Of a DNA stretch of 64,000 nt, positions 1-64,000 are shown one piece after another. Numbering within the stretch: the stretch's first letter is position 1; the number at the start of each line of letters is the position of its first letter. The stretch is taken from the NCBI GenBank assembly GCA_946534605.1, contig CAMNCU010000003.1, positions 954-64,953 on the forward strand, in the 5' to 3' direction. Source of the DNA: an uncultured Ruminococcus sp. (lineage in GTDB: Bacteria; Bacillota; Clostridia; Oscillospirales; Ruminococcaceae). The position numbers and the translations under genes were made by a program. Below the pieces are notes generated by a model, which was not told the DNA's origin, did no database searches, and saw only the letters and a program-made list of their open reading frames with translations.

Positions 1-153
1 GCACCAGCTGTCTTTCAGATTGACACTGCCCTGACGGATAGACTTGACTTCTGTTCCAGTGAGTTCAATACCGGCTTCAAAAGTTTCCAGAATAAAATAT
101 TCGTGTCTTGCCTGGCGGTTTTCAGTGATAAGTTTTGTACCTTTGGAGCGCAT
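1..153 (-). CDS. smpB: SsrA-binding protein SmpB, N-terminal fragment (gene runs off the left edge)
   Basis: ATG at 153..151 on the minus strand reads [51 protein letters not shown] to base 1 with no stop. This matches the conserved SmpB N-terminus. It is absent from the ORF track because it is truncated. Confidence 0.85.
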
Positions 154-198
154 GATTTCACCTGCTTTCCGGATTTAGGATATGAAAAAGATTCAGAA

Positions 199-435
199 TT
201 ATTCGTCGAAGCTGTCCAGATTCAAAGTATCGATTAATTCACGAAGCTTGACAAGCTCATCGGCGGTGAAAGTAATGCCTTTTCCCATGCGACTGTGGTC
301 AGGAGACCAGTCGCGGATGTCATATTTGGGTTCACGGTCATTCCAGCTGACAAGATTCAGTTCCTTTGTCCAGCCGCGACCGTTGTCGCCGAGTTCACCG
401 AGATGTTCTGTAATTTCAAATTTCAGTTCTGCCAT
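199..435 (-). CDS. PC4/YdbC-like single-stranded DNA-binding protein
   Basis: 78 aa. The stretch GWTKELNLVSWNDREPKYDIRDWSPDHSRMGKGITF closely resembles the Lactococcus YdbC / PC4-fold family as I recall it. Confidence 0.7.
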   Translation of the reverse strand: MAELKFEITEHLGELGDNGRGWTKELNLVSWNDREPKYDIRDWSPDHSRMGKGITFTADELVKLRELIDTLNLDSFDE

Positions 436-540
436 GATAGATTCCTCTTTCCGGGTGTTGATATACAGTTTTTCAGACCTGTATTTATATTATACAACAT
501 CCGGAAAGATTTTGCAAGTGTTTTTTGAAAAAATTTAAAA

Positions 541-2121
541 TTATTTTTTTTCTTCGTAATGCCACTGGAATTTGATTCGTTCATGATTGTTCGGGTCTGC
601 ATGGGGGAAGATGATGAAATTTTTTCCTTCGGCAGAAGCTTCAAGTTTTTTTCCTGTCAGGAGCTGCTTGACCTGAAAGGCATTGATTTTAATTTTTCCG
701 AAATGAACGGACTGCAGGTTCATACCGCAGTTCTGGCACAGTCCGGAAAGCCGGAAAAGAACCTGCCCGCACTGGGGGCAGAGATAGAGTTCTTTTGTTT
801 TCCAGGAAGGGGGATGACTTTCCTGATTGACTTCAGGAGAAATTTTAAAAATTCTGTTTTCATTTTTCGGATGGAGTTCGACAGGGGAGTGATTCAGGAG
901 TTGTTTTGTCTGTTCATTAGTCAGGAAAATCTGATTTTTCTTGTTCAGGCTGTCAGGCACAGCGTACAGCAGCATACCACAGGAACAGGAACGGGTATTT
1001 TTGTTTTTCCGACCGGACAGAAGCAGCGGTTTCTGACAGTTTGGACAGAGCGCATCATATTTCACGGAAGCCGCATGATGCATCTTACTGAGATTCCTGC
1101 CGCATTTGCAGTAATCAGAATTTTCAGCATCACTGGCATAAACAGCCCTTTTGCAGGAAGGGCAGCAGCCAAGGGGCTTTTCGTGCAGAAGTCTGCTGTA
1201 TTCCGCAGAACAGCTTTCCAGAATTTTCTGATACAGCTGATTTTTGCTGTCATTCTGCTTGAACCATGAAACTGCCTGTGTCCGTGTTTTCTGAGACATG
1301 GGAGAAAGACCGGATTCTGTTTCAAGTGCCTGAATTCTGGATTCCAGTTCGTCAAGCCGGGCGACTTGTTTCCGGATTTGTGCATTCTGAATCCGGATTT
1401 CATTCTGATTGGAAAATACAACAAGAGAACGGAGACGTTTCTGAATTTCAGAATCTTTACAATATGTCTGAATCAAGCGGATATGATTCTGATTCTGTGT
1501 CAGGGGGTCATCATAATCGCCGCAGATTAATTTTTTATTTTTATTATCATAACTGATTTTGATTTCTGATTTCCAGTGTTTGCATTCCAGTACCAGAATC
1601 AGCCGGGACGTTATCAGAATAAAATCGGACTGTGCGCTTTCCTTATCCTCACCGGAAAGATAGAAATCATGCAGAAGAGTCATATTTTTCGGAATGCTGC
1701 ACAATTTATCATACACCATTTTTTCGCCTTTGTCCCCGGCGGAAGTATTGGAGATTTCAGAATTCAGTTCTTCTTTGAGTTCTTTGACGCGAACCGGAAG
1801 GGAAGAGCTTTCCGGAAAGGAAGCATCCAGTTTCCGGGATAATTTTTCCAGTTCACTGATGTAACTGCTGTGATTCTGAAAGGCTTTCAGTACAGTGCAT
1901 TTTTCTTTTGTCTGAGCAGAATTTGCCGGAGTTTTGGACTTCTGATATGACTGCACAGGTTTTGCCGGCGTTTTTTTCTTCTGATATGACCGTACAGGCT
2001 TAGCAGATTTTGCCGGAGTGTCCGTCTTTTTCTGCCGTGCCGGGCTTTCTTCTTTTTGATTGCCGGAAACCAACTTTTTCCAGAAACTGCCAAAATTCTT
2101 AAAAACTCCCATTGCTTGCAT
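541..2121 (-). CDS. NERD-domain protein with Lys-rich N-terminal repeats and C-terminal zinc ribbons
   Basis: NERD-like core (DFILITSRLILVLECKHW). N-terminal repeats PAKSAKPVRSYQKKKTPAKPVQSYQKSKTPA. Three CxxC...CxC(G) zinc-ribbon pairs in the C-terminal half. Confidence 0.6.
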   Translation of the reverse strand: MQAMGVFKNFGSFWKKLVSGNQKEESPARQKKTDTPAKSAKPVRSYQKKKTPAKPVQSYQKSKTPANSAQTKEKCTVLKAFQNHSSYISELEKLSRKLDASFPESSSLPVRVKELKEELNSEISNTSAGDKGEKMVYDKLCSIPKNMTLLHDFYLSGEDKESAQSDFILITSRLILVLECKHWKSEIKISYDNKNKKLICGDYDDPLTQNQNHIRLIQTYCKDSEIQKRLRSLVVFSNQNEIRIQNAQIRKQVARLDELESRIQALETESGLSPMSQKTRTQAVSWFKQNDSKNQLYQKILESCSAEYSRLLHEKPLGCCPSCKRAVYASDAENSDYCKCGRNLSKMHHAASVKYDALCPNCQKPLLLSGRKNKNTRSCSCGMLLYAVPDSLNKKNQIFLTNEQTKQLLNHSPVELHPKNENRIFKISPEVNQESHPPSWKTKELYLCPQCGQVLFRLSGLCQNCGMNLQSVHFGKIKINAFQVKQLLTGKKLEASAEGKNFIIFPHADPNNHERIKFQWHYEEKK

Positions 2122-2129
2122 TCTCGCTT

Positions 2130-2172
2130 TCTAAAAAAATCATTCTGCCGGAACAGAAATATTCCGGCAGAA
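2130..2172 (-). terminator. Intrinsic terminator after the trxA/FTR-like pair
   Basis: Arms TTCTGCCGGAA (2143..2153) and TTCCGGCAGAA (2162..2172), followed on the minus strand by a T-run (2132..2140). Confidence 0.7.
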
Positions 2173-2177
2173 AGAAA

Positions 2178-2378
2178 TCATTTCTGATTGTCTTTATAAT
2201 ATAACAGACAGTGACAATATCCTTCAAATGCAGGGTCAGCAATCTGTTCCCGGAACTCTTTGCACATGCATTTTGTATCCGGTGTGCGTTCCAGACGGCA
2301 GGGGCAGTAACCGCCTGTGTTTTTCAGTCCTTCGCGAATCATATCGACAATCTTTTTATCTTCGTTTAATCTGACCAT
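2178..2378 (-). CDS. Ferredoxin-thioredoxin reductase catalytic-subunit-like protein
   Basis: 66 aa from ATG 2378 (MVRLNEDKK...). Carries the CPC...CMC...CHC cysteine pattern of FTR catalytic chains. The start lies 1 nt after the trxA stop. The longer track ORF (to 2462) overlaps trxA and is unlikely. Confidence 0.65.
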   Translation of the reverse strand: MVRLNEDKKIVDMIREGLKNTGGYCPCRLERTPDTKCMCKEFREQIADPAFEGYCHCLLYYKDNQK

Positions 2379-2379
2379 G

Positions 2380-2697
2380 TCAGGAAACCCCGTTTTTCCG
2401 GAAAATTTCCTTAATCTGTGCCGCGTTGTGCAGTCCGGTGATACGCTCCGCAGGCTGACCATTCCGGAATAGAATCATTGTCGGAATGGCAGAAATTCCG
2501 TATTTTATCAGCAGTTCGCGGTTTTCGTCAGCATTGACCTTGCCGATTTTCAGAGCGGGATTTTCTTCATCAATCTGATGGAGAATTTCTCCCTGCATCA
2601 TGCAGGGCGCACACCATGCTGCCCAGAAATCGACTAAAATCGGCACATCACTCTGGATTGCCTGTTCAAAACTTTCCTGATTGAGATTGGTAATCAT
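2380..2697 (-). CDS. trxA: Thioredoxin
   Basis: 105 aa with the WCAPC active site (DFWAAWCAPCMMQ) and typical thioredoxin length. Confidence 0.9.
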   Translation of the reverse strand: MITNLNQESFEQAIQSDVPILVDFWAAWCAPCMMQGEILHQIDEENPALKIGKVNADENRELLIKYGISAIPTMILFRNGQPAERITGLHNAAQIKEIFRKNGVS

Positions 2698-2719
2698 AAT
2701 GAAAAATTCCTTTCTGTTT

Positions 2720-2763
2720 GATTTTTATAAAACAGAGGTCAGAACACTGTGTTATGACCTCTG
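2720..2763 (-). terminator. Intrinsic terminator downstream of the lipoprotein gene
   Basis: Arms CAGAGGTCA (2733..2741) and TGACCTCTG (2755..2763), with T-rich tracts on both sides. Confidence 0.55.
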
Positions 2764-2799
2764 CAATATTTTTTGATATCTGAACTTGTTTTATACAAA

Positions 2800-3714
2800 T
2801 TATTCAGCAGCTGCATCAGCGGCTTCTGCGTCAGCATCAGCAGCCGGCGCGTTGCTTCCGTCAGTACCTGTAATGCTGAATGTCACTTCTACAGTTGTCC
2901 ACTGTGCGAAGGCAGCCGGGTCGATAATCTGTGCAGAATAATCTGCGCAGGCATCCAGAGCGTTGCCGTCTGCGTCATACAGTGCGCCGTCCGGAGTGCG
3001 GGCATCATCAGAAGGTGCAGACACATAAGAATTATAGATATTCGTTCTGGTTTCTGCGCCGTCATCACTGGAAGTATAGTTTTTAGCGGTCAGTTCCACT
3101 TCATTGCCGTCTACTTTAATGCTTTCCACTCTGATAACTGCACCCGGATAGAGGGATTCGCCGTCCGGAATCATAACGGACATGAAACTCAGACCTTCCG
3201 GAACATACTGATCTGTCGGGTCGCCTGTCGTATCATAACGGAAACCGTTGGTATCGGCAGTAACGCTGACAGTGTAAACGCCGTCGCCCTGAATATCAGC
3301 GATACCGGCATTATAGGAAAGCATATAGCCGTCTTTTTCAGCACTGCCCCAGTACTGAATCCACCACTGACCGTCTACAATGGCAAGATATGCCTGACCG
3401 GGCTGTGCGGAATTGGCAGGTTCAAATTCCACATCCTGAGCGGCAGTGACTTCCTGTGCGTTCTGGGAAGCATCAGAACCGCCTTCAGCAGAATTATCAG
3501 CTGAAGAATCAGCCGGCGCATCAGATTCAGCGGCACTTGCAGCAGCATCGCCGTTGGCAGCAACCGGAGAAGTTTCCGGAGCTTCCTGAACGACTTCGGA
3601 ACTTGTATTGTCAGCAGCAGTAGAAGAATTTCCATTAGAACCGCCGCAGGCTGTAAATGCAGCACCCATCATCAGGGCAGCAGTCAGACAGGCAAGATAT
3701 TTTTTCATTTTCAT
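2800..3714 (-). CDS. Secreted lipoprotein, function unknown
   Basis: Signal peptide plus lipobox (MKMKKYLACLTAALMMGAAFTAC-GGS), an Ala/Ser/Asp-rich linker, then a globular C-terminal domain. Start chosen 9 nt after AGAGGA; the track ORF extends to 3744. Confidence 0.6.
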   Translation of the reverse strand: MKMKKYLACLTAALMMGAAFTACGGSNGNSSTAADNTSSEVVQEAPETSPVAANGDAAASAAESDAPADSSADNSAEGGSDASQNAQEVTAAQDVEFEPANSAQPGQAYLAIVDGQWWIQYWGSAEKDGYMLSYNAGIADIQGDGVYTVSVTADTNGFRYDTTGDPTDQYVPEGLSFMSVMIPDGESLYPGAVIRVESIKVDGNEVELTAKNYTSSDDGAETRTNIYNSYVSAPSDDARTPDGALYDADGNALDACADYSAQIIDPAAFAQWTTVEVTFSITGTDGSNAPAADADAEAADAAAE

Positions 3715-3869
3715 AATCATTAGTCCTCTTTTCATAGTTTTCAAAATAAATATATTTCTATGATTTAATCATACACGATTTTTCAAAAAAGTGCAATATA
3801 CGAAATGCAAGAATTTTATGCGTGCTTTTCTCGGAAAACTGTCATAACCGACAAAAATCGGCACTTCTG

Positions 3870-5795
3870 TCAGGAATCCAGTTCGCAGAGTTCAGCGAAA
3901 CAAGCTTCGGACTGATTTTTTGCCTGTTCCATTTCTGCACAGACTTCCTGCATTTTCTGATAATCCGTACAGATTTCGGGGAGTGTGAGTTTTTCTTCGA
4001 GTTCGGCGATTTTGAACTCCAGCGTTTCAATCTGGTTTTCGAGTTCTTTGATTCTGTTTCGTCTGGCGGCATCGGCACTGCGCTGGGCTTTGGAACGATG
4101 GGAAGAAGCTGCCGCGGCTTGTTTTGCCTGTCTTGCCTTTTCAAGCTGTTCCGCCTGTGCCTGCGCCTGAGCAGCAGCTTTCTGTTTTGCTTTTTCTTCG
4201 AGATATTTTTCAAATCCGTAAGGATGCAGAACTGCGCCTTCCGAAGTGAGTTCCAGAAGCTGTGTCGCTAATTTTTTCAGAAAATATCTGTCATGAGAGA
4301 CAAACAGAAGCGTTCCGGTATAATCATCAAGAGCCTCTTCGAGTACTTCTTTCATGGGCAAATCCAGATGATTGGTCGGTTCGTCCAGAAGCATTACATT
4401 CGCATGTTCAAGCATGAGCAGAGCGAAACACACTCTTGCGCGTTCGCCGCCGCTGAGTGCCGAAACCGGCTTGAAGACATCTTCTCCGGTAATGCGAACC
4501 TGTCCGAGCAGATTCCGGACTTCGCCGTCGAGCATGGCAGGGAAGCGGTCATGCAGTTCGTCAATGACCGTATTTTCCGGATTCAGATTGGTACTTTCCT
4601 GGTCGAAATAAGCTGTTCTGATATTTTTATTAAAACGGATAATGCCGTCATGCGGCAGAAGATTCAGGATTTCTTTCAGAAGCGTAGATTTGCCGATGCC
4701 GTTCACGCCGATAATACCTAATTTTTCGCCGCGCCGGACGATAAAATTAATATCTTCCAGTAATTTTTTCCGGTCTGCGCCTTCGCCGACGGAAATATCC
4801 GCGTGTTTGACTTCCAGAACTTCCTGCGGCGGTTCGATTTCGTAAGTGAAACTTAATCCGGCGCGTTTCTGTGCCGTAACGGGCTTTTCGATGCGTTCCA
4901 TTTTATCAAGCTGTTTCTGACGGCTTTTCGCGCTTTTCGAGGTCGAAGCCCTTGCCATGTTCCGGGCGACATAATCTTCCAGTTTGGCGATTTCCTTCTG
5001 CTGAAGTGCGTATTCTTTCGCCTGACGTTCGACTGCGGCGGCTTTCAGAACTGTATAATCTGAATAATTGCCTTTGAACCGGGTTAGTCTGCCGCGTTCG
5101 ATTTCGCAGATGCTTGTGCAGAGTTTATCCAGAAAATAGCGGTCATGCGAAACTATCAGGAGCGCACTCCGGCTGGATTGCAGATAGTCTTCCAGCCACT
5201 GAATCGTTTCAAAATCCAGATGATTGGTCGGTTCGTCAAGAATCAGCAGATTCGGAGATTCCAGAAGCAGCTTACAGAGGGCAAGCCTTGTTTTCTCGCC
5301 GCCGCTGAATCCGGAAACTGTCCGGTGAAATTCTTCCTGTGTAAAACCCATACCGAACAGAACTGTCCGGATTTTCACTTCGATTTCATAGCCGCCGCTC
5401 ATCTGAAACCATGCGGAAAGCCTGTCATATTCTTCCAGAATTTTTTCATCATGATTGGTAAGCTGCTGTTCAAGCTTCCGGATTTTCTCCTGTGTTTCGA
5501 GCAATTCAGAAAAGACGCTCTGCATTTCCTCCCAGACGGTCAGACTGGAATCCAGTGCGGCGGACTGTGCCAGATAGCCGACAGAAGTCTTGGCGGCGCG
5601 GATAATCTGTCCGTCGCCTTCCTGTTCATGGTCGGGCAGAATCTGTCCGAGCAGAATCTTCAATAAAGTGGATTTTCCGCATCCGTTCGCGCCGATTAAG
5701 CCGATTCTGTCATTATCTTCAATTTGCAAGTCAATATCTGACAGTAATTTCACGCCGTTGTAGATTTTATTTATCTTCACTGCTTTGAGCAGCAT
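3870..5795 (-). CDS. ABC-F family ATPase (two ABC domains, no permease, C-terminal coiled coil)
   Basis: Two Walker A motifs (GANGCGKST, GVNGIGKST), two signature motifs (FSGGEKTR, LSGGERAR) and a charged Ala/Gln/Lys-rich C-terminal tail. Confidence 0.85.
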   Translation of the reverse strand: MLLKAVKINKIYNGVKLLSDIDLQIEDNDRIGLIGANGCGKSTLLKILLGQILPDHEQEGDGQIIRAAKTSVGYLAQSAALDSSLTVWEEMQSVFSELLETQEKIRKLEQQLTNHDEKILEEYDRLSAWFQMSGGYEIEVKIRTVLFGMGFTQEEFHRTVSGFSGGEKTRLALCKLLLESPNLLILDEPTNHLDFETIQWLEDYLQSSRSALLIVSHDRYFLDKLCTSICEIERGRLTRFKGNYSDYTVLKAAAVERQAKEYALQQKEIAKLEDYVARNMARASTSKSAKSRQKQLDKMERIEKPVTAQKRAGLSFTYEIEPPQEVLEVKHADISVGEGADRKKLLEDINFIVRRGEKLGIIGVNGIGKSTLLKEILNLLPHDGIIRFNKNIRTAYFDQESTNLNPENTVIDELHDRFPAMLDGEVRNLLGQVRITGEDVFKPVSALSGGERARVCFALLMLEHANVMLLDEPTNHLDLPMKEVLEEALDDYTGTLLFVSHDRYFLKKLATQLLELTSEGAVLHPYGFEKYLEEKAKQKAAAQAQAQAEQLEKARQAKQAAAASSHRSKAQRSADAARRNRIKELENQIETLEFKIAELEEKLTLPEICTDYQKMQEVCAEMEQAKNQSEACFAELCELDS

Positions 5796-5813
5796 AGTAT
5801 CACCCTTGATTTC

Positions 5814-6950
5814 TTATTTTTTCTTTTTGAGCATTTCCAGAAACAGGTCTTTGATTTTCTTTTTGCCTTCCGGGGTGTCAAGTTCTTCCTGACGCATTTC
5901 GCCCTTGAAAATCATTTCCAGAATTTTGATATAGGCTTCACCGAGCGCAGTAGTCAGCAGTCCGGCGGTCGCGCCGGAAATCGTTCCGCCAACGGCAGTT
6001 CCCACGCCGGGAATCAGTTTCAGCAGATTGGAAACAATCGTTCTGCCGAGAATCGTTGCACCGCCTGCACCGATAGTCGAAGATACAAAACAGGTCAGCA
6101 GACTTTTGCTGATATTCATGCCGAATACTGCCGTAATGCTCGCAAGCATGGTGACCTGTGTCGGCACGAGCATAGAAGCATCCGCAAACGGTACAGGAAC
6201 AAAACCCTCACCAAATGCCGCGGTGACGGAAGCCGCGACGATGGCGTGCGCTCTCTTTTTTTTTGCTTCCAGAGAAGCTTTCTGCACGTTCTGCAACGTG
6301 TCCTGTAAATCGTCCGGAAGTACGCTTGTCATGAGTTCAATCAGCGTGTCAAGTCCGTAAGCCTTGACGGTATAATCTTCATCAAGTTCCATATCCTGCG
6401 CCAGTACCGGAACGACTTTATTAATATGAAAATTCTCTGCTTCTACCAGTTTCTGCATTTCGAGAGCCTTCTTTTTCGGACAGCCCTGCGTCAGAATGAT
6501 AAAAATCGGCACTCTGGTGATTTTATTTTCTTCTGTGAATGTTCTGAGCCATTCTTCCTCGAAGCTGTCGAATGTCCGGTTTGAGCCGACATTGATGCAG
6601 TACCAGATACAATGAATGGCTTTGTTGACATCTTCCGAAGCCGCCCCGTCGCGGATAAGCTTCAGAACTTCCTGTTTAGTTCTGTCCTGCTGTTCCTTGC
6701 TGAGTTCAAAACCGGGCGTATCGTAGATAGTCAGCGGAAAATCCGGTTTTGTATAGCTTCTGATTTCCTGTGTGACAGGTCTGCCGATTCCGGTTTCGGC
6801 GAGGTTTTCGCGGAATACGGAATTAATCAGCGTACTCTTGCCGACACCCGATTTTCCCAGAATGACAATATTTAATTTATTCAGATTCCGGATTTTCTGA
6901 TTGATTTCCTGAATGCATTTTGCAGCTAATTGTTCGGGATGATATTCCAT
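5814..6950 (-). CDS. GTPase domain fused to a Gly/Ala-rich DUF697-like membrane-associated domain
   Basis: P-loop GKSGVGKSTLINSVF and DTPG. The C-terminal half is hydrophobic and Gly/Ala-rich (VGTAVGGTISGATAGLLTTALG). Confidence 0.6.
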   Translation of the reverse strand: MEYHPEQLAAKCIQEINQKIRNLNKLNIVILGKSGVGKSTLINSVFRENLAETGIGRPVTQEIRSYTKPDFPLTIYDTPGFELSKEQQDRTKQEVLKLIRDGAASEDVNKAIHCIWYCINVGSNRTFDSFEEEWLRTFTEENKITRVPIFIILTQGCPKKKALEMQKLVEAENFHINKVVPVLAQDMELDEDYTVKAYGLDTLIELMTSVLPDDLQDTLQNVQKASLEAKKKRAHAIVAASVTAAFGEGFVPVPFADASMLVPTQVTMLASITAVFGMNISKSLLTCFVSSTIGAGGATILGRTIVSNLLKLIPGVGTAVGGTISGATAGLLTTALGEAYIKILEMIFKGEMRQEELDTPEGKKKIKDLFLEMLKKKK

Positions 6951-6966
6951 AACAAATCACCCTTTC

Positions 6967-7143
6967 TTATTCAGCATCAAATTCGTCGTCATTTTGCTTG
7001 TCCGGATACATGATGTGATAAGCCTTGCTTGTCAGCTTATCCAGAAGCACAGGCAGAAACAGAAGACTTGCCAGACCTGCAACGAGACTGCCGAGAACAT
7101 AAAACAGCGTGAGTTTCTTCTTTCCAGTCTTTTCTTTTTTCAT
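6967..7143 (-). CDS. Small membrane protein, hypothetical
   Basis: 58 aa from ATG 7143, 9 nt after AAGGA. It has one predicted TM segment (LTLFYVLGSLVAGLASLLFLPVLL). Confidence 0.4.
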   Translation of the reverse strand: MKKEKTGKKKLTLFYVLGSLVAGLASLLFLPVLLDKLTSKAYHIMYPDKQNDDEFDAE

Positions 7144-7172
7144 AACAATCAATCCTTTCATTAAGTTAAATT

Positions 7173-7922
7173 TTACAAGTCAATTTCCAGACCTACCGGA
7201 CAATGGTCGCTGCCCAGGATTTCCGGATAGATTTCCGCTTTGCTGATTTTATCTGCAATCCGGTTCGAGACAAGAAAATAATCGATTCTCCATCCGACAT
7301 TCCGGCTTCTTGCCTGATGCATGTATGACCACCATGTATAGGCATCTTTCTGGTCTGGATGCAGATACCGGAAAGAATCCGTAAATCCGGCAGATAATAA
7401 TTCTGTAAATTTTCCGCGTTCTTCGTTTGTGAATCCAGCGTTGCCGATATTCGCTTTGGGATGTTTCAGGTCAATTTCCTGATGCGCGACATTCATATCA
7501 CCGCAGATGATGACAGGCTTGTCCTTATCCAGTTCCTGCATGAACTTCCGGAAATCGCCTTCCCATTCCATACGGTATCCGAGCCGTGTCAGTTCACGCT
7601 GTGCGTTCGGAACGTAGATATTCACCAGCCGGAATTTTTCATATTCGGCGATGATGGTTCTGCCTTCATCAGTGTGAACTCCGTAATTGAATGTTACCTT
7701 CAGGGGCGTTTGTTTCGTGAACAGTGCCGTTCCGGAATAGCCCTTCTTGACTGCACTGTTGAAATACTGTTCATATCCGTCGAATTTTGTTGTCACCTGT
7801 TCCGGCTGCATTTTTGTTTCCTGAATGCAGAACATATCTGCATCAAGGGCTTTGAAGTGTGCTTCAAAACCCTTGTTCAGATTTGCCCGGAATCCGTTGA
7901 CATTCCATGAAATCAGTTTCAT
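7173..7922 (-). CDS. xth: Exodeoxyribonuclease III (AP endonuclease)
   Basis: 249 aa. Starts MKLISWNVNG, with CIQETK and GSDHCPVGLEI motifs typical of Xth/ExoA. Confidence 0.9.
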   Translation of the reverse strand: MKLISWNVNGFRANLNKGFEAHFKALDADMFCIQETKMQPEQVTTKFDGYEQYFNSAVKKGYSGTALFTKQTPLKVTFNYGVHTDEGRTIIAEYEKFRLVNIYVPNAQRELTRLGYRMEWEGDFRKFMQELDKDKPVIICGDMNVAHQEIDLKHPKANIGNAGFTNEERGKFTELLSAGFTDSFRYLHPDQKDAYTWWSYMHQARSRNVGWRIDYFLVSNRIADKISKAEIYPEILGSDHCPVGLEIDL

Positions 7923-7939
7923 CGGGGATTCCTTTCTGT

Positions 7940-8143
7940 TTATTGAGCTAAATAGGCGTTGTCTGATTCGATAATCACCGTATTGGCGCAGACGGAAATC
8001 AGCATCAGCAGATTTTCGTCTTTGTCAGTAATCCGGATATAATTATCCATTTCCTGAATTGTCACATTTTCAAAATGCCGGAAAAACATCCGGTTCATGT
8101 TCTTGTCGTAGAAGCTGACGGTATAATTTCCCATGCTGTTCAC
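7940..8143 (-). CDS. Hypothetical small protein
   Basis: 67-aa ORF placed tightly between the aminopeptidase gene and xth. No recognisable motif. Confidence 0.35.
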   Translation of the reverse strand: MNSMGNYTVSFYDKNMNRMFFRHFENVTIQEMDNYIRITDKDENLLMLISVCANTVIIESDNAYLAQ

Positions 8144-8145
8144 CG

Positions 8146-9561
8146 TCAGGATTCCAAAAAGACCTTAAACGCTCTGTAAGCCGCCCAGACATCTGTTTTG
8201 GCAACGAGTTCATAAGGTGCATGCATCGACAGCACCGGAACGCCGATATCGATAGTATCAATATCCAGATTGGCGATATAAGCCGCAACAGTACCGCCGC
8301 CGCCAAGGTCAACTCTGCCGAGTTCTCCGGTCTGCCAGATAACGCCGCCGTCATCGAGAATTCTTCTGACTTCGCCGACGAATTCGGCAGAAGCATCAGA
8401 AGTACCGGATTTTCCTCTTGCGCCGGTGAATTTCGTCACGCAGACACCGTGATTCAGATACGCGCAGTTATTTCTTTCCAGAACTTCCGGGAAAGTGGGG
8501 TCAAACCCGGCATTGACATCGGCAGACAGGCATTTCGATGCGCTCATGACGGCTCTGCCGTTTGCACTGAAGCATTCCGCTAAATCGCAGAGGAAATATT
8601 TCAGATAAGAAGATTTCAGTCCGGTATTGCCGTCACTTCCGGTTTCTTCCTTATCGGTCAGGATAACAACGCTGGTATGTTCCGGCGCAGTAACAGACAG
8701 AGATGCCCGGAATGCCGGATAAGAACAAACTTTATCATCATGACCGTAAGCACCAATCAGGCTTCTGTCGAAGCCGACATCCTTTGCCTTGTAAGCCGGA
8801 ACAGCTTCCAGTTCGGCAGAGAGGAAATCTTCTTCGGTAATGCCGTATTTTTCGTTCAGTAATTTCATTAAGGCAAGCTTGACGAGTTCGTTTCCGTTAT
8901 CGGACTTGAACGGCATAGAACCGATAACAATATTCAGTTCTTCGCCTTTGATAATCTGCGGAGCGGTTCTTCTCATCTGTTCATCAGCGAGGTGCGGAAG
9001 CAGGTCAGTAATATAGAATACCGGGTCTTCTTCGTCTTCGCCGATGCGGACAGTTACTTTCGAGCCGTCCTTCTTCACGATAACGCCGTGCAGGGAAAGC
9101 GGTACGGTCGTCCACTGATATTTCTTGATTCCGCCGTAATAATGCGTCTTGAAATAGCCGATTTCCTGATTTTCATACAGCGGATGCTGTTTCATATCCA
9201 GACGGGGAGAATCAATATGTGCCGCACACAGACGAACGCCTTCGCGGATATCCGCTGTGCCGATGGTTGCCATAATAACGGCTTTTCCGCGGTTGTTGAG
9301 ATAAATTTTATCTCCGGGATGCAGCTTCATGCCGGGCTGAAATTCCTGATAGCCCTGTTTCTGAAGTTCATCAATTACAAAAGCATTGATTTCGCGTTCG
9401 GTCTTGGCAGTATTCATGAACGCCTTGTAATCTTCGCAGAACTTGTTGCAGGTCTGGAGTTCTAATTCGTCCATGCGCTGTGCGGCGTGTCTGTTCTGTG
9501 CGAACAGCTGTTCTTTCAGGGCTTTTACTTCATCTTTGGTTTTCTTAGGCATAGTAAACAC
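8146..9561 (-). CDS. M18-family aminopeptidase
   Basis: 471 aa with HIDSPRLD and other M18 (aspartyl aminopeptidase-like) signatures. Confidence 0.8.
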   Translation of the reverse strand: MFTMPKKTKDEVKALKEQLFAQNRHAAQRMDELELQTCNKFCEDYKAFMNTAKTEREINAFVIDELQKQGYQEFQPGMKLHPGDKIYLNNRGKAVIMATIGTADIREGVRLCAAHIDSPRLDMKQHPLYENQEIGYFKTHYYGGIKKYQWTTVPLSLHGVIVKKDGSKVTVRIGEDEEDPVFYITDLLPHLADEQMRRTAPQIIKGEELNIVIGSMPFKSDNGNELVKLALMKLLNEKYGITEEDFLSAELEAVPAYKAKDVGFDRSLIGAYGHDDKVCSYPAFRASLSVTAPEHTSVVILTDKEETGSDGNTGLKSSYLKYFLCDLAECFSANGRAVMSASKCLSADVNAGFDPTFPEVLERNNCAYLNHGVCVTKFTGARGKSGTSDASAEFVGEVRRILDDGGVIWQTGELGRVDLGGGGTVAAYIANLDIDTIDIGVPVLSMHAPYELVAKTDVWAAYRAFKVFLES

Positions 9562-9583
9562 TTCTTTCTGAAAAATTAAATAT

Positions 9584-10204
9584 TTAATTTGATAAATAAA
9601 TCTTGACTTTGTCGGCGACTTCTCCGGACAGGTCAGAGAGCTGTTCCAGATTGCCGTTGTTATGAATCACATAATCCGAATGCTGAATGAAAAATGCTTC
9701 ATCAAGCTGGGCGTTCATGCGTTCTCTGGCGGCTTGTTCAGACATGGCATCGCGAGCCATGATTCTGGCACAGCGGATTTCCGGATTCGCCACCACGGAA
9801 ATAATCATATCACAGAAATCAGAAGCCCGGCTTTCAAAGAGCGTCGGCGCATCCAGTAAAATAAAATGACATTCCTGTTCGGCAAACTGATTGATTTTCC
9901 GGAAGATTTCTTCTGTAATAAACGGATAGCAGATACTGTTCAGACTTTCGAGTTTTTTCTTGTCAGTAAAGACAATTTTCGCGAGGGCTTTCCGGTCGAG
10001 ACTGCCGTCGGGATTTCTGACAGAATCACCGAAATAATCGAAAATTTCGGCAAGGCAGGGCATACCGGGTTCGACAACTTCATGAGAAATTTTATCGGCA
10101 TCAATCAGCATGAAACCATGCCTGACGAAAATTTCCGAAACAGTACTTTTTCCCGCGCCGGTCTGACCAGTCAGCCCGACAACAATAGTATGCGGTTCCA
10201 TCAT
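9584..10204 (-). CDS. coaE: Dephospho-CoA kinase
   Basis: 206 aa with P-loop GLTGQTGAGKST at the N-terminus and typical CoaE length. Confidence 0.85.
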   Translation of the reverse strand: MMEPHTIVVGLTGQTGAGKSTVSEIFVRHGFMLIDADKISHEVVEPGMPCLAEIFDYFGDSVRNPDGSLDRKALAKIVFTDKKKLESLNSICYPFITEEIFRKINQFAEQECHFILLDAPTLFESRASDFCDMIISVVANPEIRCARIMARDAMSEQAARERMNAQLDEAFFIQHSDYVIHNNGNLEQLSDLSGEVADKVKIYLSN

Positions 10205-11217
10205 AAGCGAATCACCTCGAATCCGGCGGCACGCATGAGCCTGTTATAGACGGAGAGGTCTGCGCCTGACTGCTCCGGCATACGGACATAGACGGTTTCC
10301 GCGCCTTGTTCGTCGAGTTCCCGGAAGCGGAAAAATAAATCATGTGCCTGATGAATGCCATCATCTCCGTAATGCAGACAGGGAATGCCGCTGATTTCCG
10401 GGTCGGAATCGAACAGCAGACACCAGACACCGGCATTCTGATGCTGACGGACATAGTTTTCAAAAGTCTTGAAATCCGGCGCATCTACGGGGAGAATCTT
10501 TGCTTTCGGGGAGTAATGCTTATATTTCATGCCGGGGGAAGCGACTTTCACATCCGGGGCGGTCTGCTCAAAGACAGCTTTATCAACATAGACAGATTTT
10601 GCATAGGGAATCAAATCTTCTCTGGAAATCAGACCGGGGCGGAGGATATGAATCGTCTGTGCATCATCGAAGCAGATAACAGTTGATTCCACGCCGACAC
10701 TGCACTGACCGCCGTCGAGTACAGCAGAGATTCTGCCGTTCATATCATCCATGACATGTTTTGCGGTTGTGGGGCTTGGCAGTCCGGAACGGTTCGCGGA
10801 AGGCGCGGCAATCGGACAGCCGGAAAGTGAAATCAGCTTCTGCGCCATCGGATGGGAAGGCATCCGGATGCCGACGGTTTCCAGACCGCCGGAAGTGACA
10901 TACGGAATTTCGGCACGTTTCGGAAAAATCATGGTCAGAGGACCTGCCCAGAATTTTTCTGCCAGTCTGAGAGCGATTGCCGGCACATCCGCCGCGATGC
11001 CGTCAAGCATAGACAAATCTGAGATATGCACAATCAGGGGATTGTCTGCCGGTCTGCCTTTGGCGGCGAAGATGGCACGGACGGAATCTTCCCTTCTGGC
11101 ATCTGCGCCGAGTCCGTAAACTGTTTCTGTCGGAAATGCAACAAGTTCGCCGTCACGAATCAGCTGTGCGGCAAGTATTAAATCCTGTTCTGTATCTTGT
11201 AATAATCTGGTCATCAT
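10201..11217 (-). CDS. tsaC: L-threonylcarbamoyladenylate synthase (Sua5/YwlC type)
   Basis: [13 protein letters not shown] motif. The 338-aa length fits a YrdC domain plus a Sua5 C-terminal domain. 4-nt overlaps with its neighbours. Confidence 0.85.
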
Positions 11218-12296
11218 GTATTCTGCCCCGCTAACTTTGCTGCCTGGTCTGCCGTGGCAAGCGCATCAAAAATCTCATCCAAATCGCCGTTGAGAATGCT
11301 TTCCAGACGATAGAGCGTCAGATTGATTCTGTGGTCAGTCATGCGTCCCTGCGGATAGTTATATGTCCGGATGCGTTCTGACCTGTCGCCTGTGCCGACC
11401 TGCATTTTTCTTTCCGAAGCGATTTTGTCATTCTGTTCCTGCTGTTTGATTTCAAATAATCTTGCCCGGAGAACTTTCAAAGCTTTATCTTTGTTTTTAT
11501 GCTGACTGCGTTCATCCTGACATTCCACCACAAGTCCTGTCGGCAGATGGGTGATTCTGACAGCGGATTCTGTCTTGTTGATATGCTGACCGCCTGCGCC
11601 GCTGGAACGGAAGACATCAATTTTGAGTTCTGTCGGACTGAGTTCCAGTTCGACTTCATCAGCTTCGGGCAGTACAGCTACTGTTACAGTAGAAGTATGA
11701 ATTCTGCCCTGTGATTCCGTTTCCGGAACGCGCTGAACGCGGTGAACGCCGCTTTCATATTTCAATCTGGAATAAGCCGCTTCGCCGTCGATGGAAAAGC
11801 TGATTTCCTTAAAGCCGCCGAGTTCCGTCGGACTGGCATTCAGAATTTCCAGTTTCCAGCGGTGCGCCTCTGCATACATGCTGTACATACGGAACAGCGA
11901 ATTTGCAAACAGGGAAGCTTCTTCGCCGCCTGCACCGCCGCGGATTTCGATAATCACGTTCTTGTCATCATTAGGGTCTTTCGGCAGAAGCAGAATTTTC
12001 AGCTGCTGTTCCTGTTCTTCAAGCTGAAATTTTGCATCTTCCAGCTGAGACTGTGCCATTTCCTTGAGTTCGGTATCCTGTCCGGAATCTTCCAGAAGAT
12101 TTTTCGCTTCTTCCAAATCCTTCTGCGCGTTCTGATAAATCCGGAATGCCTCTATAATCGGCGTTAGATTTTTATATTCTTTCATGAGTGCGGCATATTT
12201 TTCACGGTCTGTAATAATTTCGGGACTGGAAAGCTGTTCGCTCATGTTCTGATATTTTTCCGCCATTGTCAGTAATTTTTCAAACATGTGTTTCAC
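11214..12296 (-). CDS. prfA: Peptide chain release factor 1
   Basis: 360 aa with the GGQ motif ([19 protein letters not shown]) and an RF1-type tripeptide region ([17 protein letters not shown]). Confidence 0.9.
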
Positions 12297-12495
12297 CTTC
12301 CTGACTGTCCTGATTTTCCTGATGTGTAACCTGCCGGATATATTTTTCGATTTTCAGTCTTGGCACGAGGAATTCTCTGCCGCATCTGACACAGCGCAGC
12401 CGGAAATCCATGCCGGTGCGCAGCACGAGCATTTCCTTTGCGCCGCAGGGATGCTGTTTCTTCATCACCAGTCTGTCATTGACGCGAATATCCAT
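12280..12495 (-). CDS. DUF951-family small protein
   Basis: 71 aa from ATG 12495 ([22 protein letters not shown]...RCVRCGREF), a conserved small protein often found near prfA. The longer track ORF (to 12615) is unlikely. Confidence 0.6.
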
Positions 12496-12528
12496 TCTGT
12501 AACTTTCTCCTTTTCTTTCTCTCTTGTT

Positions 12529-12557
12529 TTGCAGAAAAAGCAATTCTATTTTATTAT
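12529..12557 (+). promoter_or_regulatory. Candidate sigma-A-type promoter, back-to-back with the minus-strand one
   Basis: Plus strand: TTGCAG (12529..12534), 17-nt spacer, TATTAT (12552..12557). Its -10 overlaps the minus-strand -10 with a 1-nt offset. Confidence 0.35.
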
Positions 12558-12581
12558 ACCGCATTTTTTTGAAAAAGGCAA
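12553..12581 (-). promoter_or_regulatory. Sigma-A-type promoter for DUF951-prfA-tsaC-coaE
   Basis: Minus strand: TTGCCT (12581..12576), 17-nt spacer, TATAAT (12558..12553). Confidence 0.5.
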
Positions 12582-12629
12582 TATTTAGCGTACATAGTTT
12601 TTCGGATTTGTGCAATCATAATAAAAATA

Positions 12630-12664
12630 ACAGTCCTGTCCTGTACAGGTTGCTGTATTTTTTT
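12630..12664 (+). terminator. Terminator-like hairpin in the leader of the 12692 gene
   Basis: ACAG-t-CCTGT, loop CCTGT, ACAGG-ttg-CTGT, followed by A-T7. It ends 28 nt before ATG 12692. Confidence 0.35.
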
Positions 12665-12691
12665 AAATCATCAAACAGGAGATGTCTTTTT

Positions 12692-13039
12692 ATGGAACTT
12701 TGCAGAATGAAAGGCGAATTTGCCTCCGAAGAACTTGCCGAACTTGCTGCCGGACGCATCCGCAGAAGTCTGAAACATGTCCGCAGTCTCCGCATTCGGA
12801 AACTGGGAAAGGCTCTGCCTTCGGTCAGCGGCAGACAGCATTTTACCATGCTCCCGGCAAACCTGAGAATGGAAAATTATGCCACAGATGTCCTGATTTC
12901 TGAGATGAGTGATTCTGTTTACCCGGAACACTGGTTCCGGAAATCTGCCGAACTGACCGTCATCTGTGACAAAGACGATTCCGGCGCAGTTTCGGCGATT
13001 ATGCAGGCTCTGGGCGCGGTGCAGGTTCACTTTGCATGA
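12692..13039 (+). CDS. Hypothetical protein
   Basis: 115 aa from ATG 12692, preceded by ACAGGAG. No recognised motif. Confidence 0.4.
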   Translation: MELCRMKGEFASEELAELAAGRIRRSLKHVRSLRIRKLGKALPSVSGRQHFTMLPANLRMENYATDVLISEMSDSVYPEHWFRKSAELTVICDKDDSGAVSAIMQALGAVQVHFA

Positions 13040-13090
13040 TTTTGTCATCAAATTGTGATAATTTTTGACAAAAAGTAATCATTCATGTAC

Positions 13091-13119
13091 TTGACAAATC
13101 TTCAAAAATATGATAGCAT
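13091..13119 (+). promoter_or_regulatory. Promoter of the S1-domain gene
   Basis: TTGACA (13091..13096), 17-nt spacer, extended -10 TGaTAGCAT (13112..13119). Confidence 0.5.
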
Positions 13120-13136
13120 GAAAGAGATGAAAATCT

Positions 13137-13216
13137 GCCGGATGTCAGAAAGTCATCTGCTGTAGTCGGAATCTGACAGGTTCTATTCCAGACTTATCCG
13201 GCATATACTACAGCAG
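13137..13216 (+). promoter_or_regulatory. Structured 5' leader (interleaved helices, pseudoknot or alternative folds)
   Basis: GCCGGAT 13137..13143 pairs with ATCCGGC 13196..13202. TGTCAGA 13143..13149 pairs with TCTGACA 13172..13178. CTGCTGTAGT 13157..13166 pairs with ACTACAGCAG 13207..13216. Confidence 0.4.
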
Positions 13217-13251
13217 GACTTTTCCTAAAATAAAAATCGGAGGTCGAAAAC

Positions 13252-14202
13252 ATGTATCAGAAACATTTTTGTCCGGAAGGCACGCTTCTGGACACACCCG
13301 AGAATCAGGCAGCCATTTCCAGTCCGCAGGGTCTTTTACAGGCGCAGCTGACCGGAAGAATCCTCGAAGCCAGAGTGACTACCTGTGACAGCAACCATAA
13401 TATGTGGGTGAGTATGCCCTGTATGAGAGGCATGATTCCCCGCGAAGAAGGTGCTGTCGGTATTCTGGAAGGAGAACTCCGCGACATTGCGCTTATCGCA
13501 AGAGTCGGGAAGCCTGTCTGCTTCAAAGTCATCCGTCTGGAAACTGATGAAACAGGGGAGGAAGTAGCGATTCTGTCGCGCCGTGCCGTTCAGGAACAGT
13601 GCATGGCACAGTTTCTCAGCCAGCTGAACCCCGGTGACATTATTGATGCCAAAGTCACCCATCTGGAGCCTTTCGGCGCGTTTGTCGATATCGGTTCCGG
13701 AATCGCGTCCATGGTGCCGATTGATGCGATTTCTGTTTCCAGAATTGCACACCCGTCTGACCGCTTTGTGGTCGGGCAGAATATCCGCGTGATTATCAAA
13801 GGCAGACAGGACAAGAGAATTCTGCTTTCTCACAAGGAACTGCTCGGCACATGGGAAGAAAATGCGGCTCTGTTCCACGTCGGGGAGACTACCTGCGGCA
13901 TTGTGCGTTCCGTCGAAAAGTACGGCGTATTCATCGAACTGATGCCGAACCTCGCCGGACTTGCTGAACTCCGCCAGCCGGTGGAAGTCGGTCAGCGCAC
14001 CAGCGTTTACATTAAGGCTCTCATCCCGGAAAAACTCAAAGTCAAGCTGATTCTGGTGGATGTCTGTGAAGACAGTGCCAAACCTGAACCGCTGCGGTAT
14101 TTCTATCATGAAGACCATATAGACCACTGGATTTATACACCGCCGGGAGCAGGCAAATTTATCGATACCGTCTTTGATGGCAATCTGACGGGCATTCTGT
14201 AA
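13252..14202 (+). CDS. S1 RNA-binding domain protein (three S1-like repeats)
   Basis: 316 aa with repeated S1 signatures (GDIIDAKVTHLEPFGAFVDIG, GETTCGIVRSVEKYGVFIEL). RBS GGAGG lies upstream. Confidence 0.7.
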   Translation: MYQKHFCPEGTLLDTPENQAAISSPQGLLQAQLTGRILEARVTTCDSNHNMWVSMPCMRGMIPREEGAVGILEGELRDIALIARVGKPVCFKVIRLETDETGEEVAILSRRAVQEQCMAQFLSQLNPGDIIDAKVTHLEPFGAFVDIGSGIASMVPIDAISVSRIAHPSDRFVVGQNIRVIIKGRQDKRILLSHKELLGTWEENAALFHVGETTCGIVRSVEKYGVFIELMPNLAGLAELRQPVEVGQRTSVYIKALIPEKLKVKLILVDVCEDSAKPEPLRYFYHEDHIDHWIYTPPGAGKFIDTVFDGNLTGIL

Positions 14203-14211
14203 TGATTTTTG

Positions 14212-14244
14212 AATCCGGTTCTTTCGCAGAACCGGATTTTTTAT
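14212..14244 (+). terminator. Intrinsic terminator
   Basis: Arms AATCCGGTTCT and AGAACCGGATT followed by a T-run. Confidence 0.75.
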
Positions 14245-14369
14245 TTGATAAAATACCGTGAATTTTTATATTATTTTTGTATATTCTGCCGAAATTTACA
14301 GAAATATCATAAAAATTCCGGTTGCCGGACGTATCATAGATAACCAAGTTAAAGAAAGGGGATTTCCTT

Positions 14370-15605
14370 ATGAAATTCAAAAAATTAATCAGTGTGCTTG
14401 CTTCGTGCGTTCTGCTTTCCGGGTGCGGTGCTGTCAGCGAAACGCCCGGTAATAATCTGACTGCTTCCGTGCAGAGCCAGCCCGTCAGCGTATCCGTTCC
14501 GGAAGGTGATTTTCAAACCTCACAGATGCAGTTTGCAGTCAAGCTTTTTCAGGAAAGCGTTTCCGAAACACCGGACGGCAATGTTCTTGTTTCTCCGCTG
14601 TCGGTAATGCTTGCACTCTCCATGACCGCCAACGGCGCGAACGGGCAGACGCTCTCCGAAATGGAACAGGTTCTCGGCAGTCCGCTTTCTGACCTGAATC
14701 AGAATCTTTACAGTTATACGCACAATCTGCCGTCCGGCGAAAATGCGAAGCTTTCTCTTGCAAATTCCATCTGGTTCAGAGACAGAGAAGATTTCAGCGT
14801 CAAACAGGAATTTTTACAGACTGATGCGGATTATTATCAGGCGGATGTATTTCAAGAGGCGTTCGACTCGAAAACATGCAATAAAATCAACAGCTGGGTG
14901 AAACAGAAAACAGACGGCATGATTCCGCAGATTATTGATACTATCGATACCGATACAATGATGTATTTAATCAATGCGCTGTCGTTCGATGCCGAATGGC
15001 TTCATATCTACGAAGATACGGATATTCGTGAAAATCAGAAATTCACGAATGCTGACGGCACAGAACAGACTGTCACGATGATGTCCTCAATAGAACCCAG
15101 ATATCTGAAATCCGAACATGCTAAAGGCTTTATTAAGCCATATAAAGATGGCTATAGTTTCGCGGCGATTCTGCCGGAAGAAAATCTTTCCGTAGATGAT
15201 TATATCGCTTCCCTGAATCCGGAATTGCTTTCTGATATGCTGAACAATGCGCAGAATACCGCTGTCTTTGCCCAGATGCCGAAATTCAAGTCAGAATATG
15301 ATACTTCTCTTGTGAATGCCCTGAAAGCTATGGGAATGCCGACAGCATTTTCCGGTACTGCCGATTTTTCCGGCATAAGTGATACATCTCTGTATATCAG
15401 TGATGTGCTTCACAAGACGTTTATCGAAGTCGACGAGCGCGGAACAAAAGCCGGAGCTGTGACCGCAGTCGCAGTAGCGGAAGGTGCAGGACTCGCATCA
15501 GATGAAAAAACAATTATTCTTGACAGACCATTTGTTTATATGATTATTGATGATGAAAATCATCTGCCTGTATTTATCGGCACAGTCCGGGAAATGCAGA
15601 ATTAA
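14370..15605 (+). CDS. Serpin (serine protease inhibitor), lipoprotein
   Basis: Lipobox LLSGC. Serpin body ending in hinge and reactive-centre loop DERGTKAGAVTAVAVAEGAGLASDEKTIILDRPFVYMI. Confidence 0.85.
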   Translation: MKFKKLISVLASCVLLSGCGAVSETPGNNLTASVQSQPVSVSVPEGDFQTSQMQFAVKLFQESVSETPDGNVLVSPLSVMLALSMTANGANGQTLSEMEQVLGSPLSDLNQNLYSYTHNLPSGENAKLSLANSIWFRDREDFSVKQEFLQTDADYYQADVFQEAFDSKTCNKINSWVKQKTDGMIPQIIDTIDTDTMMYLINALSFDAEWLHIYEDTDIRENQKFTNADGTEQTVTMMSSIEPRYLKSEHAKGFIKPYKDGYSFAAILPEENLSVDDYIASLNPELLSDMLNNAQNTAVFAQMPKFKSEYDTSLVNALKAMGMPTAFSGTADFSGISDTSLYISDVLHKTFIEVDERGTKAGAVTAVAVAEGAGLASDEKTIILDRPFVYMIIDDENHLPVFIGTVREMQN

Positions 15606-15618
15606 GGAGGAATGTTAC

Positions 15619-17001
15619 ATGAAATCGAAAAAATTATTATCAGCCGTTCTGTTGTGCAGTCTTCTGCTGACCGGGTGCGGAGGACAGACCGAATCCCTCA
15701 CACCGCCGGAATCCGCTGTGATTCCTGAAACAGAAACAACGACAGAAACGGAAGTCATCACAGAATCGGAAACAGAAACCCAAACAGAAATTATTACAGA
15801 ACCCGAAACAGAACCGCTTACAGAAACCGAATCCGAAACAGAAACAAACAGTTCTGTTTCCACATGGGAGGATATGACAATGAATGACGCATTCAAAACG
15901 AATCAGATGAATTTAGCAGTTTCACTGCTTCAGAAAGAAACCGAACGGCATTCTAACCAGAATGTTCTGATTTCGCCGTTTTCGATTTCGACGGCGTTAG
16001 CCCTGACCGCTGACGGTTCAGCCAGTGAAACCCGGAAACAGATGGAAGATTTCTTCGGTCAGGATATCGAAACTTTCGGCACGGATTTGAAAAACTATAC
16101 CGAAAATCTGCCTTCTACAGAAAACAGCAAGTGCGTTTCTGCAAATTCGGTCTGGATAAAACAGACAGATGAAATCACCGTAAAAGAAGATTTTCTCAAA
16201 ACTGCCGATGAACTCTATCATGCCGGCGTGTTTGAAGAACCCTTCGATTCCAGCACAAAAGATAAAATTAACGGCTGGGTCAGCGAACATACAGATAATA
16301 TGATTGATAAAATTATTGATGATATCAGCGAAGATGCTGTCATGTATCTTATCAACGCGCTGACATTCGACGCGCAGTGGGATGACCAGTATGAAGATTA
16401 TCAGATTGAAGACGGTACTTTCACGGCTCTGAACGGTACGGAACGAACCGTTTCCATGATGCAGAGTACAGAAGGCAGCTACTATGAAGATGAACATGCT
16501 GTCGGATTCAGCAAGCCTTACCGTTACGGCTATAGTTTTGTTGCACTGCTTCCGGATGAAGATACGGATATTCTGGATTATGTCAGCACGCTCGACGGCG
16601 AAAGAATTCATAATCTTCTGGAGAATCCGCAGAGATATGATGTCAATGCCAAACTTCCGGCATTCGAGACAGACTACAGCACAAGCCTGAAAGATTCTCT
16701 GGAATCCTCCATGCCAGATGCGTTCTCTCAGGAAAGTGCCGATTTTTCCAGGATGGCGGATGTCAATAATCCTGAAAAGAATCTCTATATCAATGATGTG
16801 ATTCATAAAACTTATATCTCCGTCGATAAGAACGGCACGAAAGCCGCCGCTGTGACGGCTGTCGAAATGTACGCTACTGCATCTGCCAGAGAAGAAAGAG
16901 AAATCAAAGAAGTCATTCTCGACCGCCCCTTTGTCTACCTGATTGTTGATAATGCAAATATGCTCCCGTTATTTATGGGAATTGTCACAGATATTGCTTG
17001 A
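15619..17001 (+). CDS. Serpin, lipoprotein with a Thr/Glu-rich linker
   Basis: ATG 15619 after AAGGAGG. Lipobox LLLTGC, a (T/E)-rich linker of about 45 aa, then a serpin body with hinge NGTKAAAVTAVEMYATASAREEREIKEVILDRPF. Confidence 0.85.
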   Translation: MKSKKLLSAVLLCSLLLTGCGGQTESLTPPESAVIPETETTTETEVITESETETQTEIITEPETEPLTETESETETNSSVSTWEDMTMNDAFKTNQMNLAVSLLQKETERHSNQNVLISPFSISTALALTADGSASETRKQMEDFFGQDIETFGTDLKNYTENLPSTENSKCVSANSVWIKQTDEITVKEDFLKTADELYHAGVFEEPFDSSTKDKINGWVSEHTDNMIDKIIDDISEDAVMYLINALTFDAQWDDQYEDYQIEDGTFTALNGTERTVSMMQSTEGSYYEDEHAVGFSKPYRYGYSFVALLPDEDTDILDYVSTLDGERIHNLLENPQRYDVNAKLPAFETDYSTSLKDSLESSMPDAFSQESADFSRMADVNNPEKNLYINDVIHKTYISVDKNGTKAAAVTAVEMYATASAREEREIKEVILDRPFVYLIVDNANMLPLFMGIVTDIA

Positions 17002-17026
17002 CTTTTTGAAAAATTTGCTATATAAT
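16998..17026 (+). promoter_or_regulatory. Sigma-A-type promoter of the xylanase gene
   Basis: TTGACT (16998..17003), 17-nt spacer, TATAAT (17021..17026). Confidence 0.6.
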
Positions 17027-17061
17027 AATAGTAACATATTTTATTCAAAGGGGAAAATTGT

Positions 17062-20000
17062 ATGAAAAAAAGAAGAATCACCGCAGGCATCATGACTGCC
17101 GCCATGCTGTTATCAGCTATGCCGGTCATGAACGTTGCCGCCGAAGATGTCGAACTCGTCAACGATACGTTCGAGGAAGGCTTCAGCACTTGGAAAGCCC
17201 GTACTTCCGGCAGTACGGAATTAAGCTTGTCGGACAAGTATGCCAATTCCGGAAGCAAGTCGCTTTCCGTAACCGGCAGAACTGTCAGCTGGAACGGCGC
17301 AGGTGCGTCCATGATTGGCACAATGTATGCCGGAAAGCAGTATACACTGAGTGTTGCCGTCATGTATGATGATGAAACAGTCGGCGGACAGAATCAGCAG
17401 TTCAATCTGCAATGCTTATACACTGATGCCAACGGCAAGGAAAATTATAAGTATATCAGCAGTGTGAACGCAAAAGTCGGCGAGTGGAGTACCATCAACG
17501 GAACATACACCGTTCCGGAAGATGCTTCCAATATCGTTATCTATGTCGAAGCCGCGACTTTAAGTGACTTCTATATGGATGATTTCACCGTCAAGGGCGA
17601 GAAAATCGAGAAAGAAGCCGGAAACGACGGCTTTTCTGATAATTTTGATGACGGTACTGTCATGAAATGGCAGGGCAGAGGCTCACAGACGACTCTGGAA
17701 GTTTCGACAAAATACGCGCACAGCGGAGAATATTCGCTTTATACAGACGGTCGTCAGCAGTTATGGAACGGCGCAACCTGTAATAAAGCTTTGGTTCTCG
17801 AAGCAGGGGGCTATTACAGATTCGGCTGTTATGTTCTCTATGACGGAGATGAATATACTGATACGCAGAAATTCTCTATCAATCTCCAGTATGATTTGAA
17901 CGGCAAAGAAAATTATTATACTATCTATACCGAAACCGCTAACAAAGGCGAATGGACTTACATCGGCACGGAATGCACCATTCCGGAAGGTGCTTCCAAT
18001 ATGTATGTTTACGTTCAGACAGCTTACAAGCCGGAATCTGCCGTGACAAGTCAGGATTTAATGGGCTTCTATCTGGATGATGTTACAGGCGAACGTCTGC
18101 CTGACCCGGCAATTCAGGAAGATATTGCTTCCCTGAAAGATATCTATGCAGATGATTTCAAAATCGGTTGTGCTGTTGCCGGTGCAGAATTCACACAGGG
18201 CGCGACGAAAGACCTGATTCTGAAACATTATAACAGCGTAACAATCGGAAACGAACTCAAGCCGGAAGCTGTTCTCGACCAGAGCGCAACGCTCGCCTAT
18301 ATGGAAGCCAACGGCGGTGACCAGACAAATCCGCAGATTTCTCTGAAACAGGCTGCTGCTATGCTCAAATTCTGCGAAGATAACAATCTTGATTTAAGAG
18401 GTCATGTTCTGGTATGGCACAGCCAGACGCCGGACTGGTTCTTTAAAGAAAATTATGATGCTTCTGCCGATTTCGTTTCTCCTGAAATCATGGACAAGCG
18501 CATGGAGAATTATATCAAGAACGTCATGGAAGCCATCAAAACGCAGTATCCGAAGCTGAACGTTTATTCATGGGATGTCGTGAATGAAGCCGCTTCCGAT
18601 TCCGGTACAATGAGAAACGCCGGAGCCTACTCACAGGGCGACGGTTCTTCCGGCTGGGTGAGCGTTTACGGCGACCAGAGTTATATCAAGAAAGCTTTCA
18701 CCTATGCGAGAAAATACGCACCGGAAGGCTGTAAATTATTCTACAATGACTATAACGAATACAGCGAGAATAAATTAAAATATATCCAGTCCGAAATTTT
18801 ACAGGAACTCGTTGACGCGAAGTTAATCGACGGCATGGGTATGCAGTCGCATATCGGTATGAGTTCTCCGTCTATCGCGCAGTATGAAACCGCTTTAAGA
18901 AGCTATGCGGCAATGGGTCTGGAAATTCAGGTCACTGAACTTGATGTGTCTCTCCGCTCGAATGCCGATGAAGATTTGCTTGCCTTAGCTGAAAGATATC
19001 GCCAGTGCTTCGATATGTATAAGCGTGTGAAGGCTGACGGTGTAAATCTGTCCGCTGTGGTACTCTGGGGCATTACGGATTCTACAAGCTGGATTGGCGG
19101 CTATCCGTTACTGTTCGATAAGGATTATCAGGCAAAAGCCGCTTATTATGCCGTTGCAGATACTTCCGCAGAAGTACAGACCATCCAGACAGCAAGAGCC
19201 TATATCGCAGGCACTTCCGCACAGCAGGCTTTTGAAGCACAGGCAGAAAATACAATCGGCAGTGCCGGAACGTTTAAAGTCGCTTATTCGCAGAAAACCG
19301 GAGAACTGATGTTCACAATCAATGCCAGAAAAGCCGGAACAGCAGTTCTTATGATTAACGGCGGAAAAGAAACAATTGATGTCGGAGCAGGGGAAAATGA
19401 TTATGCTATGCCCGTCAGTGACCTGAAAGCCGGAGATACTGTCCGTTTTGATATTTCTCTGAACGGCGAAAACTGGAATTCTCTGGGAGAATTATCAGAA
19501 TCCACAAGCGGCAAACTTCTAATTGCAGAAGTTCCGGCAATGGCGGAAGCCGTTCAGGGTACACCCACAATTGACGGCAAAATCGACGAAATCTGGAATA
19601 CGGCGAAAACCATCAATATAGATACTTACTCTATGGGTAACGGTGCGACCGGAACAGCAAAGATTCTCTGGGACAGCAAGAACATCTATGTTCTGGCAGA
19701 AGTCAAAGACCCGGTATTAAGCAAGGCAAGCAGCAACAGCTATGAACAGGATACTGTTGAAATCTTCCTGGATGAAAACAATCACAAGTCAACAGCTTAT
19801 GAAGCGGATGATATTCAGGTCAGAACGAATTTCGACAATGAAAAGTCCGTAACTGACGGACTTTCAACAGACAGATTCACATCCGCGACGACGAAAACTG
19901 CTGACGGCTATCTGGTAGAATTCGCGATTCCGTCAACTCTGGGCGGATTCAAGGCGAATCAGATTGTCGGATTTGACGCACAGGTCAATGATGACGGCAC

Positions 20001-20304
20001 AGGCGACGGAAAGAGAACTTCCATCGCGAACTGGTTCGACCTGTCCGGCATGGGCTATACTGACGTTTCCGGACTTGGTCTGCTGAAACTCACCGGAGAA
20101 GAAAGCAAACTGCCTGGTGATGCGGATTTAAGCGGAAAAGTTGACATTCTGGATGTCATTACCGTGAACAGGGCAGTTCTCGGAAAAGAAACGCTCTCTG
20201 CACAGCAGCTGACAAATGCAGATGTCAATAAAAACAGCAAGCCGGATGCCGCAGATTCTCTGCTGATTATGAAATATATTGTCGGTCTGGTGACTGAATT
20301 CTGA
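17062..20304 (+). CDS. Endo-1,4-beta-xylanase, CBM22-CBM22-GH10-(linker domain)-CBM9-dockerin
   Basis: Signal peptide and two ~150-aa CBM22-like repeats. GH10 motifs WDVVNEA and IQVTELDV. CBM9-like region (DGKIDEIWNTAKTINIDT...). C-terminal dockerin GDADLSGKVDILDVITVNRAVLGKE...DVNKNSKPDAADSLLIMKYIVGL. Confidence 0.85.
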   Translation: MKKRRITAGIMTAAMLLSAMPVMNVAAEDVELVNDTFEEGFSTWKARTSGSTELSLSDKYANSGSKSLSVTGRTVSWNGAGASMIGTMYAGKQYTLSVAVMYDDETVGGQNQQFNLQCLYTDANGKENYKYISSVNAKVGEWSTINGTYTVPEDASNIVIYVEAATLSDFYMDDFTVKGEKIEKEAGNDGFSDNFDDGTVMKWQGRGSQTTLEVSTKYAHSGEYSLYTDGRQQLWNGATCNKALVLEAGGYYRFGCYVLYDGDEYTDTQKFSINLQYDLNGKENYYTIYTETANKGEWTYIGTECTIPEGASNMYVYVQTAYKPESAVTSQDLMGFYLDDVTGERLPDPAIQEDIASLKDIYADDFKIGCAVAGAEFTQGATKDLILKHYNSVTIGNELKPEAVLDQSATLAYMEANGGDQTNPQISLKQAAAMLKFCEDNNLDLRGHVLVWHSQTPDWFFKENYDASADFVSPEIMDKRMENYIKNVMEAIKTQYPKLNVYSWDVVNEAASDSGTMRNAGAYSQGDGSSGWVSVYGDQSYIKKAFTYARKYAPEGCKLFYNDYNEYSENKLKYIQSEILQELVDAKLIDGMGMQSHIGMSSPSIAQYETALRSYAAMGLEIQVTELDVSLRSNADEDLLALAERYRQCFDMYKRVKADGVNLSAVVLWGITDSTSWIGGYPLLFDKDYQAKAAYYAVADTSAEVQTIQTARAYIAGTSAQQAFEAQAENTIGSAGTFKVAYSQKTGELMFTINARKAGTAVLMINGGKETIDVGAGENDYAMPVSDLKAGDTVRFDISLNGENWNSLGELSESTSGKLLIAEVPAMAEAVQGTPTIDGKIDEIWNTAKTINIDTYSMGNGATGTAKILWDSKNIYVLAEVKDPVLSKASSNSYEQDTVEIFLDENNHKSTAYEADDIQVRTNFDNEKSVTDGLSTDRFTSATTKTADGYLVEFAIPSTLGGFKANQIVGFDAQVNDDGTGDGKRTSIANWFDLSGMGYTDVSGLGLLKLTGEESKLPGDADLSGKVDILDVITVNRAVLGKETLSAQQLTNADVNKNSKPDAADSLLIMKYIVGLVTEF

Positions 20305-21182
20305 TGAAAGCAAAATATAAAGCAATTTTACTGATTATCTGTTCGGCGTTCTGTTTCGCGTTTATGAATGCATTTGTACGGCTTTCGGGAGATTTGCCGT
20401 CGGTGCAGAAAAGTTTCTTCCGAAACTTTGTCGCGCTTCTGATAGCTGTCGTTGCGTGTTACAAGGACAGAAAAAACATGAACATTCCCCGGAATGGCTG
20501 GGGCTGGCTCGTTTTGAGAGCCAGCTTCGGCACACTTGGAATCTTATGCAATTTTTACGCGATTGACCATCTTGTTTTGTCTGATGCGTCTATGCTGAAT
20601 AAAATGTCACCATTTTTCACGATACTGTTTTCATGGCTTCTGCTGAAAGAAAAGCTTCGCCCGGCACAGGGTGCGGCAGTACTGACGGCATTTCTCGGCA
20701 GTCTGCTGATTGTCAAGCCTTCTCTGGACTTTACGGATTTCAAAGCTTCTCTGATAGGTCTGACGAGCGGCATCAGTGCCGGCGTTGCCTATGCCTGTGT
20801 GAGAGTGTTAGGTCAGAAGGGAGTCAACAAGAATTTTATTGTCATGTTCTTTTCGGGATTTTCATGTCTGGTAACACTGCCATGGCTGATACTGGATTTT
20901 CATCCCATGACGCTGAAACAAGTGTTGATTCTAATCGGCGCAGGCACAGCCGCCGCCGGAGGACAGTTTTCGATTACAGCGGCATACTGCCACGCACCCG
21001 CGAAAGAAATTTCTGTCTATGACTATTCGCAGATTATCTTTGCGACTTCGCTGGGATATTTATTTTTCCGGGAGATTCCGGATAAATACAGTTTTATCGG
21101 CTATGGAATCATTATTTTCGCAGCGGCGGCAATGTTCTGGTATAATAATTATTATTTAACAAAAAAGCAGTCTGAAAGCTGA
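20304..21182 (+). CDS. DMT (EamA-like) family transporter
   Basis: 292 aa, about 10 TM segments and a two-EamA-repeat architecture. The start overlaps the xylanase stop (TGATG). Confidence 0.7.
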   Translation: MKAKYKAILLIICSAFCFAFMNAFVRLSGDLPSVQKSFFRNFVALLIAVVACYKDRKNMNIPRNGWGWLVLRASFGTLGILCNFYAIDHLVLSDASMLNKMSPFFTILFSWLLLKEKLRPAQGAAVLTAFLGSLLIVKPSLDFTDFKASLIGLTSGISAGVAYACVRVLGQKGVNKNFIVMFFSGFSCLVTLPWLILDFHPMTLKQVLILIGAGTAAAGGQFSITAAYCHAPAKEISVYDYSQIIFATSLGYLFFREIPDKYSFIGYGIIIFAAAAMFWYNNYYLTKKQSES

Positions 21183-21195
21183 ACTTTCAGACTGC
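21167..21195. terminator. Bidirectional terminator between the DMT gene and pnp
   Basis: 12-bp arms GCAGTCTGAAAG and CTTTCAGACTGC, with an A-run upstream and a T-rich tract downstream. Confidence 0.7.
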
Positions 21196-21212
21196 TGAAT
21201 TTTTACAGGAAA

Positions 21213-23345
21213 TTAGCTGTTTTTCTTTTTTGCGGCGATATCGGCGAGGGCTTCTTTTCTGGAAAGATTGATTCTGCCCTGCTTGTCGATTTCGATGACT
21301 TTTACGACGATTTCATCGCCAATCTGAACAACATCTTCGACGTTTTCGACACGGCGGTTTTCCAGCTGGGAGATATGAACCAGTCCGTCCTTGCCGGGAG
21401 CGATTTCCACGAATGCGCCGAAATTCATGATTCTGACAACTTTACCCTTATAGATAGCACCGACTTCAGGGTCGTTGGCGATGGTTTCGACAATCTGGAT
21501 GGCTTTCTTGGCATTTGCCATATCGATACCGCTGACGAATACGCTGCCGTCTTCATTGATATCAATCTTGACATCGCATTCCGCGCAGATTTTCTGAATG
21601 ACTTTGCCGCCCTGACCGATAACTTCACGGATTTTGTCAACCGGAACTCTAGTCTGGAGCATCTTGGGCGCATAAGCACCGACTTCGGGACGAGGTTCCG
21701 GAATCGCTTTGAGCATGATTTCATCGAGAATATATAATCTTGCTTTTCTGGTTTTCTCGAAAGCCTGTTCGATGATAGCCGGGGTCAGACCGTCTACCTT
21801 GATATCGACCTGAATCGCTGTGATACCCTTGTGAGTACCGCCGACTTTGAAGTCCATATCTCCGAAGAAGTCTTCCAGACCCTGAATATCTACCATAGTC
21901 ATGAAGTCGTCGCTGTCCGGCAGAGTAATCAGACCGCAGGAAATACCTGCTACAGGTGCTTTAATCGGAACGCCTGCATCCATCAGTGCCAGAGTAGAAC
22001 CGCAGATAGAACCCTGAGAAGTAGAACCGTTGGAACTTAATACTTCGGAAACGAGTCTCATGGAATAGGGGAATTCTTCAACGGACGGCAGAACCGGAAC
22101 AAGTGCCTTTTCAGCGAGTGCGCCGTGACCGATTTCACGTCTGCCGGGTCCTCTGGAAGGCTTTGTTTCGCCGACGGAGTAAGACGGGAAGTTATACTGA
22201 TGCATATAACGTTTGGAAGTTTCTTCATCCAGACCGTCAATTTTCTGCGCATCGCTGACGGGTCCCAGAGTAGCCACCGTCATGACCTGTGTCTGACCTC
22301 TGGTGAAAAGTCCGGAACCGTGAACTCTCGGCAGAACACCGACTTCGGCAGCCAGAGGACGGATTTCATCAATGCCTCTGCCGTCTACGCGCTTGCCGTT
22401 ATAGAGCCAGTTACGGACAATCTTTTTCTGTAATTTATAAATGCATTCGTCAATTTTTGCGATAGTTGCATCACCGAACTGTTCCGCAAGCTTTTCATCG
22501 AAAGCGGCGTGAACTTCGTCAATAATCGGCTGCATACGTTCATCACGAACGTTCTTGTCGTTGGTATCGAGAGCGACTTTGACTTTTTCACCGACGAGGG
22601 CTTCTACAGCATCAAAGACATCATGCGGAATTTCCTGAGATTCAAACTCGAACTTCGGCTTGCCGATTTCTTTCTGAATGTCAGAGATAAAGGCAACCAT
22701 TTTCTTGATTTCTTCATGACCGGTCAGGATAGCATTGAGCATAGTTTTTTCGTCAACTTCGTTTGCACCTGCTTCAATCATGACGATTTTATTGGCACTT
22801 CCGGCAACAGTCAGAACAAGGTCATTGTTTTCTCTCTGTTCTTTGGTAGGATTGAGGACGATTTCGCCGTTCACCAGACCGACGCTGATACCTGCAATAG
22901 GTCCGTTCCACGGAATATCAGAGATAGAAATCGCGATGGAAGTTGCAATCATGCCGGTGATTTCGGGAGAGCAGTCCGGGTCAACGGAAAGTACGGTCAT
23001 GACAACAGAAACATCATTTCTCATGTCCTTGGGGAACAGAGGTCTGATAGGTCTGTCCACCATACGGGAAGTCAGGATAGCCTTTTCAGAGGGCTTGCCT
23101 TCGCGCTTGGTAAAAGAACCCGGAATCTTGCCGACAGAGTATAATCTTTCCTCATAGTCAACGGAAAGAGGGAAGAAGTCCACACCTTCACGGGGCTTGG
23201 GGCTTGCGGTGACGTTTGCCATGACAACCGTATCGCCATAGCGAACCCAGCAGGAACCATTGGAGAGCGCACAGGTCTTGCCTGTTTCTACTTTGACGGG
23301 TCTGCCTGCATAGGTTGTTTCAAAAGTTCTGTAATTTTCAAACAT
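21213..23345 (-). CDS. pnp: Polyribonucleotide nucleotidyltransferase (PNPase)
   Basis: 710 aa with two RNase PH domains plus KH and S1 domains. Sits in the classic rpsO-pnp arrangement. Confidence 0.95.
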   Translation of the reverse strand: MFENYRTFETTYAGRPVKVETGKTCALSNGSCWVRYGDTVVMANVTASPKPREGVDFFPLSVDYEERLYSVGKIPGSFTKREGKPSEKAILTSRMVDRPIRPLFPKDMRNDVSVVMTVLSVDPDCSPEITGMIATSIAISISDIPWNGPIAGISVGLVNGEIVLNPTKEQRENNDLVLTVAGSANKIVMIEAGANEVDEKTMLNAILTGHEEIKKMVAFISDIQKEIGKPKFEFESQEIPHDVFDAVEALVGEKVKVALDTNDKNVRDERMQPIIDEVHAAFDEKLAEQFGDATIAKIDECIYKLQKKIVRNWLYNGKRVDGRGIDEIRPLAAEVGVLPRVHGSGLFTRGQTQVMTVATLGPVSDAQKIDGLDEETSKRYMHQYNFPSYSVGETKPSRGPGRREIGHGALAEKALVPVLPSVEEFPYSMRLVSEVLSSNGSTSQGSICGSTLALMDAGVPIKAPVAGISCGLITLPDSDDFMTMVDIQGLEDFFGDMDFKVGGTHKGITAIQVDIKVDGLTPAIIEQAFEKTRKARLYILDEIMLKAIPEPRPEVGAYAPKMLQTRVPVDKIREVIGQGGKVIQKICAECDVKIDINEDGSVFVSGIDMANAKKAIQIVETIANDPEVGAIYKGKVVRIMNFGAFVEIAPGKDGLVHISQLENRRVENVEDVVQIGDEIVVKVIEIDKQGRINLSRKEALADIAAKKKNS

Positions 23346-23400
23346 AAAAAAATTCCTCGCTTTTCCAGCATAAATTTTTTTGTGTCAGGCAGCGTTTTTA

Positions 23401-23507
23401 GCAAAAAACCCTGCTCCGGATGACGTTCCGGAGTACGGCAGAATGCTAATAAGCCGCTGCTGACAACATGCACAGAAAGGCAGACGGCATAAAAGCCGCT
23501 GCCTTTT
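23401..23507 (-). promoter_or_regulatory. rpsO terminator(s) and structured pnp leader
   Basis: Minus-strand hairpins AAAGGCAGCGGC...GCCGTCTGCCTTT (23476..23507) and CTCCGGA-acgtca-TCCGGAG (23414..23433). The second is followed by a T6 run (23403..23408). Confidence 0.55.
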
Positions 23508-23516
23508 ATGTGTTTC

Positions 23517-23783
23517 TTACTTACGGATGCCGAGCTTTGCAATAATGGCACGGTATCTTTCGATGTCCTTCTTCTTGAGATAAGCAAGAAGGTTTCTTCT
23601 GCGACCAATCATCTTGAGCATTCCTCTTCTGGAATGATGGTCATTCTTGTGGACTTTCAGATGTTCTGTCAGGTCGTTGATACGACGTGTCAGAATAGCA
23701 ATCTGCACTTCAGGAGAACCTGTATCAGTATCATGATTGCGGTTCTGCTCGATGACAGCGGTCTTTTCTTCCTTACGCAGCAT
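23517..23783 (-). CDS. rpsO: 30S ribosomal protein S15
   Basis: 88 aa with a typical S15 sequence ([35 protein letters not shown]-like). Confidence 0.95.
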
Positions 23784-23886
23784 TATGATTCACCCCTTTA
23801 TAATAAATTTAATTCTCCGCGAACGCAGAAAAGGGAAGGCGAAAATTCCCGTTTCGGGCATAACCCCTTAACCGGGTACGCGGAAC
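23784..23886 (-). promoter_or_regulatory. Structured rpsO 5' leader (possible S15 autoregulatory element)
   Basis: Leader of about 100 nt with TCCGCG...CGCGGA enclosing CCCG-AAA-CGGG and AAGGG...CCCTT pairings. Confidence 0.35.
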
Positions 23887-23893
23887 AATTAGT

Positions 23894-23922
23894 ATTATAC
23901 CATATTTTTTTTGATTTGTAAA
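23894..23922 (-). promoter_or_regulatory. Sigma-A-type promoter of rpsO
   Basis: Minus strand: TTTACA (23922..23917), 17-nt spacer, TGgTATAAT (-10 at 23899..23894). Confidence 0.6.
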
Positions 23923-23975
23923 GTCTTTTTTTCAAATTTTTTAAAAATTTTTTTGTTCTGAAAAAAGCCGGCTGC

Positions 23976-24650
23976 CTATAATAATATTTCGGCGTTGGTA
24001 CCGTAGAAAATATCCGGTTTTCCGGCGATTTTATCAAGCAGACGCTCCATTCTGTCCCAGTTGTGATTGCCGTCGAATTCATAGCTGTGTCCCCAGATAT
24101 AGAATATCTGTCTTTCATCCGATTCAGATGCGAGAAATGCTTCGGCAAGCGAAAACAGATTTTCATCATCATGATGACATGTCGGCAGAAACACAAGCAG
24201 ATTCTGCTGTAACGCAAAGCTATGACTTGGATGAACAATTCTGCCGTAACGGATTCCGGCAGACTTCAGGCATTCTGTCACGGTCTGGCTGTGACATCCG
24301 TAAGGATAAGCCATCCCGACCGGCACGCTGCCGAAAAGTTCCGTAAGCCTGTCACGGTCGGAGAAGATTTCCTCATGCAGTTCCGATTCGGAAAGTTCTG
24401 TCATATTTCTGTGGAATGTTCCGTGAACGGCGATTTCGTGTCCTTTGTATAAATCAATACATTCCGGAAGGTTCAGCCTGCGGACGGGCATTCCCTGATA
24501 GAGCCATTCTGTAGAATTGTCCAGCCCGGAATTCAAGTTGAAAGTGCATTTCACGCCGTACTGATTAAACAGCTTCACAAGACGGATATCCTGTTCGTTT
24601 CCGTCGTCATAGCTGAATGTGACAGCTTTCCGGAAGCGTTCCGGAATCAT
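23976..24650 (-). CDS. Polysaccharide deacetylase (CE4 family)
   Basis: 224 aa from ATG 24650 (ATGA overlap with the upstream gene). NodB-type motifs FSYDDG and HG..H. Confidence 0.7.
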   Translation of the reverse strand: MIPERFRKAVTFSYDDGNEQDIRLVKLFNQYGVKCTFNLNSGLDNSTEWLYQGMPVRRLNLPECIDLYKGHEIAVHGTFHRNMTELSESELHEEIFSDRDRLTELFGSVPVGMAYPYGCHSQTVTECLKSAGIRYGRIVHPSHSFALQQNLLVFLPTCHHDDENLFSLAEAFLASESDERQIFYIWGHSYEFDGNHNWDRMERLLDKIAGKPDIFYGTNAEILL

Positions 24651-25807
24651 CTGCAAAGTTCCTCTGCCATGGCTTCCATTTCTTTCAGGTTGGCAGACTT
24701 GACAGCGGCAGTAATTTTCACGGAAGATTCCAGCCATGTGATATTTTTAGACTTCTCGAACATGGATTTCATGACCTTAGCGGCAAGCGGTGCCCATGAG
24801 CCGTTTTCAATCAGCCCGACAGTACGGTTCTGATAATTCCGTTCTGTCAGGGATTCGATAAAGTTCCGCATTGCCGGGAAAATATCGCCGTTATAGGTTG
24901 TCGTTGCGAGGACAAGTTTTCCGTAACGGAAGGCATCTTCCACCGCTTCGGCAGCATCTTCACGGACGAGGTCACAGAGGACAACTTTCGGACAGCCTTT
25001 TTCTGTGAGTTGTTCAGCAAGGAGTTCAGCAGCTTTTTTCGTGTTGCCGTATACAGAAGTATAAGCAATCATCACGCCTTCGGATTCCACACCGTAAGAA
25101 GACCAGGTATTATATAAATCAAGATAATAATTCAGATTTTCTTTCAGAACGGGACCGTGCAGGGAACAGATTATCTGAATGTCAAGAGCGGATGCTTTTT
25201 TCAGGACAGCCTGCACCTGTGCGCCGAACTTTCCGACAATGCCGAAATAATATCTTCTGGCTTCGCAAGCCCATTCTTCCTCAACATCGAGTGCGCCGAA
25301 CTTTCCGAACGCATCGGCAGAGAACAGCACTTTGTCTGTTTTGTCATAAGTGAACATAACTTCAATCCAGTGAACCAGCGGCGCAAAGATAAACTGAAGT
25401 TCATGCTTTCCGAGAGAGAGCGTTCCGCCGTCAGTGACGACAAGTTTTCTTTCTCCGAGGTCTAAGTTCTCGAAATATTCGCCGAGCATTTTGAATGTCT
25501 TTGCATTGCCGACAGCAACCGTTTCCGGATATTCTTCCAGAAATGCCATGATATTGGCAGAATGGTCAGGCTCCATATGCTGAATTATCAGATAATCGGG
25601 CTTTCTGTCTCCGAGTGCTTCTTTCAGATTGGCAAGCCATTCCTCTTTGAAATTGCCGTCTACAGTATCGAACACGGCAATTTTCTCATCCAGAATCACA
25701 TAAGAATTATATGCCATGCCGTTAGGAACAGTATACTGTCCCTCGAACAGGTCAATCTGATGGTCATTCACACCGATATAGGCGATATCTTCTGTAATCT
25801 TTGTCAT
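24647..25807 (-). CDS. FprA-type flavodiiron protein (metallo-beta-lactamase-like plus flavodoxin domains)
   Basis: 386 aa with the diiron motif HMEPDHS and a C-terminal flavodoxin-like half (IAYTSVYGNTKKAAE). Confidence 0.8.
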   Translation of the reverse strand: MTKITEDIAYIGVNDHQIDLFEGQYTVPNGMAYNSYVILDEKIAVFDTVDGNFKEEWLANLKEALGDRKPDYLIIQHMEPDHSANIMAFLEEYPETVAVGNAKTFKMLGEYFENLDLGERKLVVTDGGTLSLGKHELQFIFAPLVHWIEVMFTYDKTDKVLFSADAFGKFGALDVEEEWACEARRYYFGIVGKFGAQVQAVLKKASALDIQIICSLHGPVLKENLNYYLDLYNTWSSYGVESEGVMIAYTSVYGNTKKAAELLAEQLTEKGCPKVVLCDLVREDAAEAVEDAFRYGKLVLATTTYNGDIFPAMRNFIESLTERNYQNRTVGLIENGSWAPLAAKVMKSMFEKSKNITWLESSVKITAAVKSANLKEMEAMAEELCR

Positions 25808-25894
25808 AAAAAATCCTTCTTTCTGAAATGATATATTTTATATTTTAGCATAAAATCCGGTTGATGTCAATGAATTTTTTGTGAAAAATACAGA

Positions 25895-25923
25895 TTGACA
25901 AAACAAATAAATCATGCTATCAT
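25895..25923 (+). promoter_or_regulatory. Sigma-A-type promoter
   Basis: TTGACA (25895..25900), 17-nt spacer, TATCAT (25918..25923). Confidence 0.5.
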
Positions 25924-25960
25924 AGTGTAAATAATATTTACGTCAGAGAGAAGTGACCTT

Positions 25961-26461
25961 ATGGAGAACTATCAGTTATGGCTCACACCGGAGCAGAAAA
26001 ATCAGCTTTTGAATTATATCAAAGACAGAAGATATCATTTTATGCTGTTGCTGTATCTTGCGCTGATAATTTCTGTTGTGCTGAACGCAGTCAATCTGGC
26101 GGATTTGCTGACTGTCAGAATGTATCTGATACTGGAACCGCATCTGCTTGTTCCGTGGGTCGTTTCCACGGTGGGATTTATATTTCTGTTCTTTCACGGC
26201 ATGGGAAACATCTTCTGGAAAAATTCTGATTATGACTGCCTGAAACATGACAACTATACGCTTGATATCCGCGAGTACGCCGGGAAACTCCCGGATTCCG
26301 GAAAATATCCGTATTTTGTAAAGGCAGCTGACGGAAATTCCTATCAGTGTACCGCATTTATGGACTGGAAACGCGCTCATGACGGCGATATGCTCATCTG
26401 TATCGAACTGAAAAACGGTCAGAAATATGCGTTATTGCAGAAAGTCAGCCTTGAAAAATAA
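25961..26461 (+). CDS. Membrane protein, paralog 1 of a tandem pair
   Basis: 166 aa. N-terminus YQLWLTPEQKNQLLNYIKDRRY, two TM segments, C-terminus FWKNSDYDCLKHDNYTLDIREYAGKLPDSGKYPYF. Confidence 0.5.
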   Translation: MENYQLWLTPEQKNQLLNYIKDRRYHFMLLLYLALIISVVLNAVNLADLLTVRMYLILEPHLLVPWVVSTVGFIFLFFHGMGNIFWKNSDYDCLKHDNYTLDIREYAGKLPDSGKYPYFVKAADGNSYQCTAFMDWKRAHDGDMLICIELKNGQKYALLQKVSLEK

Positions 26462-26474
26462 GGGGGAAACCTGT

Positions 26475-26984
26475 ATGAACTATCAGTTATGGCTTCTGCC
26501 GGAACAGAAAAATCAGCTTCTGGAATATATCAAAGACAGAAGATACAAGCTTATGATTACAATGTATTGTTCGCTGATTGCATCTATCTTGCTGATTCCG
26601 CCGGCAGTATGGGAGTTTCATGATATCGAACGGCAGATTATGGTACGGTATCATTCCAAGGGAGACAGCGCAGGGATGATTATCCTGCTGCTGCTGTGGT
26701 CGGCTTTCACATTTCTGGTGAATTTTGTCCGCGGTGTCGGAAAGGATTTCTGGAAAAATTCCGACTATGACTGCTTAAAACATGATGCCTATACGCTCGA
26801 TATCCGCGAATGTTCCGGAAAACTCCCGGATTCCGGAAAATATCCCTATTTCATTACCGATTCTGACGGGAATGCTTATCAGTGCTGTATGAAGTTTCTG
26901 GAATGGAAAAATCTCCCGGCAGGGGAGGAACTCCTCTGTGTCACACTCCGCAACGGGCAGAAATTCGCGCTGTTACAGGCTTGA
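26475..26984 (+). CDS. Membrane protein, paralog 2 of a tandem pair
   Basis: 169 aa from ATG 26475. It shares the same N- and C-terminal blocks as 25961..26461. Confidence 0.5.
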   Translation: MNYQLWLLPEQKNQLLEYIKDRRYKLMITMYCSLIASILLIPPAVWEFHDIERQIMVRYHSKGDSAGMIILLLLWSAFTFLVNFVRGVGKDFWKNSDYDCLKHDAYTLDIRECSGKLPDSGKYPYFITDSDGNAYQCCMKFLEWKNLPAGEELLCVTLRNGQKFALLQA

Positions 26985-27053
26985 CATTTCCCGAATTCTG
27001 TGCTATACTAGAAAGCAGAAAAGATGACATCAAGAATTCAAGGAGAGGTATTT

Positions 27054-27992
27054 ATGAGAAAAAAATTATTGCTGATAACTGCATTCTGTCTCTGTGCGCT
27101 GACGCTCGCCGGATGCGGCGGAAAGAATAATTCTACAGCAGAAACTTCATCTTCCGAAGCCACGGCAGAAACACAGAGTATCGACAGGGAAGCCGTTCCG
27201 TTTGAACAAACTGTCGGTGTCTGGACTTATGGAACTGATATCATTTTCCATTCCGCGGACGGAAACCGCTATCAGCTGAAAGAAGACAGTTCCGGCACAG
27301 TGCAGGACAAGAACGGGAAAACCTATACGGTTTCCGAATGCGAATATAAACTGCTGAAAATCATGAACCTGACAGAGGATAACATCAACGTCAGGGAAGG
27401 CAGATATTCTGCAAAGTTCCTCGGCAGTGTGGATTATCCGGACGGCTATAAAACGATGATTATCAGCTATCAGAAATCTGATTTGTTCGATATCGAAAAA
27501 CTGGAAGAAGCTGTCAAGGGCGGTGTAACTCCGGCAGATGCCGAAACAGAATCGGAATCACAGACCGAAACCGAAACCCAGCCTTCCGAAACAGAATCCG
27601 AAACTACTACAGAAGCCCCCACAGAAACGGAAACAGAACTGGAATCTGTCACAGAAACTCAGCCCTCCGAATCAGCAACTGAAACCGAAACGGAAACTTC
27701 TGCGGATGCTTCCGAAAAAACAGAAGCTTCCGAAATTCCGGCTGATGCCGAATATGCTGCTATTTACAAGAAAGTACAGGATTTCCTCGAAACAGATAAC
27801 TACAAGCAGAAAGACGCCGGCAACCGTTCTCTTGAAATTTTCAATTATCTGCATAATCTGGCAGATTCCAATATTGAAGAAGCTTCTATCACAAACGATA
27901 CCGCCAAAAATGAAGTCAGCTTCAAGTGCTATGAAAAATATACAATTACCGTCAATAATACAGAAGGTACTATCACCGTCAGCGAAAACTGA
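27054..27992 (+). CDS. Lipoprotein with an acidic Thr/Glu/Ser-rich linker, function unknown
   Basis: ATG 27054, lipobox LTLAGC, central ETESESQTETETQPSETESETTTEAPTETETE linker. Confidence 0.55.
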   Translation: MRKKLLLITAFCLCALTLAGCGGKNNSTAETSSSEATAETQSIDREAVPFEQTVGVWTYGTDIIFHSADGNRYQLKEDSSGTVQDKNGKTYTVSECEYKLLKIMNLTEDNINVREGRYSAKFLGSVDYPDGYKTMIISYQKSDLFDIEKLEEAVKGGVTPADAETESESQTETETQPSETESETTTEAPTETETELESVTETQPSESATETETETSADASEKTEASEIPADAEYAAIYKKVQDFLETDNYKQKDAGNRSLEIFNYLHNLADSNIEEASITNDTAKNEVSFKCYEKYTITVNNTEGTITVSEN

Positions 27993-28006
27993 ACATCAAA
28001 ACAAAG

Positions 28007-28033
28007 CCCCTCTTTCCGGAACAGAAAGAGGGG
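28007..28033. terminator. Bidirectional terminator between convergent genes
   Basis: Arms CCCCTCTTTC and GAAAGAGGGG. Confidence 0.65.
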
Positions 28034-28048
28034 ATAATTTTATTCATA

Positions 28049-28834
28049 TCAGCTTAATCTAACCCATCCGGCACCGGATTTGAGCTTGCCCCACTTTACT
28101 CCGGCGGAATCTGTCATTTCCTGTACAATTGTGAAAGAACCATTAGAACCGATTGTGCCGTTGGAACTGCCGTTCGGACTGGAATAAATCGTAGCAGAAC
28201 CGCTCAGAGATACTACATAGTTGGTACTTGTGATAGTGCCGTCACCGGGCGTATTCTGTGCCACAGTCGTTGTGACTGTTGTGGCATTGCTTCCATTGCC
28301 GGCAGTGGTCAGCGGCGGTGCGAGGGTTGCAATTCCTGAATAAGGGTCTGTTGTCGCAACATAGACCGGAGTCGGGCTGTCAGGTCTTGCACCTGTTGTC
28401 GTATACTGTGCAGACGGTGTCACTGCGCCGGGAGCGGTCGTTTCTCCGGGAACAGCAGGTTCTCCGCCGGGTGCTGTTTCACCTGGCATAGTTTCCGGCG
28501 GTATCGTATCAGAATAAGTAATTTCTTCTGTGGTAGCAAGAGAAGGGTCGAGTACTTCTGCCGGAATCGTTTCTGTTTCCGTATTGCCGTGATTCGGGTC
28601 GACAGTAGTAGCAATGGTTTCTCCGTTTTCTTCCGTAGGTACCTGAATCTGAATTACATTTTCCTGCGGATTGGTATTTTCACCGTGACCGAGGCTCATG
28701 AATGCCGCTACCAGAAGCGCGACAATCACCAGAAACAGCAGGAAAATCAGCACAATTCTGGTGACTTCAGAATCCATCTGAAATTTTTTTCCGCCATTTT
28801 TCTGGCTGCCTTTCTTTGATGCTTGACTTGACAT
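28049..28834 (-). CDS. Membrane-anchored Pro/Thr-rich protein with a C-terminal SH3b-like domain
   Basis: One TM segment (IVLIFLLFLVIVALLVAAFMSL), a P/T-rich spacer, and the C-terminus ATIYSSPNGSS...VKWGKLKSGAGWVRL. Confidence 0.5.
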   Translation of the reverse strand: MSSQASKKGSQKNGGKKFQMDSEVTRIVLIFLLFLVIVALLVAAFMSLGHGENTNPQENVIQIQVPTEENGETIATTVDPNHGNTETETIPAEVLDPSLATTEEITYSDTIPPETMPGETAPGGEPAVPGETTAPGAVTPSAQYTTTGARPDSPTPVYVATTDPYSGIATLAPPLTTAGNGSNATTVTTTVAQNTPGDGTITSTNYVVSLSGSATIYSSPNGSSNGTIGSNGSFTIVQEMTDSAGVKWGKLKSGAGWVRLS

Positions 28835-29042
28835 TTTTTCTTTCAGCTTCTTTCTTCATAAGATTTGAATCACATTCATTATACCATAAACGGCAGGAAA
28901 TTTGCTATTCGCATTATGAACAAATAACACGGACAGAATGCGATTGTTTTCGACAAATCCGTGATACACTGCCGGACTGTTTCTATTATAGCAGAAATCT
29001 GAAAAAATTGCAAGGGCTAATCAGAAAATACTTGAAGTCCCC

Positions 29043-29071
29043 TTGCAAAATTTGTGAAAATGTGCTAAAAT
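29043..29071 (+). promoter_or_regulatory. Sigma-A-type promoter
   Basis: TTGCAA (29043..29048), 17-nt spacer, TAAAAT (29066..29071). The -35 lies in the right arm of a 9-bp inverted repeat (29008..29016 / 29040..29048). Confidence 0.5.
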
Positions 29072-29109
29072 AAGAATAGCATATTTTTGAGAAAAGGAGA
29101 TAATGCTGT

Positions 29110-31488
29110 ATGAAATTTCAAAAAATTGCCTGTTCTGTCACGGCATTCCTGCTAACAGCTGTCATGATGCCTGTTCCGGTACAGGCTGAGAACAAGCTTG
29201 TCGATTCCGGCATGAACTATCAGGAGAGTACCGAGACTATCAATAATCCGGGGGCTGGGTATACCAAAACTTTATGGTATAAGTGCAAGCCCGGTGAAAC
29301 TGCCGTCCAGAATCCGACCGGAAATCTGGTGCTGATGTTTATTGATATCGGGGCATTCTCTTCCGGCGCGAACGGAACTACTTCAACAGATGCCGACGGA
29401 AATGAAGTCTATACCGAAGGAACAGACTATGACCTTGATGAACAGTTTTTCACAGCCATGCGCGGAACGCTCGAAAACTGCCGGAAAAACGGCTCAACCG
29501 TTGCCGTCAGATTCCGCTATGATGCCAACGGCAAAACCAATCCTGAACCGGCAAGCTTTGAACAGGTGCTTCATCACATTCAGCAGATTAAAGAAAACGG
29601 CTTCCTGGAAGACTATAAAGATATTCTCATGTATGTCGAATCCGGCTTTGTCGGCGCATGGGGCGAACAGCACAGCGGAAAATATACCTCTCTGGAATAT
29701 AAAGCACAGCTTCTTGATGCGGTTCTGGATATGACTCCGGATGATATTCCCGTCACCGTCAGAACGCCGAATATCTTCGCGAAATGGGCTGGCATTGAAA
29801 CCAAAGACCTCGCGGACTGGGTTTCCGAACCCGGCAGTCAGGCTTCCAGAGTCGGTCTGTATAATGACGGCTATATGGGTTCTGATTCCGACCTCGGAAC
29901 GTATTCCAACAGAGAAATTGAAACGACATGGCTCGGCAGTCAGACCGTCAGAACCTACTACGGCGGAGAGTTCTCCGGCGCACTCGACTGGGCGAAAAAA
30001 TACGATACATGGGAACCACAGAACGCCATTCCCGAAATGTACAAGACCCATCTGAGCTATATCAATTCCAATATCTATACGATGTATCAGGACTATACGT
30101 TCGGTGAACAGTATGACGTTTCCGGCGTGGATAATTCGGCATATTACGGACAGACGGTCTTTAAGTTTATCCGTGACCATCTCGGCTATCGCTTTGTTGT
30201 CCGTGACTGTGACCTGAATCAGACCGCTGAACAGGGGAGTACATTCAATCTTGATTTTTCAGTTGAGAATACAGGCTTTGCAAATCCCATCCGACCGCAG
30301 AACGCTGAAATCATTCTCGAAAAAGACGGAAATTATGTCGTTCAGGATATTGACATTGATTCCCGTGAGTGGTATTCCTGCACGACTTCACAGGAGAATC
30401 TTGAAATTCAGGTTCCCGGCAATCTGGAAGCAGGGGAATGGAATGTTTATTTAAGGCTGTCTGTCGGGAATCAGGACATTCCGGACGGCAATTTAAGAAC
30501 TGTACAGTTCGCGAATCCAGATATCTGGAACGCTTCCCTCGGCGCGAACAAGATGGGTTCTGTTCAGATTACTGAAACAAAAGATTCTGTTAAGAAAGCA
30601 AATTATCAGTCTGATTTGTATACTTCCGGGAATGTTTTTATCTTTGACGGCATCCGTTCCAGTGATTCGGAATGGACGGAACAGAATCTTATCGCGGAAT
30701 CCGGAGAAAATAAACTCTACATGTCCGCAGATGACAAATATTTATATATCGGCGCGGAAGTACATCACAACGTCGAAAAGCCTGTCTGGAATCTTCGGTT
30801 GGAACATGACGGCGATTCCTACTGGATTTACTATCAGTCCGCCGGATGGTGCTACTATTCCAAAGGCGACGACCATACCGGCTTTGATTTCAAGAAAAGT
30901 GCTGATTTCGCAGAATTCAAGATTGATATGAGTTCTATGAATATCCAGTCCGGAACAGTTTTCGATAAAGTCAGAATCTTCGTGCAGGATGAGGGCGACG
31001 GCTGGAAGGGTGCCGGCGAACTTATCGCGGAAGGCTGTACGCTGAACAGCAGTTTTCCGGTATACTCGGCATATCAGAAAGTCTCTCTGAAAGAGCACCA
31101 GGAATATACCATGCAGGCGGTGACTTCTCTGGAGAATGTTTCTTATCAGTGGCTGAAAGACGGTGAGGAAATTTCCGGCGCGGACAGCAGAACGCTCACG
31201 CTGAAAGATATCAGTCAGGCATCAGCAGGGGACTACTCTGTCAAAATTACGGCTGAAAATGGTACAGCTCAGGAAATTTTATTATATACTGTTGAGAATG
31301 TCTATCCGGCGGAAGCTGTCCGGAAAGGCGATTTGAATGCTGACGGTGCTGTCGATATCAAAGATATCAAATTATTACAGGACTATCTGCACAAGCATGA
31401 AGTTAAGATTCAGGGTGATGCTGACATGAACGGTGACGGCATCTGGAATATCTATGACCTGATTTTATTAAAACGGAGCATTAAATAA
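29110..31488 (+). CDS. Dockerin-bearing putative glycoside hydrolase (DUF4874/DUF4832-like) with an Ig I-set-like domain
   Basis: Signal peptide. GFVGAWGEQH-type motif in the N-terminal TIM-barrel-like region. Ig-like segment YQWLKDGEEISGADSRTLTLKDISQASAGDYSVKITAENG. C-terminal dockerin GDLNADGAVDIKDIKLLQ...DMNGDGIWNIYDLILLKR. Confidence 0.55.
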   Translation: MKFQKIACSVTAFLLTAVMMPVPVQAENKLVDSGMNYQESTETINNPGAGYTKTLWYKCKPGETAVQNPTGNLVLMFIDIGAFSSGANGTTSTDADGNEVYTEGTDYDLDEQFFTAMRGTLENCRKNGSTVAVRFRYDANGKTNPEPASFEQVLHHIQQIKENGFLEDYKDILMYVESGFVGAWGEQHSGKYTSLEYKAQLLDAVLDMTPDDIPVTVRTPNIFAKWAGIETKDLADWVSEPGSQASRVGLYNDGYMGSDSDLGTYSNREIETTWLGSQTVRTYYGGEFSGALDWAKKYDTWEPQNAIPEMYKTHLSYINSNIYTMYQDYTFGEQYDVSGVDNSAYYGQTVFKFIRDHLGYRFVVRDCDLNQTAEQGSTFNLDFSVENTGFANPIRPQNAEIILEKDGNYVVQDIDIDSREWYSCTTSQENLEIQVPGNLEAGEWNVYLRLSVGNQDIPDGNLRTVQFANPDIWNASLGANKMGSVQITETKDSVKKANYQSDLYTSGNVFIFDGIRSSDSEWTEQNLIAESGENKLYMSADDKYLYIGAEVHHNVEKPVWNLRLEHDGDSYWIYYQSAGWCYYSKGDDHTGFDFKKSADFAEFKIDMSSMNIQSGTVFDKVRIFVQDEGDGWKGAGELIAEGCTLNSSFPVYSAYQKVSLKEHQEYTMQAVTSLENVSYQWLKDGEEISGADSRTLTLKDISQASAGDYSVKITAENGTAQEILLYTVENVYPAEAVRKGDLNADGAVDIKDIKLLQDYLHKHEVKIQGDADMNGDGIWNIYDLILLKRSIK

Positions 31489-31491
31489 CAT

Positions 31492-31806
31492 ATGCACAAC
31501 GGCAGAGTAATAGTATGGATGATGACGGCGACTTTCTTCATGATGATACTGGACAGCCTGCTTGCGTATCTCTTTCAGTCGCTGCTACATTTCAGAATTT
31601 CTGATATGCTTTCCGATGATTTTGAAATGATGTTCCTGCTGTTTTTCTTACTTCCGGTTATGGTTGCCGGTGCTTGTGCTATTATTTATGATGTCAGATT
31701 TGACAGAGATGCAAGAAAAGCCTATTTTGAAAGAGAAGTTAAAATAATTGCATTGGTAAATTTAATATCTGTAATCGGATTTTGTATATTAGGAGCGATA
31801 GCATGA
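31492..31806 (+). CDS. Small membrane protein, hypothetical
   Basis: 104 aa with three predicted TM segments. Begins 4 nt after the upstream stop. Confidence 0.45.
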   Translation: MHNGRVIVWMMTATFFMMILDSLLAYLFQSLLHFRISDMLSDDFEMMFLLFFLLPVMVAGACAIIYDVRFDRDARKAYFEREVKIIALVNLISVIGFCILGAIA

Positions 31807-32330
31807 ATGACTGGAAATCTACAGAATGGCAGGAAAGAACGTGGCAGAAGCCTTCCCGTTACTGGATTCGCGACGAGATAGAAGAAATCATCAAAGAAGA
31901 AAGCATCGACAGAACCAGATTCGGTGAGTATTCCAAATTCCGATATGATAAAATTATCAGAAGATTTTATTATACTTTCTGCGACTATCAGAATTTTACG
32001 CCGTCTGTCATTCCTCTGGAACATTATCACATGCATCTCCGTCAGAATCTGGAATGTGAATGCATTGCCGGATTTCTCCGGTCGTGTAACTGGATAACCT
32101 ATCTGGAAGAAATCCGGAACGAAATCCCGGAATCAGCAGACAAGTGCTTCCTGATTTTATCCGAAGGCTGGGTTTATGAAGGCTGTCCGGAAGAAATCAG
32201 AAAAGTCCTGAGCGAAACTGACGGCTGGCTTGATGATTTCATCATCTTATCCAACAAATTTGAATGGTTTGTCATTCATGATGACATTGCGGAATGTGCT
32301 TTCCTGTATCGGAGAAATTGTGCAAAATGA
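31803..32330 (+). CDS. Hypothetical cytoplasmic protein
   Basis: 175 aa from ATG 31803 (ATGA overlap). No recognised motif. Confidence 0.45.
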   Translation: MNDWKSTEWQERTWQKPSRYWIRDEIEEIIKEESIDRTRFGEYSKFRYDKIIRRFYYTFCDYQNFTPSVIPLEHYHMHLRQNLECECIAGFLRSCNWITYLEEIRNEIPESADKCFLILSEGWVYEGCPEEIRKVLSETDGWLDDFIILSNKFEWFVIHDDIAECAFLYRRNCAK

Positions 32331-32376
32331 CGAACAAATCAGCAGGGGAGTGCCTCCCCTCTCATCATAATCAACA

Positions 32377-32406
32377 AAAACAGCACTCTTTTCAGGGTGC
32401 TGTTTT
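32377..32406. terminator. Bidirectional terminator
   Basis: Arms AAAACAGCAC and GTGCTGTTTT between convergent genes. Confidence 0.65.
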
Positions 32407-32410
32407 ACTC

Positions 32411-32848
32411 TTATTCTTCTAATAACCGGATAGCGTTCTGATATTTCTCGAATCGTTTCAGAGCCTTTTCATCAATTTTATCCAGTCTCGATAAGTCGCT
32501 GTTATGGCGCAAATCAGCCAGTTTGACGGCTCTTGCAATCGGATTTTGCTTGATTCGCAGAACATATTCTGTATATTCTTCACCGGAATCATGCGTCAGC
32601 AGGGAAACGGCTTCCACAACATTTTCAGAAAAGCCCATGTTTCGCAAGTCCTGAACCGATAGGGGAGTGTCTTCCACAACATCATGGAGCAGGGCAGTGG
32701 TGACAGTTTCTTCTGTTGTCATCTGTTCCGCCAGATGAAACGGGTGGAACACATAAGGCATACCGCTTTTGTCAACCTGGTGCTGATGGGCTTCAAAGCA
32801 GAGTTTCAGGGCTTTTTTCGTCTGTTCTGTATAAATCATAGCAATCAT
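32411..32848 (-). CDS. HD-domain (p)ppGpp-hydrolase-like protein (small alarmone hydrolase type)
   Basis: 145 aa with RelA/SpoT hydrolase-domain motifs (HPFHLAEQ, LLHDVVEDT). Confidence 0.65.
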   Translation of the reverse strand: MIAMIYTEQTKKALKLCFEAHQHQVDKSGMPYVFHPFHLAEQMTTEETVTTALLHDVVEDTPLSVQDLRNMGFSENVVEAVSLLTHDSGEEYTEYVLRIKQNPIARAVKLADLRHNSDLSRLDKIDEKALKRFEKYQNAIRLLEE

Positions 32849-33636
32849 TCCTCATCATAAGACGGCATGGGCGGAGCGGTTTCCGGAGCTTCCGGTTCCG
32901 GTTCTTGCGGAGAAGTCATAGGCGGAGCGGTTTCGGGCGGATTGGTTATCGGGGGAGCGGTTTCCGGAGCTTCCGGTTCCGGTTCTTGCGGAGAAGTCAT
33001 AGGCGGAGCGGTTTCGGGCTTTTCGGTAATGACCTGAACAGGTTCGGTCTTTCTGACCGCTGTTGTTTCGGCAGGTCTTTGCGTCGTGTAAACCACGGGC
33101 GGAGCCGTAACGGGAACGGTTTCTGTTTCTGTGGTGATGTTTCTGGTTGTGCCGTTCTGGTCAGTATATCTTCTGACAGTTGTGCTTCCATCACTGCTGC
33201 CGGTATTTGTACCGGATTCCAGAGTATCGGCAGTTGTCATAGTACCGGATTCACTGGTTTCTGTAGCGGCTGTTGTGGATTTTTTGCCGGAATATCGCGT
33301 TGATTCGTAAAAATTATCATAAAACTCTGTTGTAGTAGATGTGACAGCTGTAGAAGTATGCGGTGCAGTGGTGACAACTTCTACAAACTCAAAAGAAACC
33401 GCAGTCGTTTCAGAGGTTGTCTGCATCTCGTTCTGAATATAGTTGTTTGTTCTGGGTGCGCGTTTCGCGAGATTCACAAAACCGAATCCGAGTACTGCAA
33501 TAATTGCGATAATCAGAATTGCAATCAGAATCATCGGTGCAATTCTGGAAATGACGGATTCAGATTCGGCTTCTTCGTAATCATCTTCGACAGGAACATC
33601 GATATCCATATCACGATTGTGGTGATTTTGTGCCAT
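32845..33636 (-). CDS. Membrane-anchored Thr/Pro-rich repeat protein
   Basis: Acidic N-terminus, one TM segment (IAPMILIAILIIAIIAVLGFGF), and a Thr-rich then Pro/Glu-rich C-terminal tail carrying a 27-aa tandem repeat. Confidence 0.5.
   Translation of the reverse strand: MAQNHHNRDMDIDVPVEDDYEEAESESVISRIAPMILIAILIIAIIAVLGFGFVNLAKRAPRTNNYIQNEMQTTSETTAVSFEFVEVVTTAPHTSTAVTSTTTEFYDNFYESTRYSGKKSTTAATETSESGTMTTADTLESGTNTGSSDGSTTVRRYTDQNGTTRNITTETETVPVTAPPVVYTTQRPAETTAVRKTEPVQVITEKPETAPPMTSPQEPEPEAPETAPPITNPPETAPPMTSPQEPEPEAPETAPPMPSYDEE
32871..33020 (-). repeat. 81-bp in-frame tandem duplication (2 copies)
   Basis: GGAGCGGTTTCCGGAGCTTCCGGTTCCGGTTCTTGCGGAGAAGTCATAGGCGGAGCGGTTTCGGGC starts at 32873 and again at 32954. 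It encodes PETAPPMTSPQEPEPEAPETAPP. Confidence 0.8.
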
Positions 33637-33794
33637 GATAAAAACTCCTTTTTAAATTTTTTTGAAAATAGAATTCTTTGTTTATTCTAACACAAACAGC
33701 GAAAAATGTCAAGAGGGAGAAATATATTCAAACTTGCGCCAAATATCAATTTTGTGCAAGTTTGAACTGCAAATCTGCCGAAGCTTCAAAATAC

Positions 33795-33823
33795 TTGACA
33801 AAAATCAGAAAACGAGATATAAT
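33795..33823 (+). promoter_or_regulatory. Consensus sigma-A promoter of a micro-gene
   Basis: TTGACA (33795..33800), exactly 17 nt, TATAAT (33818..33823). Confidence 0.7.
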
Positions 33824-33846
33824 AAATTTAGAAAGGAGTTGGTATT

Positions 33847-33924
33847 ATGACTATCATTATGAACATTACTGACAGCCAGATGGAACGTGTTCCGGATTTA
33901 AAATTGGAAAACTGGATTGAGTAG
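33847..33924 (+). CDS. 25-aa micro-protein (MTIIMNITDSQMERVPDLKLENWIE)
   Basis: GAAAGGAG ends 8 nt before ATG 33847; TAG at 33922..33924. A consensus promoter precedes it and an intrinsic terminator follows. Below the ORF-track size cut-off. Confidence 0.5.
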   Translation: MTIIMNITDSQMERVPDLKLENWIE

Positions 33925-33934
33925 AGTATGTTAT

Positions 33935-33966
33935 CCCCTGTTTCTTATGAAACGGGGGTATTTTTG
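33935..33966 (+). terminator. Intrinsic terminator of the micro-gene
   Basis: CCCCTGTTTC, loop TTAT, GAAACGGGGG (one G-U pair that works only on the plus-strand RNA), followed by TATTTTT. Confidence 0.75.
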
Positions 33967-34051
33967 ACTTTGTGCAATATGCTGAATCATGCAATAGACT
34001 AAAGACTTCTGTTTTAGTCAAAGTGCATAAATCGGATTTGTTTCCGTACAC

Positions 34052-34080
34052 TTGCCTTTTGAAATAAAATATGTTATAAT
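34052..34080 (+). promoter_or_regulatory. Sigma-A-type promoter of the CDF transporter gene
   Basis: TTGCCT (34052..34057), 17-nt spacer, TATAAT (34075..34080). Confidence 0.6.
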
Positions 34081-34117
34081 TTTTATGATAAGATTATTTT
34101 CAAGGAGTCTGATTACT

Positions 34118-35254
34118 ATGTTGATTCAAAACGAACAGAACGAAAACCGGGATAAAATTATTATCCGGACGAGTATTATCGGCATTGCCGCGAATGTGCT
34201 TCTTGCCGGGTTCAAAGCCGCTGTCGGCATTCTGGCGCATTCGATTGCGGTCACGATGGATGCTGTGAACAACCTCAGTGATGCCGGGTCTTCCCTGATT
34301 ACCATTATCGGAACGAAACTCGCCGGAAAACAGCCGGATAAAAAACATCCGTGGGGCTATGGCAGAATTGAATATCTCAGTGCTATGCTGATTGCCGTGA
34401 TTGTACTTTATGCCGGTGTGACTTCCCTGTCCGAATCTGTGAAAAAAATCATTTCTCCGGAACTGCCGGATTACTCTGCTGTTTCGCTGGTTATCGTCAG
34501 CGCGGGCGTGCTTGTGAAGATTCTGCTCGGACAGTTTGTCAAGAAAACAGGCGAAAAAGTCAATTCTGATGCGCTTGTGAACTCCGGCACGGATGCCCTG
34601 ATGGATTCCATTATTTCGGCATCGACGCTGGCAGCCGCTGTGATTTATCTGCTGTTTCATGTCAGTCTGGAAGCGTGGCTTGGCGCGGTGATTTCGGCGG
34701 TGATTATCAAATCCGGAATTGAAATGCTGAAAGATACGCTTTCCGAGATTCTCGGTGAACGAATCAGCCCGGAAACCGCAAAGGCGGTCAGAAAATGCAT
34801 TCTCTCCTTCCCTGAAATCAGCGGCGTGTATGATATGATATTCCATGATTATGGTCCCGACAGAATCAACTGTTCCGCACATATCGAAATCCTGGATACC
34901 ATGACAGCAGACCGGATAGACCAGCTTCAGAGAGATATTACAATGAAGCTGTTTCAGGAACAGAATATTATCCTGACAGCCCTGAGCGTCTATGCCGTCA
35001 ATACCAGAGACAGCCATGTAAAGGAAATCCGGAATCAGATTTATAAAACAGTTCTGAATCTGGAACATGTCATTCAGGTACATGGCTTTTACCTGAACGA
35101 AGCCGAAAAAAGAATGCAGTTTGATGTCATTGTCGACTTTGATGCCGAGGACAGAACTGCGGTTTATCAGCAAGTGATGCAGAACGTCAGCAGTTTATAT
35201 CCGGAGTATCAGTTATTGTGTACTTTAGATACAGATTTCAGTGTCAGCGAATGA
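34118..35254 (+). CDS. Cation diffusion facilitator (CDF) family metal efflux transporter
   Basis: 378 aa from ATG 34118 after CAAGGAG. Six TM segments with HSIAVTMDAVNNLSDA, and a C-terminal cytoplasmic domain. Confidence 0.8.
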   Translation: MLIQNEQNENRDKIIIRTSIIGIAANVLLAGFKAAVGILAHSIAVTMDAVNNLSDAGSSLITIIGTKLAGKQPDKKHPWGYGRIEYLSAMLIAVIVLYAGVTSLSESVKKIISPELPDYSAVSLVIVSAGVLVKILLGQFVKKTGEKVNSDALVNSGTDALMDSIISASTLAAAVIYLLFHVSLEAWLGAVISAVIIKSGIEMLKDTLSEILGERISPETAKAVRKCILSFPEISGVYDMIFHDYGPDRINCSAHIEILDTMTADRIDQLQRDITMKLFQEQNIILTALSVYAVNTRDSHVKEIRNQIYKTVLNLEHVIQVHGFYLNEAEKRMQFDVIVDFDAEDRTAVYQQVMQNVSSLYPEYQLLCTLDTDFSVSE

Positions 35255-35273
35255 TAATTGTTTGAAAAAACAC

Positions 35274-35302
35274 TTGTCATTCGCTGACAAATATGCTATA
35301 AT
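35274..35302 (+). promoter_or_regulatory. Sigma-A-type promoter of the ABC/FtsX gene
   Basis: TTGTCA (35274..35279), 17-nt spacer, TATAAT (35297..35302). The -35 overlaps the right arm of a 12-bp inverted repeat (35243..35254 / 35277..35288). Confidence 0.55.
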
Positions 35303-35361
35303 AAAACAATACAGAAGATAAAAATCAAGAGTTCAGCCATAAGGAAAGGAGTTATGATGCT

Positions 35362-38300
35362 ATGCTGCAAATCAAAAATATCCGGAAACAGTATGTCACT
35401 GGTGATTTGGTGCAGACAGCCCTTGATGATGTCAGCCTGAATTTCCGCGATAATGAGTTTGTTGCCATTCTGGGACCTTCCGGCTCCGGTAAAACGACAA
35501 TGCTGAATATTATCGGCGGTCTGGACAGATACGATTCCGGCGACCTGATTATCAACGGCATTTCGACAAGACAGTATAAAGACAGAGACTGGGATTCCTA
35601 CCGGAATCATACGATAGGATTTGTATTTCAAAGTTATAATCTGATTCCGCATCAGAGCGTACTCTCGAACGTGGAACTTGCCCTGACGATTTCCGGCATT
35701 TCCAAAGCGGAACGCCGCAGACGTGCCAAAGAAGCCCTCGAAAAAGTCGGCCTGGGAAATCAGGTGCATAAAAAGCCGAACCAGATGTCCGGCGGACAGA
35801 TGCAGAGGGTCGCCATCGCCAGAGCTTTAGTAAACAATCCGGCGATTCTCCTCGCCGACGAACCAACCGGCGCACTGGATTCTGAAACCAGCGTGCAGGT
35901 CATGGAAATGCTCAAGGAAGTCGCCAGAGACCGCCTTGTTATCATGGTGACGCACAATCCGGAACTCGCCTATGAATATGCCACCAGAATTGTCAAGGTT
36001 AAGGACGGCAGAATTCAGGAAGATTCCATGCCGTTCGATTCCGCCAAGGAACAGCCCGGTCATCACGAGAATATGGGAAAATCTTCCATGTCCGTCCTGA
36101 CTGCCTTAGGACTGAGTTTCAACAACCTGAAAACCAAGAAAGGCAGAACACTCCTGACTTCCTTTGCCGGGTCAATCGGCATTATCGGAATTGCCCTGAT
36201 TCTGTCACTCTCCAACGGTGTCAACACTTACATTCAGGACTTGCAGAAAGATACCATGACTGCCTATCCGATTTCGATTGAAGCGCAGTCTTTTGATTTT
36301 ACCACACTGATGCTTTCCGGACAGAACAAGAAAAAAGAAAAGTTTCTGGAAGATGCCGACCATAAGCTTGACGGCGTATACTCGGACGGCAGCAATCTGG
36401 AAATGGCTTCCACGTTCAAGACCAGCCTGAAAGAAAACAATCTGACCGAATTCAAGAAATACCTGGATGACCCGGAAAGCGAAATTAACAGCTATATCGG
36501 AGAAAATGGCATTGTCTATAATTATGATACCCGTTTCAGCGTCTTCACGCATGACGAAGACGGCGAACTCGTCAACACGGACGGCAGTACCCTCTCCGAA
36601 GATAATAACTATATGGTCAACATGATGCTGACTACCAGTTTCACCAGTACCATGCCTTCCAACAGCTCCAATAACTTTGAACAGCTCATGCCCGGCGCAG
36701 AAGGCACACTTGTCAGCCCCACAGTTACACAGCATTATGATTTGCTTTACGGCTCCATGCCGAATGCTTATAACGAACTGGTTCTTGTACTCGACAAACA
36801 GAACGAAATTCCCCTCACTGTCCTGTATCAGCTCGGCTTTCTGCCATCGGAAGAATATAAAGACCTGATGAAACGCGTCCGGGACGGCGAAGAAGTCACC
36901 CTCGATTCCCAGAAAATCAGCTATACAGAAATATGCAGTCAAAAATTTTATCTTGTTCCCGAATGCGATTTCTATGAAGAAAAACAGGACGGCTTATTCA
37001 AGAAAACAAATGCTTCTGATACAGAGAAAATCGAAACGCTTCTTGATGATGCGCTGGAACTGAAAATTACCGGCGTTATCCGCCCGAATGATGATACTGA
37101 CACAACTCTCATCAACAGCGCGGTCGGCTATACCCATGCCCTGACGGAATATCTGATTGACTATACCAATAAGAGCGATGTTGTCCGCGCTCAGGAAAAA
37201 CAGGAAGATGTCAATATCCTGACTGGTATGCATTTTGACGCTGACAACGACAAAAAAGAGAAAATTCAGGATATTACAAATTATATCAATGATTTGGGCA
37301 TTTCTGAAAAAGCGATGATGTATCAGACAACCATGATGATTGAACAGATGCGGAAATCCGACAGTTCCAAAGATGAAGAAGAAACAACAGAAAACTCTCC
37401 CGTACAGAACGTTTCCTACCAGTCTCCGCGTGACGCACAGGTGTTCGGACTCGCCTTCCATCCGGAAAGCGTCTCTGTCAGACCGCTTTCGGAACTTTCC
37501 TTCCCGGAAGAAGAAACTTTCACCGAACCCGAAGAACCGGAAACAGCCTTCACAGAAACATCTTTCTCCGAATCAGAAACCATTCCGGAATCCGATACCG
37601 AACCAGAAACAGAATCCATTCCGGAAGAGACGGAAGAACCTACAGAACCCGAAACCGAAAGCGATTCCGCTTCCGAAACAGAATCCGAGAGTGAATCCGA
37701 ACCGGAAAGTGAAACGGAATCCGAATCCGAAACAGAAGCTCTCCCCCCTGACCTCACGCCCGAACTGCTGATGCAGTACCTCGAACAGCTGAAAGAAAAT
37801 ATTGCAAATGCCATCGGCACGGAAAAAGAAAATATCGACGCGGCTATCGAAAGCCAGAAACAAGCCGCTGAACAGAGACAGCAGTATCTTGATAATGCAA
37901 TGCGAGCCGGAGACGAACTTCTGCATGATTTCTATCATACACTCAAAGCAATTGCTTCTCTGGGCAATCTGATTCCCGATACCAGCAGCATGTCACAGGA
38001 AGACCTGCTCCGCATGTATCTCGAACAGATGGGCGGCGGTGCAGCTTCCGGCGGCGGCATGAATATGCAGGATTTAATGTCCATGTACAGTTCCGCTTCC
38101 GGTATGCAGGATTTGCTGAATCAAGGCTCCGGCGGTCAGAGCTTGCAGGATTTAATGTCCATGTATACAGCCGCCTCTGGAATGCAGGATTTGCTGAATT
38201 TTTCCTCGAATCCGGCGGCAATGTCCGGAACAGGCACTTCCGCACAAGACCTGATGAAAATGTATACAGCCGCTTCCGGCGTTTCTCAGGAAGATTTGAT

Positions 38301-39354
38301 GAAGATGTATCTTCAGGATAATGCTTCCGGTGCGTCCGGTACTTCCGCTCAGGATTTAATGCAGGCTTATGCTTCCGCTTCCGGTACTTCTACAGAAGAC
38401 CTCATGAAAGCTTATGCTGCTTCGACCGGCATGTCCACAGATGACCTCATGAAAATGTATACTGCTCAGAATTCTGAAACCTCTTCCAATGCCGGAAACG
38501 CTTCCGGAAAAGTCATGACCCCCGAAGAAATGATGAAAGCCTATCTCGACGGCTCTATGTCTCAGGAAGAACTTATGAATATCTATGCACAGCAGCAGGG
38601 CATGTCTCAGGAAGATATGAAAGAAATGATGAGCCTCGCCGAACTCTCCGAAACCGAACTCGCCCAGAAAATGGATGAGTATATGAAAGACCCTGACGAA
38701 GATACCCTTCTCGAACTCTATGACAGATATATCGCTTCCGGAAGCTATGACGACAATATGAGTACATTCGGCGTTGTCAGCATGGATGCGCCTTCTGCTA
38801 TCGAACTTTATGTAGACAGCTTTGAAGCCAAGGAATCTATCCAGAAATGCATTGATGACTATAATGCAGATGTTCCCGAAGAAGACAAGATTCAGTATAC
38901 AGACTATGTCGGCTTGCTGATGAATTCCGTCACAACGATTGTCAACGTCATTTCTTATGTCCTGATTGCGTTCGTTGCCGTTTCGTTGATTGTTTCTTCC
39001 ATCATGATTGGCATTATTACTTATATCTCCGTACTGGAACGGACAAAAGAAATCGGCATTCTCCGTGCCATCGGCGCGTCCAAGCAGAATATCTCACAGG
39101 TATTCAATGCCGAAACGTTTATCATCGGTCTGTGTTCCGGGCTGATTGGTGTCGGCATGACAGAACTGATTCTCATCCCCGGCAATTTTGTGATTCATTC
39201 CCTCGCCGATACTGATGCTGTCAGTGCGGCTCTGCCGTTTGCAGCAGCCATTATCCTGATTATCATCAGCGTGATACTGACCTTAATCGGCGGTCTGATT
39301 CCGGCAAAGAAAGCCGCTACCAAAGACCCTGTCACCGCACTCCGTACAGAATAA
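35362..39354 (+). CDS. Fused ABC ATPase / FtsX-type permease (MacB-like) with a ~900-aa extracytoplasmic insert
   Basis: N-terminal ATPase (GPSGSGKTT, MSGGQMQRVAIARAL, LLADEPTGALD). TM1 at about aa 262-285. FtsX block ERTKEIGILRAIGASKQNI and three C-terminal TM segments. An acidic linker and a Met-rich repeat array lie between. Confidence 0.8.
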   Translation: MLQIKNIRKQYVTGDLVQTALDDVSLNFRDNEFVAILGPSGSGKTTMLNIIGGLDRYDSGDLIINGISTRQYKDRDWDSYRNHTIGFVFQSYNLIPHQSVLSNVELALTISGISKAERRRRAKEALEKVGLGNQVHKKPNQMSGGQMQRVAIARALVNNPAILLADEPTGALDSETSVQVMEMLKEVARDRLVIMVTHNPELAYEYATRIVKVKDGRIQEDSMPFDSAKEQPGHHENMGKSSMSVLTALGLSFNNLKTKKGRTLLTSFAGSIGIIGIALILSLSNGVNTYIQDLQKDTMTAYPISIEAQSFDFTTLMLSGQNKKKEKFLEDADHKLDGVYSDGSNLEMASTFKTSLKENNLTEFKKYLDDPESEINSYIGENGIVYNYDTRFSVFTHDEDGELVNTDGSTLSEDNNYMVNMMLTTSFTSTMPSNSSNNFEQLMPGAEGTLVSPTVTQHYDLLYGSMPNAYNELVLVLDKQNEIPLTVLYQLGFLPSEEYKDLMKRVRDGEEVTLDSQKISYTEICSQKFYLVPECDFYEEKQDGLFKKTNASDTEKIETLLDDALELKITGVIRPNDDTDTTLINSAVGYTHALTEYLIDYTNKSDVVRAQEKQEDVNILTGMHFDADNDKKEKIQDITNYINDLGISEKAMMYQTTMMIEQMRKSDSSKDEEETTENSPVQNVSYQSPRDAQVFGLAFHPESVSVRPLSELSFPEEETFTEPEEPETAFTETSFSESETIPESDTEPETESIPEETEEPTEPETESDSASETESESESEPESETESESETEALPPDLTPELLMQYLEQLKENIANAIGTEKENIDAAIESQKQAAEQRQQYLDNAMRAGDELLHDFYHTLKAIASLGNLIPDTSSMSQEDLLRMYLEQMGGGAASGGGMNMQDLMSMYSSASGMQDLLNQGSGGQSLQDLMSMYTAASGMQDLLNFSSNPAAMSGTGTSAQDLMKMYTAASGVSQEDLMKMYLQDNASGASGTSAQDLMQAYASASGTSTEDLMKAYAASTGMSTDDLMKMYTAQNSETSSNAGNASGKVMTPEEMMKAYLDGSMSQEELMNIYAQQQGMSQEDMKEMMSLAELSETELAQKMDEYMKDPDEDTLLELYDRYIASGSYDDNMSTFGVVSMDAPSAIELYVDSFEAKESIQKCIDDYNADVPEEDKIQYTDYVGLLMNSVTTIVNVISYVLIAFVAVSLIVSSIMIGIITYISVLERTKEIGILRAIGASKQNISQVFNAETFIIGLCSGLIGVGMTELILIPGNFVIHSLADTDAVSAALPFAAAIILIIISVILTLIGGLIPAKKAATKDPVTALRTE
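37990..38631 (+). repeat. In-frame array of about a dozen degenerate [E/Q/D][D/E]LM(K/S)MY-type repeats
   Basis: aa 877-1090: SQEDLLRMY, MQDLMSMY (x2), AQDLMKMY, QEDLMKMY, AQDLMQAY, TEDLMKAY, TDDLMKMY, PEEMMKAY, QEELMNIY, separated by Ser/Gly/Ala spacers. Confidence 0.8.
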
Positions 39355-39363
39355 CGTTCCCGT

Positions 39364-39391
39364 CAGCACAGTTTTTCCGGAAACTGTGCTG
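39364..39391 (+). terminator. Intrinsic terminator
   Basis: Arms CAGCACAGTTT and AAACTGTGCTG followed by a T-rich tract. Confidence 0.65.
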
Positions 39392-39398
39392 ATTTCTC

Positions 39399-39427
39399 TT
39401 GCAAAATCCGGAAAAATATGCTATAAT
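39399..39427 (+). promoter_or_regulatory. Sigma-A-type promoter
   Basis: TTGCAA (39399..39404), 17-nt spacer, TATAAT (39422..39427). Confidence 0.6.
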
Positions 39428-39460
39428 CTAATTATTACCATAATTCAGGAGGATGATTTC

Positions 39461-41404
39461 ATGAAATCTTATCAGTTCAGAAGATGTGCTGCTGCTCTGA
39501 CAGCACTTTCCCTTTGTCTTGCTTCTGCCGTTTCGGCGGTGTTTCCGGCGAAATCAGAAATTCTGCTGACCGCTTCCGCCGCGGATGACATGCAGATTCT
39601 GACAGACAAAATCAACGCGCTCCGCGCAGAAAAGAACCTTTCCCCTGTTGTGCTGAATGCGGATGCCTGTGAAGCTTCCGCTGTCCGTGCCGCGGAACTC
39701 GCGCAGAAAGTCTCTCACGAACGTCCGGACGGCAGAGATTCTTTCACCGTTCTGGAAGAAAAAAATATCTACTATACCAAAGCCGCCGAAAATATCGCTG
39801 TCACTTCTGAAAAAGACCCGGAAGCCGCTTTTGCTCAGTGGCTGAACAGTGAAAGCAATCTTGAGAACATGCTCGGCGAAGATTTTGAATATCTCGGTGC
39901 TGCCTGTGCCTATGATGCCGAAGATTTACAGACCCCGTATCACTGGCAGATTTTCCTGTTTACCGGACAAGTACCCGGTATCAGTCAGGAAATTCCGGCG
40001 GATTACGCACAGACTGCCATGAACGAAATCAATGCGCTCCGTGCTGAAAACGGTGCAGACCCTGTTTCCCTTCACGATACCGCCGCAACTGCCGCACAAC
40101 TCCGCGCTCAGGAACTCGCGCAGTCTTTCACCCATACCCGCCCCGACGGCAGTTTGCCCACCACTGCCCTGACAGAACTCGGCATTACCCTCAGCTGTGT
40201 GGCAGAAAATATTCTTCTGACTGCCCTTCCGGATGCTTCTCTTGCCGTGGAATACTGGAAAAACAGCACAGGACATTTTCAGAATATGATTAACCCGGAA
40301 TTCCAGTCTATGGCAATCGGCTGTTATTATGACGAAAATGCCAATTCCGAAACGCCGTACTGCTGGTGCCTGTTCCTGTTTACCGAAGATGACGGTTCAG
40401 AGACTCCCGAGATTTCCACAGAACAGAAGAAAACTTCCCTTCTGGAACAAATCAACACGCTCCGGAAAGAAAACAATCTGCCGGAATTCCAGACTATGCC
40501 GGAACTCTCCGGAGTTTCTGACTTACGCGCTGAAGAAACCGTACAGGAATTTTCTCACAGCCGACCGGACGGCAGCAGTTATACCACCGCTCTGGAAGAA
40601 GCCGGCATTCCGTTCGTCAACTCGAATGAACTGCTTGCCGCCGGACGTTCCGAAGCAGAAGAAGTTCTCAAGCAGTGGCTGAATCAGGAAAGCTCGGAAA
40701 AACTGCTTCTGAGCAGTGCTTACTCTCATATCGGAATCGGCTGTTATGCAGATGCGTCCGCGCCGTATCAGTATTACTGGACACTGGTTTTCATCAGTTC
40801 GCCGGGCAGCAATGTGCAGACTATGCTGGACAGTATCAACAGTCAGCGTGAAGAAAATCAGCTTCCTGCCCTGACCCTGAACGAAGAACTGAACGCTGCC
40901 GCGGATGTCCGCGTGAAGGAACTGACGGAATCGTTCAGCCATACCAGACCGGACGGCTCGAACTGTCTGACAGCTCTGGATTCGCTTTCTTATCAGGCAG
41001 GGAAAAAAATGGAAATCTTTTCTTCCGGAAATCCTGACCCTGCCGAAGTTCTGGAAGCTTGGCTCGATTCCAAGACGCATAAAGAAGTGATTCTGAATCC
41101 GGATTACACGAATATCGGCATCAGTTTTCTTTCCGACCCGGAATCAGAATATCAATATTACTGGGAAATCTGGTTCACGGACGGAACTGCACAGTCAAAC
41201 AGCGGCGAACTTCCGGGCGATGCCGATTTGAGCGGAAAAATTGACATTCTGGATGTCATTACCGTGAACAGGGCGATTCTAGGAAAAGAAACCCTCGATA
41301 CACAACAGCTGAAAAATGCTGATGTCAACCATAACAGCAAGCCGGATGCTGCTGATTCTCTCCAGATTATGAAATATATTGTCGGTCTGGTGACAGAATT
41401 TTAA
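39461..41404 (+). CDS. Secreted protein with four CAP/SCP (PR-1-like) domains and a C-terminal dockerin
   Basis: ATG 39461 after AGGAGG, then a signal peptide. A ~130-aa unit occurs four times (N.LR.E......L......A..RA.EL...FSH.RPDGS ... W..S..H). The dockerin GDADLSGKIDILDVITVNRAILGKE... is nearly identical to the xylanase dockerin. Confidence 0.75.
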   Translation: MKSYQFRRCAAALTALSLCLASAVSAVFPAKSEILLTASAADDMQILTDKINALRAEKNLSPVVLNADACEASAVRAAELAQKVSHERPDGRDSFTVLEEKNIYYTKAAENIAVTSEKDPEAAFAQWLNSESNLENMLGEDFEYLGAACAYDAEDLQTPYHWQIFLFTGQVPGISQEIPADYAQTAMNEINALRAENGADPVSLHDTAATAAQLRAQELAQSFTHTRPDGSLPTTALTELGITLSCVAENILLTALPDASLAVEYWKNSTGHFQNMINPEFQSMAIGCYYDENANSETPYCWCLFLFTEDDGSETPEISTEQKKTSLLEQINTLRKENNLPEFQTMPELSGVSDLRAEETVQEFSHSRPDGSSYTTALEEAGIPFVNSNELLAAGRSEAEEVLKQWLNQESSEKLLLSSAYSHIGIGCYADASAPYQYYWTLVFISSPGSNVQTMLDSINSQREENQLPALTLNEELNAAADVRVKELTESFSHTRPDGSNCLTALDSLSYQAGKKMEIFSSGNPDPAEVLEAWLDSKTHKEVILNPDYTNIGISFLSDPESEYQYYWEIWFTDGTAQSNSGELPGDADLSGKIDILDVITVNRAILGKETLDTQQLKNADVNHNSKPDAADSLQIMKYIVGLVTEF

Positions 41405-41411
41405 ATCAAAA

Positions 41412-41438
41412 GATTCCCCCTGTTTGTCAGGGGGAATC
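41412..41438. terminator. Bidirectional terminator
   Basis: 11-bp arms GATTCCCCCTG and CAGGGGGAATC between convergent genes. Confidence 0.7.
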
Positions 41439-41440
41439 TG

Positions 41441-41614
41441 TTATTCTATAATCTCGAACATGCCCATCATGCCGTGAAGCTTTGTTCCCACGTCGCTCCC
41501 GAACGGCAACAGCGCAACCGCTACCGGAAACAGTTCCGGATTATCGGCATCCAGCTGTTTCAGCTGTGCATAGTCGCCCTGAATATCTGTGATAATATAA
41601 TCATGCATTTCCAT
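41441..41614 (-). CDS. 57-aa hypothetical protein coupled to recN
   Basis: ATG 41614 lies 5 nt after the recN stop, with AAAGGA upstream. Translation MEMHDYIITDIQGDYAQLKQLDADNPELFPVAVALLPFGSDVGTKLHGMMGMFEIIE; TAA at 41441. Below the track cut-off. Confidence 0.4.
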   Translation of the reverse strand: MEMHDYIITDIQGDYAQLKQLDADNPELFPVAVALLPFGSDVGTKLHGMMGMFEIIE

Positions 41615-41619
41615 AAAAA

Positions 41620-43296
41620 TTATCCTTTCTGAATGATTTTTTCCAGTTCTTCCCTTGCGTTCTCCAGCATGAGTGCGCTTGGATTTTCTCCGCCCATGAT
41701 ACGCGCGATTTCCTGAATCCGCCCTTCAAAATCCAGAAGATGCACCTGTGTGACCGTGCGTTCCTGTTCGGTATGTTTTTCAATCAGATACTGTGTATCT
41801 GCCATGACCGCAATCTGTGACAGGTGTGTGACGCATAACACCTGCTTGTCCCGGCTGACTGCCCGGAGTTTGATGCCGATTTTCTGTGCGGCTTTTCCGC
41901 TGACTCCCGTGTCGATTTCGTCAAAAATCAGCGTCGGAACGTTTCCGGCAATCACGGATTTCAGAGCGAGCATGATTCTGGAAAGTTCGCCGCCGGATGC
42001 AATTTTAGAAATCGGCTTCGGTTCTTCGCCCTTGTTTGCCGAAATCAGAAACAGTACGGAATCCCGTCCGTGAACGGTCAGCTTGCCTTTCTCCTGCTGT
42101 ACGCTCAGAATCACATCCGGCATGTCCAGAAACTGTAATTCTCCGGCGACGCGCCGGGAAAATTCCACAGCTGTCCGGGCGCGGTATTCGGAGAGCGCGT
42201 TCGCCTTTTCGGTCACGGTTTCCAGCAGTTCTGCTTTCCGGGCTTCGAGCGCGTTGATTTTTTCGGTATCTTCCTGCATGGTTTCGATTTCTTTTTTTGC
42301 CGTTTCGTACATGCGGATTAACTCATCAAAATCACAGAAAAACTGCTTCTTTGCCTGACTGATTGCCTGATACCTCTGCCGGATGCGGAGCAGTTCATTT
42401 TCATCAAGAGCAATGCTTTCGGAAAGTCCCTGCAAATCCTGTGCAATGTCTTTGAGTTCAATCAGACAGGACTGTAACCGCGCCGGAATCTCACCGGTTT
42501 CCGGATAGACATCTTCAATTTCCTGTAACAGCACCATAGCAGAACGTACCTGTTCCGCTGCCGAACCTTCCTGTTCCGTACCGAGCAGTCCGGCACTCCC
42601 GGACAGTGCCGAAATAATCCGTTCGGAATTCTCTGCCTGAATCAGAGCCGTTTCGAGTTCATCTTCTTCGCCGGGTTTCAGGTGCAGTGCGCCGATTTCC
42701 TGAATCTGCTTTTGCAGAACCACGGCTTTCTGACGGCGTTCCTGTTCTTTCTTCTTTCGTTTGCCGAGTTCCTTTGCCACGCTCTGGAGTTCCCGGAAAG
42801 ATTTCTGATATTCTTCCAGAAATGACGGATTTCCGCCGAATTCGTCCAGAATCTGCAAATGATTCTCTGGATTGAGCAGAATCTGGTTGTCATGCTGTCC
42901 GTGAATGGAAATCAGCAGAACGCCGATTTCCTTCAGAGCCGAAACAGAAGCCGTTCTGCCGTTGATTCTGCCGATACTGCCGCCGTCCGCACGGATTTCT
43001 CTTGTCATGGTAATCTGCTGTTCTTCGCAGGAAACGCCGCGTTCGGAAAGTATCTGCATGACTTCTTCCGAAAGATTTGTGAACAGTGCCGTAATGACCG
43101 CGCGGTCACAGCCGGTGCGCACCCAGTCACGGGAGACTCTCTGCCCCAGAACAGCCTGAATGCCGTGAATCAAGATAGACTTTCCGGCTCCGGTTTCGCC
43201 TGTGAATACATGGAATGCATTCTGAAACCGGATGCAGGCTTTCTCAATCACGGCAAGATTTTCAATATATAGTTCTTCAAGCATAGTTTTCCTCAC
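41620..43296 (-). CDS. recN: DNA repair protein RecN
   Basis: 558 aa. SMC-like, with N-terminal Walker A GETGAGKSIL, a long coiled coil, and C-terminal GGELSR plus Walker B. Confidence 0.9.
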   Translation of the reverse strand: MRKTMLEELYIENLAVIEKACIRFQNAFHVFTGETGAGKSILIHGIQAVLGQRVSRDWVRTGCDRAVITALFTNLSEEVMQILSERGVSCEEQQITMTREIRADGGSIGRINGRTASVSALKEIGVLLISIHGQHDNQILLNPENHLQILDEFGGNPSFLEEYQKSFRELQSVAKELGKRKKKEQERRQKAVVLQKQIQEIGALHLKPGEEDELETALIQAENSERIISALSGSAGLLGTEQEGSAAEQVRSAMVLLQEIEDVYPETGEIPARLQSCLIELKDIAQDLQGLSESIALDENELLRIRQRYQAISQAKKQFFCDFDELIRMYETAKKEIETMQEDTEKINALEARKAELLETVTEKANALSEYRARTAVEFSRRVAGELQFLDMPDVILSVQQEKGKLTVHGRDSVLFLISANKGEEPKPISKIASGGELSRIMLALKSVIAGNVPTLIFDEIDTGVSGKAAQKIGIKLRAVSRDKQVLCVTHLSQIAVMADTQYLIEKHTEQERTVTQVHLLDFEGRIQEIARIMGGENPSALMLENAREELEKIIQKG

Positions 43297-43733
43297 CTGT
43301 TCTGTAATTTTGCGGTCAGTTCCTCTGCCAGCTTTCTTGCCTGCGGAGAACTTCTGACCAGTACAAAGATAGTATCATCTCCGGCGATGGTTCCGACGAT
43401 TTCCGGATGATTCAGGTCGTCCAGAATCGTGCAGACTGCCTGCGCCGTGCCGCTTCGGCACTTGACACACATGATAGTACCGGCATGGTCGATTTTTATG
43501 ACATTATTCGCGAGCAGACCAATAGCGGACATAGCGGAATCCCGTTCCTGATAGTAATAAAACCCATTTTCATCTGCCTTTTTAATCAGCTGTAACGTCC
43601 GGATATCGCGTGAAACAGTTGCCTGTGTCACCGGAAAGCCGGACTGTGCAAGCAGTTTCTGCAAGTCGTCCTGTGTATTGATTTTTCTGGCATGAATCAG
43701 CTTGAGAATCATTTCCTGTCTGGCGTTACTCAT
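43293..43733 (-). CDS. argR: Arginine repressor
   Basis: 146 aa from ATG 43733. Winged-helix VTQATVSRDIRTL and the C-terminal GTIAGDDTIFV motif. Confidence 0.85.
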   Translation of the reverse strand: MSNARQEMILKLIHARKINTQDDLQKLLAQSGFPVTQATVSRDIRTLQLIKKADENGFYYYQERDSAMSAIGLLANNVIKIDHAGTIMCVKCRSGTAQAVCTILDDLNHPEIVGTIAGDDTIFVLVRSSPQARKLAEELTAKLQNR

Positions 43734-43753
43734 AAAACAAACAACATCCTTTA

Positions 43754-44641
43754 TCAATATATTTCTGTTTTATTTTCAGAAAAGCCCTTGATGGACTGCA
43801 TTAGCTTCTGATTGACGGAATCAAAAAAGCCGCTTTCCCTCATGCCGATGATTGTGACAGTATGTCCGGACTTGCGGATTTCGAGGGAATCTTCCGGCTG
43901 AAACAGTACCGGGTGTTCTCCGTCCGCGCTGATATAGATAGGTCTTTCCGGGTCGGCAGTGTGCCGGATGGTGACAGTTCTTTCCGCAGACAGCAGCAGC
44001 GGACGGTTAAACAGCGAATGCGGACAAATCAGGGTCAGTTCAATGCAGGAAAGTTCCGGTTCCATCAGGGGACCCCCTGCCGAAAGCGCGTAGGCTGTCG
44101 AGCCGGTGGGCGTACTGCAGACAATGCCGTCCGCGCGGTACTGTCCAATCAGCGATTCATTCGCCATCACCGAGAACGGAAACACTTTCCCGTAAAAGCC
44201 GGAAACCACAATATCATTCAGGGCAAGAAAGTGAAGATTTCTTTCTTCCTGTTTCAGGACGGCTTCCAGCAGCATGCGTCTGGAACGGAAATATTCACCG
44301 CAGAATAAGTTTTCGAGTTCATTCAGCTGTGTGGCTTCCAGACCTGTCATAAAGCCCATATGTCCGGTATTGACACCCAGCAGCAGTGCGCGTGAGCCAA
44401 TCATCTCTTTGGCACAGCGGAGCAGCGTGCCGTCTCCGCCGATGGCAATGACAGCCTCCGCTTCCTGCGCCAGAACTGAAAAATCTCCGTATTCTACATA
44501 CTCCAGACTGGAAAAATATTTCTGATGGGAACGGTCTGTCCGGATTTTTCCGCCGAGTCTGTGCAGTCTGACGCAGGCTTCTATTGCACAGGTCAGGGCA
44601 TTCGGTTTCTGAAAATTCGGATAGATGACAAAATTATGCAT
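43754..44641 (-). CDS. nadK: NAD kinase
   Basis: 295 aa from ATG 44641 (GAGG 6 nt upstream) with the GGDGTLL motif. Confidence 0.85.
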   Translation of the reverse strand: MHNFVIYPNFQKPNALTCAIEACVRLHRLGGKIRTDRSHQKYFSSLEYVEYGDFSVLAQEAEAVIAIGGDGTLLRCAKEMIGSRALLLGVNTGHMGFMTGLEATQLNELENLFCGEYFRSRRMLLEAVLKQEERNLHFLALNDIVVSGFYGKVFPFSVMANESLIGQYRADGIVCSTPTGSTAYALSAGGPLMEPELSCIELTLICPHSLFNRPLLLSAERTVTIRHTADPERPIYISADGEHPVLFQPEDSLEIRKSGHTVTIIGMRESGFFDSVNQKLMQSIKGFSENKTEIY

Positions 44642-44654
44642 AATATTCCTCACT

Positions 44655-45488
44655 TTACTGCAAATCGATGACAACGAGTTCCGGGCGGTTATAGAAACGC
44701 GGAATTTTCGTAGATTCTCTGGCAAGTCCGCGGCTGACTATCATTGTGACGCTGTTTTCCTGATATTCTCCCCCGGCGAATTTCGGGAAAAATCCCTGAT
44801 TCGGCGCATAAAGCCCGTTGAGAATGCCGGGAATCCGACATTGACCGCCGTGAGCATGTCCGCACAGGACTAAATCAAAATTCAGATTTTGATACTCCGG
44901 AAAGAGTTCCGGACGATGGGACAGCAGAATGCTGTATGTTCCGCCGGGAACAGAATCGCTTAACAGCTTCATCTGCTGTCCGGTGCTGTTCCTGTTTTCG
45001 GAATAAGCGAGGCTGTCCGGGTCGTCGATACCGCCGAGATACAGCTTCTGTCCGCCGATTTCGAGTGTTTCTGCCGTGCCGGAAAGTATGTGTATCTGAT
45101 GTGCTTTCAGGAACTCCATATTCCGGAGAAATTTTTCTTTCGGAGACCAGCCCTCATGATTTCCGGTGACATAATAGCAGGGATATGTTTCTGAAATGCC
45201 GGCAAGGGTGATTTCGGTATTTTCGTCAGAGCGTTCGTCATCGAAAATATCTCCGGCGAGGGCGATGATATCCGGATTCTGCTCGTCTATGGCGGAAAGC
45301 AGAGTTTCCTGATTCTTTCCGTATTTGCAGGAATGCAAATCCGTAATCAGCACGATTCTGACCGGACTGGTAATTTCTTCGGCATCCAGTTCATAATGCC
45401 GGACAAGCATTCTCTGGTCAAGTCCCGGCAGAATCAGAATCAGCAGAATGACGAAAAGTATCAGTTTGATTTTTTTCTTCTTGTTCAT
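44655..45488 (-). CDS. Membrane-anchored metallophosphoesterase (YkuE-like)
   Basis: N-terminal TM segment and calcineurin-like motifs DLH, GDIFD, GNHE, GHAHGG. Confidence 0.75.
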   Translation of the reverse strand: MNKKKKIKLILFVILLILILPGLDQRMLVRHYELDAEEITSPVRIVLITDLHSCKYGKNQETLLSAIDEQNPDIIALAGDIFDDERSDENTEITLAGISETYPCYYVTGNHEGWSPKEKFLRNMEFLKAHQIHILSGTAETLEIGGQKLYLGGIDDPDSLAYSENRNSTGQQMKLLSDSVPGGTYSILLSHRPELFPEYQNLNFDLVLCGHAHGGQCRIPGILNGLYAPNQGFFPKFAGGEYQENSVTMIVSRGLARESTKIPRFYNRPELVVIDLQ

Positions 45489-46222
45489 GGCGTTTCCTTC
45501 CGGAGATATAATAAATACTCAAGATTGCCGCTTCCGCCCTGCACCGGAGATTCACAGGAATCCATCACCCGGAATCCGGTCTGTCCGGCGAATGCCGAGA
45601 TTTCGGAAAGTACCTGTTTCCGGATTTTCTCAGACCGGACAACGCCCTGTTTGTTCAGGGCTTTTTTTCCGGCTTCAAACTGCGGCTTCACCAGAGCGAT
45701 ACATTCGGCAGAATCCGCCAGAATCGCGAACGCTGACGGCAGTATCAGTTTCAGCGAGATAAAAGAAACGTCAATACTGCAAAATTCCGGACGAAGGTCA
45801 AAATCATCCGGAGTCAGATTCCGGATGTCTGTATGTTCCAGATTTCTCACACGGGGATGAAGTTTCAGGCTTTCCGCCAGCTGGTCATGACCGACATCGA
45901 CAGCATAGACCAGTTCCGCGCCGTGCCGGAGCATACAGTCGGTGAATCCGCCTGTAGACGCACCAATATCCAGACAGACTTTCCCTTCCGGATTCGCCGG
46001 AAATGCTGTCAGTGCGCCTTCCAGTTTCAGTCCGCCCCTGCCGACAAACGGCAAATCTTCGACTTCCAGAACATCACTGTCAGAAACCATCACAGAAGGC
46101 TTCCGGCACGGCTGCCCGTTCAGCAGAACCTTTCCTTCTGTTATCAGCAGTTTCGCCCGTGAACGGCTCTGACAGAGTTTCCGTTCCGTCAGCGCGATGT
46201 CAATCCTTGTTTCCATAAGCAT
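45485..46222 (-). CDS. tlyA: TlyA-family rRNA 2'-O-methyltransferase
   Basis: S4-like N-terminus and SAM motif DIGASTGGFTDC. The start is uncertain between two ATGs 6 nt apart. Confidence 0.8.
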   Translation of the reverse strand: MLMETRIDIALTERKLCQSRSRAKLLITEGKVLLNGQPCRKPSVMVSDSDVLEVEDLPFVGRGGLKLEGALTAFPANPEGKVCLDIGASTGGFTDCMLRHGAELVYAVDVGHDQLAESLKLHPRVRNLEHTDIRNLTPDDFDLRPEFCSIDVSFISLKLILPSAFAILADSAECIALVKPQFEAGKKALNKQGVVRSEKIRKQVLSEISAFAGQTGFRVMDSCESPVQGGSGNLEYLLYLRKETP

Positions 46223-48104
46223 AGATATACCGACAGACGGCGTGCGCGGAAAGTTCCGATTTCTCCAGCAGTGCCGGAACAGATGCCTGTTTCAGGAAAC
46301 AGTCTGCCGAGACGCGGACATATCTGCCCTTGAAGCCGTACTGTGCCAGCAGTGACCCGAATATCGTGGAAATGCCTCCGTAGCCGCTGCTTTCTTCAAA
46401 GAACATCACAACCCGGTAAGGCAGAGCCTGTTCGACAAGTTCTTCCACCACCGGGAAGATTCTGGTCAGCTTTAACAGGCTTGTCGGACAGCCGCTTTTT
46501 TCGCAGGTCTGATGTGCTTCCCAAAGTGCCTGATAAATTCTGCCGTAAGAAATCAGCAGCATGTCACTGCCGGGAGATTCCGTGAACGTGTATTCTGTAT
46601 TCAGATTTTCTTTCGGGAACGTCATCTCTTTGTCGTTGCCGCGCGGATAGCGGACAGCGGTCAGCCCGGTATCTTCCTGAATGGCGCGTCTCATGCACAG
46701 CCGCAGTTCTTCGTAACACGCCGGAGAATAAATGACTGCCCCCGGAATCGAAGTCAGCATGGGAACGTCAAAAGTTCCCTGATGGGTTTCGCCGTCTTCA
46801 CCGACAATTCCGGCGCGGTCAATTCCCAGTACCACATGAAGCTTCCCGATTGCGACATCATGCAGAAGCTGGTCGTACGCTCTCTGTAAAAACGTCGAAT
46901 ACACCGCGAATACCGGAATCATTCCGGCGGCGGCAAGCCCTGCCGAAAATGTGACAGCATGCTGTTCCGCAATGCCGACATCATAGAAGCGTTCCGGAAA
47001 TTTCTGCTGGAAATACTGTAAGCCCGTCCCGAACGTCATCGCCGCCGTAATCGCGCAGATTCTCTCATCCTGTCCGGCGAGTTCGGCGAGTTCCTTTCCG
47101 AAGATATCGGAATAACAGCCGTTTCCGGAAACTTCCGGATTTCCGGTCATGATATCGAATTTCGGAACGCCGTGGAACAGGCTCGGATTCTTTTCCGCCG
47201 GGAGATATCCCCTGCCCTTCACGGTCTTGACGTGAATAAACACGGGCGCATGATAGCGTTTCGCCGTCCGGAGAACTTCTTCAAGTTCCTGCATGTTATG
47301 CCCGTCAACGGGTCCCAGATACACAAAGCCGAACTGCTCGAACATCGTCGCCTGCTGGAACATAATGCGCTTGAAGCCGTCCTTCGTCTTTTTCAGGACG
47401 CGGACAGCGTGCGTTCCGACTCCGGGTGTGTTCAGCAGATTCTTTTCCAGCTGCTGTTTCCGGCGGACATAGCTTTCACTCTCCCGGATAGACCGCAGAT
47501 AGCCCGAGACTGCCCCGACATTTCCGGAAATGGACATATTATTGTCATTCAGGATGACAATCAGGTTTTTCATTTTCTTCTTGCCGCCGTTGTTCAGCCC
47601 CTCGAATGCCATGCCGCCCGTCAGTGCGCCGTCACCAATCACCGCAATCACATGATGCTGTAAATCGCCCTTCATGCGCATGGCTTCGGCAATGCCGCAG
47701 GCGACTGAAATCGAAGTGCTGCTGTGTCCGCTGATAAAAATATCATGTTCCGATTCATCCGGCTTCGGAAAGCCGGAAATCCCGTTTTCCTTCCGGATAG
47801 TCGAAAACCTGTCCGCCCGTCCGGTCAGAATCTTGTGCGTATAACACTGGTGTCCCACGTCCCAGATGATTTTATCTTTCGGCGACTCGAAAATCCGGTG
47901 CAGTGCCATGGTCAGTTCCACCGTTCCCAGATTCGAGGCAAGATGTCCGCCGTTGTGCGAGATGACGCGAATCATCAGCGAACGGATTTCCTTCGCCAGC
48001 TTCCGGCATTGATAAAAATTCAGTTTTTTTAAATCTTCCGGCAGATTCAGGTCTTTCAGCTGAATGTCCCGGTTTTCCTGATTTGCTGTATTTATAGAAT
48101 TCAT
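46200..48104 (-). CDS. dxs: 1-deoxy-D-xylulose-5-phosphate synthase
   Basis: 634 aa with the TPP motif GDGALTGGMAFEGLN and typical Dxs length and order. Confidence 0.92.
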   Translation of the reverse strand: MNSINTANQENRDIQLKDLNLPEDLKKLNFYQCRKLAKEIRSLMIRVISHNGGHLASNLGTVELTMALHRIFESPKDKIIWDVGHQCYTHKILTGRADRFSTIRKENGISGFPKPDESEHDIFISGHSSTSISVACGIAEAMRMKGDLQHHVIAVIGDGALTGGMAFEGLNNGGKKKMKNLIVILNDNNMSISGNVGAVSGYLRSIRESESYVRRKQQLEKNLLNTPGVGTHAVRVLKKTKDGFKRIMFQQATMFEQFGFVYLGPVDGHNMQELEEVLRTAKRYHAPVFIHVKTVKGRGYLPAEKNPSLFHGVPKFDIMTGNPEVSGNGCYSDIFGKELAELAGQDERICAITAAMTFGTGLQYFQQKFPERFYDVGIAEQHAVTFSAGLAAAGMIPVFAVYSTFLQRAYDQLLHDVAIGKLHVVLGIDRAGIVGEDGETHQGTFDVPMLTSIPGAVIYSPACYEELRLCMRRAIQEDTGLTAVRYPRGNDKEMTFPKENLNTEYTFTESPGSDMLLISYGRIYQALWEAHQTCEKSGCPTSLLKLTRIFPVVEELVEQALPYRVVMFFEESSGYGGISTIFGSLLAQYGFKGRYVRVSADCFLKQASVPALLEKSELSAHAVCRYIYAYGNKD

Positions 48105-48131
48105 AGGCTTATCACTACTTATTATCGTATT

Positions 48132-48563
48132 TCAGAGCGGCATTGCCGCACCGATAAGAATTCCCAATATTGCGCCGCAGACGACCTGCAAAGGCGTATG
48201 CCCCAGTAATTCTTTGAACTGTGTTTCCCTTGCTTCGCCGTCTTCGGAAAACAGCTTTTCCATAATTTCGTTCAGCTGACGGGCATGCTTTCCGGCTTCG
48301 AGCCGGACGTTGGCGGCATCATACATGATAATCGCCGAAACGACGAACATCACCGCGAACACTGCCGAATCCCATCCGGCTGACCTGCCTGTCGAAATCA
48401 GCGTCGCACAGACCATGGAAGAATGCGAACTCGGCATTCCCCCCGAACCGTAAAGCCGCTCCAGCTTGACAGATTTGTTCTGCACAAGGAATAAGATAAA
48501 CTTTATGACCTGTGCCGCACCCCATCCCAGAATGCCGGCACACAGTATCGGATTATATATCAT
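48132..48563 (-). CDS. Divergent PAP2 (DUF212/YuiD-like) membrane protein
   Basis: 143 aa with the GGMPSSHS motif and 3-4 TM segments. Confidence 0.65.
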   Translation of the reverse strand: MIYNPILCAGILGWGAAQVIKFILFLVQNKSVKLERLYGSGGMPSSHSSMVCATLISTGRSAGWDSAVFAVMFVVSAIIMYDAANVRLEAGKHARQLNEIMEKLFSEDGEARETQFKELLGHTPLQVVCGAILGILIGAAMPL

Positions 48564-48587
48564 GACTTCTCTCTTTTCTGTTGAGGA

Positions 48588-49505
48588 TTACTGTACCCGG
48601 ACAAGCAGGGTTTCTGTCAGGGCGTGAAGGAATTCACGGGTTTCGGATTCCGGAAAGCTGCTGAGTATGCCGTGCGCCCGTGCCGTCAGTTCCGCGGCGC
48701 GGATTTTCGCCTTTTCGATACCGAGCAGCGTCACAAAGGTCTGCTTGCCTTCTTCGGCATCGCTTCCGGCAGGTTTTCCGAGCTGTTCGGAAGTGCTTGT
48801 CACATCCAGAATATCATCAATCATCTGGAATGCCAGTCCCACAGCCAGACCGTAGCGTCCGGCGGCTTCGGCTTGTTTCGGCGTACCGCCGCCGCAGACA
48901 ATCCCCATCTGACAGGAAGCTTTCATGAGTGCGCCGGTCTTGCCCAGACACATGGCTTCCAGCTGTTCCGGGGTGACGGTCTCCGCAGTCTCGAACAGCA
49001 TGTCCAGCATCTGACCGCCCACCATGCCGGAAGTGCCTTCTTCCTGGGCGAGAATCTGAATCAGCTGTGTTTTCTGTTCCGGGGTGAGGGCTTTGTCCTC
49101 GGCAAGAATCTGGAACGGGGCGCAGATTAAGCCGATTCCGGCGAGAATCGCTGTCGCTTCGCCGAATGCCTTGTGACAGGACGGCTTTCCGCGCCGGAAA
49201 TCGTCGTTGTCCATTGCCGGAAGGTCATCGAAAATCAGGGAAGACGTATGTGTCATTTCCATTGCTGCCGCGGCAGCGGCTGCCTGTTCCGGAGAGCCGC
49301 CGCAGAGTTCGCAGAAGGCGTAAACCATAGCCGGACGAATCCGTTTTCCGCCGGCGGTCAGGGAGTGGCGCATGGCTTCAAACAGAGAAGCTGCCGGAAT
49401 CTGACGCTGTTCCGCCTGACGGGAAAGACTGTCCACGACTGCTGAAAGATGTTGTTCTGTCTGTGAAGCGTAAGTTTGCAGACGAAGTTTCTGGTTATCG
49501 TTCAT
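48588..49505 (-). CDS. ispA: Farnesyl/geranyl-diphosphate synthase portion with its own candidate start
   Basis: 305 aa from ATG 49505, preceded by AGAGAGGAA. Polyprenyl synthase motifs FDDLPAMDNDDFRRGKP and FQMIDDILD. Confidence 0.7.
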   Translation of the reverse strand: MNDNQKLRLQTYASQTEQHLSAVVDSLSRQAEQRQIPAASLFEAMRHSLTAGGKRIRPAMVYAFCELCGGSPEQAAAAAAAMEMTHTSSLIFDDLPAMDNDDFRRGKPSCHKAFGEATAILAGIGLICAPFQILAEDKALTPEQKTQLIQILAQEEGTSGMVGGQMLDMLFETAETVTPEQLEAMCLGKTGALMKASCQMGIVCGGGTPKQAEAAGRYGLAVGLAFQMIDDILDVTSTSEQLGKPAGSDAEEGKQTFVTLLGIEKAKIRAAELTARAHGILSSFPESETREFLHALTETLLVRVQ

Positions 49506-50420
49506 GATGATGTTCCTCTCTTTATCGCAAGCCCGGACGGTGAGACTGCCGTCGGGCAGAATGACTCTTAACATGCTGTCCGCCGGAATCTGACGGACAG
49601 AAACAACCGGTTCACCTGAAAGTGTCAGGATTTCCGGGGAATGATGACTTGTGGCGAGTTCCGCCGCCGCCGAGGGCGTGGAAGCCCGTAAATCCGCGGC
49701 TTTATCGGTCAGGGTGAAGTCTGTCTCGTGTCCGACGGCAGAAATCACAGGGGTCTGACACGCGCTGACCGCCCGGACAACGGCTTCGGCATTGAAGACG
49801 CGCAAATCTTCCGCAGAACCGCCGCCGCGTCCCAGAATCAGAACGTCAAACTGCTGTGAATCTGCCGTTTGCAGTGCCTGGCAGATTTCGGCTTCTGCGT
49901 GAATGCCCTGTACATGTACCGGAAAGACGACCGCTTCCGCCGCCGGAGAACGCCGTTTCAGGATATGCAGAATATCCTGTAGTGCCGCGCCCTGTGCCGA
50001 GGTAATCACGCCGATTTTCCGGGGATTCTCCGGAATTTTCTTTTTTCCGGATTCGGTCAGAATGCCTTCGCTGTGAAGTTTCTGTTCTTTCTGCTGAAAG
50101 CCGCGCTGTACGCTGCCGATACCCTGTAATAACATATCCGTCACCCGAAGCTGAAACGTTCCCGAAACCGGATAGAAATCCGCATTGGCGGCGGCAATCA
50201 CCTGCAAGCCGTTTTCCGGCTGAAAGCGCAGACGCTGTGCCAGATGTGCGAACATGACCGCCCGGACAGAACTCTCCTCATCGCGGAGAGAAAAAAACAG
50301 ATGTCCTTTTTCTTCCCGGTGCAGATTTGCGATTTCGCCTTCGGTCAGAAGCAGCTGTAATTTCCGGTTTTTCCGGATGAGCGTTTCTGCCTGCCGGTTG
50401 AGTTCAGTGATACTCAGCAT
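48588..50420 (-). CDS. xseA: Single open frame joining a shortened exodeoxyribonuclease VII large subunit (XseA) to farnesyl-diphosphate synthase (IspA)
   Basis: N-terminal ~305 aa carry an XseA OB fold plus catalytic core (LILGRGGGSAEDL, GHETDFTL, ASTPSAAAEL). After ...VRACDKERNII the frame continues with no stop into MNDNQKL... (IspA). Start MLSITELN at 50420 chosen by similarity to XseA N-termini. Confidence 0.6.
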   Translation of the reverse strand: MLSITELNRQAETLIRKNRKLQLLLTEGEIANLHREEKGHLFFSLRDEESSVRAVMFAHLAQRLRFQPENGLQVIAAANADFYPVSGTFQLRVTDMLLQGIGSVQRGFQQKEQKLHSEGILTESGKKKIPENPRKIGVITSAQGAALQDILHILKRRSPAAEAVVFPVHVQGIHAEAEICQALQTADSQQFDVLILGRGGGSAEDLRVFNAEAVVRAVSACQTPVISAVGHETDFTLTDKAADLRASTPSAAAELATSHHSPEILTLSGEPVVSVRQIPADSMLRVILPDGSLTVRACDKERNIIMNDNQKLRLQTYASQTEQHLSAVVDSLSRQAEQRQIPAASLFEAMRHSLTAGGKRIRPAMVYAFCELCGGSPEQAAAAAAAMEMTHTSSLIFDDLPAMDNDDFRRGKPSCHKAFGEATAILAGIGLICAPFQILAEDKALTPEQKTQLIQILAQEEGTSGMVGGQMLDMLFETAETVTPEQLEAMCLGKTGALMKASCQMGIVCGGGTPKQAEAAGRYGLAVGLAFQMIDDILDVTSTSEQLGKPAGSDAEEGKQTFVTLLGIEKAKIRAAELTARAHGILSSFPESETREFLHALTETLLVRVQ

Positions 50421-51339
50421 AGCGCAGAGCGGCATAAACCGCAGTTCCGGCGGCGTTATCGCGTGAAAATTCCGGTTCGGCAAAGGCGGTTTCTGCCGGA
50501 ACGGATTCTTTCAGGAAGCTTTGCAGATACTGATTCGACATCACGCCCCCGGCATAGAGTACTGGAATCCCGGAATGCTGTTCCAGGGCTTTTTCCGTCA
50601 TGGCGCGGAGAACTTCCCCGACTGCCGAAAGACAGAATTTCGCGACTTCCGGCTTTTCGTGCTTCTGCAGCATGTCTCTGCACTGGTTCTCCAGTCCCGA
50701 AAGACAGCAGTCAAGCCCTTTCATAACGGGCTTGTACCGGAACTGCTTCCGGCTTTGTGAAGCTGATTCTTCCAGAGCCGCGCCGCACGGGAACGGTAAG
50801 CCCATCATCAGCCCGACACGGTCAATCAGCTGACCGGCTTTCAGGTCGAGCGACGACGATACCGGCAGAATGTGCAGAAGTCCGGCTTCGTCCGGCTGAC
50901 ACAGAACACAGTCCGTCGTGCCGCCGCTGACGTGAAACGCCAGAAACTCACGGTTCAGCCAGTTCAGCTTTCCGGCGGAATACAACGCCGCCAGAATATG
51001 TCCGTTCTGATGGCTTGTCCCATAAACCGGAATCCCTAACGCTTGTCCCGTCATCTTCGCCGCGCCTTCTCCGCAGAGAAAACACGGCATGTATGACCCT
51101 TCTGTGTTCCGGGGTCTGACGGAAACGCCAATCGCCGAAAGTTCCGGAAGTGCCAGTTCTGCCAGTACTTCCGGAAGCTGTACCGTATGATGAAAGACCG
51201 CGTCACTCTGCCGGAGTCCCTTTTCTCCCGGCTTGACCGGAAGCAGTTTCTTCGCCTGTAATATCTTCCCCGTTCCGGTATCGTAAACCGCCGCCGAGGT
51301 CGTATAATTACTGGTATCCAGTCCGAGAAAGACGCTCAT
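50404..51339 (-). CDS. Kae1/TsaD-like (peptidase M22 / ASKHA fold) protein
   Basis: 311 aa with N-terminus VFLGLDTSNYTTSAAVYD and an actin-like ATPase pattern. This is not a canonical TsaD sequence, so the call is at family level only. Confidence 0.45.
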   Translation of the reverse strand: MSVFLGLDTSNYTTSAAVYDTGTGKILQAKKLLPVKPGEKGLRQSDAVFHHTVQLPEVLAELALPELSAIGVSVRPRNTEGSYMPCFLCGEGAAKMTGQALGIPVYGTSHQNGHILAALYSAGKLNWLNREFLAFHVSGGTTDCVLCQPDEAGLLHILPVSSSLDLKAGQLIDRVGLMMGLPFPCGAALEESASQSRKQFRYKPVMKGLDCCLSGLENQCRDMLQKHEKPEVAKFCLSAVGEVLRAMTEKALEQHSGIPVLYAGGVMSNQYLQSFLKESVPAETAFAEPEFSRDNAAGTAVYAALRYAEYH

Positions 51340-51740
51340 TCTGTTTTGTCCTCTGTGCGGATGTAGTTCCCCAGTACGCCGTTGATGAATGCGGTATCTT
51401 CCGGAGAAGCGTAGATTTCTGACAGGTGAACGGCTTCACTCACAGCGATACCGACAGGCTGTTCCGGGTACTGACGCAGTTCGTAAATTGCCATCCGGAG
51501 CAGAATCAGGTCAGTTCTGGCGATACGGTTCAGGGCGCGTTTCTTGCTGTAGGAAGCGATAATGCTGTCGAGTTCCTCTGTCTGTGCGAGAACACCGGTC
51601 ACCAGTGTGCGGCTCTTGTCAGTGAGTTTGATTTCGCCGATTTCTTCGGCAAGCTGAAAGAGCGTTTCCGGAGAATCGTCCCGGAACGACGCTTCAAACA
51701 GGATTAAAAATGCATTTTCTCTGTACTGGCTTGCTTTCAT
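51336..51740 (-). CDS. nusB: Transcription antitermination factor NusB
   Basis: 134 aa with a typical NusB helical sequence (RMAIYELRQ...PVGIAVSEAV). Confidence 0.85.
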   Translation of the reverse strand: MKASQYRENAFLILFEASFRDDSPETLFQLAEEIGEIKLTDKSRTLVTGVLAQTEELDSIIASYSKKRALNRIARTDLILLRMAIYELRQYPEQPVGIAVSEAVHLSEIYASPEDTAFINGVLGNYIRTEDKTE

Positions 51741-52045
51741 ACTTCTGTCTCCTGCATACCGCTGATTTCGACGTGTACGTGTACGGCGGTGACGCCGGTC
51801 ATGTCCTGAATGCTCTGCTTGACGGTCTTCTGCACGCGTGAGGCGACTGCCGCAGCGCGGCTTCCGGGCTTGACGAGAATCCGGACTTCGGCGGAAACTG
51901 CGCCGCCCAGATTCGTAATTTTCACAGGGGTTTCGGCTGAGGCAACGCCCGGCACGTCTGCGGCAGAAATTGCGGCAACCTGACGGAGTACATCATCGGA
52001 AATCCGGATAGTCCGTTCGGAACGGTTCACTTTGTCCATACTCAT
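51737..52045 (-). CDS. Asp23/Gls24-family (alkaline shock) protein
   Basis: 102 aa (RISDDVLRQVAAISAADVPGV...). Occupies the yqhY-like position upstream of nusB. Confidence 0.75.
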   Translation of the reverse strand: MSMDKVNRSERTIRISDDVLRQVAAISAADVPGVASAETPVKITNLGGAVSAEVRILVKPGSRAAAVASRVQKTVKQSIQDMTGVTAVHVHVEISGMQETEV

Positions 52046-52087
52046 GAAAAATACTTCCTTTCTTTGTTCAGGGTTCTGTTATCTTTT

Positions 52088-52116
52088 ATTTTAACACAAA
52101 ATCATAAGAATGTCAA
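52088..52116 (-). promoter_or_regulatory. Sigma-A-type promoter for the asp23-nusB... genes
   Basis: Minus strand: TTGACA (52116..52111), 17-nt spacer, TAAAAT (52093..52088). Confidence 0.55.
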
Positions 52117-52133
52117 TCCAAAAAACAGATTTT

Positions 52134-52679
52134 TTACTTGACTTCAAAAATCCTGATATTTTCGGCAGGAATACTGGTTTCTTCCAGAATGATTTCTTTC
52201 ATGACCGCCGCGCCGGAAGCGTCCAGCCCGTCGGTACGGACAACGACCTTCGCGCTCTGCCCGTCCAGATAGACGACGCAGTCAGAAAAGCCCTGCGATT
52301 TAATCAGCGATTCGATAGTGCCTTCTTTTTCGATAAGACTTGCGACTTCGGCAGCGTCGAGCGCGGCGGTCACGGCTTCGTCATCGGTGACATCGCCGCC
52401 GCCAATCATCGTCTGTAAGGTCTGGACGGCTTCGTCACGGCTGACCGTCTTTTCCAGTCTGGCTTTCGCGAAATAGTCGGCAGAAGGGTCAGGCTCTGCG
52501 CTGACGAATTCTGTATCTCCATAATGCGGCGTATCGTTTTCCAGCTCTGTGACGGGCGTGGAGACCGTCAGACCCGTGCGCGAGTAAGTATAGTTCACAT
52601 AGACTGCCGCCGCGAGCAGGACGGTCAGACAGCTGAGAATCAGCTGTTTCTTTCCGATAATCAGAGAAGGCTTCTGCAT
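52134..52679 (-). CDS. spoIIIAH: Stage III sporulation protein AH
   Basis: 181 aa with an N-terminal TM segment (LILSCLTVLLAAAVYVNY) and a YscJ/FliF-like C-terminal domain. Last gene of the spoIIIA set. Confidence 0.75.
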   Translation of the reverse strand: MQKPSLIIGKKQLILSCLTVLLAAAVYVNYTYSRTGLTVSTPVTELENDTPHYGDTEFVSAEPDPSADYFAKARLEKTVSRDEAVQTLQTMIGGGDVTDDEAVTAALDAAEVASLIEKEGTIESLIKSQGFSDCVVYLDGQSAKVVVRTDGLDASGAAVMKEIILEETSIPAENIRIFEVK

Positions 52680-52693
52680 GTGTTATCATCCTT

Positions 52694-53185
52694 TCAGGGT
52701 ATGTTGTCCAGTTTTGTGACATAAATCTGTGAGAGTTTCAGACCGCAGGCGACGGAGACTGTCTGGTAGACGATTTCCTGAACGGTCACCGCGCCGCCGC
52801 CCTCACAGGCGACGACGACACCCGTCACTGCCGGAAGCGATACCGATTCGACAAGGGCTTCCTTCTTCGTACCGCCGACGGTAACATAACGGTTCTGGGA
52901 ATCCTGTGCATAATGACAGGTCTCACTGCCGGAAAGCGTCACCAGAACTTCCGCTCTGCCGACACCGTCAATCTGACAGAGCATTGCTGAAAGTTCCTTC
53001 TGGAGTGCCGTCCGGTAGGCTTCCTGACTGGTGATTTCCGGAAGTTCTGCGGATTCCGGCGTTTCTTCCTGGCAGGACGACAGAACCGTGCAGAGAATCC
53101 CAATCAGCCCGATGAATACCAGAATATGCACCAGATATTCTTTTTTAAGGCTGGCTTTGTACCGATTCCAGAATTTCCGAAACAT
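52694..53185 (-). CDS. spoIIIAG: Stage III sporulation protein AG
   Basis: 163 aa with an N-terminal TM segment and the conserved C-terminus VTGVVVACEGGG...VSVACGLKLSQIYV. Confidence 0.8.
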   Translation of the reverse strand: MFRKFWNRYKASLKKEYLVHILVFIGLIGILCTVLSSCQEETPESAELPEITSQEAYRTALQKELSAMLCQIDGVGRAEVLVTLSGSETCHYAQDSQNRYVTVGGTKKEALVESVSLPAVTGVVVACEGGGAVTVQEIVYQTVSVACGLKLSQIYVTKLDNIP

Positions 53186-53600
53186 GAAGATTCACCCCCT
53201 CACCGAGCAGTTCCCGGAGCGTTCTGAGCGTCTGCTGAAAGTCGTCACAGGTCACACTGACATCACTAATAGATATGCAGTGATTCTCGTCAATATGCAG
53301 AGAAACGGAAATTTCGCTGCAGGAAATGCCCTTCTGCTCCAGAACGGAAGCAAGGGTCTGTTTTACGGTCTGTTCGGTGAGAGCGAGGGCGGTGCGGTCA
53401 GCCTGTGACTGCTGAACACTTCCCGGAATATCAGAGAATTCCGGACGGACAAACGCCGGAAGCAGGCTCACCAGAAACATCAGCGAAACCAGAAAGCGCA
53501 CCTGTTTCCGGAGTGCGTTTTCCGGACAGAGGAACAAGCAGACCGAGACGGCAATACTCAGCAGGCAGACGGTCAGCACGGAAGATTTCAGTGTTTCCAA
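53145..53600 (-). CDS. spoIIIAF: Stage III sporulation protein AF
   Basis: 151 aa from TTG 53600, 6 nt after AAAGGAG. Two N-terminal TM segments, as in SpoIIIAF. The track's ATG 53699 has no RBS and would translate a hairpin repeat. Confidence 0.65.
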   Translation of the reverse strand: METLKSSVLTVCLLSIAVSVCLFLCPENALRKQVRFLVSLMFLVSLLPAFVRPEFSDIPGSVQQSQADRTALALTEQTVKQTLASVLEQKGISCSEISVSLHIDENHCISISDVSVTCDDFQQTLRTLRELLGEGVNLHVSEILESVQSQP

Positions 53601-53628
53601 GTTTATCTCCTTTCTGGCTTGCACCTTT

Positions 53629-53751
53629 GTGAACAGATGAGAATCACCGTCAAGGGGCTGGCTTTTAAGCCCCTTGCGGTTATTCTTGTTCACACACATG
53701 TTTTACCGCAATATATTTCTATATATTATATAGCCACTTGCGGTAATTTTT
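53629..53751. repeat. Structured module A: long imperfect hairpin plus a second hairpin with an AT-palindrome loop and T-run
   Basis: Hairpin 53629..53693 (GTGAACA...TGTTCAC, with inner CAAGGGGCT / AGCCCCTTG). Hairpin TACCGCAA 53704..53711 / TTGCGGTA 53738..53745, whose loop contains CTATATATTATATAG, followed by ATTTTT. Confidence 0.6.
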
Positions 53752-53862
53752 GCGGCAATCCGGCGGCAGAGGGCGGCACGGCTGAACGCGCGTTCAAAAA
53801 TGAAAAATGTAAAGTCGACACGACAAAATCAGGGGGAAGATGCCCTTTTCTGGTTTTGCGTT

Positions 53863-53972
53863 TGTCAATGAACGAGCGGCAGGGTTACAGGGAACGGACT
53901 TTAAGTCCCCTGTTGCTCATTGACAGGGACAATATTTTTCTATATTATATAGGGTGATTTCCCTGTTTTTTT
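53863..53972. repeat. Structured module B (diverged copy of module A)
   Basis: Hairpin 53863..53925 (TGTCAATGA...TCATTGACA, inner ...GGACTTTAAGTCC...). Hairpin ACAGGGA 53923..53929 / TCCCTGT 53960..53966, whose loop contains CTATATTATATAG, followed by a T-run. Confidence 0.6.
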
Positions 53973-54013
53973 CCCTAGGCAGCAAAACAATACTAACTGA
54001 CCGGGAGAAAACT

Positions 54014-54156
54014 TGCGCAAAACGAAGATTTTGTGCAGTTCCTGAATACGGCTTCCACCCGGGTGGAAAAAACGTTCACCCGAGTGAACAGAATTTGTAA
54101 ACTCGAGTTTACAAAATGTTGAGTCGACTCAACAAAAATGTGACATCAATGTCACA
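54014..54156. repeat. Phased array of six different short palindromes/hairpins directly after the spoIIIAE stop
   Basis: 54014..54037 TGCGCAAAA-cgaaga-TTTTGTGCA. 54053..54068 TTCCACCCGGGTGGAA. 54074..54089 GTTCACCCGAGTGAAC. 54094..54115 TTTGTAAACTCGAGTTTACAAA. 54118..54133 GTTGAGTCGACTCAAC. 54139..54156 TGTGACATCAATGTCACA. Confidence 0.7.
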
Positions 54157-54164
54157 AAATCCCG

Positions 54165-55175
54165 TCATGTACTGCTCACCGCCGCCAGAATCCCCGTACT
54201 CACACAGAACATCACCCCGAATGAAGCCGAGACCGAAAACCCTACCGAAATCATCGCTTCCAGATTCCGGAACAGCCTCTGCAACGATTCCAGCGCGAAG
54301 ACTTCTGATACTGCCGCCGCTGTCCCCGTCAGTATCTTCCAGAGAAAAAATTCGATAATTATCGGCAGTAATATCGATAAGACCGCGATAACCCCCGTCA
54401 TCCCGGCAGTCGATTTCAGAACGTTCAGACTGCCCAGCACTGCCGCGTAAGCGTCCGATACTGCTCCCCCGACAAACGGCACAGCCCCGGCTATCGCGTA
54501 TTTCGCAGCTTTTGTTCCGGCTCTGTCCGCCGTTACGGAAACGACACTCTGCACTGACAGAAAGCCCAGAAACAACGCCATCAGAAAGCCAAGCACCCAG
54601 ACCGTGAACTTCTGAAACAGCGTCAGAATACCGTTCAGAGAGAGTTCCGGCGTGACTGCCTCCGTCAGACTGACTGCCAGTCCCATCGTCAGCACCGGAA
54701 ACAGCACCCGAACGGCGATTTCCAGCGCAAGATTACAGAGCAGCAGCACTGCCCCCTGATACCCTGCCGAAGCTGTCACATGTCCGCTGACCGCCAGAAT
54801 CCCCCCGAAGATTCCCGAGAAGGTCACCATAAAATCTGCCGAATGCGTCAGCACTTCCGCTGCCTGCTGAAAGGCTTCCGTCAGCGGACTGATGAGAATC
54901 CCCACCGCACACAGTACCGCTGTGACATCACAGATTTTTGAGATTCCGGATTTCTCGCTCCGGAGACTTCCGGCAAGCGCGGAAAGCAGAATCACCCCTG
55001 TGAGCAGTCCGAGCGTCTGCAAGGGCGCGGAAATCCGGTTCTGTACCATTTCCAGAACCTGTCCGGCGAATTCCGGAAGCTGTAATTCCGACAGCGATTC
55101 TGTATCGGGAATTTCCGCCGGCGCGTCTTCCAGAAGCGTTTTCAAAATTTCATCATAAGTATAGTCCTGATTCAC
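54165..55175 (-). CDS. spoIIIAE: Stage III sporulation protein AE
   Basis: 336 aa polytopic membrane protein, Gly/Ala-rich TM segments. Position and overlap with spoIIIAD match the operon order. Confidence 0.8.
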   Translation of the reverse strand: MNQDYTYDEILKTLLEDAPAEIPDTESLSELQLPEFAGQVLEMVQNRISAPLQTLGLLTGVILLSALAGSLRSEKSGISKICDVTAVLCAVGILISPLTEAFQQAAEVLTHSADFMVTFSGIFGGILAVSGHVTASAGYQGAVLLLCNLALEIAVRVLFPVLTMGLAVSLTEAVTPELSLNGILTLFQKFTVWVLGFLMALFLGFLSVQSVVSVTADRAGTKAAKYAIAGAVPFVGGAVSDAYAAVLGSLNVLKSTAGMTGVIAVLSILLPIIIEFFLWKILTGTAAAVSEVFALESLQRLFRNLEAMISVGFSVSASFGVMFCVSTGILAAVSST

Positions 55176-55558
55176 TGTATCATCTCCAGTACGGTTTCCG
55201 AGAGCGTCACGAACAGCGGCAGTGCGAGTACCAGAAGCAGAACTCTGCCGCAGAGTTCAACCGCCGTTCCGAGCGCGTTTTCTCCTGCGTCCCGGCAGAT
55301 GTCCGTTCCAAACTGCGTCAAGTACGAAATTCCGACTGCCTTACACAGAATCCCGAAATAAGAAGCGTCAACATTTCCCCGGTGCAAGGTTTGTTCCGCT
55401 GTGGATAAGATTCTTTCCGCGTCCGGCAGAATCTGCACTATCACCAGAAGGCACAGCCCGATACTCAGCAGTAATCCGTAACTTCTCTGGTACTGTTTCA
55501 GCACCAGCACCAGAATACAGCCGATAATGCATAAGATAATTATCTGCTCTGTTCTCAC
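55172..55558 (-). CDS. spoIIIAD: Stage III sporulation protein AD
   Basis: 128 aa with four TM segments and the conserved GISYLTQFGTDICRDAGE block. Confidence 0.8.
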   Translation of the reverse strand: MRTEQIIILCIIGCILVLVLKQYQRSYGLLLSIGLCLLVIVQILPDAERILSTAEQTLHRGNVDASYFGILCKAVGISYLTQFGTDICRDAGENALGTAVELCGRVLLLVLALPLFVTLSETVLEMIQ

Positions 55559-55749
55559 AATCCGAACACCGTCCTGACCGTCTCGAACAGTTCGCTAATC
55601 TGGTCGACGATAAGCATTAGCACAACAATCAGCCCGGCGAGAACGGTCATCATGGCTTGTTCGTCGCGGTCTGACTTCTTCAAGACCAGACTGAGTACGG
55701 AAACGATAATTCCGATTCCGGCGATTTTGAAAATCAAATCCAGTTCCAC
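55555..55749 (-). CDS. spoIIIAC: Stage III sporulation protein AC
   Basis: 64 aa with two TM segments (IFKIAGIGIIVSVLSLVLKKS..). Operon position fits. Confidence 0.8.
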   Translation of the reverse strand: MELDLIFKIAGIGIIVSVLSLVLKKSDRDEQAMMTVLAGLIVVLMLIVDQISELFETVRTVFGL

Positions 55750-55776
55750 ATGATACAGCCCCTTACTCCTGAATTT

Positions 55777-56268
55777 TTACAAAAACATGACCGCGCACAC
55801 CGCACCGCCAAGCCAGCCGAGCGACTGGTATAACCGACATTTCTGCGCACTGACCGCCTGACACGCTTCCAGAGCGGTACACATCTGCGCCCGGCACAGT
55901 GTCAGCACGGCGGTCTGCCCCTGCAAATCCGATTTTCCCAGTTCACTCCCTAACAGCAGAAGAATCCGCCTTGCTTCTTCCGGCAGATGACTTTCCTCAA
56001 GAGCCTGATTCCAGAGCGTTTCCGGCGGAAGCCCCGGTACAGGGTTCAGCTTCCGGACGAAGTCAAGATTCTGATACACGGCTTTTCCGGAAAGAATCCC
56101 GAATAATTCTTCCAGATTCAGATGCTGATACTGCATATAGGTCAGGCAGTCTTCCAGAAGTAATAATAAATTCTGATAAGTTCTGACCTGATTCCGGATT
56201 CCGCAAGCCGCATACATGCCGCACCCGGCACAGCAGACCATCATCAGCAGAATCCCCGGAAACTTCAT
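55777..56268 (-). CDS. spoIIIAB: Stage III sporulation protein AB
   Basis: 163 aa with an N-terminal TM segment and a GspF-like cytoplasmic domain. Operon position fits. Confidence 0.75.
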   Translation of the reverse strand: MKFPGILLMMVCCAGCGMYAACGIRNQVRTYQNLLLLLEDCLTYMQYQHLNLEELFGILSGKAVYQNLDFVRKLNPVPGLPPETLWNQALEESHLPEEARRILLLLGSELGKSDLQGQTAVLTLCRAQMCTALEACQAVSAQKCRLYQSLGWLGGAVCAVMFL

Positions 56269-57137
56269 GACAGCCTCCTGATGGTCTGGACAGCACAGTC
56301 TTTCAGAAAGACCAGATTCCCGAACACAGACGCTTCCAGAAGCGGACGGAGAACAGTTCTGTTCCGGAGTTCGTCAGGGCTTCCGGCATGGCACGAAGCC
56401 GCGAACTTGACACCGCATCCGGAAGCCGTCAGAACAGCCTGTACATCTTCCGGGGTACTGATTTCATCACAAATCAGATATTCCGGATTCATCACGCGCA
56501 GAGCGGTCAGAATTCCGGCGGCACGCGGATAGTTATCGAAAATATCGGTCATTCTGCCGACATCATGAGAGGGCGCACCTCTCTGAACAGCGGCGAGTTC
56601 TCCCCTCTCGTCGATGAGAGCCGTCCGGCAGTGATTTCCGGCAATCCGGCAGAAATCGCGCAGATACGTCGTCTTACCGCTCCCGACTGTTCCGGCAATC
56701 AGCACACTGCCGGGACATTGTTTCCAGAGCTGTTCGGCAATGCCGGGATATTCGCCGGGGATTCTGAAATTCAGACTGCTGATATATTTCAGCGACTTGA
56801 CATTCTGATGTTCCCGGACAGCACTGCCGCAGATTCCGACACGGCATCCGCCCCGAATCGTCAGATATCCTTCTGACAGTTCCTGTTCAAAGCTGTAGAC
56901 CGAATAGGAACATACCGCCTGAAACGTCCGGGAAAGTTCCTCGAAGCTGACCGGAATTCCGGTATTCTGTTCCTTTCCCCGGATGACGATTCCGGCAGTT
57001 TTCTGATTCCGCAGGCGGATTTCCTGAATTTCGGCGCGTTCGGATTCCGGCATTCTGCTGAGATACTCCCGGACAGCACCGGGCAGATAGTTCAGGACTT
57101 CTTTCAGGCATTCGGCAGTGTTCAAGCTTCTGCACAT
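56265..57137 (-). CDS. spoIIIAA: Stage III sporulation protein AA (secretion-type ATPase)
   Basis: Walker A GTVGSGKTT and the N-terminus ...LKEVLNYLPGAVREYL...IQEIRLR, as in SpoIIIAA. The start is uncertain: ATG 57137 sits directly against its RBS, and TTG 57125 is an alternative. Confidence 0.8.
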   Translation of the reverse strand: MCRSLNTAECLKEVLNYLPGAVREYLSRMPESERAEIQEIRLRNQKTAGIVIRGKEQNTGIPVSFEELSRTFQAVCSYSVYSFEQELSEGYLTIRGGCRVGICGSAVREHQNVKSLKYISSLNFRIPGEYPGIAEQLWKQCPGSVLIAGTVGSGKTTYLRDFCRIAGNHCRTALIDERGELAAVQRGAPSHDVGRMTDIFDNYPRAAGILTALRVMNPEYLICDEISTPEDVQAVLTASGCGVKFAASCHAGSPDELRNRTVLRPLLEASVFGNLVFLKDCAVQTIRRLS

Positions 57138-57157
57138 CCTTTCTGTTAGCTTACTGC

Positions 57158-57187
57158 ATCTTATGCACAGCCTGTCCGTTTTATGAC
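57158..57187 (-). promoter_or_regulatory. Sigma-E-like sporulation promoter of spoIIIA
   Basis: Minus strand: GTCATA (57187..57182), 16-nt spacer, CATAAGAT (57165..57158). Compare the sigma-E consensus ATA-N16-18-CATACAnT. Confidence 0.4.
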
Positions 57188-57188
57188 A

Positions 57189-57222
57189 GAAAAACGGCTC
57201 ACCCGTAGGCAAGCCGCTTTTC
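57189..57222 (-). terminator. Terminator of the dockerin/serpin gene string
   Basis: Minus-strand hairpin AAAAGCGGCT...AGCCGTTTTT followed by a T-rich tract. Confidence 0.45.
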
Positions 57223-57268
57223 TTTGAGATATATCTAAGATTTCAGGAGAGTAAAATGCTGATGAAAT

Positions 57269-58297
57269 TTATTCTGTCAGACCGACAATCATTTTCATAA
57301 TCGTCAGAGAATCGGAAGCGTCGATTTTCTCGTCCTTGTTGGCATCCGCGGCGAGTTCCTGCGCAGAATTCAGCTTTTCTTTGCCGAGAATTGCTTTATT
57401 GAGAATAATCACATCCAGAATATTCAGTTTGTCGTCCAGATTCAAATCCCCGGCTTTGATTTCTACTGCTGCATCTGTAGGGAAAATTTCTTCCGGGTCA
57501 GGCTTTTTCACTATACGGAATTCAAAATCACATAATTCCAAAAAGCCCTGTTCCTGACAGTAATTTTTTATCCGGTCAATGTCTTCCTTTGTGTATGCTG
57601 TCACCGCTATGCTCATGCCTGTAACATTGAAAATACTCCCGTAATGATTGCGGGATACAAAACCCTCATATCCGTTGCTTTCCATGAATGCCTGAATCTG
57701 TTTTGCAGCCTCTGTTATGGACATTACCAGATTCTCATCCATCTGATAGACAAGATGATAGTCAATCGTATATTTTTCCGAAAAGCCCTGTTCTTCGCAG
57801 TAAGCTTCCATCAATTCTTTTATTTTTGTGCTTGCACACATGACAGTGAGAGAATTGTGGAAATAATCATAGAAAACGCGGTATGCATAGTCAGCCCCTG
57901 CCAGTTCACCGAGATATTTTTCCGTCTGCAATGCGGCGGAAATCAGCGCGTTCTTTTCTTCTTCGGGAAGTTCCGGAAGAATTTCACCGTCAAATTTCAG
58001 GAAAAACTGATATGTCACACCGTCTGTCAGATTTTCCTGCTGACAATATTCCATCATGTTGCTTTTTACATTTTCATAATGCGCCTGACTTCCGGTGTTT
58101 ACTACAACAGAAATGAGGTTCTGTTCTTCGTCACAGGTGATAGTATACAGCTGTACTGACGGCGGAATTGCATCTGCAATCTGATTGCAGATACTTTGTA
58201 CTGAAATTTCCGTTTCTCCGGCGAAAACGGGAATACTGATTTCGGACTGTATACAGCACAGGAACGCCAGCACAGCGGCTAAGAGTTTCTTTTTCAT
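57269..58297 (-). CDS. Secreted protein: three 'YCxEQGF' repeat modules plus a C-terminal dockerin
   Basis: ATG 58297 after GAGGTG, then a signal peptide. Modules end in MEYCQQENL, MEAYCEEQGF and KNYCQEQGF. Dockerin KAGDLNLDDKLNILDVIILNKAILGKEKLNSAQELAADANKDEKIDASDSLTIMKMIVGL (57272..57457). Confidence 0.65.
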   Translation of the reverse strand: MKKKLLAAVLAFLCCIQSEISIPVFAGETEISVQSICNQIADAIPPSVQLYTITCDEEQNLISVVVNTGSQAHYENVKSNMMEYCQQENLTDGVTYQFFLKFDGEILPELPEEEKNALISAALQTEKYLGELAGADYAYRVFYDYFHNSLTVMCASTKIKELMEAYCEEQGFSEKYTIDYHLVYQMDENLVMSITEAAKQIQAFMESNGYEGFVSRNHYGSIFNVTGMSIAVTAYTKEDIDRIKNYCQEQGFLELCDFEFRIVKKPDPEEIFPTDAAVEIKAGDLNLDDKLNILDVIILNKAILGKEKLNSAQELAADANKDEKIDASDSLTIMKMIVGLTE

Positions 58298-58330
58298 AAA
58301 AAGCACCTCGTTTCTGAAAATTTAAATAAT

Positions 58331-60418
58331 TTATGATTCAATGGACTTCACCGCGCCCATAAATACGGGCAGATGATTTTCCATATCGACAATCATATAG
58401 ACGAACGGTCTGTCGAGCGTGACAGTTTTATAGTCCATTACAGCGGTTACGCCGTCCATCTGGACGACTGTCACAGCGGCGGCACGAGTGCCTTCTTCGG
58501 TCACGTCGATATGCGTCTTATGCAGAACTTCCCCGATATGCAGAATATCCCATTCTGCCTGCATATCCGCCATTCTGGTGAAGTCGGCGTTCAGGGGGTC
58601 GAACGCGGTCGGCATACCCATTTCACAGAGGGGCTTTTTCAGCGTGATATCATAATCATAGCTGAACTTCGGCATTGATGTGTAAGTCTTGACAGAAACC
58701 GGGCTGGAAAGCGTATTCTGTAATGATTCGGCAGTCATGCCGGAAATATATTCATCTACAGAAATTCCCTCGTTCGGAAGCATTGCCGCGAAGGCGTATC
58801 TTCCGCCGTCATAATATTTATAGAATCCGGTCGCGGAATCGTCTTCCAGATAGGCATATTCTTCGGAATGCATCATGCTGACGGTTTCGGCAGAGCCGTC
58901 CCAGGCGGTAAAATCTCCGTCATGAACCTGATATTCCGAATCATAGGGATTCTGCCATTTTGCGTCGAAAGTGACGGCGTTAATCAGATACATCAGAGTA
59001 TCGGGGTCAATGGGCTGTTCAGGGTTGAGGACTTCCGGAATCATCCGGTCGGTCTTGTTGCTGACCCAGTTGTTAATATCTGTAACGGTAGAATCATCAA
59101 ACGGGGCTTTATAGGCATCGGCAGAGTAATAATCCGCATTGACTTTCAGGAAGTCCGGCAGAACCTGAAATCTTTCTTCAAAGTCGCGATACCAGATAGA
59201 ATTTGCCGTTGACAGCCGGCATTTGGCAGTATCCGGCTGACTGATTCGCTGTGTATACAGATACTGATTCAAATCATTGAGAGGCAGTCCGCCGAGAGTC
59301 TGTTCCATCTCGGAGAGCGTCTGCCCGTCCGCGCCGTTGGCAGTCATCGCGAGAGCCTGCATCACGGAATAAGGCGAAACAAGAACATTCTGTTCCGGAG
59401 TTTCCTGTTCGGCTTTCTGGAACAGATTCAGATAAAAGCCTGTCTGCGCCTGAATAAACGCATCATCAGCGGCTTTGCCCTCAACAGCATCTGACTGTAC
59501 AGACTTGCTTAAATTCACAGAAGCCGGGCTGAGAGCCTTGTCACTGGGTTTTTCGAGCAGTCCGACGATAGCTTTCATAATCGCCAGAGAATCGGAAGCG
59601 TCTATTTTCTCGTCCTTGTTGGCATCGGCGGCGAGTTCCTGAACGGAGTTCAGCTTTTCTTTGCCGAGAATCGCTTTATTGAGAATGATAACATCTAAAA
59701 TATTCAGTTTATCGTCAAGATTCAGGTCTCCGGCTTTGACAGTTACGTCCATACCTTCTACACCGGTTTCTGTAGGGTCTGGTTCTTCATCATCAGATGT
59801 CCATGCAATAAAAATAAAAGCATACTTTTCTGTAAAGCCCTGTTCCTGACAGAACGCCTTTACGGTTTCAAGCTGAGAATCTGCTTTTTCCCTGACTGCC
59901 TGATTTTCTTCTGAACTTGAGAACATTTCCGTTTCTGAAAGATATGCTGTCACCTGAATCAAACCATTGTTAGGAGCGGCAGTGATATAGTTCAGCTGAT
60001 TTTCATCAGCGAACTGATTGATTTGTTCAGCAATCTTCTGCTGACCGTTTTCCTCGGCGGTAAAGCGAATATCGAAATCATTCAGAAAGCCCTGTTCTTC
60101 GCAGTAAGCTTTGACGGTATCGAGATTCGCGCAAATCTTTTCCCAGTCGTAGTTGCTGTCATGGGAGGGAATTTCTATCGTCACGAAGATAACGGGTTCA
60201 GGTGTATAATCCACATTGCAGTGGATATATACAAAATTCTTTTTAAAGATAAAATTACTGATTTGATTACTCACATCACTGGAAGTCATTCTCCGGGTTT
60301 CTTCCTGCGTTTCTTCTTCGGTCGGCGCGAGGGTCACGGCATTTGCATTCAGGCTGATTCCGGTCTGGAAGCAGAGCAGTAAAGCGGCAATTCCTGCAAA
60401 AATTCTTGTTTTTTTCAT
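58331..60418 (-). CDS. Secreted protein: two 'YCxEQGF' modules, dockerin, serpin
   Basis: ATG 60418 after GAGGTG. Modules with VKAYCEEQGF and VKAFCQEQGF, dockerin (59558..59737), then a full serpin with hinge/RCL EEGTRAAAVTVVQMDGVTAVMDYKTVTLDRPF. Confidence 0.8.
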   Translation of the reverse strand: MKKTRIFAGIAALLLCFQTGISLNANAVTLAPTEEETQEETRRMTSSDVSNQISNFIFKKNFVYIHCNVDYTPEPVIFVTIEIPSHDSNYDWEKICANLDTVKAYCEEQGFLNDFDIRFTAEENGQQKIAEQINQFADENQLNYITAAPNNGLIQVTAYLSETEMFSSSEENQAVREKADSQLETVKAFCQEQGFTEKYAFIFIAWTSDDEEPDPTETGVEGMDVTVKAGDLNLDDKLNILDVIILNKAILGKEKLNSVQELAADANKDEKIDASDSLAIMKAIVGLLEKPSDKALSPASVNLSKSVQSDAVEGKAADDAFIQAQTGFYLNLFQKAEQETPEQNVLVSPYSVMQALAMTANGADGQTLSEMEQTLGGLPLNDLNQYLYTQRISQPDTAKCRLSTANSIWYRDFEERFQVLPDFLKVNADYYSADAYKAPFDDSTVTDINNWVSNKTDRMIPEVLNPEQPIDPDTLMYLINAVTFDAKWQNPYDSEYQVHDGDFTAWDGSAETVSMMHSEEYAYLEDDSATGFYKYYDGGRYAFAAMLPNEGISVDEYISGMTAESLQNTLSSPVSVKTYTSMPKFSYDYDITLKKPLCEMGMPTAFDPLNADFTRMADMQAEWDILHIGEVLHKTHIDVTEEGTRAAAVTVVQMDGVTAVMDYKTVTLDRPFVYMIVDMENHLPVFMGAVKSIES

Positions 60419-60452
60419 AATCAAGCACCTCATTTCTGAAAATTTAAATAAT

Positions 60453-61985
60453 TTATGATTCAATAGATTTCACCGCGCCCATGAATACAGGCAGATGATT
60501 TTCCATATCAACAATCATATAGACGAACGGTCTGTCGAGCGTGACGGTTTTATGTTCTTCAACGGCATCATTTCCGGCTAACATGACGGCTGTCACAGCG
60601 GCGGCGCGAGTGCCTTCTTCGGTCACGTCGATATGGGTCTTATGCAGAACCTGCGCGATATGCAGAACATCGCTAGGGTCTTTCATCTCCGCCATTCTGG
60701 TGAAATCGGCATTCCATTCGTCGAACGCGGTCGGCATACCCATTTCACAGAGGGGCTTTTTCAGCGTGATATCATAATCATAGCTGAACTTCGGCATTGA
60801 TGTGTAAGTCTTGACAGAAACCGGATGGGAAAGCGTATTCTGTAATGATTCGGCAGTCATACCGGAAATATAGTCATCTACGGAAATTCCCTCGTTCGGG
60901 AGCAGAGCCGCGAATGCGTATCTTCCGCCGTCATAATATTTATAGAATCCGGTCGCGGAAGCATCTTCCAGATAGTAATATTCTTCAGAGTTCATCATGC
61001 TGACTTTCTGCGCCGAGCCGTCCCAGGCGGTGAAATCGCCGTCATGAACCTGATATTCGGAATCATAGGGAGACATCCACTTGGCATCGAATGTGACGGC
61101 GTTGATTAAGAACATCAGCATATTAGGGGCAATCGGCTGTTCAGGGTCGAGAACGCCCGGAATCATTCTGTCGGTCTTATTGCTGACCCAGTTGTTGACA
61201 TCTGTAATGGTAGAATCATCAAACGGGGCTTTGAACGCATCGGCGGAATAATAATCCGCGTTGACTTTCAGGAAGTCCGGCAGAACCTGAAATCTTTCTT
61301 CAAAATCTCTGTACCAGATGGAATTTGCCGTTGACAGCCGGCATTTCTCTGTATTCGGCTGAGAGGTTCTTTGTGTATACAGATACTGATTCAAATCATC
61401 CAGAGGAAGTCCGCCGAGGGTCTGTTCCATCTCGGAGAGGGTCTGACCGTCCGCACCGTTGGCAGTCATGGCGAGAGCCTGCATCACCGAATAAGGCGAA
61501 ACCAGAACATTCTGTTCCGGGGTCTGTGCTTCGGCTTTCTGGAACAGATTCAGGTAAAAGCCCGTCTGTGCCTGAATAAACGCATCATCGGCGGCTTTGC
61601 CCTCGACAGCATCAGATTTGACGGCTTTACTCAAATTCGTGGAAGCCGGGCTGAGAGCCTTGTCACTGGGCTTTTCGAGCAGACCGACGATAGCTTTCAT
61701 AATCGCCAGAGAATCGGAAGCGTCGATTTTCTCGTCCTTGTTGGCATCGGCGGCGAGTTCCTGCACGGAAGTCAGCTTTTCTTTGCCGAGAATCGCTTTA
61801 TTGAGAATGATAACATCTAAAATATTCAGTTTATCGTCAAGATTCAGGTCTCCGGCTTTGACAACGACTTCAGCATTATCGCCAATTTCCGTAGGTTCTT
61901 CGGCGGCATTCGCGGTCAGGCTGATTCCGGTCTGGAAGCAGAGCAGTAAAGCGGCAATTCCTGCAAAAATTCTTGTTTTTTTCAT
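60453..61985 (-). CDS. Secreted dockerin-serpin
   Basis: ATG 61985 after AAGGAG, then a signal peptide, dockerin (61680..61859) and a serpin with hinge/RCL EEGTRAAAVTAVMLAGNDAVEEHKTVTLDRPF. Confidence 0.8.
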   Translation of the reverse strand: MKKTRIFAGIAALLLCFQTGISLTANAAEEPTEIGDNAEVVVKAGDLNLDDKLNILDVIILNKAILGKEKLTSVQELAADANKDEKIDASDSLAIMKAIVGLLEKPSDKALSPASTNLSKAVKSDAVEGKAADDAFIQAQTGFYLNLFQKAEAQTPEQNVLVSPYSVMQALAMTANGADGQTLSEMEQTLGGLPLDDLNQYLYTQRTSQPNTEKCRLSTANSIWYRDFEERFQVLPDFLKVNADYYSADAFKAPFDDSTITDVNNWVSNKTDRMIPGVLDPEQPIAPNMLMFLINAVTFDAKWMSPYDSEYQVHDGDFTAWDGSAQKVSMMNSEEYYYLEDASATGFYKYYDGGRYAFAALLPNEGISVDDYISGMTAESLQNTLSHPVSVKTYTSMPKFSYDYDITLKKPLCEMGMPTAFDEWNADFTRMAEMKDPSDVLHIAQVLHKTHIDVTEEGTRAAAVTAVMLAGNDAVEEHKTVTLDRPFVYMIVDMENHLPVFMGAVKSIES

Positions 61986-62015
61986 AACAAACACACTCCT
62001 TATAAGATAAATAAA

Positions 62016-62990
62016 TTATTGATTTTGATTTTCGGAATTGAAAAACAGATTCCGGAATTCTTCTTCGCTGATGTCAGCACTGCGGAACAGATAGTAATTT
62101 TCTTCGCCCTCGAACTGTACCGCGGCGGCTGTTCCGTAAGGCATTCCCTCGATAAGATAGGCATTGCCGATATTTTCCACTAATTTCTGTGAGCCGTCCG
62201 GATAGCGGACAGTGACATCAATGGTATCGAACCATTCGCCGACGAGCTCCGGGCTGACAGTGTTTCCGGTCAGGCAGAAGACAGCATCTTCTCCGGAATC
62301 GTTGCCCAAGCTGTTTTTCGCCAGATGAAGCGTAATTCTCGGAAAGGCGAACGCGATAGACGCCCCCTGTTCGGTGAGTTCGTCCGGAACGGTATCCGGA
62401 ATTTCTTCTGTCTGTCCTGCGATGATGGGAAGCGTTTCCGATTCAGCAGGAATCGTCGTTGTTTCGGGGATGGTTTCCGTCGGCGGAACGGTTTCCGGAA
62501 TGATTTCCGGCTGTTCGGTAATGGGAACAGCTTCCGGAACTTCCACAAGTTCAGGGGCTTCGGTGACAGGTTCAGGCGCGTTCTGAATCGGCTGAACGGT
62601 CTGTGTTGTTGTCTGAATCATCACAGAAGTTTGGATTTCTGCGGAAGTCTGTATAGCTGTTGTACTGATTTCGGGAAGCGTCTCGGACGGGCTTTCCGGA
62701 ACGGTTTCGGGAATTCTTGTTTCTGTGATGATAGCCGGAACGGATTCCGGAACTGTTGTTGCAGATGTTGTTTCTGATTCTGTTTGAACGGCAGTTTCTT
62801 CCGGAACGTTCGGGACTGCCGGAAAGTTCTGCCGGTTCTGCCACGGATGCAGACCCATCACCACCACGAAGCCGAAACTTGCCATCACGGGCGCATACCG
62901 GAAAAACAGAACCTTCTGCCGTTGTTTCTTTCTGAGATAGTCATCACGCGCGGAAAAGACCGCCTGCGCCATCTGCTGATATGTTTTCAT
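62016..62990 (-). CDS. Putative anti-sigma factor (single-pass membrane protein with an extracytoplasmic domain)
   Basis: ATG 62990 overlaps the sigma stop (ATGA). Short cytoplasmic N-terminus, TM segment (YAPVMASFGFVVVMGL), a Thr/Pro/Glu-rich linker and a globular C-terminal domain. Confidence 0.55.
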   Translation of the reverse strand: MKTYQQMAQAVFSARDDYLRKKQRQKVLFFRYAPVMASFGFVVVMGLHPWQNRQNFPAVPNVPEETAVQTESETTSATTVPESVPAIITETRIPETVPESPSETLPEISTTAIQTSAEIQTSVMIQTTTQTVQPIQNAPEPVTEAPELVEVPEAVPITEQPEIIPETVPPTETIPETTTIPAESETLPIIAGQTEEIPDTVPDELTEQGASIAFAFPRITLHLAKNSLGNDSGEDAVFCLTGNTVSPELVGEWFDTIDVTVRYPDGSQKLVENIGNAYLIEGMPYGTAAAVQFEGEENYYLFRSADISEEEFRNLFFNSENQNQ

Positions 62991-63526
62991 AAGCAACCGC
63001 CTTCCTTTTCGAGTTGAAGTTTCAGTGATTTTCTGGCATTGTACAGAAGATTTTCGACCTGTTTTCTGGTTTTCCGCATAATCCGGGCGATTTCGTCATT
63101 GCTGAACTGCTCGAAATAAGAAAGATAAATCGCCTGCTGATAGTCCGGTTTCAGATTCCGGATAGCCTGATGCACGATAATTTTCTGTTCTTCCTGAATG
63201 TAGTCCTGTTCGATATCCTGTAAATCGGCGAATTCGGCGGCATCGTCGAGCGGAACGGACGGGCGGTGTTTCCGTAGCATATCGCGCGTGACGTTTCTGC
63301 CGATAGCGTAAAGCCATGTTTTAAAAGAAGAATTTCCGCGGAACTTAGGCTTTTTAATCGCAAGTCTGATGAAAGTTTCCTGCACACAGTCTTCTGCATC
63401 ACTGATATTGTTGGTAAAACTGACGAGATACAACAGCAGACCGTCTTTATAGTCGCGGATTAATTCCGTCATGCCGCTGTCATCTCCCTCGATATAACGG
63501 CGGTAGCTACTTGCACCGTTATCCAT
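62987..63526 (-). CDS. ECF-type sigma-70 family RNA polymerase sigma factor
   Basis: Region 2 (DAEDCVQETFIRL...FKTWLYAIGRN) and region 4 (LSYFEQFSNDEIARIMRKTRKQVENLLYNARKSL). The start could be ATG 63526 or GTG 63556. Confidence 0.8.
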   Translation of the reverse strand: MDNGASSYRRYIEGDDSGMTELIRDYKDGLLLYLVSFTNNISDAEDCVQETFIRLAIKKPKFRGNSSFKTWLYAIGRNVTRDMLRKHRPSVPLDDAAEFADLQDIEQDYIQEEQKIIVHQAIRNLKPDYQQAIYLSYFEQFSNDEIARIMRKTRKQVENLLYNARKSLKLQLEKEGGCL

Positions 63527-63602
63527 GAATTGGGGAACTCCTTTCTGCGCTTTCACTTATTAGACGAGAGGAGCGAAGCAAAACACTAAGTGAATTTTAA
63601 AA

Positions 63603-63638
63603 TTTTTTGAAAAAAATTTCTCCCGGCATTCCGGGAGA
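63603..63638 (-). terminator. Intrinsic terminator after queA
   Basis: TCTCCCGG / CCGGGAGA hairpin followed on the minus strand by a T7 run (63611..63617). Confidence 0.7.
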
Positions 63639-63644
63639 GAACTT

Positions 63645-64000
63645 TCAGGCGATAAACATGGCATCTCCGAACGAGAAGAAGCGGTATTTTTCTTCCACGG
63701 CGATTCTGTAGGCATTCATCGTATGTTCATAGCCCATAAAGGCAGAAACGAGCATAATCAGCGTCGACTCCGGCAGATGGAAGTTTGTGATAAGTCCGTC
63801 AATGACTTTGAATTCATAGCCCGGATAGATAAAGATATCGGTATCACCTTCACAGGCAGTCAGACCGTCAGGGCATCGCTGGGCGGCGGATTCGAGCGTT
63901 CGGCAGGAAGTCGTTCCGACGGAAATCACTCTTCCGCCGTTTTTCTTAGTTTGATTAATTAAATCTGCTGTTTCTTGAGGTAACATAAAATGTTCGGAAT
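63645..64000 (-). CDS. queA: S-adenosylmethionine:tRNA ribosyltransferase-isomerase, C-terminal part (gene runs off the right edge)
   Basis: ...[37 protein letters not shown]...[12 protein letters not shown] matches the QueA C-terminus. The frame stays open upstream of the track's ATG to base 64000. Confidence 0.85.

What the first reader, a model, noticed from the sequence alone, without database searches (positions are those of the whole stretch)
54014..54156. Phased array of six different perfect palindromes (about 21-23 bp centre-to-centre) immediately after spoIIIAE
Five perfect or near-perfect palindromes with unrelated arm sequences follow one another:
- TTCCACCCGGGTGGAA (54053..54068)
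- GTTCACCCGAGTGAAC (54074..54089)
- TTTGTAAACTCGAGTTTACAAA (54094..54115)
- GTTGAGTCGACTCAAC (54118..54133)
- TGTGACATCAATGTCACA (54139..54156)

A sixth hairpin precedes them at 54014..54037; its G-T pair would be a G-U wobble only on plus-strand RNA. Their centres lie at about 54060, 54081, 54104, 54125 and 54147, roughly two helical turns apart, and short A-rich spacers separate them.

Read in the operon sense (minus strand), several are hairpin + T-run: TGTGACA..TGTCACA-TTTTT, GTTGAG..CTCAAC-ATTTT and GTTCAC..GTGAAC-GTTTTTT. That would be a stack of weak intrinsic terminators directly after spoIIIAE. Alternatively, same-face spacing of dyad symmetries could be a protein-binding array, but five unrelated dyads would be unusual for that. 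Conservation of shape without conservation of sequence is the striking feature.
Basis: seen in the sequence. Interest (0 to 1): 0.62.

Follow-up and report, generated by a model that had tools for sequence, protein, structure and literature searches.

The report
Phage-type mini-palindrome array inside spoIIIA
The palindromes are real and belong to an apparently undescribed family of 18-bp perfect palindromes (fixed frame, variable arms) carried by rumen and gut phages and phage satellites; a piece of such phage DNA was inserted between two sporulation genes, and what the palindromes do is still unknown.

Summary
Five perfect or near-perfect palindromes and one hairpin lie at the stated coordinates, 8 nt after the spoIIIAE stop codon. 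Five in 110 bp was never reached in 300 shuffles.

The arms are not unrelated. The units share one frame, TGT-N5-CG-N5'-ACA (18 bp); only the outer triplets and the central CpG are constant.

The segment is foreign. Relatives with AE at 69% identity or less have a 14-25 bp AE-AF junction. Only this small Ruminococcus lineage carries an insert: 565 bp here, 265 bp with one unit in UBA7014, and a third arrangement in run X3.

The rest of the insert is two iteron/AT-rich cassettes. One is a copy of the region just 3' of a phage primase-helicase gene, with the layout of a SaPI-type origin.

The same palindrome family forms arrays of 1-7 units, each with different arms, in phage and satellite contigs, next to integrase, repressor and origin-like modules.

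As terminators the units are weak (-5 to -7 kcal/mol). Their orientation is not tied to transcription across the family, and the symmetry runs through the centre. The best reading is DNA-level dyad elements of phage origin, passengers in spoIIIA that at most attenuate read-through. The mechanism is unresolved.

The parts
54139..54156 (.). Unit P5, TGTGACA-TCAA-TGTCACA. It follows the 18-bp frame. The same arms recur in satellite-like contigs L034 (centre CCGG) and L035/L121 (centre CCG).
54117..54134 (.). Unit P4, TGTTGAG-TCGA-CTCAACA, a perfect 18-bp palindrome. It appears unchanged in the relative seen in runs X3 and X16.
54094..54115 (.). Unit P3, a perfect 22-bp palindrome. The canonical 18-mer is 54096-54113, TGTAAAC-TCGA-GTTTACA. 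The same arms occur in L108 and L121.
54073..54090 (.). Unit P2, cGTTCAC-CCGA-GTGAACa. It keeps the same frame, but the outer triplet is off consensus.
54052..54069 (.). Unit P1, cTTCCAC-CCGG-GTGGAAa. It keeps the same frame, but the outer triplet is off consensus.
54014..54037 (.). Hairpin H, TGCGCAAAA-cgaaga-TTTTGTGCA, a different kind of hairpin with a 9-bp stem and a 6-nt loop. Its orthologue in UBA7014 lies directly after the AE stop codon. A related copy is at window 33728-33760.
53808..53825 (.). Decayed unit P', TGTAAAG-TCGA-CACGACA, with 3 arm mismatches. It is the positional orthologue of the single perfect unit TGTAGAA-TCGA-TTCTACA in UBA7014.
53860..53980 (-). Cassette B, a diverged origin-like module. 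It has CAGGGTT/CAGGGAA repeats, the hairpin GGGGACTtaaAGTCC, the AT-rich core ctatataatatag, and inverted TTCCCTG/TTCCCTA repeats. On the + strand it carries a sigma-70-like TTGACA-17-TATTAT at 53920-53948. The cassette is absent in the X3 relative.
53603..53775 (-). Cassette A, a copy of a phage intergenic region. It has CCGCAA repeats on both sides of the AT-rich core CTATATAATATATAG, a long imperfect hairpin (about 53628-53694), and the ribosome-binding site now used by spoIIIAF. Its 116-bp core is identical to the copy 3' of a phage primase-helicase gene (L027). It is 92.5% identical between species whose AE DNA is 79% identical.
54165..55175 (-). spoIIIAE coding sequence (336 aa).
53145..53602 (-). 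spoIIIAF. The likely true start is TTG at 53602-53600, after aaggag. The 184-aa call that starts at 53699 inside cassette A is probably an artefact.

Best explanation
What it is (well supported, about 0.85). The five palindromes, plus a decayed one at 53808-53825, belong to a family of 18-bp mini-palindromes with a fixed frame, TGT-N5-CG-N5'-ACA. Only the outer triplets and the central CpG (or its transition product CA/TG) are constant. The five positions in between differ from unit to unit but stay self-complementary.

The family lives in non-coding DNA of temperate phages and capsid-forming satellite-like elements from rumen and gut metagenomes. It occurs as arrays of 1-7 units with mostly 20-24 bp spacing, next to serine-integrase and repressor genes and next to iteron/AT-rich origin-like modules.

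The window's array is one end of a 565-bp block of such phage-type non-coding DNA: two origin-like cassettes plus hairpins. That block was inserted between spoIIIAE and spoIIIAF in one small Ruminococcus lineage. Since then it has turned over quickly in unit number and arm sequence.

How it works (inferred, about 0.35). The units act as double-stranded DNA dyads, most likely as sites for a symmetric phage or satellite DNA-binding protein. That protein would read the outer TGT/ACA and the central CG but not the inner arms. Arm-to-arm templated correction (quasi-palindrome template switching) and exchange with phage copies would keep each unit a perfect palindrome while its sequence drifts.

In spoIIIA the array is a passenger. 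Read in operon sense, the units form weak hairpin-plus-U signals that may attenuate transcription. They probably cannot stop it, because spoIIIAF-AH are intact and the gap shows no promoter of their own.
For: The insert is foreign and lineage-specific.
- Relatives with AE at 69% identity or less have AE-AF spacers of 14-25 bp.
- UBA7014 (AE 80% identical) has a 265-bp gap with one unit.
- Runs X3 and X16 show a third arrangement that lacks cassette B and carries different units.

The units form one family.
- A scanner found 53 perfect units with 37 different arms in the window, UBA7014, L034, L121/L035, L108, L107, L116 and L099. About one hit is expected by chance in 573 kb.
- L108 has 7 units: the first five are exactly 21 bp apart, and the whole array lies between a LexA/S24-type repressor gene and a serine integrase gene.
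- L035 has a 7-unit array, four tandem origin-like modules, then 2 more units, then int.
- L034 has 5 units between early ORFs.

The symmetry is at DNA level.
- The centre is self-complementary in 32 of 51 units.
- The central dinucleotide is CG in 37 of 51 and CA/TG in 13 of 51.
- Positions 8 and 11 are complementary in 45 of 51.
- There are almost no G-T pairs in the arms.

Units turn over quickly while staying symmetric.
- Two satellite-like contigs whose integrases are 97% identical differ by TCGA to ACGT in one unit and by CCAG/CTAG to TCGC/GCGA in another.
- Window unit P5 (arms GACA) corresponds to arms GCAG in X3 (reconstructed from the listed differences).

The neighbouring cassettes are of phage origin.
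- Cassette A lies between a PriCT_2+AAA_25 gene and rusA in L025, L027, L030 and L033.
- Its 116-bp core is identical to L027, and it has about double depth in the source genome.
- Its layout matches the SaPI origin description (PMC9371898).

The terminator potential is weak.
- Stems fold at -5.2 to -7.1 kcal/mol.
- There is no CATA on the operon strand of the gap and no sigma-70-like site on that strand.
Against: - No binding protein has been identified.
- The CI/Cro intergenic region of L034 shows no unit in the scans and, by eye, carries TATCA/TGATA-type repeats. The element's own repressor is therefore an unlikely partner.
- A protein that ignores the inner arms does not by itself explain why they stay complementary. 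The templated-correction step is inferred from general knowledge of quasi-palindrome mutagenesis and was not shown here.
- In the window, UBA7014 and L108, the U-rich flank follows the hairpins on the strand of the upstream gene. That fits a terminator or attenuator role at those three loci.
- Only about eight contigs carry the family, so the statistics rest on few independent lineages.
- L116 and L099 are GC-rich and may be a separate phenomenon.
- No transcript or 3'-end data exist.
Confidence: 0.5

Rival explanations
1. A stack of weak intrinsic terminators or attenuators. Each unit is an RNA hairpin followed by a U-tract on the spoIIIA strand. Together they lower read-through from AA-AE into AF-AH, or protect the 3' end of the AA-AE transcript. 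The arms differ so that tandem copies do not recombine.
For: - Four of the five units have 5-7 U in the 8 nt after the stem on the - strand.
- The single unit in UBA7014 is followed by TTTTT in operon sense.
- In L108 the 7-unit array follows a repressor gene, with TTTT spacers in gene sense, ahead of int.
- The terminator-like count in this region is 11, against 2.3 expected.
Against: - Stems fold at only -5 to -7 kcal/mol.
- The family has no fixed orientation: the flank classes are A/A 7, T/T 7, T/A 6 and A/T 3.
- The L034 array at 8947-9107 sits between ORFs of one operon with A-rich 3' flanks.
- The strict 7+4+7 geometry, the invariant TGT/ACA and the self-complementary CG centre are not needed for termination.
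- No promoter is visible for AF-AH on the operon strand.
Confidence: 0.2
2. Single-stranded hairpin signals. A perfect palindrome gives the same hairpin on both strands. These hairpins would be recognised at the foot (TGT/ACA) and the tip. Examples are priming or loading sites used with the neighbouring origin-like modules, as ssiA/ssiB are in IncQ oriV, or RNA-processing sites in phage transcripts.
For: - Base pairing is the simplest reason for variable but complementary arms.
- The arrays flank origin-like modules in L035, L034 and the window.
- The helicase part of the phage initiator is most similar to the RSF1010 RepA helicase (1g8y, E 1e-5).
- That IncQ origins combine iterons, an AT-rich region and hairpin ssi sites is my own recollection, not something checked here.
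Against: - Complementarity of positions 8 and 11 next to a 2-nt centre (45 of 51 units) is useless in a hairpin, which needs a loop of at least 3 nt.
- The replication-module phage loci L025 and L027 have no units.
- Some arrays lie far from any origin-like module, such as L034 8947-9107 and the one upstream of the terminase genes in L107.
Confidence: 0.12
3. Functionless, self-perpetuating palindromic repeats. The units would be small foldback sequences that spread and turn over by recombination and template switching among phages. They would be kept perfect by mutational symmetrisation alone. In spoIIIA they would be a neutral relic.
For: - Units turn over quickly and differ in number between close relatives.
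- The unit between the two cassettes has decayed.
- Similar repeats in Cluster O mycobacteriophages are associated with insertions and deletions and have no known function (PMC4351075).
Against: - TGT/ACA is invariant by the definition of the scan, so that is circular. The central CG and the exact 18-bp length are independent of the scan, however, and are strongly conserved across contigs of 46-61% GC.
- At the roughly 20% DNA divergence of the flanking genes, neutral arms should carry mismatches. Yet 5 of the 6 units after AE are perfect.
Confidence: 0.18

Closest known systems
17-bp dyad repeats of Cluster O mycobacteriophages (5'-TGTTCGGNNNCCGAACA; PMC4351075)
   Same: - Two 7-bp inverted arms that begin with TGT and end with ACA, around a 3-nt centre.
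- Dozens of copies, mostly in short intergenic regions of a phage genome.
- No clear orientation relative to transcription.
- Recombination between copies linked to insertions and deletions.
- Function unknown; dimeric regulators were suggested.
   Different: - There the arms are invariant within a genome and the centre is A/T-rich.
- Here almost every unit has different arms (37 kinds in 53 units), the centre is N-CG-N', and the units form tight arrays.
Clusters of Rho-independent terminators
   Same: A short stem, a 4-nt tip and a U-tract on the spoIIIA strand for 4 of the 5 units, placed right after a stop codon.
   Different: Very weak A/U-rich stem bases, fixed geometry, a self-complementary centre, no consistent orientation across the family, and no downstream promoter.
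REP/BIME elements of enterobacteria and pseudomonads
   Same: Arrays of short palindromic units in intergenic regions within operons. Their effects on termination and mRNA stability are modest and secondary.
   Different: REPs are imperfect, share one sequence per genome, carry a GTAG head and occur hundreds of times per chromosome. Here there is one locus in 64 kb, perfect units, all different, and of phage origin.
Tandem dyad operator or iteron arrays (four 19-bp dyad iterons of ori-lambda; paired 18-bp ARG boxes)
   Same: Dyads of 18-19 bp spaced about two helical turns apart, with A-tract spacers, next to an AT-rich region.
   Different: In those arrays all units match one consensus read by one protein. 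Here only 3+2+3 positions are shared.
Integron attC sites
   Same: Structure is conserved while sequence is not: the outer triplets are conserved, and the interior is variable but complementary.
   Different: attC sites are 57-141 bp, imperfect, have extrahelical bases and come with a tyrosine integrase and cassettes. None of these is present here.
SaPI-type replication origin (this comparison is for the flanking cassettes, not the palindromes)
   Same: Short repeats on both sides of an AT-rich centre in opposite orientation, immediately 3' of a fused primase-helicase gene (PMC9371898).
   Different: Cassette A has few repeats and only a 26-bp AT-rich core. Replication was not tested. The satellite-like contigs carry three or four such modules in tandem with different repeats, which I have not seen described.

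Membership tests
Rho-independent terminator | Stem-loop followed at once by a U-tract on the transcribed strand | tested here: met
   On the - strand, P5, P4, P3 and P2 have 7, 5, 5 and 6 U in the next 8 nt; P1 has 3.
Rho-independent terminator | Stable, G+C-rich stem (typical terminators are much stronger than about -8 kcal/mol; general knowledge) | tested here: not met
   MFE is -5.2 to -7.1 kcal/mol, with 3 G-C pairs per 7-bp stem.
Rho-independent terminator | Orientation tied to the direction of transcription wherever the element occurs | tested here: not met
   The flank classes across 53 units are A/A 7, T/T 7, T/A 6 and A/T 3. The L034 array lies inside an operon with A-rich 3' flanks.
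Rho-independent terminator | Transcript 3' ends at the site | not testable with these tools
   No RNA run holds the stretch.
Cluster O-type phage dyad repeats | Two 7-bp inverted arms, TGT... and ...ACA, around a short centre | tested here: met
   7+4+7 in 51 units and 7+3+7 in 2 units.
Cluster O-type phage dyad repeats | Arms invariant among copies | tested here: not met
   37 different arms in 53 units; all five in the window differ.
Cluster O-type phage dyad repeats | Many copies in phage non-coding DNA | tested here: met
   13 units in the 8.6-kb L121, 8 perfect units plus imperfect or off-frame ones in the 14-kb L034, and 6-7 in L108 and L107.
REP/BIME | High copy number across the host chromosome with one shared sequence | tested here: not met
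   In the 64-kb window the frame occurs only in the gap.
parS (ParB site) | 16-bp TGTTNCACGTGAAACA | tested here: not met
   The outer TGT/ACA and the central CG are shared, but the units are 18 bp with variable arms.
Single-protein tandem operator or iteron array | All units match one consensus half-site | tested here: not met
   Only the positions TGT, CG and ACA are shared.
SaPI-type origin (cassettes A and B) | Short repeats on both sides of an AT-rich centre, in opposite orientation | tested here: met
   - Cassette A: CCGCAA twice, then the AT core, then TTGCGG (operon sense).
- Cassette B: CAGGG twice, then the AT core, then CCCTG/CCCTA.
- L035 modules M1-M3: three direct plus two inverted repeats (definition from PMC9371898).
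SaPI-type origin (cassettes A and B) | Located immediately 3' of the initiator (primase-helicase) gene | tested here: met
   True in the phage loci L025, L027, L030 and L033. It is not true at spoIIIA, where the cassette is a displaced copy.
SaPI-type origin (cassettes A and B) | Initiator binding and initiator-dependent replication | not testable with these tools
   This needs EMSA and a two-plasmid replication assay.

The most novel reading that the evidence does not exclude
The two kinds of array seen together would be a multi-specificity docking platform. One kind is the tandem origin-like modules, which share a layout but carry different repeats. The other is the tandem palindromes, which share a frame but have different arms.

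A satellite that appears to lack its own initiator would carry one origin per possible helper-phage initiator and one dyad per possible helper regulator. It could then plug into, or titrate, several different helper phages.

The fragment stranded in spoIIIA still holds an origin core identical to that of a prophage-type copy in the same genome. Induction of that phage could therefore fire replication or antisense transcription inside the sporulation operon.
Probability: 0.08. Interest if true: 0.85.

Novelty: new variant of a known kind. Interest (0 to 1): 0.66.

Why it matters
Short dyad repeats scattered through phage genomes are known, but their function is not understood. This family adds a sharper puzzle: the length, the outer triplets and the central CpG are fixed, while the arms change freely yet stay perfectly symmetric, even between elements whose integrases are 97% identical.

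Whatever reads or makes these units must tolerate any inner sequence while something keeps that sequence symmetric. That requirement narrows the possible mechanisms and can be tested with simple binding and mutation-accumulation experiments.

The locus also shows that phage regulatory or origin DNA, without any gene, can be inserted into the middle of an essential sporulation operon and kept there. One cassette is more conserved than the flanking genes.

Finally, the satellite-like contigs with three or four tandem origin-like modules suggest a way for satellites to exploit several helper phages.

Tried and rejected
- **Rfam scan.** A scan of 53500-54400 at E up to 10 gave only chance-level hits.
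- **Other copies in the window.** BLAST and pattern searches found no other copy of the cassette or units. They found only a related H-type hairpin at 33728-33760.
- **Isolate phage genomes.** INPHARED searches with the gap and with the L034 region gave no match.
- **RNA data.** No run holds the stretch.
- **Small ORFs or a type I toxin in the gap.** I found only 10-11-codon ORFs and a 48-aa ORF without a ribosome-binding site, so I rejected this by reading the sequence.
- **Assembly artefact.** Rejected, because two independent assemblies are identical.
- **Doublet pattern with TCGA centres in viral contigs.** This returned only L028, which has direct repeats, not palindromes.
- **Relatives of the L035 HTH protein.** None were close.
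- **Integrase homologues at 62% identity.** They have no units upstream.
- **Hybrid units as proof of site-specific recombination.** The L034 unit at 7443 differs from either putative parent by a single base, so I withdrew the argument. Only window P' (3 mismatches) might be a hybrid.
- **Operators of the element's own CI/Cro.** Unlikely. The unit scans found none in the CI-Cro intergenic region of L034, and by eye that region has TATCA/TGATA-type repeats.
- **Serine-integrase att sites.** Rejected on general knowledge: those sites are 40-50 bp with a non-palindromic central dinucleotide.
- **parS, ARG boxes, CRP and ComR boxes.** Single units resemble some of these, but the array as a whole does not.
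- **Shared protein family among array-bearing contigs.** None was found beyond the L034/L121 pair.
- **Second viral scan with an ATGT start.** It added no new array.
- **Literature searches.** They found no description of a variable-arm family.

Full report
**Observation**

Their centres are 21, 23, 21 and 22 bp apart. Three units are perfect to the centre: 16, 22 and 18 bp. The other two have perfect arms around CCGA and TCAA.

A cluster of five perfect 6+4+6 hairpins within 110 bp never arose in 300 dinucleotide-preserving shuffles of the window. The largest cluster was 2 or fewer in 297 shuffles. The stretch is identical in an NCBI MAG and in a Logan assembly of a different run, so it is not an assembly artefact.

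The hairpin at 54014-54037 is more stable on the + strand (-9.4 against -7.1 kcal/mol) because of the G-T pair.

**Setting**

The - strand carries spoIIIAA-AB-AC-AD-AE, then a gap, then AF-AG-AH, asp23 and nusB (Pfam). AE ends at 54165. AF most likely starts at TTG 53602, after aaggag. That start matches the N-termini of orthologues. The gap is therefore about 565 bp.

In four more distant relatives (AE 62-69% identical), AE and AF are 14-25 bp apart. Only two AE clusters carry an insert:
- the window species;
- Ruminococcus sp. UBA7014 (AE 80% identical; nine assemblies, essentially identical), which has 265 bp with hairpin H, one unit (TGTAGAATCGATTCTACA) and one cassette.

Contigs of two 2025 runs (X3, X16) show a third version. 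It lacks 53798-53975, replaces units P1-P3 with one imperfect unit, and changes the arms of P5. From the listed indels, P5 reads TGTGCAGTCGACTGCACA. The insert is thus lineage-specific and changes quickly.

**The units are one family**

Units 3-5, the decayed unit at 53808-53825 and the UBA7014 unit all fit TGT-N4-TCGA-N4'-ACA. Units 1-2 fit the same 18-bp frame.

A scan of everything fetched for perfect TGT-N4-(3-4 nt)-N4'-ACA found hits almost only in a few places:
- the two spoIIIA gaps;
- L034, a metagenome contig;
- L035/L121, L108, L107, L116 and L099, which are IMG/VR contigs.

Pooled, this gives 53 units with 37 different arms:
- The centre is self-complementary in 32 of 51 four-base centres: TCGA 12, CCGG 12, ACGT 4, GCGC 4.
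- The central dinucleotide is CG in 37 and CA/TG in 13. Every such variant is one transition away from a CG centre.
- Positions 8 and 11 are complementary in 45 of 51.

The ideal unit is therefore a perfect 18-bp palindrome, TGT-N5-CG-N5'-ACA. G-T pairs in the arms are almost absent.

Some arms recur in unrelated contigs with different centres. TGTGACA occurs in the window, L034 and L121. TGTAAAC occurs in the window, L108 and L121.

Two satellite-like contigs whose integrases are 97% identical differ by a symmetric TCGA to ACGT change in one unit and by new arms in the other.

**Where the family lives**

- **L108.** A LexA/S24-type repressor gene ends. Seven units follow, the first five exactly 21 bp apart. 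Then comes a serine integrase gene.
- **L035/L121.** A Cro/CI-type gene is followed by a 7-unit array, then four tandem modules, then two units, then the integrase gene. Each module has three direct repeats, about 58 bp of AT-rich DNA and two inverted repeats. The repeat sequence differs in each module.
- **L034.** This is a relative of L035/L121. It has further arrays between early ORFs and just upstream of ribosome-binding sites.
- **L034 and L121 together.** They encode an integrase, CI, Cro, a head scaffold, a major head protein and a sigma-like protein. No replication gene was seen. This looks like a capsid-forming satellite, but that classification is an inference.
- **L107.** It has seven or more units upstream of what look like terminase genes, judged by position and N-terminal sequence only.

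**The rest of the gap**

The gap is a tandem pair of related cassettes.

*Cassette A (53603-53775).*
- It is 92.5% identical to the UBA7014 copy, although AE and AF DNA are only 79% and 82% identical.
- The same cassette lies between a 744-aa PriCT_2+AAA_25 gene and rusA in phage-like contigs L025, L027, L030 and L033.
- Its 116-bp core is identical to L027.
- In the source genome, depth over it is roughly doubled. Loose ends there match the L027 flanks.
- Homology runs from the cassette, preceded in UBA7014 by 17 nt of the initiator gene's 3' end, to the rusA ribosome-binding site, which now serves spoIIIAF.
- Its layout is CCGCAA twice, an AT-rich palindromic core, then an inverted TTGCGG, immediately 3' of a fused primase-helicase gene. 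That matches the published description of SaPI origins (PMC9371898).

*Cassette B.* It is a diverged module of the same design, with CAGGG-type repeats.

Both cassettes carry sigma-70-like promoters on the + strand, antisense to spoIIIA. The best is TTGACA-17-TATTAT, an 11/12 match. In L034 and L035 the corresponding strand of cassette A points through two palindromes into the integrase gene.

**Function**

*Against a dedicated terminator stack:*
- The stems are weak.
- Orientation is not tied to transcription across the family.
- The centre is symmetric, which a loop does not need.
- The operon strand of the gap has no sigma-70-like site and no CATA motif. CATA is the core of the sigma-E, -G and -K -10 elements known from Bacillus, so the intact AF-AH genes appear to rely on read-through.

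*For some attenuation at this locus:* U-tracts follow four of the five hairpins in operon sense. The same holds in UBA7014 and, in gene sense, in L108.

*Against a pure RNA or single-strand hairpin model:* positions 8 and 11 are complementary next to a 2-nt centre.

*Against a classical one-protein operator array:* the arms all differ, and the likely CI/Cro operators in L034 look different.

I therefore favour double-stranded dyad elements read at TGT/ACA and at the central CG, kept perfect by arm-to-arm templated correction and by exchange with phage copies. In spoIIIA they would act only as passengers or mild attenuators. The family membership and the foreign origin are shown. The binding protein and the correction step are inferred.

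**Comparison with known systems**

The nearest described thing is the 17-bp repeat TGTTCGGNNNCCGAACA of Cluster O mycobacteriophages. It has the same arm length and the same outer triplets. It is mostly intergenic, is linked to insertions and deletions, and has no known function (PMC4351075). There the arms are invariant; here they are not.

REP/BIME elements, lambda origin iterons and ARG boxes, integron attC sites and parS each share one or two features. Each fails a defining feature; the membership table gives the details.

**Caveats**

- The family rests on about eight contigs.
- TGT/ACA is part of the search pattern, so its invariance is circular. The CG centre, the centre symmetry and the exact length are not part of the pattern.
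- The GC-rich contigs L116 and L099 may be unrelated.
- The X3 sequence is reconstructed from difference tables.
- No expression or binding data exist.

Noticed in passing
window 53603-53775 (cassette A) and 53860-53980 (cassette B): There are two origin-like cassettes inside the spoIIIA operon. Cassette A is a displaced copy of the region 3' of a phage primase-helicase gene. Its 116-bp core is identical to a second copy in the same genome, and it is more conserved between species (92.5%) than the flanking genes (79-82%).
   Followed up: yes
L035 1570-2100; L034 6780-7200: The satellite-like contigs carry three or four tandem origin-like modules. The layout is the same in each, but the repeat differs: GGAGGGTT, GCAGGGTT, GACGGGTT, CCGCAA, and CAGAGGGTT in L034. 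No replication gene was seen on the contigs. This may be a multi-helper origin array.
   Followed up: partly
window 53920-53948 and 53689-53729, + strand: Strong sigma-70-like promoters (TTGACA-17-TATTAT, 11/12 match) point antisense to spoIIIA, through the palindromes into the 3' end of spoIIIAE. A terminator-like hairpin on the + strand at 53831-53848 follows the first one. Antisense transcription of the sporulation operon is possible but untested.
   Followed up: partly
window 53600-53699: Gene callers extend spoIIIAF by 33 codons into cassette A (184 aa from ATG 53699). The orthologue N-termini and the aaggag site point to TTG 53602. The same in-frame extension artefact occurs upstream of rusA in L027.
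   Followed up: partly
window 33728-33760: A hairpin, ACTTGCGC...GTGCAAGT, is related to hairpin H of the gap, with the same G-T wobble on the + strand. It lies in a divergent intergenic region just upstream of a TTGACA-17-TATAAT promoter.
   Followed up: no
window 30497-30529: Two adjacent perfect 14-bp palindromes, GAACTGTACAGTTC and TCCAGATATCTGGA, lie 19 bp apart. By eye they look to be in coding sequence (not checked) and unrelated to the TGT...ACA family.
   Followed up: no
all units: Every non-CG centre (TCAA/TTGA, ACAT/ATGT, CCAG, GCAC, CCAA) is one C-to-T transition away from a CG centre. That is the pattern expected if the central cytosine is methylated.
   Followed up: no
L034 1965-4769: A 934-aa PHP + SMC/AAA protein lies next to the satellite's integrase in a low-GC block. 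It has weak similarity to the SbcC-like subunit of the palindrome-specific endonuclease (PHROG E 5e-4). It may be a defence cargo gene.
   Followed up: no

Follow-up and report, generated by a model that had tools for sequence, protein, structure and literature searches.

An ECF sigma/anti-sigma gene pair precedes dockerin-serpin genes in a rumen-type Ruminococcus and probably controls them

We describe a five-gene block of a rumen-type Ruminococcus in which a membrane-signalling sigma pair lies ahead of genes for protease inhibitors of a fibre-degrading surface complex and, judging from the sequence, probably switches them on. The block occupies 57188..63638 of the 64,000-nucleotide stretch of DNA that was analysed (hereafter, the window) and is likely to form one operon, whose only promoter, of the ECF type and self-activating, would precede the sigma gene. 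Both ECF signalling and cellulosomal serpins are known in kind; what is new is their coupling as a conserved unit in about a dozen uncultured species. An earlier note on this DNA had read the block as a regulated unit that had not been described as such. The first part of this reading is supported by the recurrent linkage of the genes, by a footprint before the sigma gene, and by the lack of an internal terminator; for the second, searches of the literature turned up no account of one. The gene content, the domain architecture, the conserved linkage, and the footprint are observed, as is the fact that no terminator lies inside the block; from these we infer that the five genes are co-transcribed. 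The features are listed in Table 1.

Table 1 Features of the sigma/anti-sigma and dockerin-serpin block (positions are those of the window)
Feature	Residues	Coordinates	Strand	Basis
queA intrinsic terminator (queA is the gene upstream of the block)		63619..63638	-	8-bp stem, 6 G-C pairs, then T-run
A/T-rich stretch upstream of predicted ECF promoter		63591-63620	-
Predicted autoregulated ECF promoter, TTAGTGTTT-N15-CGTCTAA		about 63560..63590	-	conserved two-block footprint
-35-like block of predicted promoter		63581-63590	-
-10-like block of predicted promoter, CGTCTAA		63560-63566	-
Ribosome-binding site of sigma gene, AAAGGAG		63538-63544	-
ECF (group 4) sigma-70 family factor, 179 aa		62987..63526	-	Sigma70_r2 aa 22-88, Sigma70_r4_2 aa 117-168
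Predicted single-pass anti-sigma factor, 324 aa		62016..62990	-	ATGA overlap, gene linkage, AlphaFold model, conservation
Anti-sigma cytoplasmic helix	aa 1-30
Anti-sigma transmembrane segment	~aa 31-50	62841-62900	-
Anti-sigma disordered T/E/P-rich wall-spanning linker	aa 51-215	62346-62840	-
Anti-sigma beta-rich sensor domain, new	aa 216-324	62019-62345	-
Dockerin-serpin 1, 510 aa		60453..61985	-	Pfam Serpin 1.1e-80, Dockerin_1 1.5e-09
Serpin 1 protein, signal peptide	aa 1-27
Serpin 1 protein, dockerin	aa 44-99	61689-61856	-	Dockerin_1
Serpin 1 protein, serpin	aa 139-505	60471-61571	-	Pfam Serpin
Serpin 1 reactive-centre loop		60552-60620	-
Module-module-dockerin-serpin 2, 695 aa		58331..60418	-	Pfam; modules by profile
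Serpin 2 protein, two alpha-beta-beta-alpha-beta modules	~aa 45-215
Serpin 2 protein, dockerin	aa 229-284	59567-59734	-	Dockerin_1
Serpin 2 protein, serpin	aa 324-690	58349-59449	-	Pfam Serpin
Serpin 2 reactive-centre loop		58430-58498	-
Three-module dockerin protein (gene 5), 342 aa		57269..58297	-	AlphaFold, Foldseek, Pfam Dockerin_1
Gene 5, three modules		57512-58207	-
Gene 5, dockerin	aa 282-337	57287-57454	-	Dockerin_1
Unit-ending intrinsic terminator, ahead of the spoIIIA operon		57188..57223	-	-26 kcal/mol, z = -4.95, then U-run

All five minus-strand open reading frames previously listed are present, encoding in order the sigma factor, the membrane protein, a dockerin-serpin, a module-module-dockerin-serpin, and a three-module dockerin protein. 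The ATGA overlap of the membrane-protein start with the sigma stop codon can be read directly in the sequence, and the spacers between the remaining genes, put at about 30-34 nt in the earlier note, measure 30, 34, and 33 nt. Folding analysis found no stable RNA structure in these spacers, and an Rfam scan of 56500-64000 returned no RNA family. The only good hairpin had been placed after the last gene; strong terminators flank the block on both sides but do not occur inside it, and none of 200 shuffles folded as well as the hairpin that ends the unit. On the upstream side, the queA terminator is predicted to shield the unit from transcription arriving from that direction. A consensus scan also gave many terminator-like matches within genes, mostly on the plus strand, i.e., opposite to the genes, and these were disregarded.

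When an independent promoter or terminator was sought between the sigma pair and the serpin genes, no terminator was found, while a weak sigma-70-like match (9/12 bases) was present at 62015..62044, ending 30 nt before serpin 1. This match, one of 16 of such quality against 10 expected from shuffles, could give independent basal expression of serpin 1. The two spacers before the last two genes are near-identical, as had been pointed out, but this similarity is a by-product of tandem duplication and not the mark of a separate regulatory site, as a 131-nt block (95% identical) covers the 3' end of the serpin gene, the spacer, and the next start codon. The spacers were rejected as a regulatory element since they lie inside this duplicated block and hold only the ribosome-binding site.

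The first gene encodes a small sigma factor with regions 2 and 4 only, and it scores above the cut-off of the superfamily model (TIGR02937, 105 bits for a cut-off of 42.9), as expected of an ECF factor. Further ECF traits are the overlapping partner gene and a predicted promoter with a CGTC-type -10 element. No named NCBIfam equivalog matched at its own cut-off; the nearest solved structures are those of the sigma-H/AlgU type, SigW, and RpoE. The N-terminus, MDNGxSSYRR, is kept in homologues. The earlier note had drawn an analogy with the sigma-I/RsgI pairs of Clostridium thermocellum. The ECF type that it assigned holds, but kinship of the sigma factor with sigma-I/RsgI does not, the SigI model being absent among the best 25 of the 100 NCBIfam families that match the protein.

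Alignment of 14 sigma-upstream regions revealed two invariant blocks separated by a variable 15-nt spacer. The resulting motif, TTAGTGTTT-N15-CGTCTAA, has one exact match in the 64-kb window, before the sigma gene, and in a position-weight scan of both strands this site scored 40 bits and was the sole one above 12 bits. An ECF-type motif had been considered upstream of both 63526 and 61985; it is found at the former, in front of the sigma gene, with no further copy in the window. In a related locus (L017), a second copy of the footprint precedes a module-dockerin gene; this gene is situated upstream of the sigma gene and ends in a separate terminator, which argues that the cargo genes are direct targets. 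A scan of metagenome contigs for more regulon members with CTTAGTGTTT-N15-CGTCTAA yielded 30 matches that we judged to be due to chance: they fall on unrelated contigs of 27-57% G+C, and sigma, dockerin, and serpin genes are absent nearby. The promoter motif is informative through its conserved position only.

The second gene encodes the predicted anti-sigma factor, an assignment that rests on genomic coupling and topology. In the AlphaFold model, the cytoplasmic part comprises about 30 residues forming one helix; the basic stretch RKKQRQK before the transmembrane segment places the N-terminus inside the cell. The linker contains no lysine and two arginines. An extracytoplasmic globular domain had been proposed for this protein, and residues 219-322 are indeed modeled as a beta-rich domain (pLDDT 81-90) that follows a disordered linker of ~150-165 residues. 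In profile and structure comparisons, this C-terminal domain matched no known family and no known fold. Pfam and NCBIfam gave no match to the membrane protein at E <= 0.1, so that RsgI-type, RsiV, and class I/zf-HC2 domains were not found. Anti-sigma domains of the class I/zf-HC2 type form a recognisable N-terminal domain of ~80-90 aa; the short helix seen here falls outside that family by sequence and may work like other short anti-sigma elements. A profile search of PDB sequences with the membrane protein found nothing, and Foldseek of the model against the PDB gave no match at E <= 0.001, the best being the C-terminal domain of NisI (E = 0.057) and the next ones noise of PH-, PilZ-, and lipocalin-like kinds. 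When the sensor domain was searched with phmmer against 1.84 billion representatives, ten real matches were obtained, all anti-sigma-like proteins of ~300-340 aa or their fragments; four others, namely TPR-like (one without a Pfam match), PAS, and RTX repeat proteins, were discarded as spurious. A profile of the domain likewise matched no proteins except the anti-sigma factors themselves.

The two serpin domains cover positions 2-367 of the 370 of the Pfam Serpin model (E = 1e-80 and 3e-83), and the solved structure closest to serpin 1 is tengpin (E = 2e-92). Inhibitory serpins carry a hinge of small residues, with Gly at P15, Thr at P14, and an Ala-rich P12-P9 stretch, before the exposed reactive-centre loop. 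Both paralogues and their orthologues have a hinge of this type, EEGTRAAAVT, so both proteins have the sequence features of inhibitory serpins and would be expected to inhibit proteases. Serpin 2 is 88% identical to serpin 1 over the dockerin and the serpin, and the differences are concentrated in the distal reactive-centre loop (9/13 positions, versus 39/455 elsewhere; Fisher p = 3e-7). These loops diversify fast between paralogues as well as between orthologues. Counting from the hinge, P1 would be Asn in serpin 1 and Val in serpin 2, an assignment that is tentative because the loop is presumably about three residues longer than that of alpha-1-antitrypsin.

The "modules" of the earlier description are real domains: the AlphaFold model of gene 5 contains three tandem alpha-beta-beta-alpha-beta domains (pLDDT ~85-95), and a profile built from them found the two further copies in gene 4. 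With Foldseek, the modules matched the tandem ring-building-motif repeats of PrgH, CdsD, and YscD (E ~3e-6) and, more weakly, BON domains (OsmY, BonA), with TM-scores of only 0.2-0.3 and 9-14% identity. The models thus suggest a likeness to ring-building-motif/BON folds, as distinct from membership of these families. We also considered protease-inhibitor domains of the subtilisin-propeptide or PepSY-like kind, but these found no support, as inhibitor families were absent from the Foldseek results. Dockerin_1 was detected in all three cargo proteins at 36-38.6 bits (cut-off 22.9), both calcium-binding loops, DLNLDDKLNILD and DANKDEKIDASD, are intact in the alignment, and the three dockerins are mutually 87-93% identical. 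By sequence these are type I dockerins and would be expected to bind a cohesin. No cohesin was detected in a Pfam scan of the nine largest other open reading frames of the window; other dockerin-bearing proteins are encoded there (GH10, CAP, and DUF4832), which indicates that the organism has a cohesin-dockerin system, with the partner encoded elsewhere in the genome.

A survey of genomic contexts, which the earlier note had seen as a way to check its reading, showed that a sigma gene, a membrane-protein gene, and a dockerin-serpin gene are linked in this way in at least ten further genomes at the species level. Among species-representative genomes, 30 of 30 relatives of the membrane-protein N-terminus are encoded directly after an ECF sigma homologue (42-89% identity), the start codon typically overlapping or abutting the sigma stop codon. 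The cytoplasmic helix and the transmembrane segment are the most strongly conserved parts of the protein, and the C-terminal domains are swapped among lineages, a pattern typical of modular anti-sigma factors. The core form of the C-terminal domain occurs in ten species besides that of the window, and a dockerin-serpin gene lies downstream in all nine of these loci with enough contig (L012-L019 and L041; L011 is cut off). By tblastn the sensor domain was not seen in L020-L040; with a profile, a diverged form was found in L020, L021, L023, L027, L028, and L032, and L022 was marginal. Taking all loci in which the profile finds the domain, downstream dockerin genes are present in 17/17 with enough contig, versus 0/14 of the loci without it.

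It should be noted that nine of the ten other core loci occupy the same queA-spoIIIA site as the window, so that much of this conservation reflects shared descent and not independent events. The sigma, anti-sigma, and dockerin-serpin genes do stay together in a different neighbourhood (L019/L009), and in L032, again in another neighbourhood and with a diverged sensor domain, a module-dockerin-serpin gene begins 16 nt after the anti-sigma gene. Two further loci with a diverged sensor domain (L021 and L023) carry dockerin-module proteins without a serpin. The unit is therefore broader than serpins, its conserved cargo being dockerin proteins generally, often module proteins without a serpin. Coupling to an ECF pair is not a general property of dockerin-serpins either, as ruled out by L042 (four serpins) and L046 (a Ruminococcus flavefaciens LRR-dockerin-serpin), which have no adjacent sigma factor, and by L044, where an unrelated ECF pair (28% identity) lies downstream of a terminator; among the dockerin-serpins without such a pair is one in the genome that holds L021. 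Since other dockerin-serpins lack it, the coupling is clade-specific.

The closest parallel in layout is the sigV-rsiV-oatA type of ECF operon of Bacillus, Enterococcus, and Clostridioides (PMC4183432, PMC5014341, PMC2836378), in which genes for a sigma factor and a single-pass anti-sigma factor with an extracytoplasmic sensor domain come first, a secreted or envelope countermeasure is encoded in the same operon, and the promoter is self-activating, as predicted here. The present unit differs in lacking the RsiV-type domain (Pfam, NCBIfam) and in its cargo, which consists of dockerin-tethered serpins and module proteins instead of peptidoglycan-modifying enzymes. In the biomass-sensing sigma-I/RsgI systems of C. 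thermocellum, too, the anti-sigma factor sits in the membrane and has a long linker and an outward sensor, and the system controls genes for dockerin-bearing cellulosome components (PMC4711584, PMC10328401, PMC6582324); here, however, the 179-aa sigma factor is an ECF factor that has only regions 2 and 4, SigI is absent among its best 25 NCBIfam matches, the membrane protein matches no RsgI model, the sensor is not a carbohydrate-binding module, and the targets lie in the same operon.

On the cargo side, cellulosomal serpins have been known since 2006. PinA of C. thermocellum is a cellulosomal dockerin-serpin (Kang 2006 and O Cuiv 2013, as cited in PMC12484212), and R. flavefaciens FD-1 has tandem paralogous SIGN-Doc-SERPIN genes with the order signal peptide-dockerin-serpin (PMC2930009). 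The presumed role of such proteins is to protect the cellulosome from serine proteases; a dedicated regulator is not described in those papers, and one serpin of the present unit additionally has two N-terminal alpha-beta-beta-alpha-beta modules. An expression table for C. thermocellum (PMC3990059) gives low levels for its cellulosomal serpins, with no change from cellobiose to pretreated poplar. In the gut bacterium Bifidobacterium breve, an autoregulated serpin operon has an envelope sensor beside the serpin gene (Alvarez-Martin 2012, as cited in PMC8201313); by that account it is protease-induced through a two-component system, i.e., a histidine kinase and response regulator in place of a sigma/anti-sigma pair, and its serpin has no dockerin and belongs to a different phylum.

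We propose that the product of the overlapping gene would keep the sigma factor at the membrane. This product would be a type-II membrane protein of which the short cytoplasmic helix would act as the anti-sigma element, whose disordered linker would span the cell wall, and whose C-terminal beta domain (~105 residues) would lie outside, at the level of the cellulosome. An external cue would inactivate the anti-sigma factor, most likely via regulated proteolysis, which is known for other single-pass ECF anti-sigma factors. The freed sigma factor would boost its own transcription and that of the three downstream genes. Their products would be secreted via Sec signal peptides and, as their three type-I dockerins are near-identical, would all dock onto the same cohesin, placing on the cellulosome two serpins with different reactive-centre loops and a module protein. 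The binding of the sigma factor by its partner and the proteolytic release are presumed steps, and we favour a cue that is linked either with the cellulosome surface or with its attack by proteases.

Two further readings concern this cue. The C-terminal domain might have as its ligand a plant polymer, a scaffoldin, a cohesin, or one of the dockerin or module proteins that the unit itself encodes; the unit would then tune accessory cellulosome content like RsgI-type sensors, with no direct link to proteases. This possibility is tentative: it agrees with the sensor domain occurring only beside dockerin-protein genes, with or without serpins, and with the sigma-I/RsgI precedent for surface sensing in the control of cellulosomal genes (PMC4711584, PMC10328401), but the domain has no family match, its profile finds anti-sigma factors only, and it matches no carbohydrate-binding module, cohesin, or known fold (best Foldseek hit as given above). 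Somewhat less likely is a protease alarm, which would make the main explanation more specific and is not an alternative to the operon model. At the cellulosome surface, foreign serine proteases would clip the exposed tether or sensor domain, acting as the site-1 protease; intramembrane cleavage would free the sigma factor, and the dockerin-tethered serpins then made would quench the signal, so that the response would be self-limiting. The cargo of the core clade always includes serine-protease inhibitors, disorder is predicted for the long tether, and fast loop diversification is expected of inhibitors that track outside proteases. Precedents are the bifidobacterial serpin induced by proteases through a two-component system (cited in PMC8201313) and the sigV-rsiV operon, where the ligand of the anti-sigma factor is lysozyme and thus the very agent that causes the stress (PMC4183432, PMC5014341). 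Against it, L021 and L023 combine a diverged sensor domain with serpin-free cargo, and the T/E/P-rich linker, with its lack of lysine and its two arginines, has the composition of ordinary wall-spanning linkers and is thus not specific evidence of a bait.

Two other readings were weighed. If the sigma pair regulated only itself or distant genes, the dockerin genes would depend on a constitutive promoter inside the anti-sigma gene, near its 3' end. The weak sigma-70-like match is a candidate for it, and most of the conservation reflects one ancestral insertion site. We regard this reading as improbable because the genes have stayed together on relocation (L019, L032), the 30-nt spacer shows neither structure nor a terminator, the detached module-dockerin gene of L017 carries its own ECF promoter copy, and the sensor domain co-occurs so consistently with downstream dockerin genes. 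The membrane protein could also be an unrelated, co-translated surface protein, in line with its very short cytoplasmic segment and the lack of a matching anti-sigma domain model; however, its place after the sigma gene in 30/30 loci and its conserved helix and transmembrane segment joined to swapped C-terminal domains make this very improbable.

Taken as a regulated unit, the block has several implications. A surface sensor dedicated to dockerin-serpins implies a specific inducing condition, and the ~30-nt promoter, the 179-aa sigma factor, and the 105-aa sensor domain offer an experimental handle on it. Three of its elements lie outside current family databases: a group of ECF sigma/anti-sigma pairs whose promoter is distinctive, an extracytoplasmic sensor domain with about ten representatives among 1.84 billion proteins, and a secreted alpha-beta-beta-alpha-beta module that, among the loci examined, occurs only in this regulon. 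For rumen biology, the unit suggests that fibre degraders actively control how their surface enzyme complexes are defended against the proteases of competitors or of the host.

The unit lies on the minus strand between queA and the spoIIIA operon, and its five open reading frames were recovered with exactly the coordinates proposed in the earlier note. The proposed overlap of the sigma and membrane protein genes was likewise borne out, as were the short gaps, which are spacers of 30, 34, and 33 nt that each hold a ribosome-binding site. No stable fold was found by structure prediction in these three spacers, and no Rfam family matched across the unit region. A good hairpin had been reported only after the last gene; this one is indeed strong, and a second strong terminator closes queA. 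All five proteins are also encoded on contig DGUB01000045.1 of the uncultured Ruminococcus-like MAG GCA_002393815.1.

Coordinates of the unit, its predicted signals, and the further dockerin genes in the window
Feature	Position	Strand	Remarks
queA terminator	63619..63638	-	strong; ends queA
ECF promoter motif	63560..63589	-	sole exact match in the window
Gene 1, ECF sigma factor	62987..63526	-	Sigma70_r2 and Sigma70_r4_2; TIGR02937 105 bits (cut-off 42.9)
Gene 2, membrane protein	62016..62990	-	overlaps gene 1 by ATGA; predicted anti-sigma factor
Gene 3	60453..61985	-	dockerin-serpin
Gene 4	58331..60418	-	dockerin-serpin
Gene 5	57269..58297	-	dockerin; no further Pfam domain
Terminator after gene 5	~57188..57223	-	-26 kcal/mol, z = -4.95
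Further dockerin protein	39386-41404	+	four CAP/SCP domains and dockerin
Further dockerin protein	29110-31488	+	DUF4874-DUF4832-dockerin
Further dockerin protein	17062-20304	+	CBM22-CBM22-GH10-CBM9-dockerin xylanase

When the 100 nt ahead of the sigma genes are aligned, two invariant blocks stand out, CTTAG(T/A)(G/A)TTT and (C)GTC(T/A)AA, with 15 variable nt between them and an A/T-rich stretch before the first. A -10 element of the CGTC type is a usual feature of ECF promoters. When all 64 kb were scanned on both strands with a weight matrix, the copy of the window scored 40 bits and was the only site above 12 bits. The ECF-type promoter motif that the earlier note suggested looking for was present before the sigma gene but not before the serpin genes, and the same scan detected no copy before the three further dockerin genes of the window. 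It should be noted that a weak sigma-70-like match (9/12 bases) at 62015..62044, ending 30 nt before the first serpin gene, may represent a basal promoter.

Additional copies of the motif were found in other genomes. At locus L017, a module-dockerin gene located upstream of the sigma gene has its own terminator and its own motif copy, and at L028 and L032 additional copies lie ahead of genes for dockerin proteins. Of the evidence that the cargo genes (genes 3 to 5 in the window) would be direct targets of the sigma factor, these copies are the strongest available. They also imply that the cargo genes of the window would be transcribed by read-through from its one predicted promoter. At L021, the sigma gene is preceded by five repeats in tandem (7086-7415; period 75 nt), each with a complete ECF motif, and L020 carries two copies (34-138); autoregulation may be tuned by such an amplification of the promoter.

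None of the named equivalog models of NCBIfam attained its own cut-off with gene 1, whose relatives of solved structure include SigW, RpoE, and a sigma-H/AlgU-type factor. Gene 2 matched no family in Pfam or NCBIfam. In an AlphaFold model built from eight homologues, residues 4-53 form a single long helix, in which a cytoplasmic part of about 30 residues, with the basic RKKQRQK at its end, is followed by the membrane segment; no recognisable anti-sigma domain was found in this short cytoplasmic helix. Residues 62-215 are modeled with a pLDDT below 50, and the 165-residue linker consists chiefly of T, E, P, I, V, and A, with no lysine and two arginines. The globular extracytoplasmic domain anticipated in the earlier note was recovered as a beta-rich domain with a C-terminal helix (residues 219-322, pLDDT 81-90). 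Conservation among homologues covers the N-terminal helix, membrane segment, and C-terminal domain; of the linker, only the composition is kept. The best Foldseek match of the C-terminal (sensor) domain to known folds had an E-value of only 0.057, and a profile search against PDB sequences gave no match. When 1.84 billion representative proteins were scanned in full with phmmer, only ten true relatives of this domain were found, all anti-sigma-like; four more matches were repeat proteins and were judged spurious.

Relatives of gene 2 are few, and the gene order on all their contigs is sigma factor, membrane protein, dockerin protein(s), and dockerin-serpin(s). Scanning their alignment against one genome per GTDB species gave 30 loci, and in every one the match to the N-terminal 55 residues of gene 2 directly follows an ECF sigma homologue (42-89% identity). 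The core C-terminal domain is present in L011-L019 and L041, and all nine of these loci with enough contig have a dockerin-serpin within 3 kb downstream. Nine of the ten share the queA-spoIIIA site with the window, and so one ancestral insertion, while at L019/L009 the unit lies between unrelated genes. A diverged sensor domain was detected by profile in L020, L021, L023, L027, L028, and L032 (E-values of 1e-7 to 1e-10), with a marginal match in L022. An iterated dockerin profile found dockerin genes directly downstream in 17/17 loci with a core or diverged sensor domain and enough contig (L020 is left out, as its contig ends too early), compared with 0/14 within ~8 kb where the anti-sigma ends in a different domain; these counts are inflated by genome relatedness. 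Several loci without the sensor domain are nevertheless labelled Ruminococcus as well. Products of the downstream genes in the diverged loci have a signal peptide, a region of unassigned function that often comprises the same modules, and a dockerin; at L032, 16 nt separate the anti-sigma gene from the gene for a module-dockerin-serpin protein of 1038 aa.

With qualifications, this conserved linkage and the promoter footprint support the view, put forward in the earlier note, of a regulated unit. Coupling to a sigma pair is not a general feature of dockerin-serpins, as it is absent from some of them. No ECF sigma pair was found at a four-serpin cluster (L042) or at an R. flavefaciens LRR-dockerin-serpin (L046). 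L042 and L021 belong to one assembly, and at L021 the sigma pair is followed by module-dockerin genes alone. In L044 (6001-9590), the dockerin-serpin is more distant (46% identity); downstream of it, beyond a terminator, lie the genes for an unrelated ECF sigma factor (28% identity) and its partner of 453 aa, either by chance or as a second ECF/serpin pairing that arose independently.

Both serpins are full length, with tengpin as the closest match (E = 2e-92), and both carry the small-residue hinge EEGTRAAAVT, as expected of inhibitory serpins. They are tandem duplicates with 88% identity at the protein and DNA levels. The distal reactive-centre loop differs at 9/13 residues, versus 39/455 elsewhere (Fisher p = 3e-7), and is likewise variable among orthologous serpins. 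The dockerins of genes 3 to 5 are 87-93% identical to one another, so the three products presumably share one cohesin partner; they are ~50% identical to those of the GH10 xylanase and the CAP-domain protein. Of the remaining ORFs in the window, the nine largest gave no match to cohesin. The three signal peptides (61905-61985, 60338-60418, and 58225-58297) have a common Cys-containing core, LLCFQ or LCCIQ, that differs from the canonical lipobox, and cargo proteins encoded at L021 and other distant loci have a related core, ILCCAQ.

Gene 5 shows three tandem alpha-beta-beta-alpha-beta modules in its AlphaFold model (pLDDT ~85-95), and a module profile found two further copies in gene 4. At related loci, this profile matches only genes downstream of the anti-sigma gene, plus the one upstream of sigma in L017. 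Structurally, they come closest to PrgH, CdsD, and YscD, in the tandem ring-building-motif domains of those proteins (E ~3e-6, low TM-scores), and to BON domains, a likeness that, judged from the model, is one of fold only. The module genes (57269-60418) directly adjoin the spoIIIA operon (52134-57212), which encodes SpoIIIAG and SpoIIIAH, proteins with the same fold as ring-building motifs. This adjacency is probably a coincidence, since the unit is located elsewhere in L019 and L032.

Elsewhere on the minus strand, a single 631-aa ORF (48588-50483) encodes both the large subunit of exonuclease VII, with its OB fold and catalytic region at aa 23-365, and a polyprenyl synthetase at aa 367-594. 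L003 has a called gene of 613 aa that pairs the same two parts. The window ORF could be a genuine xseA-ispA fusion, or a short xseB could be concealed within it.

C. thermocellum is known to have dockerin-serpins (PMC12484212), and so is R. flavefaciens, where they include tandem SIGN-Doc-SERPIN genes (PMC2930009). Cellulosomal genes of C. thermocellum are controlled by surface-sensing sigma-I/RsgI pairs (PMC4711584, PMC10328401), but the sigma factor and membrane protein of the window fall outside that family. As a working analogy, the sigV-rsiV ECF operon comes closest: it encodes its own countermeasure, and the stress agent is bound by its anti-sigma factor (PMC4183432, PMC5014341). In biological terms, the nearest analogy is the serpin operon of bifidobacteria, which is protease-induced and under a two-component system (cited in PMC8201313). 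Full-text literature searches found no description of an ECF sigma/anti-sigma and dockerin-serpin unit. Our comparisons support the view that these genes represent an ECF sigma/anti-sigma group with an undescribed predicted sensor domain, which would be dedicated to a probable operon of dockerin-tethered serpins and undescribed modules.

Follow-up and report, generated by a model that had tools for sequence, protein, structure and literature searches.

A small, previously unclassified extracellular domain accompanies cellulosomal dockerins and serpins in a Ruminococcus-like genus and is predicted to adopt an alpha-beta-beta-alpha-beta fold

Ruminococcal cellulosomes contain many dockerin proteins that bear modules of unknown function. 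In Ruminococcus flavefaciens FD-1, tandem gene pairs encode proteins composed of a signal peptide, a dockerin and a serpin (PMC2930009, Table 1; PMC5301203), for which a role in shielding the cellulosome from proteolysis has been proposed (PMC2930009; PMC5301203). Like these SIGN-Doc-SERPIN pairs, PinA of Clostridium thermocellum is a cellulosomal dockerin-serpin. The signal peptide-dockerin-serpin layout and the tandem genes recur in the stretch of 64,000 nucleotides from an uncultured Ruminococcus sp. that we analyzed (hereafter the window), with two differences. The published Doc-Serpin of FD-1 has no N-terminal module, whereas here one to three new modules precede the dockerin; moreover, unlike in FD-1, sister genes bear a module array without a serpin.

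The features of the locus are collected in Table 1. Pfam recognized Dockerin_1 and Serpin in P0001, P0002 and P0003 and no further family, and P0003 is a module-free paralogue in the same locus as the two module-bearing genes. The type-I dockerin (PF00404) was assigned in all three proteins with 36-38.6 bits against a cut-off of 22.9, and the serpin (PF00079) in two of them (E 2.7e-83 and 1.1e-80), where the match spans positions 2-367 of the 370-position profile. Both serpins carry the hinge EEGTRAAAVT, which we take to be of the inhibitory type, and they share 88% DNA identity. The dockerin of P0001 is likewise close to the other two dockerins of the window (88-90% DNA identity over 182 nt), from both of which it differs, as read by eye, at about 6 of 64 residues. 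A terminator scan found no minus-strand terminator-like site from the sigma factor gene to the start of spoIIIAA at 57212. The sigma/anti-sigma pair is conserved at related loci, as seen by tblastn synteny and by Pfam matches there to Sigma70_r2/r4_2.

Table 1. Coordinates of the genes, domains and module copies, counted from the first nucleotide of the window
Feature	Position	Strand	Description	Basis
P0001 gene	57269..58297	minus	342 aa: signal peptide, 3 modules, type-I dockerin	ORF list and translation
P0001 dockerin	57287..57454	minus	aa 282-337, E 1.2e-9	Pfam Dockerin_1
P0001 module 3	57503..57736	minus	aa 188-265, motif YCQEQGF	HMM envelope, iE 6e-15
P0001 module 2	57740..57964	minus	aa 112-186, motif YCEEQGF	HMM envelope, iE 1e-7
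P0001 module 1	57989..58210	minus	aa 30-103, motif YCQQENL	HMM envelope, iE 7.5e-7
P0002 gene	58331..60418	minus	695 aa: signal peptide, 2 modules, dockerin, serpin	ORF and Pfam
P0002 serpin domain	58349..59449	minus	aa 324-690, E 2.7e-83	Pfam Serpin
P0002 dockerin	59567..59734	minus	aa 229-284	Pfam Dockerin_1
P0002 module 2	59795..60055	minus	aa 122-208, motif FCQEQGF	HMM envelope, iE 1.7e-11
P0002 module 1	60047..60301	minus	aa 40-124, motif YCEEQGF	HMM envelope, iE 1.7e-7
P0003 gene	60453..61985	minus	510 aa: signal peptide, dockerin, serpin, no module	ORF and Pfam
Membrane anti-sigma-like protein	62016..62996	minus	directly upstream of the module/dockerin/serpin genes
ECF sigma factor	62987..63556	minus	directly upstream of the module/dockerin/serpin genes

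The sequence-only reading of the window had proposed five copies of one repeated module, and both their number and their positions stand. A profile HMM built solely from foreign modules (other genomes and metagenomes), with the window copies left out, detects all five with independent E-values of 7.5e-7 to 6e-15, and its envelopes lie within about 20 nt of the ranges first given. In the rest of the genome the same profile found no sixth copy, the next best ORF having an E-value of 0.37. P0001 has the motif [YF]C[EQ][EQ][EQ][GN][FL] at aa 84, 166 and 246 and P0002 at aa 105 and 189, whereas all other six-frame ORFs of 60 aa or more in the genome of 2.5 Mb are without it. We conclude that a genuine extracellular domain of about 75-90 residues, not classified before, is present here five times. 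Module 1 of P0001 falls in a "position-1" clade with extra Cys residues in helix 1 and strand 1, and the module arrays are acidic, with a net charge of -7 to -12 each.

In the module region every Pfam-A and NCBIfam family stays below its cut-off, in keeping with the earlier description of the module as unrecognized. The best sub-threshold families were Rad60-SLD (17.5 bits against 23.8) and DUF4318 (17.4 bits against 27). The DUF4318 lead was dropped, as the match was weak, involved 3 of 16 modules and covered helix 1 only; DUF4318 was absent from 41 related genomes, in a search whose control was likewise empty. A match of one module to Pro-kuma_activ (E 0.058, 14 bits against a cut-off of 23.5) is noise. 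Word-index homology searches returned the query and one relative only, and an exhaustive profile search was needed to reach further members. It gave 13 matches at E <= 1e-3 among 1.84 billion representatives, 11 with the architecture SP-(module)n-dockerin(-serpin); P0012 (HNH_repeat) and P0011 (Rad60-SLD x8), also among the 13, are false positives. The clusters of the family hold 1-3 members, and the sole name given to any of them is "dockerin type I repeat-containing protein". Marginal family-level matches to the N-terminal regions of MiaB/RimO, DprA and DnaA were set aside as chance, since all share a "YCxxxG" helix end.

The module also resembles SUMO locally. Helix 1 of SUMO-2 ends in KAYCERQGL and then passes into a strand, and the likeness to the KAYCEEQGF of the module, which passes into strand 3, is striking. 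SUMO-type matches came from a PDB profile (4bkg, E 5e-4), from a poly-SUMO-like protein (E 4e-7) and from Rad60-SLD (E 0.004-0.02); the match is local (about 15-20 residues), and all of these are inflated by repeats and fall short of the Pfam cut-off (15-17.5 bits against 23.8). The beta-grasp fold has five strands around one helix, whereas the module is without strands 4-5 and has an extra N-terminal helix, and the 50 top Foldseek matches of each of the two models described below include nothing ubiquitin-like. With a local motif, repeat-inflated E-values and no fold match, homology to SUMO or to the beta-grasp was rejected; the resemblance is most simply read as convergence on a helix C-cap and core motif.

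Modelled alone with AF2, module 3 of P0001 gave a pLDDT of 94.1 and a pTM of 0.83, with elements H2-21, E26-35, E38-48, H51-63 and E71-76. In a model of the whole array the three modules of P0001 each fold alike, with block-mean pLDDT of 77-97 (H6-16, E24-29, E34-40, H44-60, E68-75 for module 1; H85-106, E113-117, E122-127, H130-142, E150-155 for module 2). The order H-E-E-H-E was obtained in four independent module predictions and matches the helix, two strands, motif-ending helix and final strand that had been read from the sequence. According to these models, the module is a two-layer, three-stranded alpha-beta-beta-alpha-beta sandwich. The columns of high information are I15, F18 and I19 in helix 1, followed by I/V57, Y/F60, C61, E63, G65, F66, T67, E68, Y70, I72 and F74; those of the beta1-beta2 hairpin, which varies in sequence and length, are low in information. 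In the model the YCxEQGF motif lies at the end of helix 2 and in the ensuing turn, a location that gives it a structural rather than a catalytic look. Together with the conservation pattern, the model suggests a structural and not a catalytic role for the near-invariant (I/V)KxYCxEQGF(T)(E)(K)Y motif, which would form the buried face of helix 2 with a C-terminal Gly cap and the turn into strand 3, burial being deduced from the periodicity of the sequence. The conservation columns show mostly polar residues at the outward-facing positions of strand 3, which makes an evident hydrophobic interface less likely.

The 50 top-ranking Foldseek matches of each model are ring-building motif (RBM) domains (SpoIIIAH, PrgH/PrgK, CdsD, YscD, FliF), BON domains (OsmY, DolP, BonA) and KH-like domains. 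The best matches of the single module were SpoIIIAH (3tuf/3uz0, TMq 0.56-0.59, prob 0.96), PrgK, PrgH and the BON domain of DolP, all single-module E-values being above 0.01 and so not significant. The three-module model matched the periplasmic domain of PrgH (E 2e-6, prob 1.0) as well as CdsD (2e-5), OsmY (1.8e-4), YscD (4e-4), DolP (2e-3), BonA (9e-3) and FliF; the TM-scores of the significant matches were low (0.19-0.31), implying that the repeated topology alone is common and that the arrangement of the domains differs.

In RBM domains (PrgH/PrgK/EscJ, YscD/CdsD/MxiG, FliF, SpoIIIAH/SpoIIIAG/SpoIIIAF) two helices lie on one face of a three-stranded sheet, and the module, compared with them by predicted element order and by Foldseek, appears to have the same alpha-beta-beta-alpha-beta order. 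PrgH, YscD and CdsD carry three such domains in tandem on one chain, as P0001 does. RBM proteins are membrane-anchored parts of envelope machines, whereas the module protein is secreted and dockerin-anchored, and Pfam gave no YscJ_FliF, SpoIIIAH or Secretin_N match that would point to a sequence relationship. An origin from the RBM proteins of the neighboring spoIIIA operon was rejected at the sequence level, the module profile aligning to SpoIIIAH, SpoIIIAF and SpoIIIAG of the same genome with hhalign probabilities of at most 2%, and the adjacency to spoIIIA looks like coincidental synteny. The predicted fold class and the tandem layout are also those of the BON proteins OsmY, DolP and BonA (PF04972), although no module matched the Pfam BON profile at E <= 1. 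BON proteins reside in the periplasm of diderm bacteria, DolP being phospholipid-binding according to the title of PDB entry 7a2d, whereas the acidic module is extracellular and belongs to a Gram-positive producer of cellulosomes. It is conceivable, if quite unlikely, that the module is an extracellular, dockerin-anchored counterpart of the RBM and BON domains, which would either self-assemble or bind a partner, so that module-dockerin proteins and module-dockerin-serpins make up multivalent serpin clusters on the scaffoldin, or serve as an exosite capturing particular, probably basic, proteases for the adjacent serpin. Either version would amount to a bacterial counterpart of the control of serpins by cofactors or exosites, and to the first use of an RBM-like assembly domain outside a cell-envelope machine.

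The earlier reading had also seen in the alpha/beta pattern a likeness to small protease propeptides or inhibitors. Propeptides are often small alpha/beta sandwiches, and those of the I9 and related types, at about 80 residues and tied to protease biology, are two-layer ones; OsmY, whose fold class the module would have in common (E 1.8e-4, as above), has been described as a periplasmic chaperone. With the persistent fusion or adjacency to serpins, these likenesses speak for a module that, in line with the speculative idea of that reading, is itself an inhibitor, propeptide-like or chaperone-like, adding a second inhibitory activity or helping the serpin to fold. The topology does not bear this out: the I9, carboxypeptidase and kumamolisin propeptides have four strands in the order beta-alpha-beta-beta-alpha-beta, whereas the module model has three and begins with a helix, and neither inhibitors nor propeptides turn up in the 50 top Foldseek matches of the two models. 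Furthermore, no Pfam inhibitor family rises above noise, the module has no conserved candidate for a reactive loop, its motif has the periodicity of a buried helix face, and most dockerin-serpins of the genus are without the module. We regard an inhibitory or chaperone function as very unlikely.

Another candidate function is carbohydrate binding, by which the module would take the serpins, or their scaffoldin position, to a plant cell-wall polymer. Several modules of this cellulosomal kind later proved to be carbohydrate-binding modules (CBMs), and the strands of the present one are rich in Tyr, Phe and Trp. The conserved aromatics, however, follow a core periodicity and the outward strand positions are mostly charged or polar. 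Known CBMs are mostly beta-sandwiches or beta-trefoils, of which a three-stranded alpha/beta sandwich is atypical, and neither a CBM family match in Pfam nor a CBM or lectin among the best 50 Foldseek matches of either model was found. A new CBM is a reading to which we give a small chance.

The domain is restricted to one rumen Oscillospiraceae (Ruminococcus-like) genus and, within it, to a minority of the species: 8 of 50 carry it, against 38 of 50 for the serpin, leaving 30 species with dockerin-serpins devoid of the module. The association of module, dockerin and serpin first noted in the window holds across the species of the genus. In all 24 module genes catalogued, a tandem of 1-4 modules lies between the signal peptide and a type-I dockerin, and 9 of the 24 are fused to a serpin. 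Nearly all copies reside in one variable locus, ordered queA - ECF sigma/anti-sigma - [module/dockerin/serpin genes] - spoIIIA; with two exceptions (L017 and L021), all loci with sufficient context are bounded by queA/sigma/anti-sigma on one side and spoIIIAA on the other, and contain a dockerin-serpin gene. Since almost all copies descend from this one locus, the link to serpins is not statistically independent, and the fusions and adjacency may reflect recombination between common signal-peptide and dockerin segments rather than functional coupling. In L017 the homologue P0015 lies in an unrelated LRR-rich locus without a serpin. In other species of the genus, LRR_5-like repeats or different unknown modules stand N-terminal to the dockerin-serpin, and a 39-module HMM found no module in the N-terminal extensions of the genus' other serpins; the presence of other domains at the module's place fits a targeting or binding role for whatever occupies that spot.

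This evolutionary record bears on whether the module is a passive spacer, stalk or solubility module without a specific ligand, the module-dockerin genes being recombination by-products of a fast-rearranging locus. At long range the modules diverge strongly, with 27-31% identity where the dockerin keeps 57-59% and the serpin about 64%, and their variable copy number and hairpin length, like the polar residues facing outward from the strand, would suit a spacer. So would a dN/dS near 1 in one close pair, a value resting on about 5 changes, and the signal-peptide-plus-dockerin mini-genes present in the same loci, which indicate that the locus tolerates "empty" dockerin proteins. On the other hand, the modules are under purifying selection (between G044 and L010 their dN/dS is 0.27, compared with 0.20 in the dockerin and 0.19 in the serpin), and position-specific clades are kept across species (support 97/99 for M1 and 99/99 for M2), which implies that the three-module array is older than the species splits. 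Many species keep module-dockerin genes in which the array is the sole non-dockerin content, and E63, Q64, T67 and E68 would form a conserved exposed polar patch. Finally, ordinary cellulosomal linkers are Pro/Thr-rich and unstructured, whereas the module is predicted to be a folded domain. We consider a mere spacer unlikely, though the most serious of the alternatives.

Our working hypothesis is instead that the modules are non-catalytic "X-type" cellulosomal modules offering a surface for protein binding or assembly, a role suggested by their architecture. Near-identical dockerins would bring the module-dockerin proteins and the dockerin-serpins to the same cohesins, where the acidic arrays would recruit or orient something for the neighboring serpins, or oligomerize them; the fused module-dockerin-serpin genes would be the covalent version of the same partnership. 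Taken as a whole, the explanation of a genuine alpha-beta-beta-alpha-beta domain with a structural motif, acting as a binding or assembly module with cellulosome-anchored serpins, seems to us probable by a modest degree. A more intimate link to the dockerin, in which the last module packs on it and stabilizes or extends the cohesin interface like the X modules of type-II/III dyads, is suggested by the invariable position of the module directly N-terminal to the dockerin. We hold this to be highly improbable: an acidic linker of about 10-25 residues parts the two, which AF2 predicts at low confidence and unpacked (pLDDT < 50 over residues 243-280), and the known X modules of such dyads are of a different, Ig-like fold. 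In addition, the dockerin of P0003, presumably functional since its Pfam match is intact, has no preceding module in a window whose dockerins are 88-90% identical in DNA.

One of the many modules of cellulosomal dockerin proteins is now a discrete family, with boundaries, a profile, a confident predicted fold and a genomic and architectural signature. Should it bind a partner or oligomerize, it would reveal the way in which protease inhibitors anchored to the cellulosome are targeted or clustered, and the ring-building/BON fold would gain a secreted, Gram-positive context; were it a mere spacer, the gain would be a minor one of annotation. The general impact is limited either way, because the family is very small and taxonomically narrow. 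Across 400 genomes from 166 genera of the Oscillospiraceae, the search matched its own genus and, in addition, one partial module-dockerin ORF in G428; with a signal peptide, a partial module and a dockerin in 197 aa, this ORF may be a real remote member of the family.

Three minus-strand genes of the window follow one another in the same direction with gaps of 33-34 nt (57269..61985) and encode P0003, P0002, and P0001, in which Pfam and NCBIfam recognise Dockerin_1 and Serpin and nothing further. The residues without a family in P0002 and P0001 hold copies of an ~80-aa module marked by the motif [YF]C[EQ][EQ][EQ][GN][FL], which P0001 has at residues 84, 166, and 246 and P0002 at residues 105 and 189; the motif-to-motif spacing is 80-84 residues, and no other six-frame ORF of the 2.5-Mb genome contains the motif. 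Since the window copies share just 13-29% pairwise identity, we tested them with a profile built exclusively from homologous modules of other genomes. This foreign-module profile detected all five copies at independent E values of 1e-7 to 6e-15 among the genome ORFs, the next ORF coming at E 0.37. Both the motif scan and the profile thus bear out the five-copy repeat that the sequence-only reading had located in these two genes. All five modules are acidic (pI 4.0-4.6, net charge -7 to -12). Modules at position 1 of the array, in P0001 and in three related loci (L009, L012, L008), carry two additional cysteines that are missing at positions 2 and 3, one in helix 1 (SICNQI, QACKQI) and one ending strand 1 (YTITCDEEQN); these may pair in a disulfide or bind a metal.

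Positions of the features discussed (window coordinates unless a related locus, L, is named)
Feature	Position	Strand	Description
P0003	60453..61985	-	510 aa: signal peptide, dockerin, serpin
P0002	58331..60418	-	695 aa: signal peptide, ~180 residues without family, dockerin, serpin
P0001	57269..58297	-	342 aa: signal peptide, ~240 residues without family, dockerin
P0001 module envelopes	57989..58210, 57740..57964, 57503..57736	-	profile search; first envelope = position 1
P0002 module envelopes	60047..60301, 59795..60055	-	profile search
P0002 reactive-centre loop region	58331..58480	-	...AAAVTVVQMDGVTAVMDYKTV...
P0003 reactive-centre loop region	60453..60600	-	...AAAVTAVMLAGNDAVEEHKTV...
Read-through of P0001 TAA stop	57224..57268	-	E*ISSAFYSPEILDISQRKAA
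Anti-sigma-like membrane protein	62016..62996	-	no Pfam match
Terminator-like hairpin after queA	63619..63638	-	8 pairs, 6 GC, T-run
Serpin gene	~14442..15599	+	
Serpin gene	~15844..16995	+	
P0015	L017 6001..7383		460 aa; Logan SRR10504711 contig
Mini-gene	L010 1958..2260		signal peptide + dockerin
Mini-gene	L013 1578..1898		signal peptide + dockerin
Mini-gene	L019 1023..1340		signal peptide + dockerin
Mini-gene	L041 (G035)		106-aa ORF

The AlphaFold2 model of module 3 of P0001, computed from an alignment of 16 modules (mean pLDDT 94.1, pTM 0.83), comprises a helix (2-21), two strands (26-35 and 38-48), a second helix (51-63), and a last strand (71-76), in exact agreement with the element order previously read from the sequence. 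When mature P0001 was modelled separately from a six-sequence alignment, all three modules folded alike, with block-mean pLDDT values of 77-97 over the modules, at a pTM of 0.58 and with a poorly modelled dockerin. Across 39 modules, conservation concentrates on one face of helix 1 (I15, F18, I19), on one face of helix 2 (I/V57, Y/F60, C61), and on E63, G65, F66, T67, E68, Y70, I72, and F74, which make up the helix-2 C-cap, the turn, and those residues of strand 3 that face inward and are probably buried. Both the sequence and the length of the beta1-beta2 hairpin are variable, and the motif cysteine is present in 38 of the 39 copies. We read the 'YCxEQGF' motif as determining the fold and not as an active site.

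A Foldseek search of the PDB with a single module returned nothing below E 0.01; its best matches, SpoIIIAH (3tuf/3uz0; prob 0.96, TMq 0.56-0.59), OsmC, the Rel catalytic fragment, BolA, PrgK, PrgH, CdsD, the DolP BON domain, and the MamM C-terminal domain among them, are small alpha/beta sandwiches of a generic kind. With the three-module model, significant matches were obtained to the PrgH periplasmic domain (E 2e-6, prob 1.0), CdsD (E 2e-5), OsmY with its dual BON (E 1.8e-4), and YscD (E 4e-4), followed by MxiG-type rings, DolP, BonA, FliF, and KH-domain arrays. TM-scores were low (0.19-0.31); the model thus shares with these structures the repeated alpha-beta-beta-alpha-beta unit but not the way the domains are arranged. 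The PrgH periplasmic domain consists of three tandem ring-building motifs (RBMs), and P0001 carries three modules in tandem. Protease propeptide, inhibitor, carbohydrate-binding module (CBM), and ubiquitin-like folds were all missing from the best 50 matches of either model. The earlier proposal was correct in tying an unclassified module to dockerin and serpin, but the likeness to inhibitor or propeptide folds that it had also seen, which we specifically tested, was not found among those best 50 matches, and we now consider a role as inhibitor or chaperone quite improbable. A new CBM, likewise without a counterpart among those 50 matches, seems to us scarcely more credible.

The module profile, run exhaustively with HMMER against 1.84 billion cluster representatives, retrieved only 13 proteins at E <= 1e-3, 11 of which combine a signal peptide, one to four modules, and a dockerin, with or without a serpin. 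The other two, a poly-SUMO-like protein and an HNH_repeat protein, match via the short helix-end motif alone and were rejected. Clusters of module proteins have one to three members each, sources name them only as 'dockerin type I repeat-containing protein [Oscillospiraceae bacterium]', and the named relatives come from rumen MAGs, e.g., of roe deer rumen. Whole-genome searches found the module in 8 of 50 species representatives of the genus (the rumen Ruminococcus-like genus of the source genome), and dockerin-serpins in 38 of the 50 and in 19 of 21 high-quality genomes. Among 400 genomes sampled across 166 genera of the family, convincing module matches were confined to the same genus. One ORF of 197 aa in genome G428, reading as signal peptide, partial module, and dockerin, is a possible remote member; the other marginal matches were MiaB/RimO, DprA, and DnaA N-termini and were discarded. 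We found no published description of the module and, in the library searched, no paper pairing a dockerin with an RBM.

The dockerin lies C-terminal to the modules in all 24 module-bearing genes catalogued, and in 9 of them a serpin continues after it (one, two, or three modules), the rest being one to four modules plus dockerin. Module and dockerin might be read together as an X-Doc dyad, an idea to which we give very little credence. The module family is real, unclassified, narrowly distributed, extracellular, and invariably dockerin-borne, with an RBM/BON-like fold. The family itself is new; its fold class and the type of system it belongs to are both known ones.

Apart from P0015 and the G428 ORF, all copies whose context can be read sit in one syntenic locus, ordered queA, ECF sigma factor, anti-sigma-like membrane protein, a variable gene set, and spoIIIAA. 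The variable set draws on module-dockerin, module-dockerin-serpin, dockerin-serpin, and signal-peptide-plus-dockerin-only genes. In the window, the three dockerins share 88-90% DNA identity and the two serpin genes a signal-peptide segment at 96%, whereas the modules show no DNA similarity except a 26-nt stretch, so that fusions and fissions could result from recombination between the common segments. The signal-peptide-plus-dockerin mini-genes (100-106 aa), which in related loci lie between the module genes and the serpin genes, could be cohesin 'caps', competitors, or recombination debris. P0015, the sole clear module gene not in the queA-spoIIIA locus, consists of one module, an ~120-aa unassigned segment, a dockerin, and an ~145-aa unassigned C-terminal domain; its neighbourhood is rich in LRR_5 proteins and has no serpin.

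The module tree resolves position-specific clades M1 (97/99) and M2 (99/99), and the three-module array therefore predates the species splits. At long evolutionary range, the modules have changed faster (27-31% identity) than their dockerin (57-59%) and serpin (about 64%) partners. They are under purifying selection, with dN/dS values between genome G044 and a rumen metagenome contig of 0.27 for modules, 0.20 for dockerin, and 0.19 for serpin; a second, near-identical pair gave ~1.0 for modules, a value resting on just ~5 changes.

We propose that the module is a non-catalytic accessory partner of cellulosomal serpins. By Rosetta-stone logic, this role is suggested by their fusion in some species and adjacency in others, where near-identical dockerins would put module proteins and serpins onto the same cohesins. 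It is also favoured by the persistence under purifying selection of free-standing module-dockerin genes, with the module array as sole cargo, and by the protein-binding LRR repeats or other modules that other species of the genus bear at this same N-terminal position of their dockerin-serpins. The associations are not independent events, since all copies stem from essentially one locus. That the module is a passive spacer appears unlikely, though it is the alternative we would take most seriously. Ruminococcus flavefaciens FD-1 has tandem signal peptide-dockerin-serpin genes (PMC2930009, Table 1), the order also seen in P0003, and their products are thought to guard the cellulosome against proteolysis or to serve regulation (PMC5301203).

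A strong terminator-like hairpin follows queA, and between the sigma gene and the start of spoIIIAA the scan detected no terminator-like site on the minus strand; a single transcription unit may span the sigma/anti-sigma, serpin, and module genes and continue into spoIIIA. The anti-sigma-like protein has a C-terminal extracellular part of ~120 residues (...VGEWFDTVDVTV.YPDG...). Its N-terminal and C-terminal parts show 43-73% identity in relatives, and the unalignable middle segment resembles an acidic Pro/Thr/Glu-rich linker; the protein could carry an unclassified sensor domain.

The P0002 and P0003 serpins share 88% DNA identity and differ in their reactive-centre loops, which suggests different protease specificities. 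With the two plus-strand genes, the window encodes four serpins; the plus-strand pair is 44-49% identical to P0003 across the serpin domain and gave no dockerin match, the alignments starting at P0003 residue 113-116, past the dockerin. The sequence beyond the P0001 stop, joined to the dockerin match in the genome search and weakly like the P0003 dockerin-serpin linker EKPSDKALSPASTNLSKAV, may be what remains of a serpin part since lost, but three-module dockerin genes in other species likewise end directly past the dockerin. The serpin locus is a module-shuffling hotspot. Other species of the genus (L031-L036, L040) show varied N-terminal or internal additions to their dockerin-serpins, including an ~150-aa insert separating dockerin and serpin (L031) and other unassigned N-terminal domains (L033, L034), and the dockerin-serpins of L029 and L030 (genomes G001 and G039) carry leucine-rich repeats, by eye of the LRR_5/BspA type.
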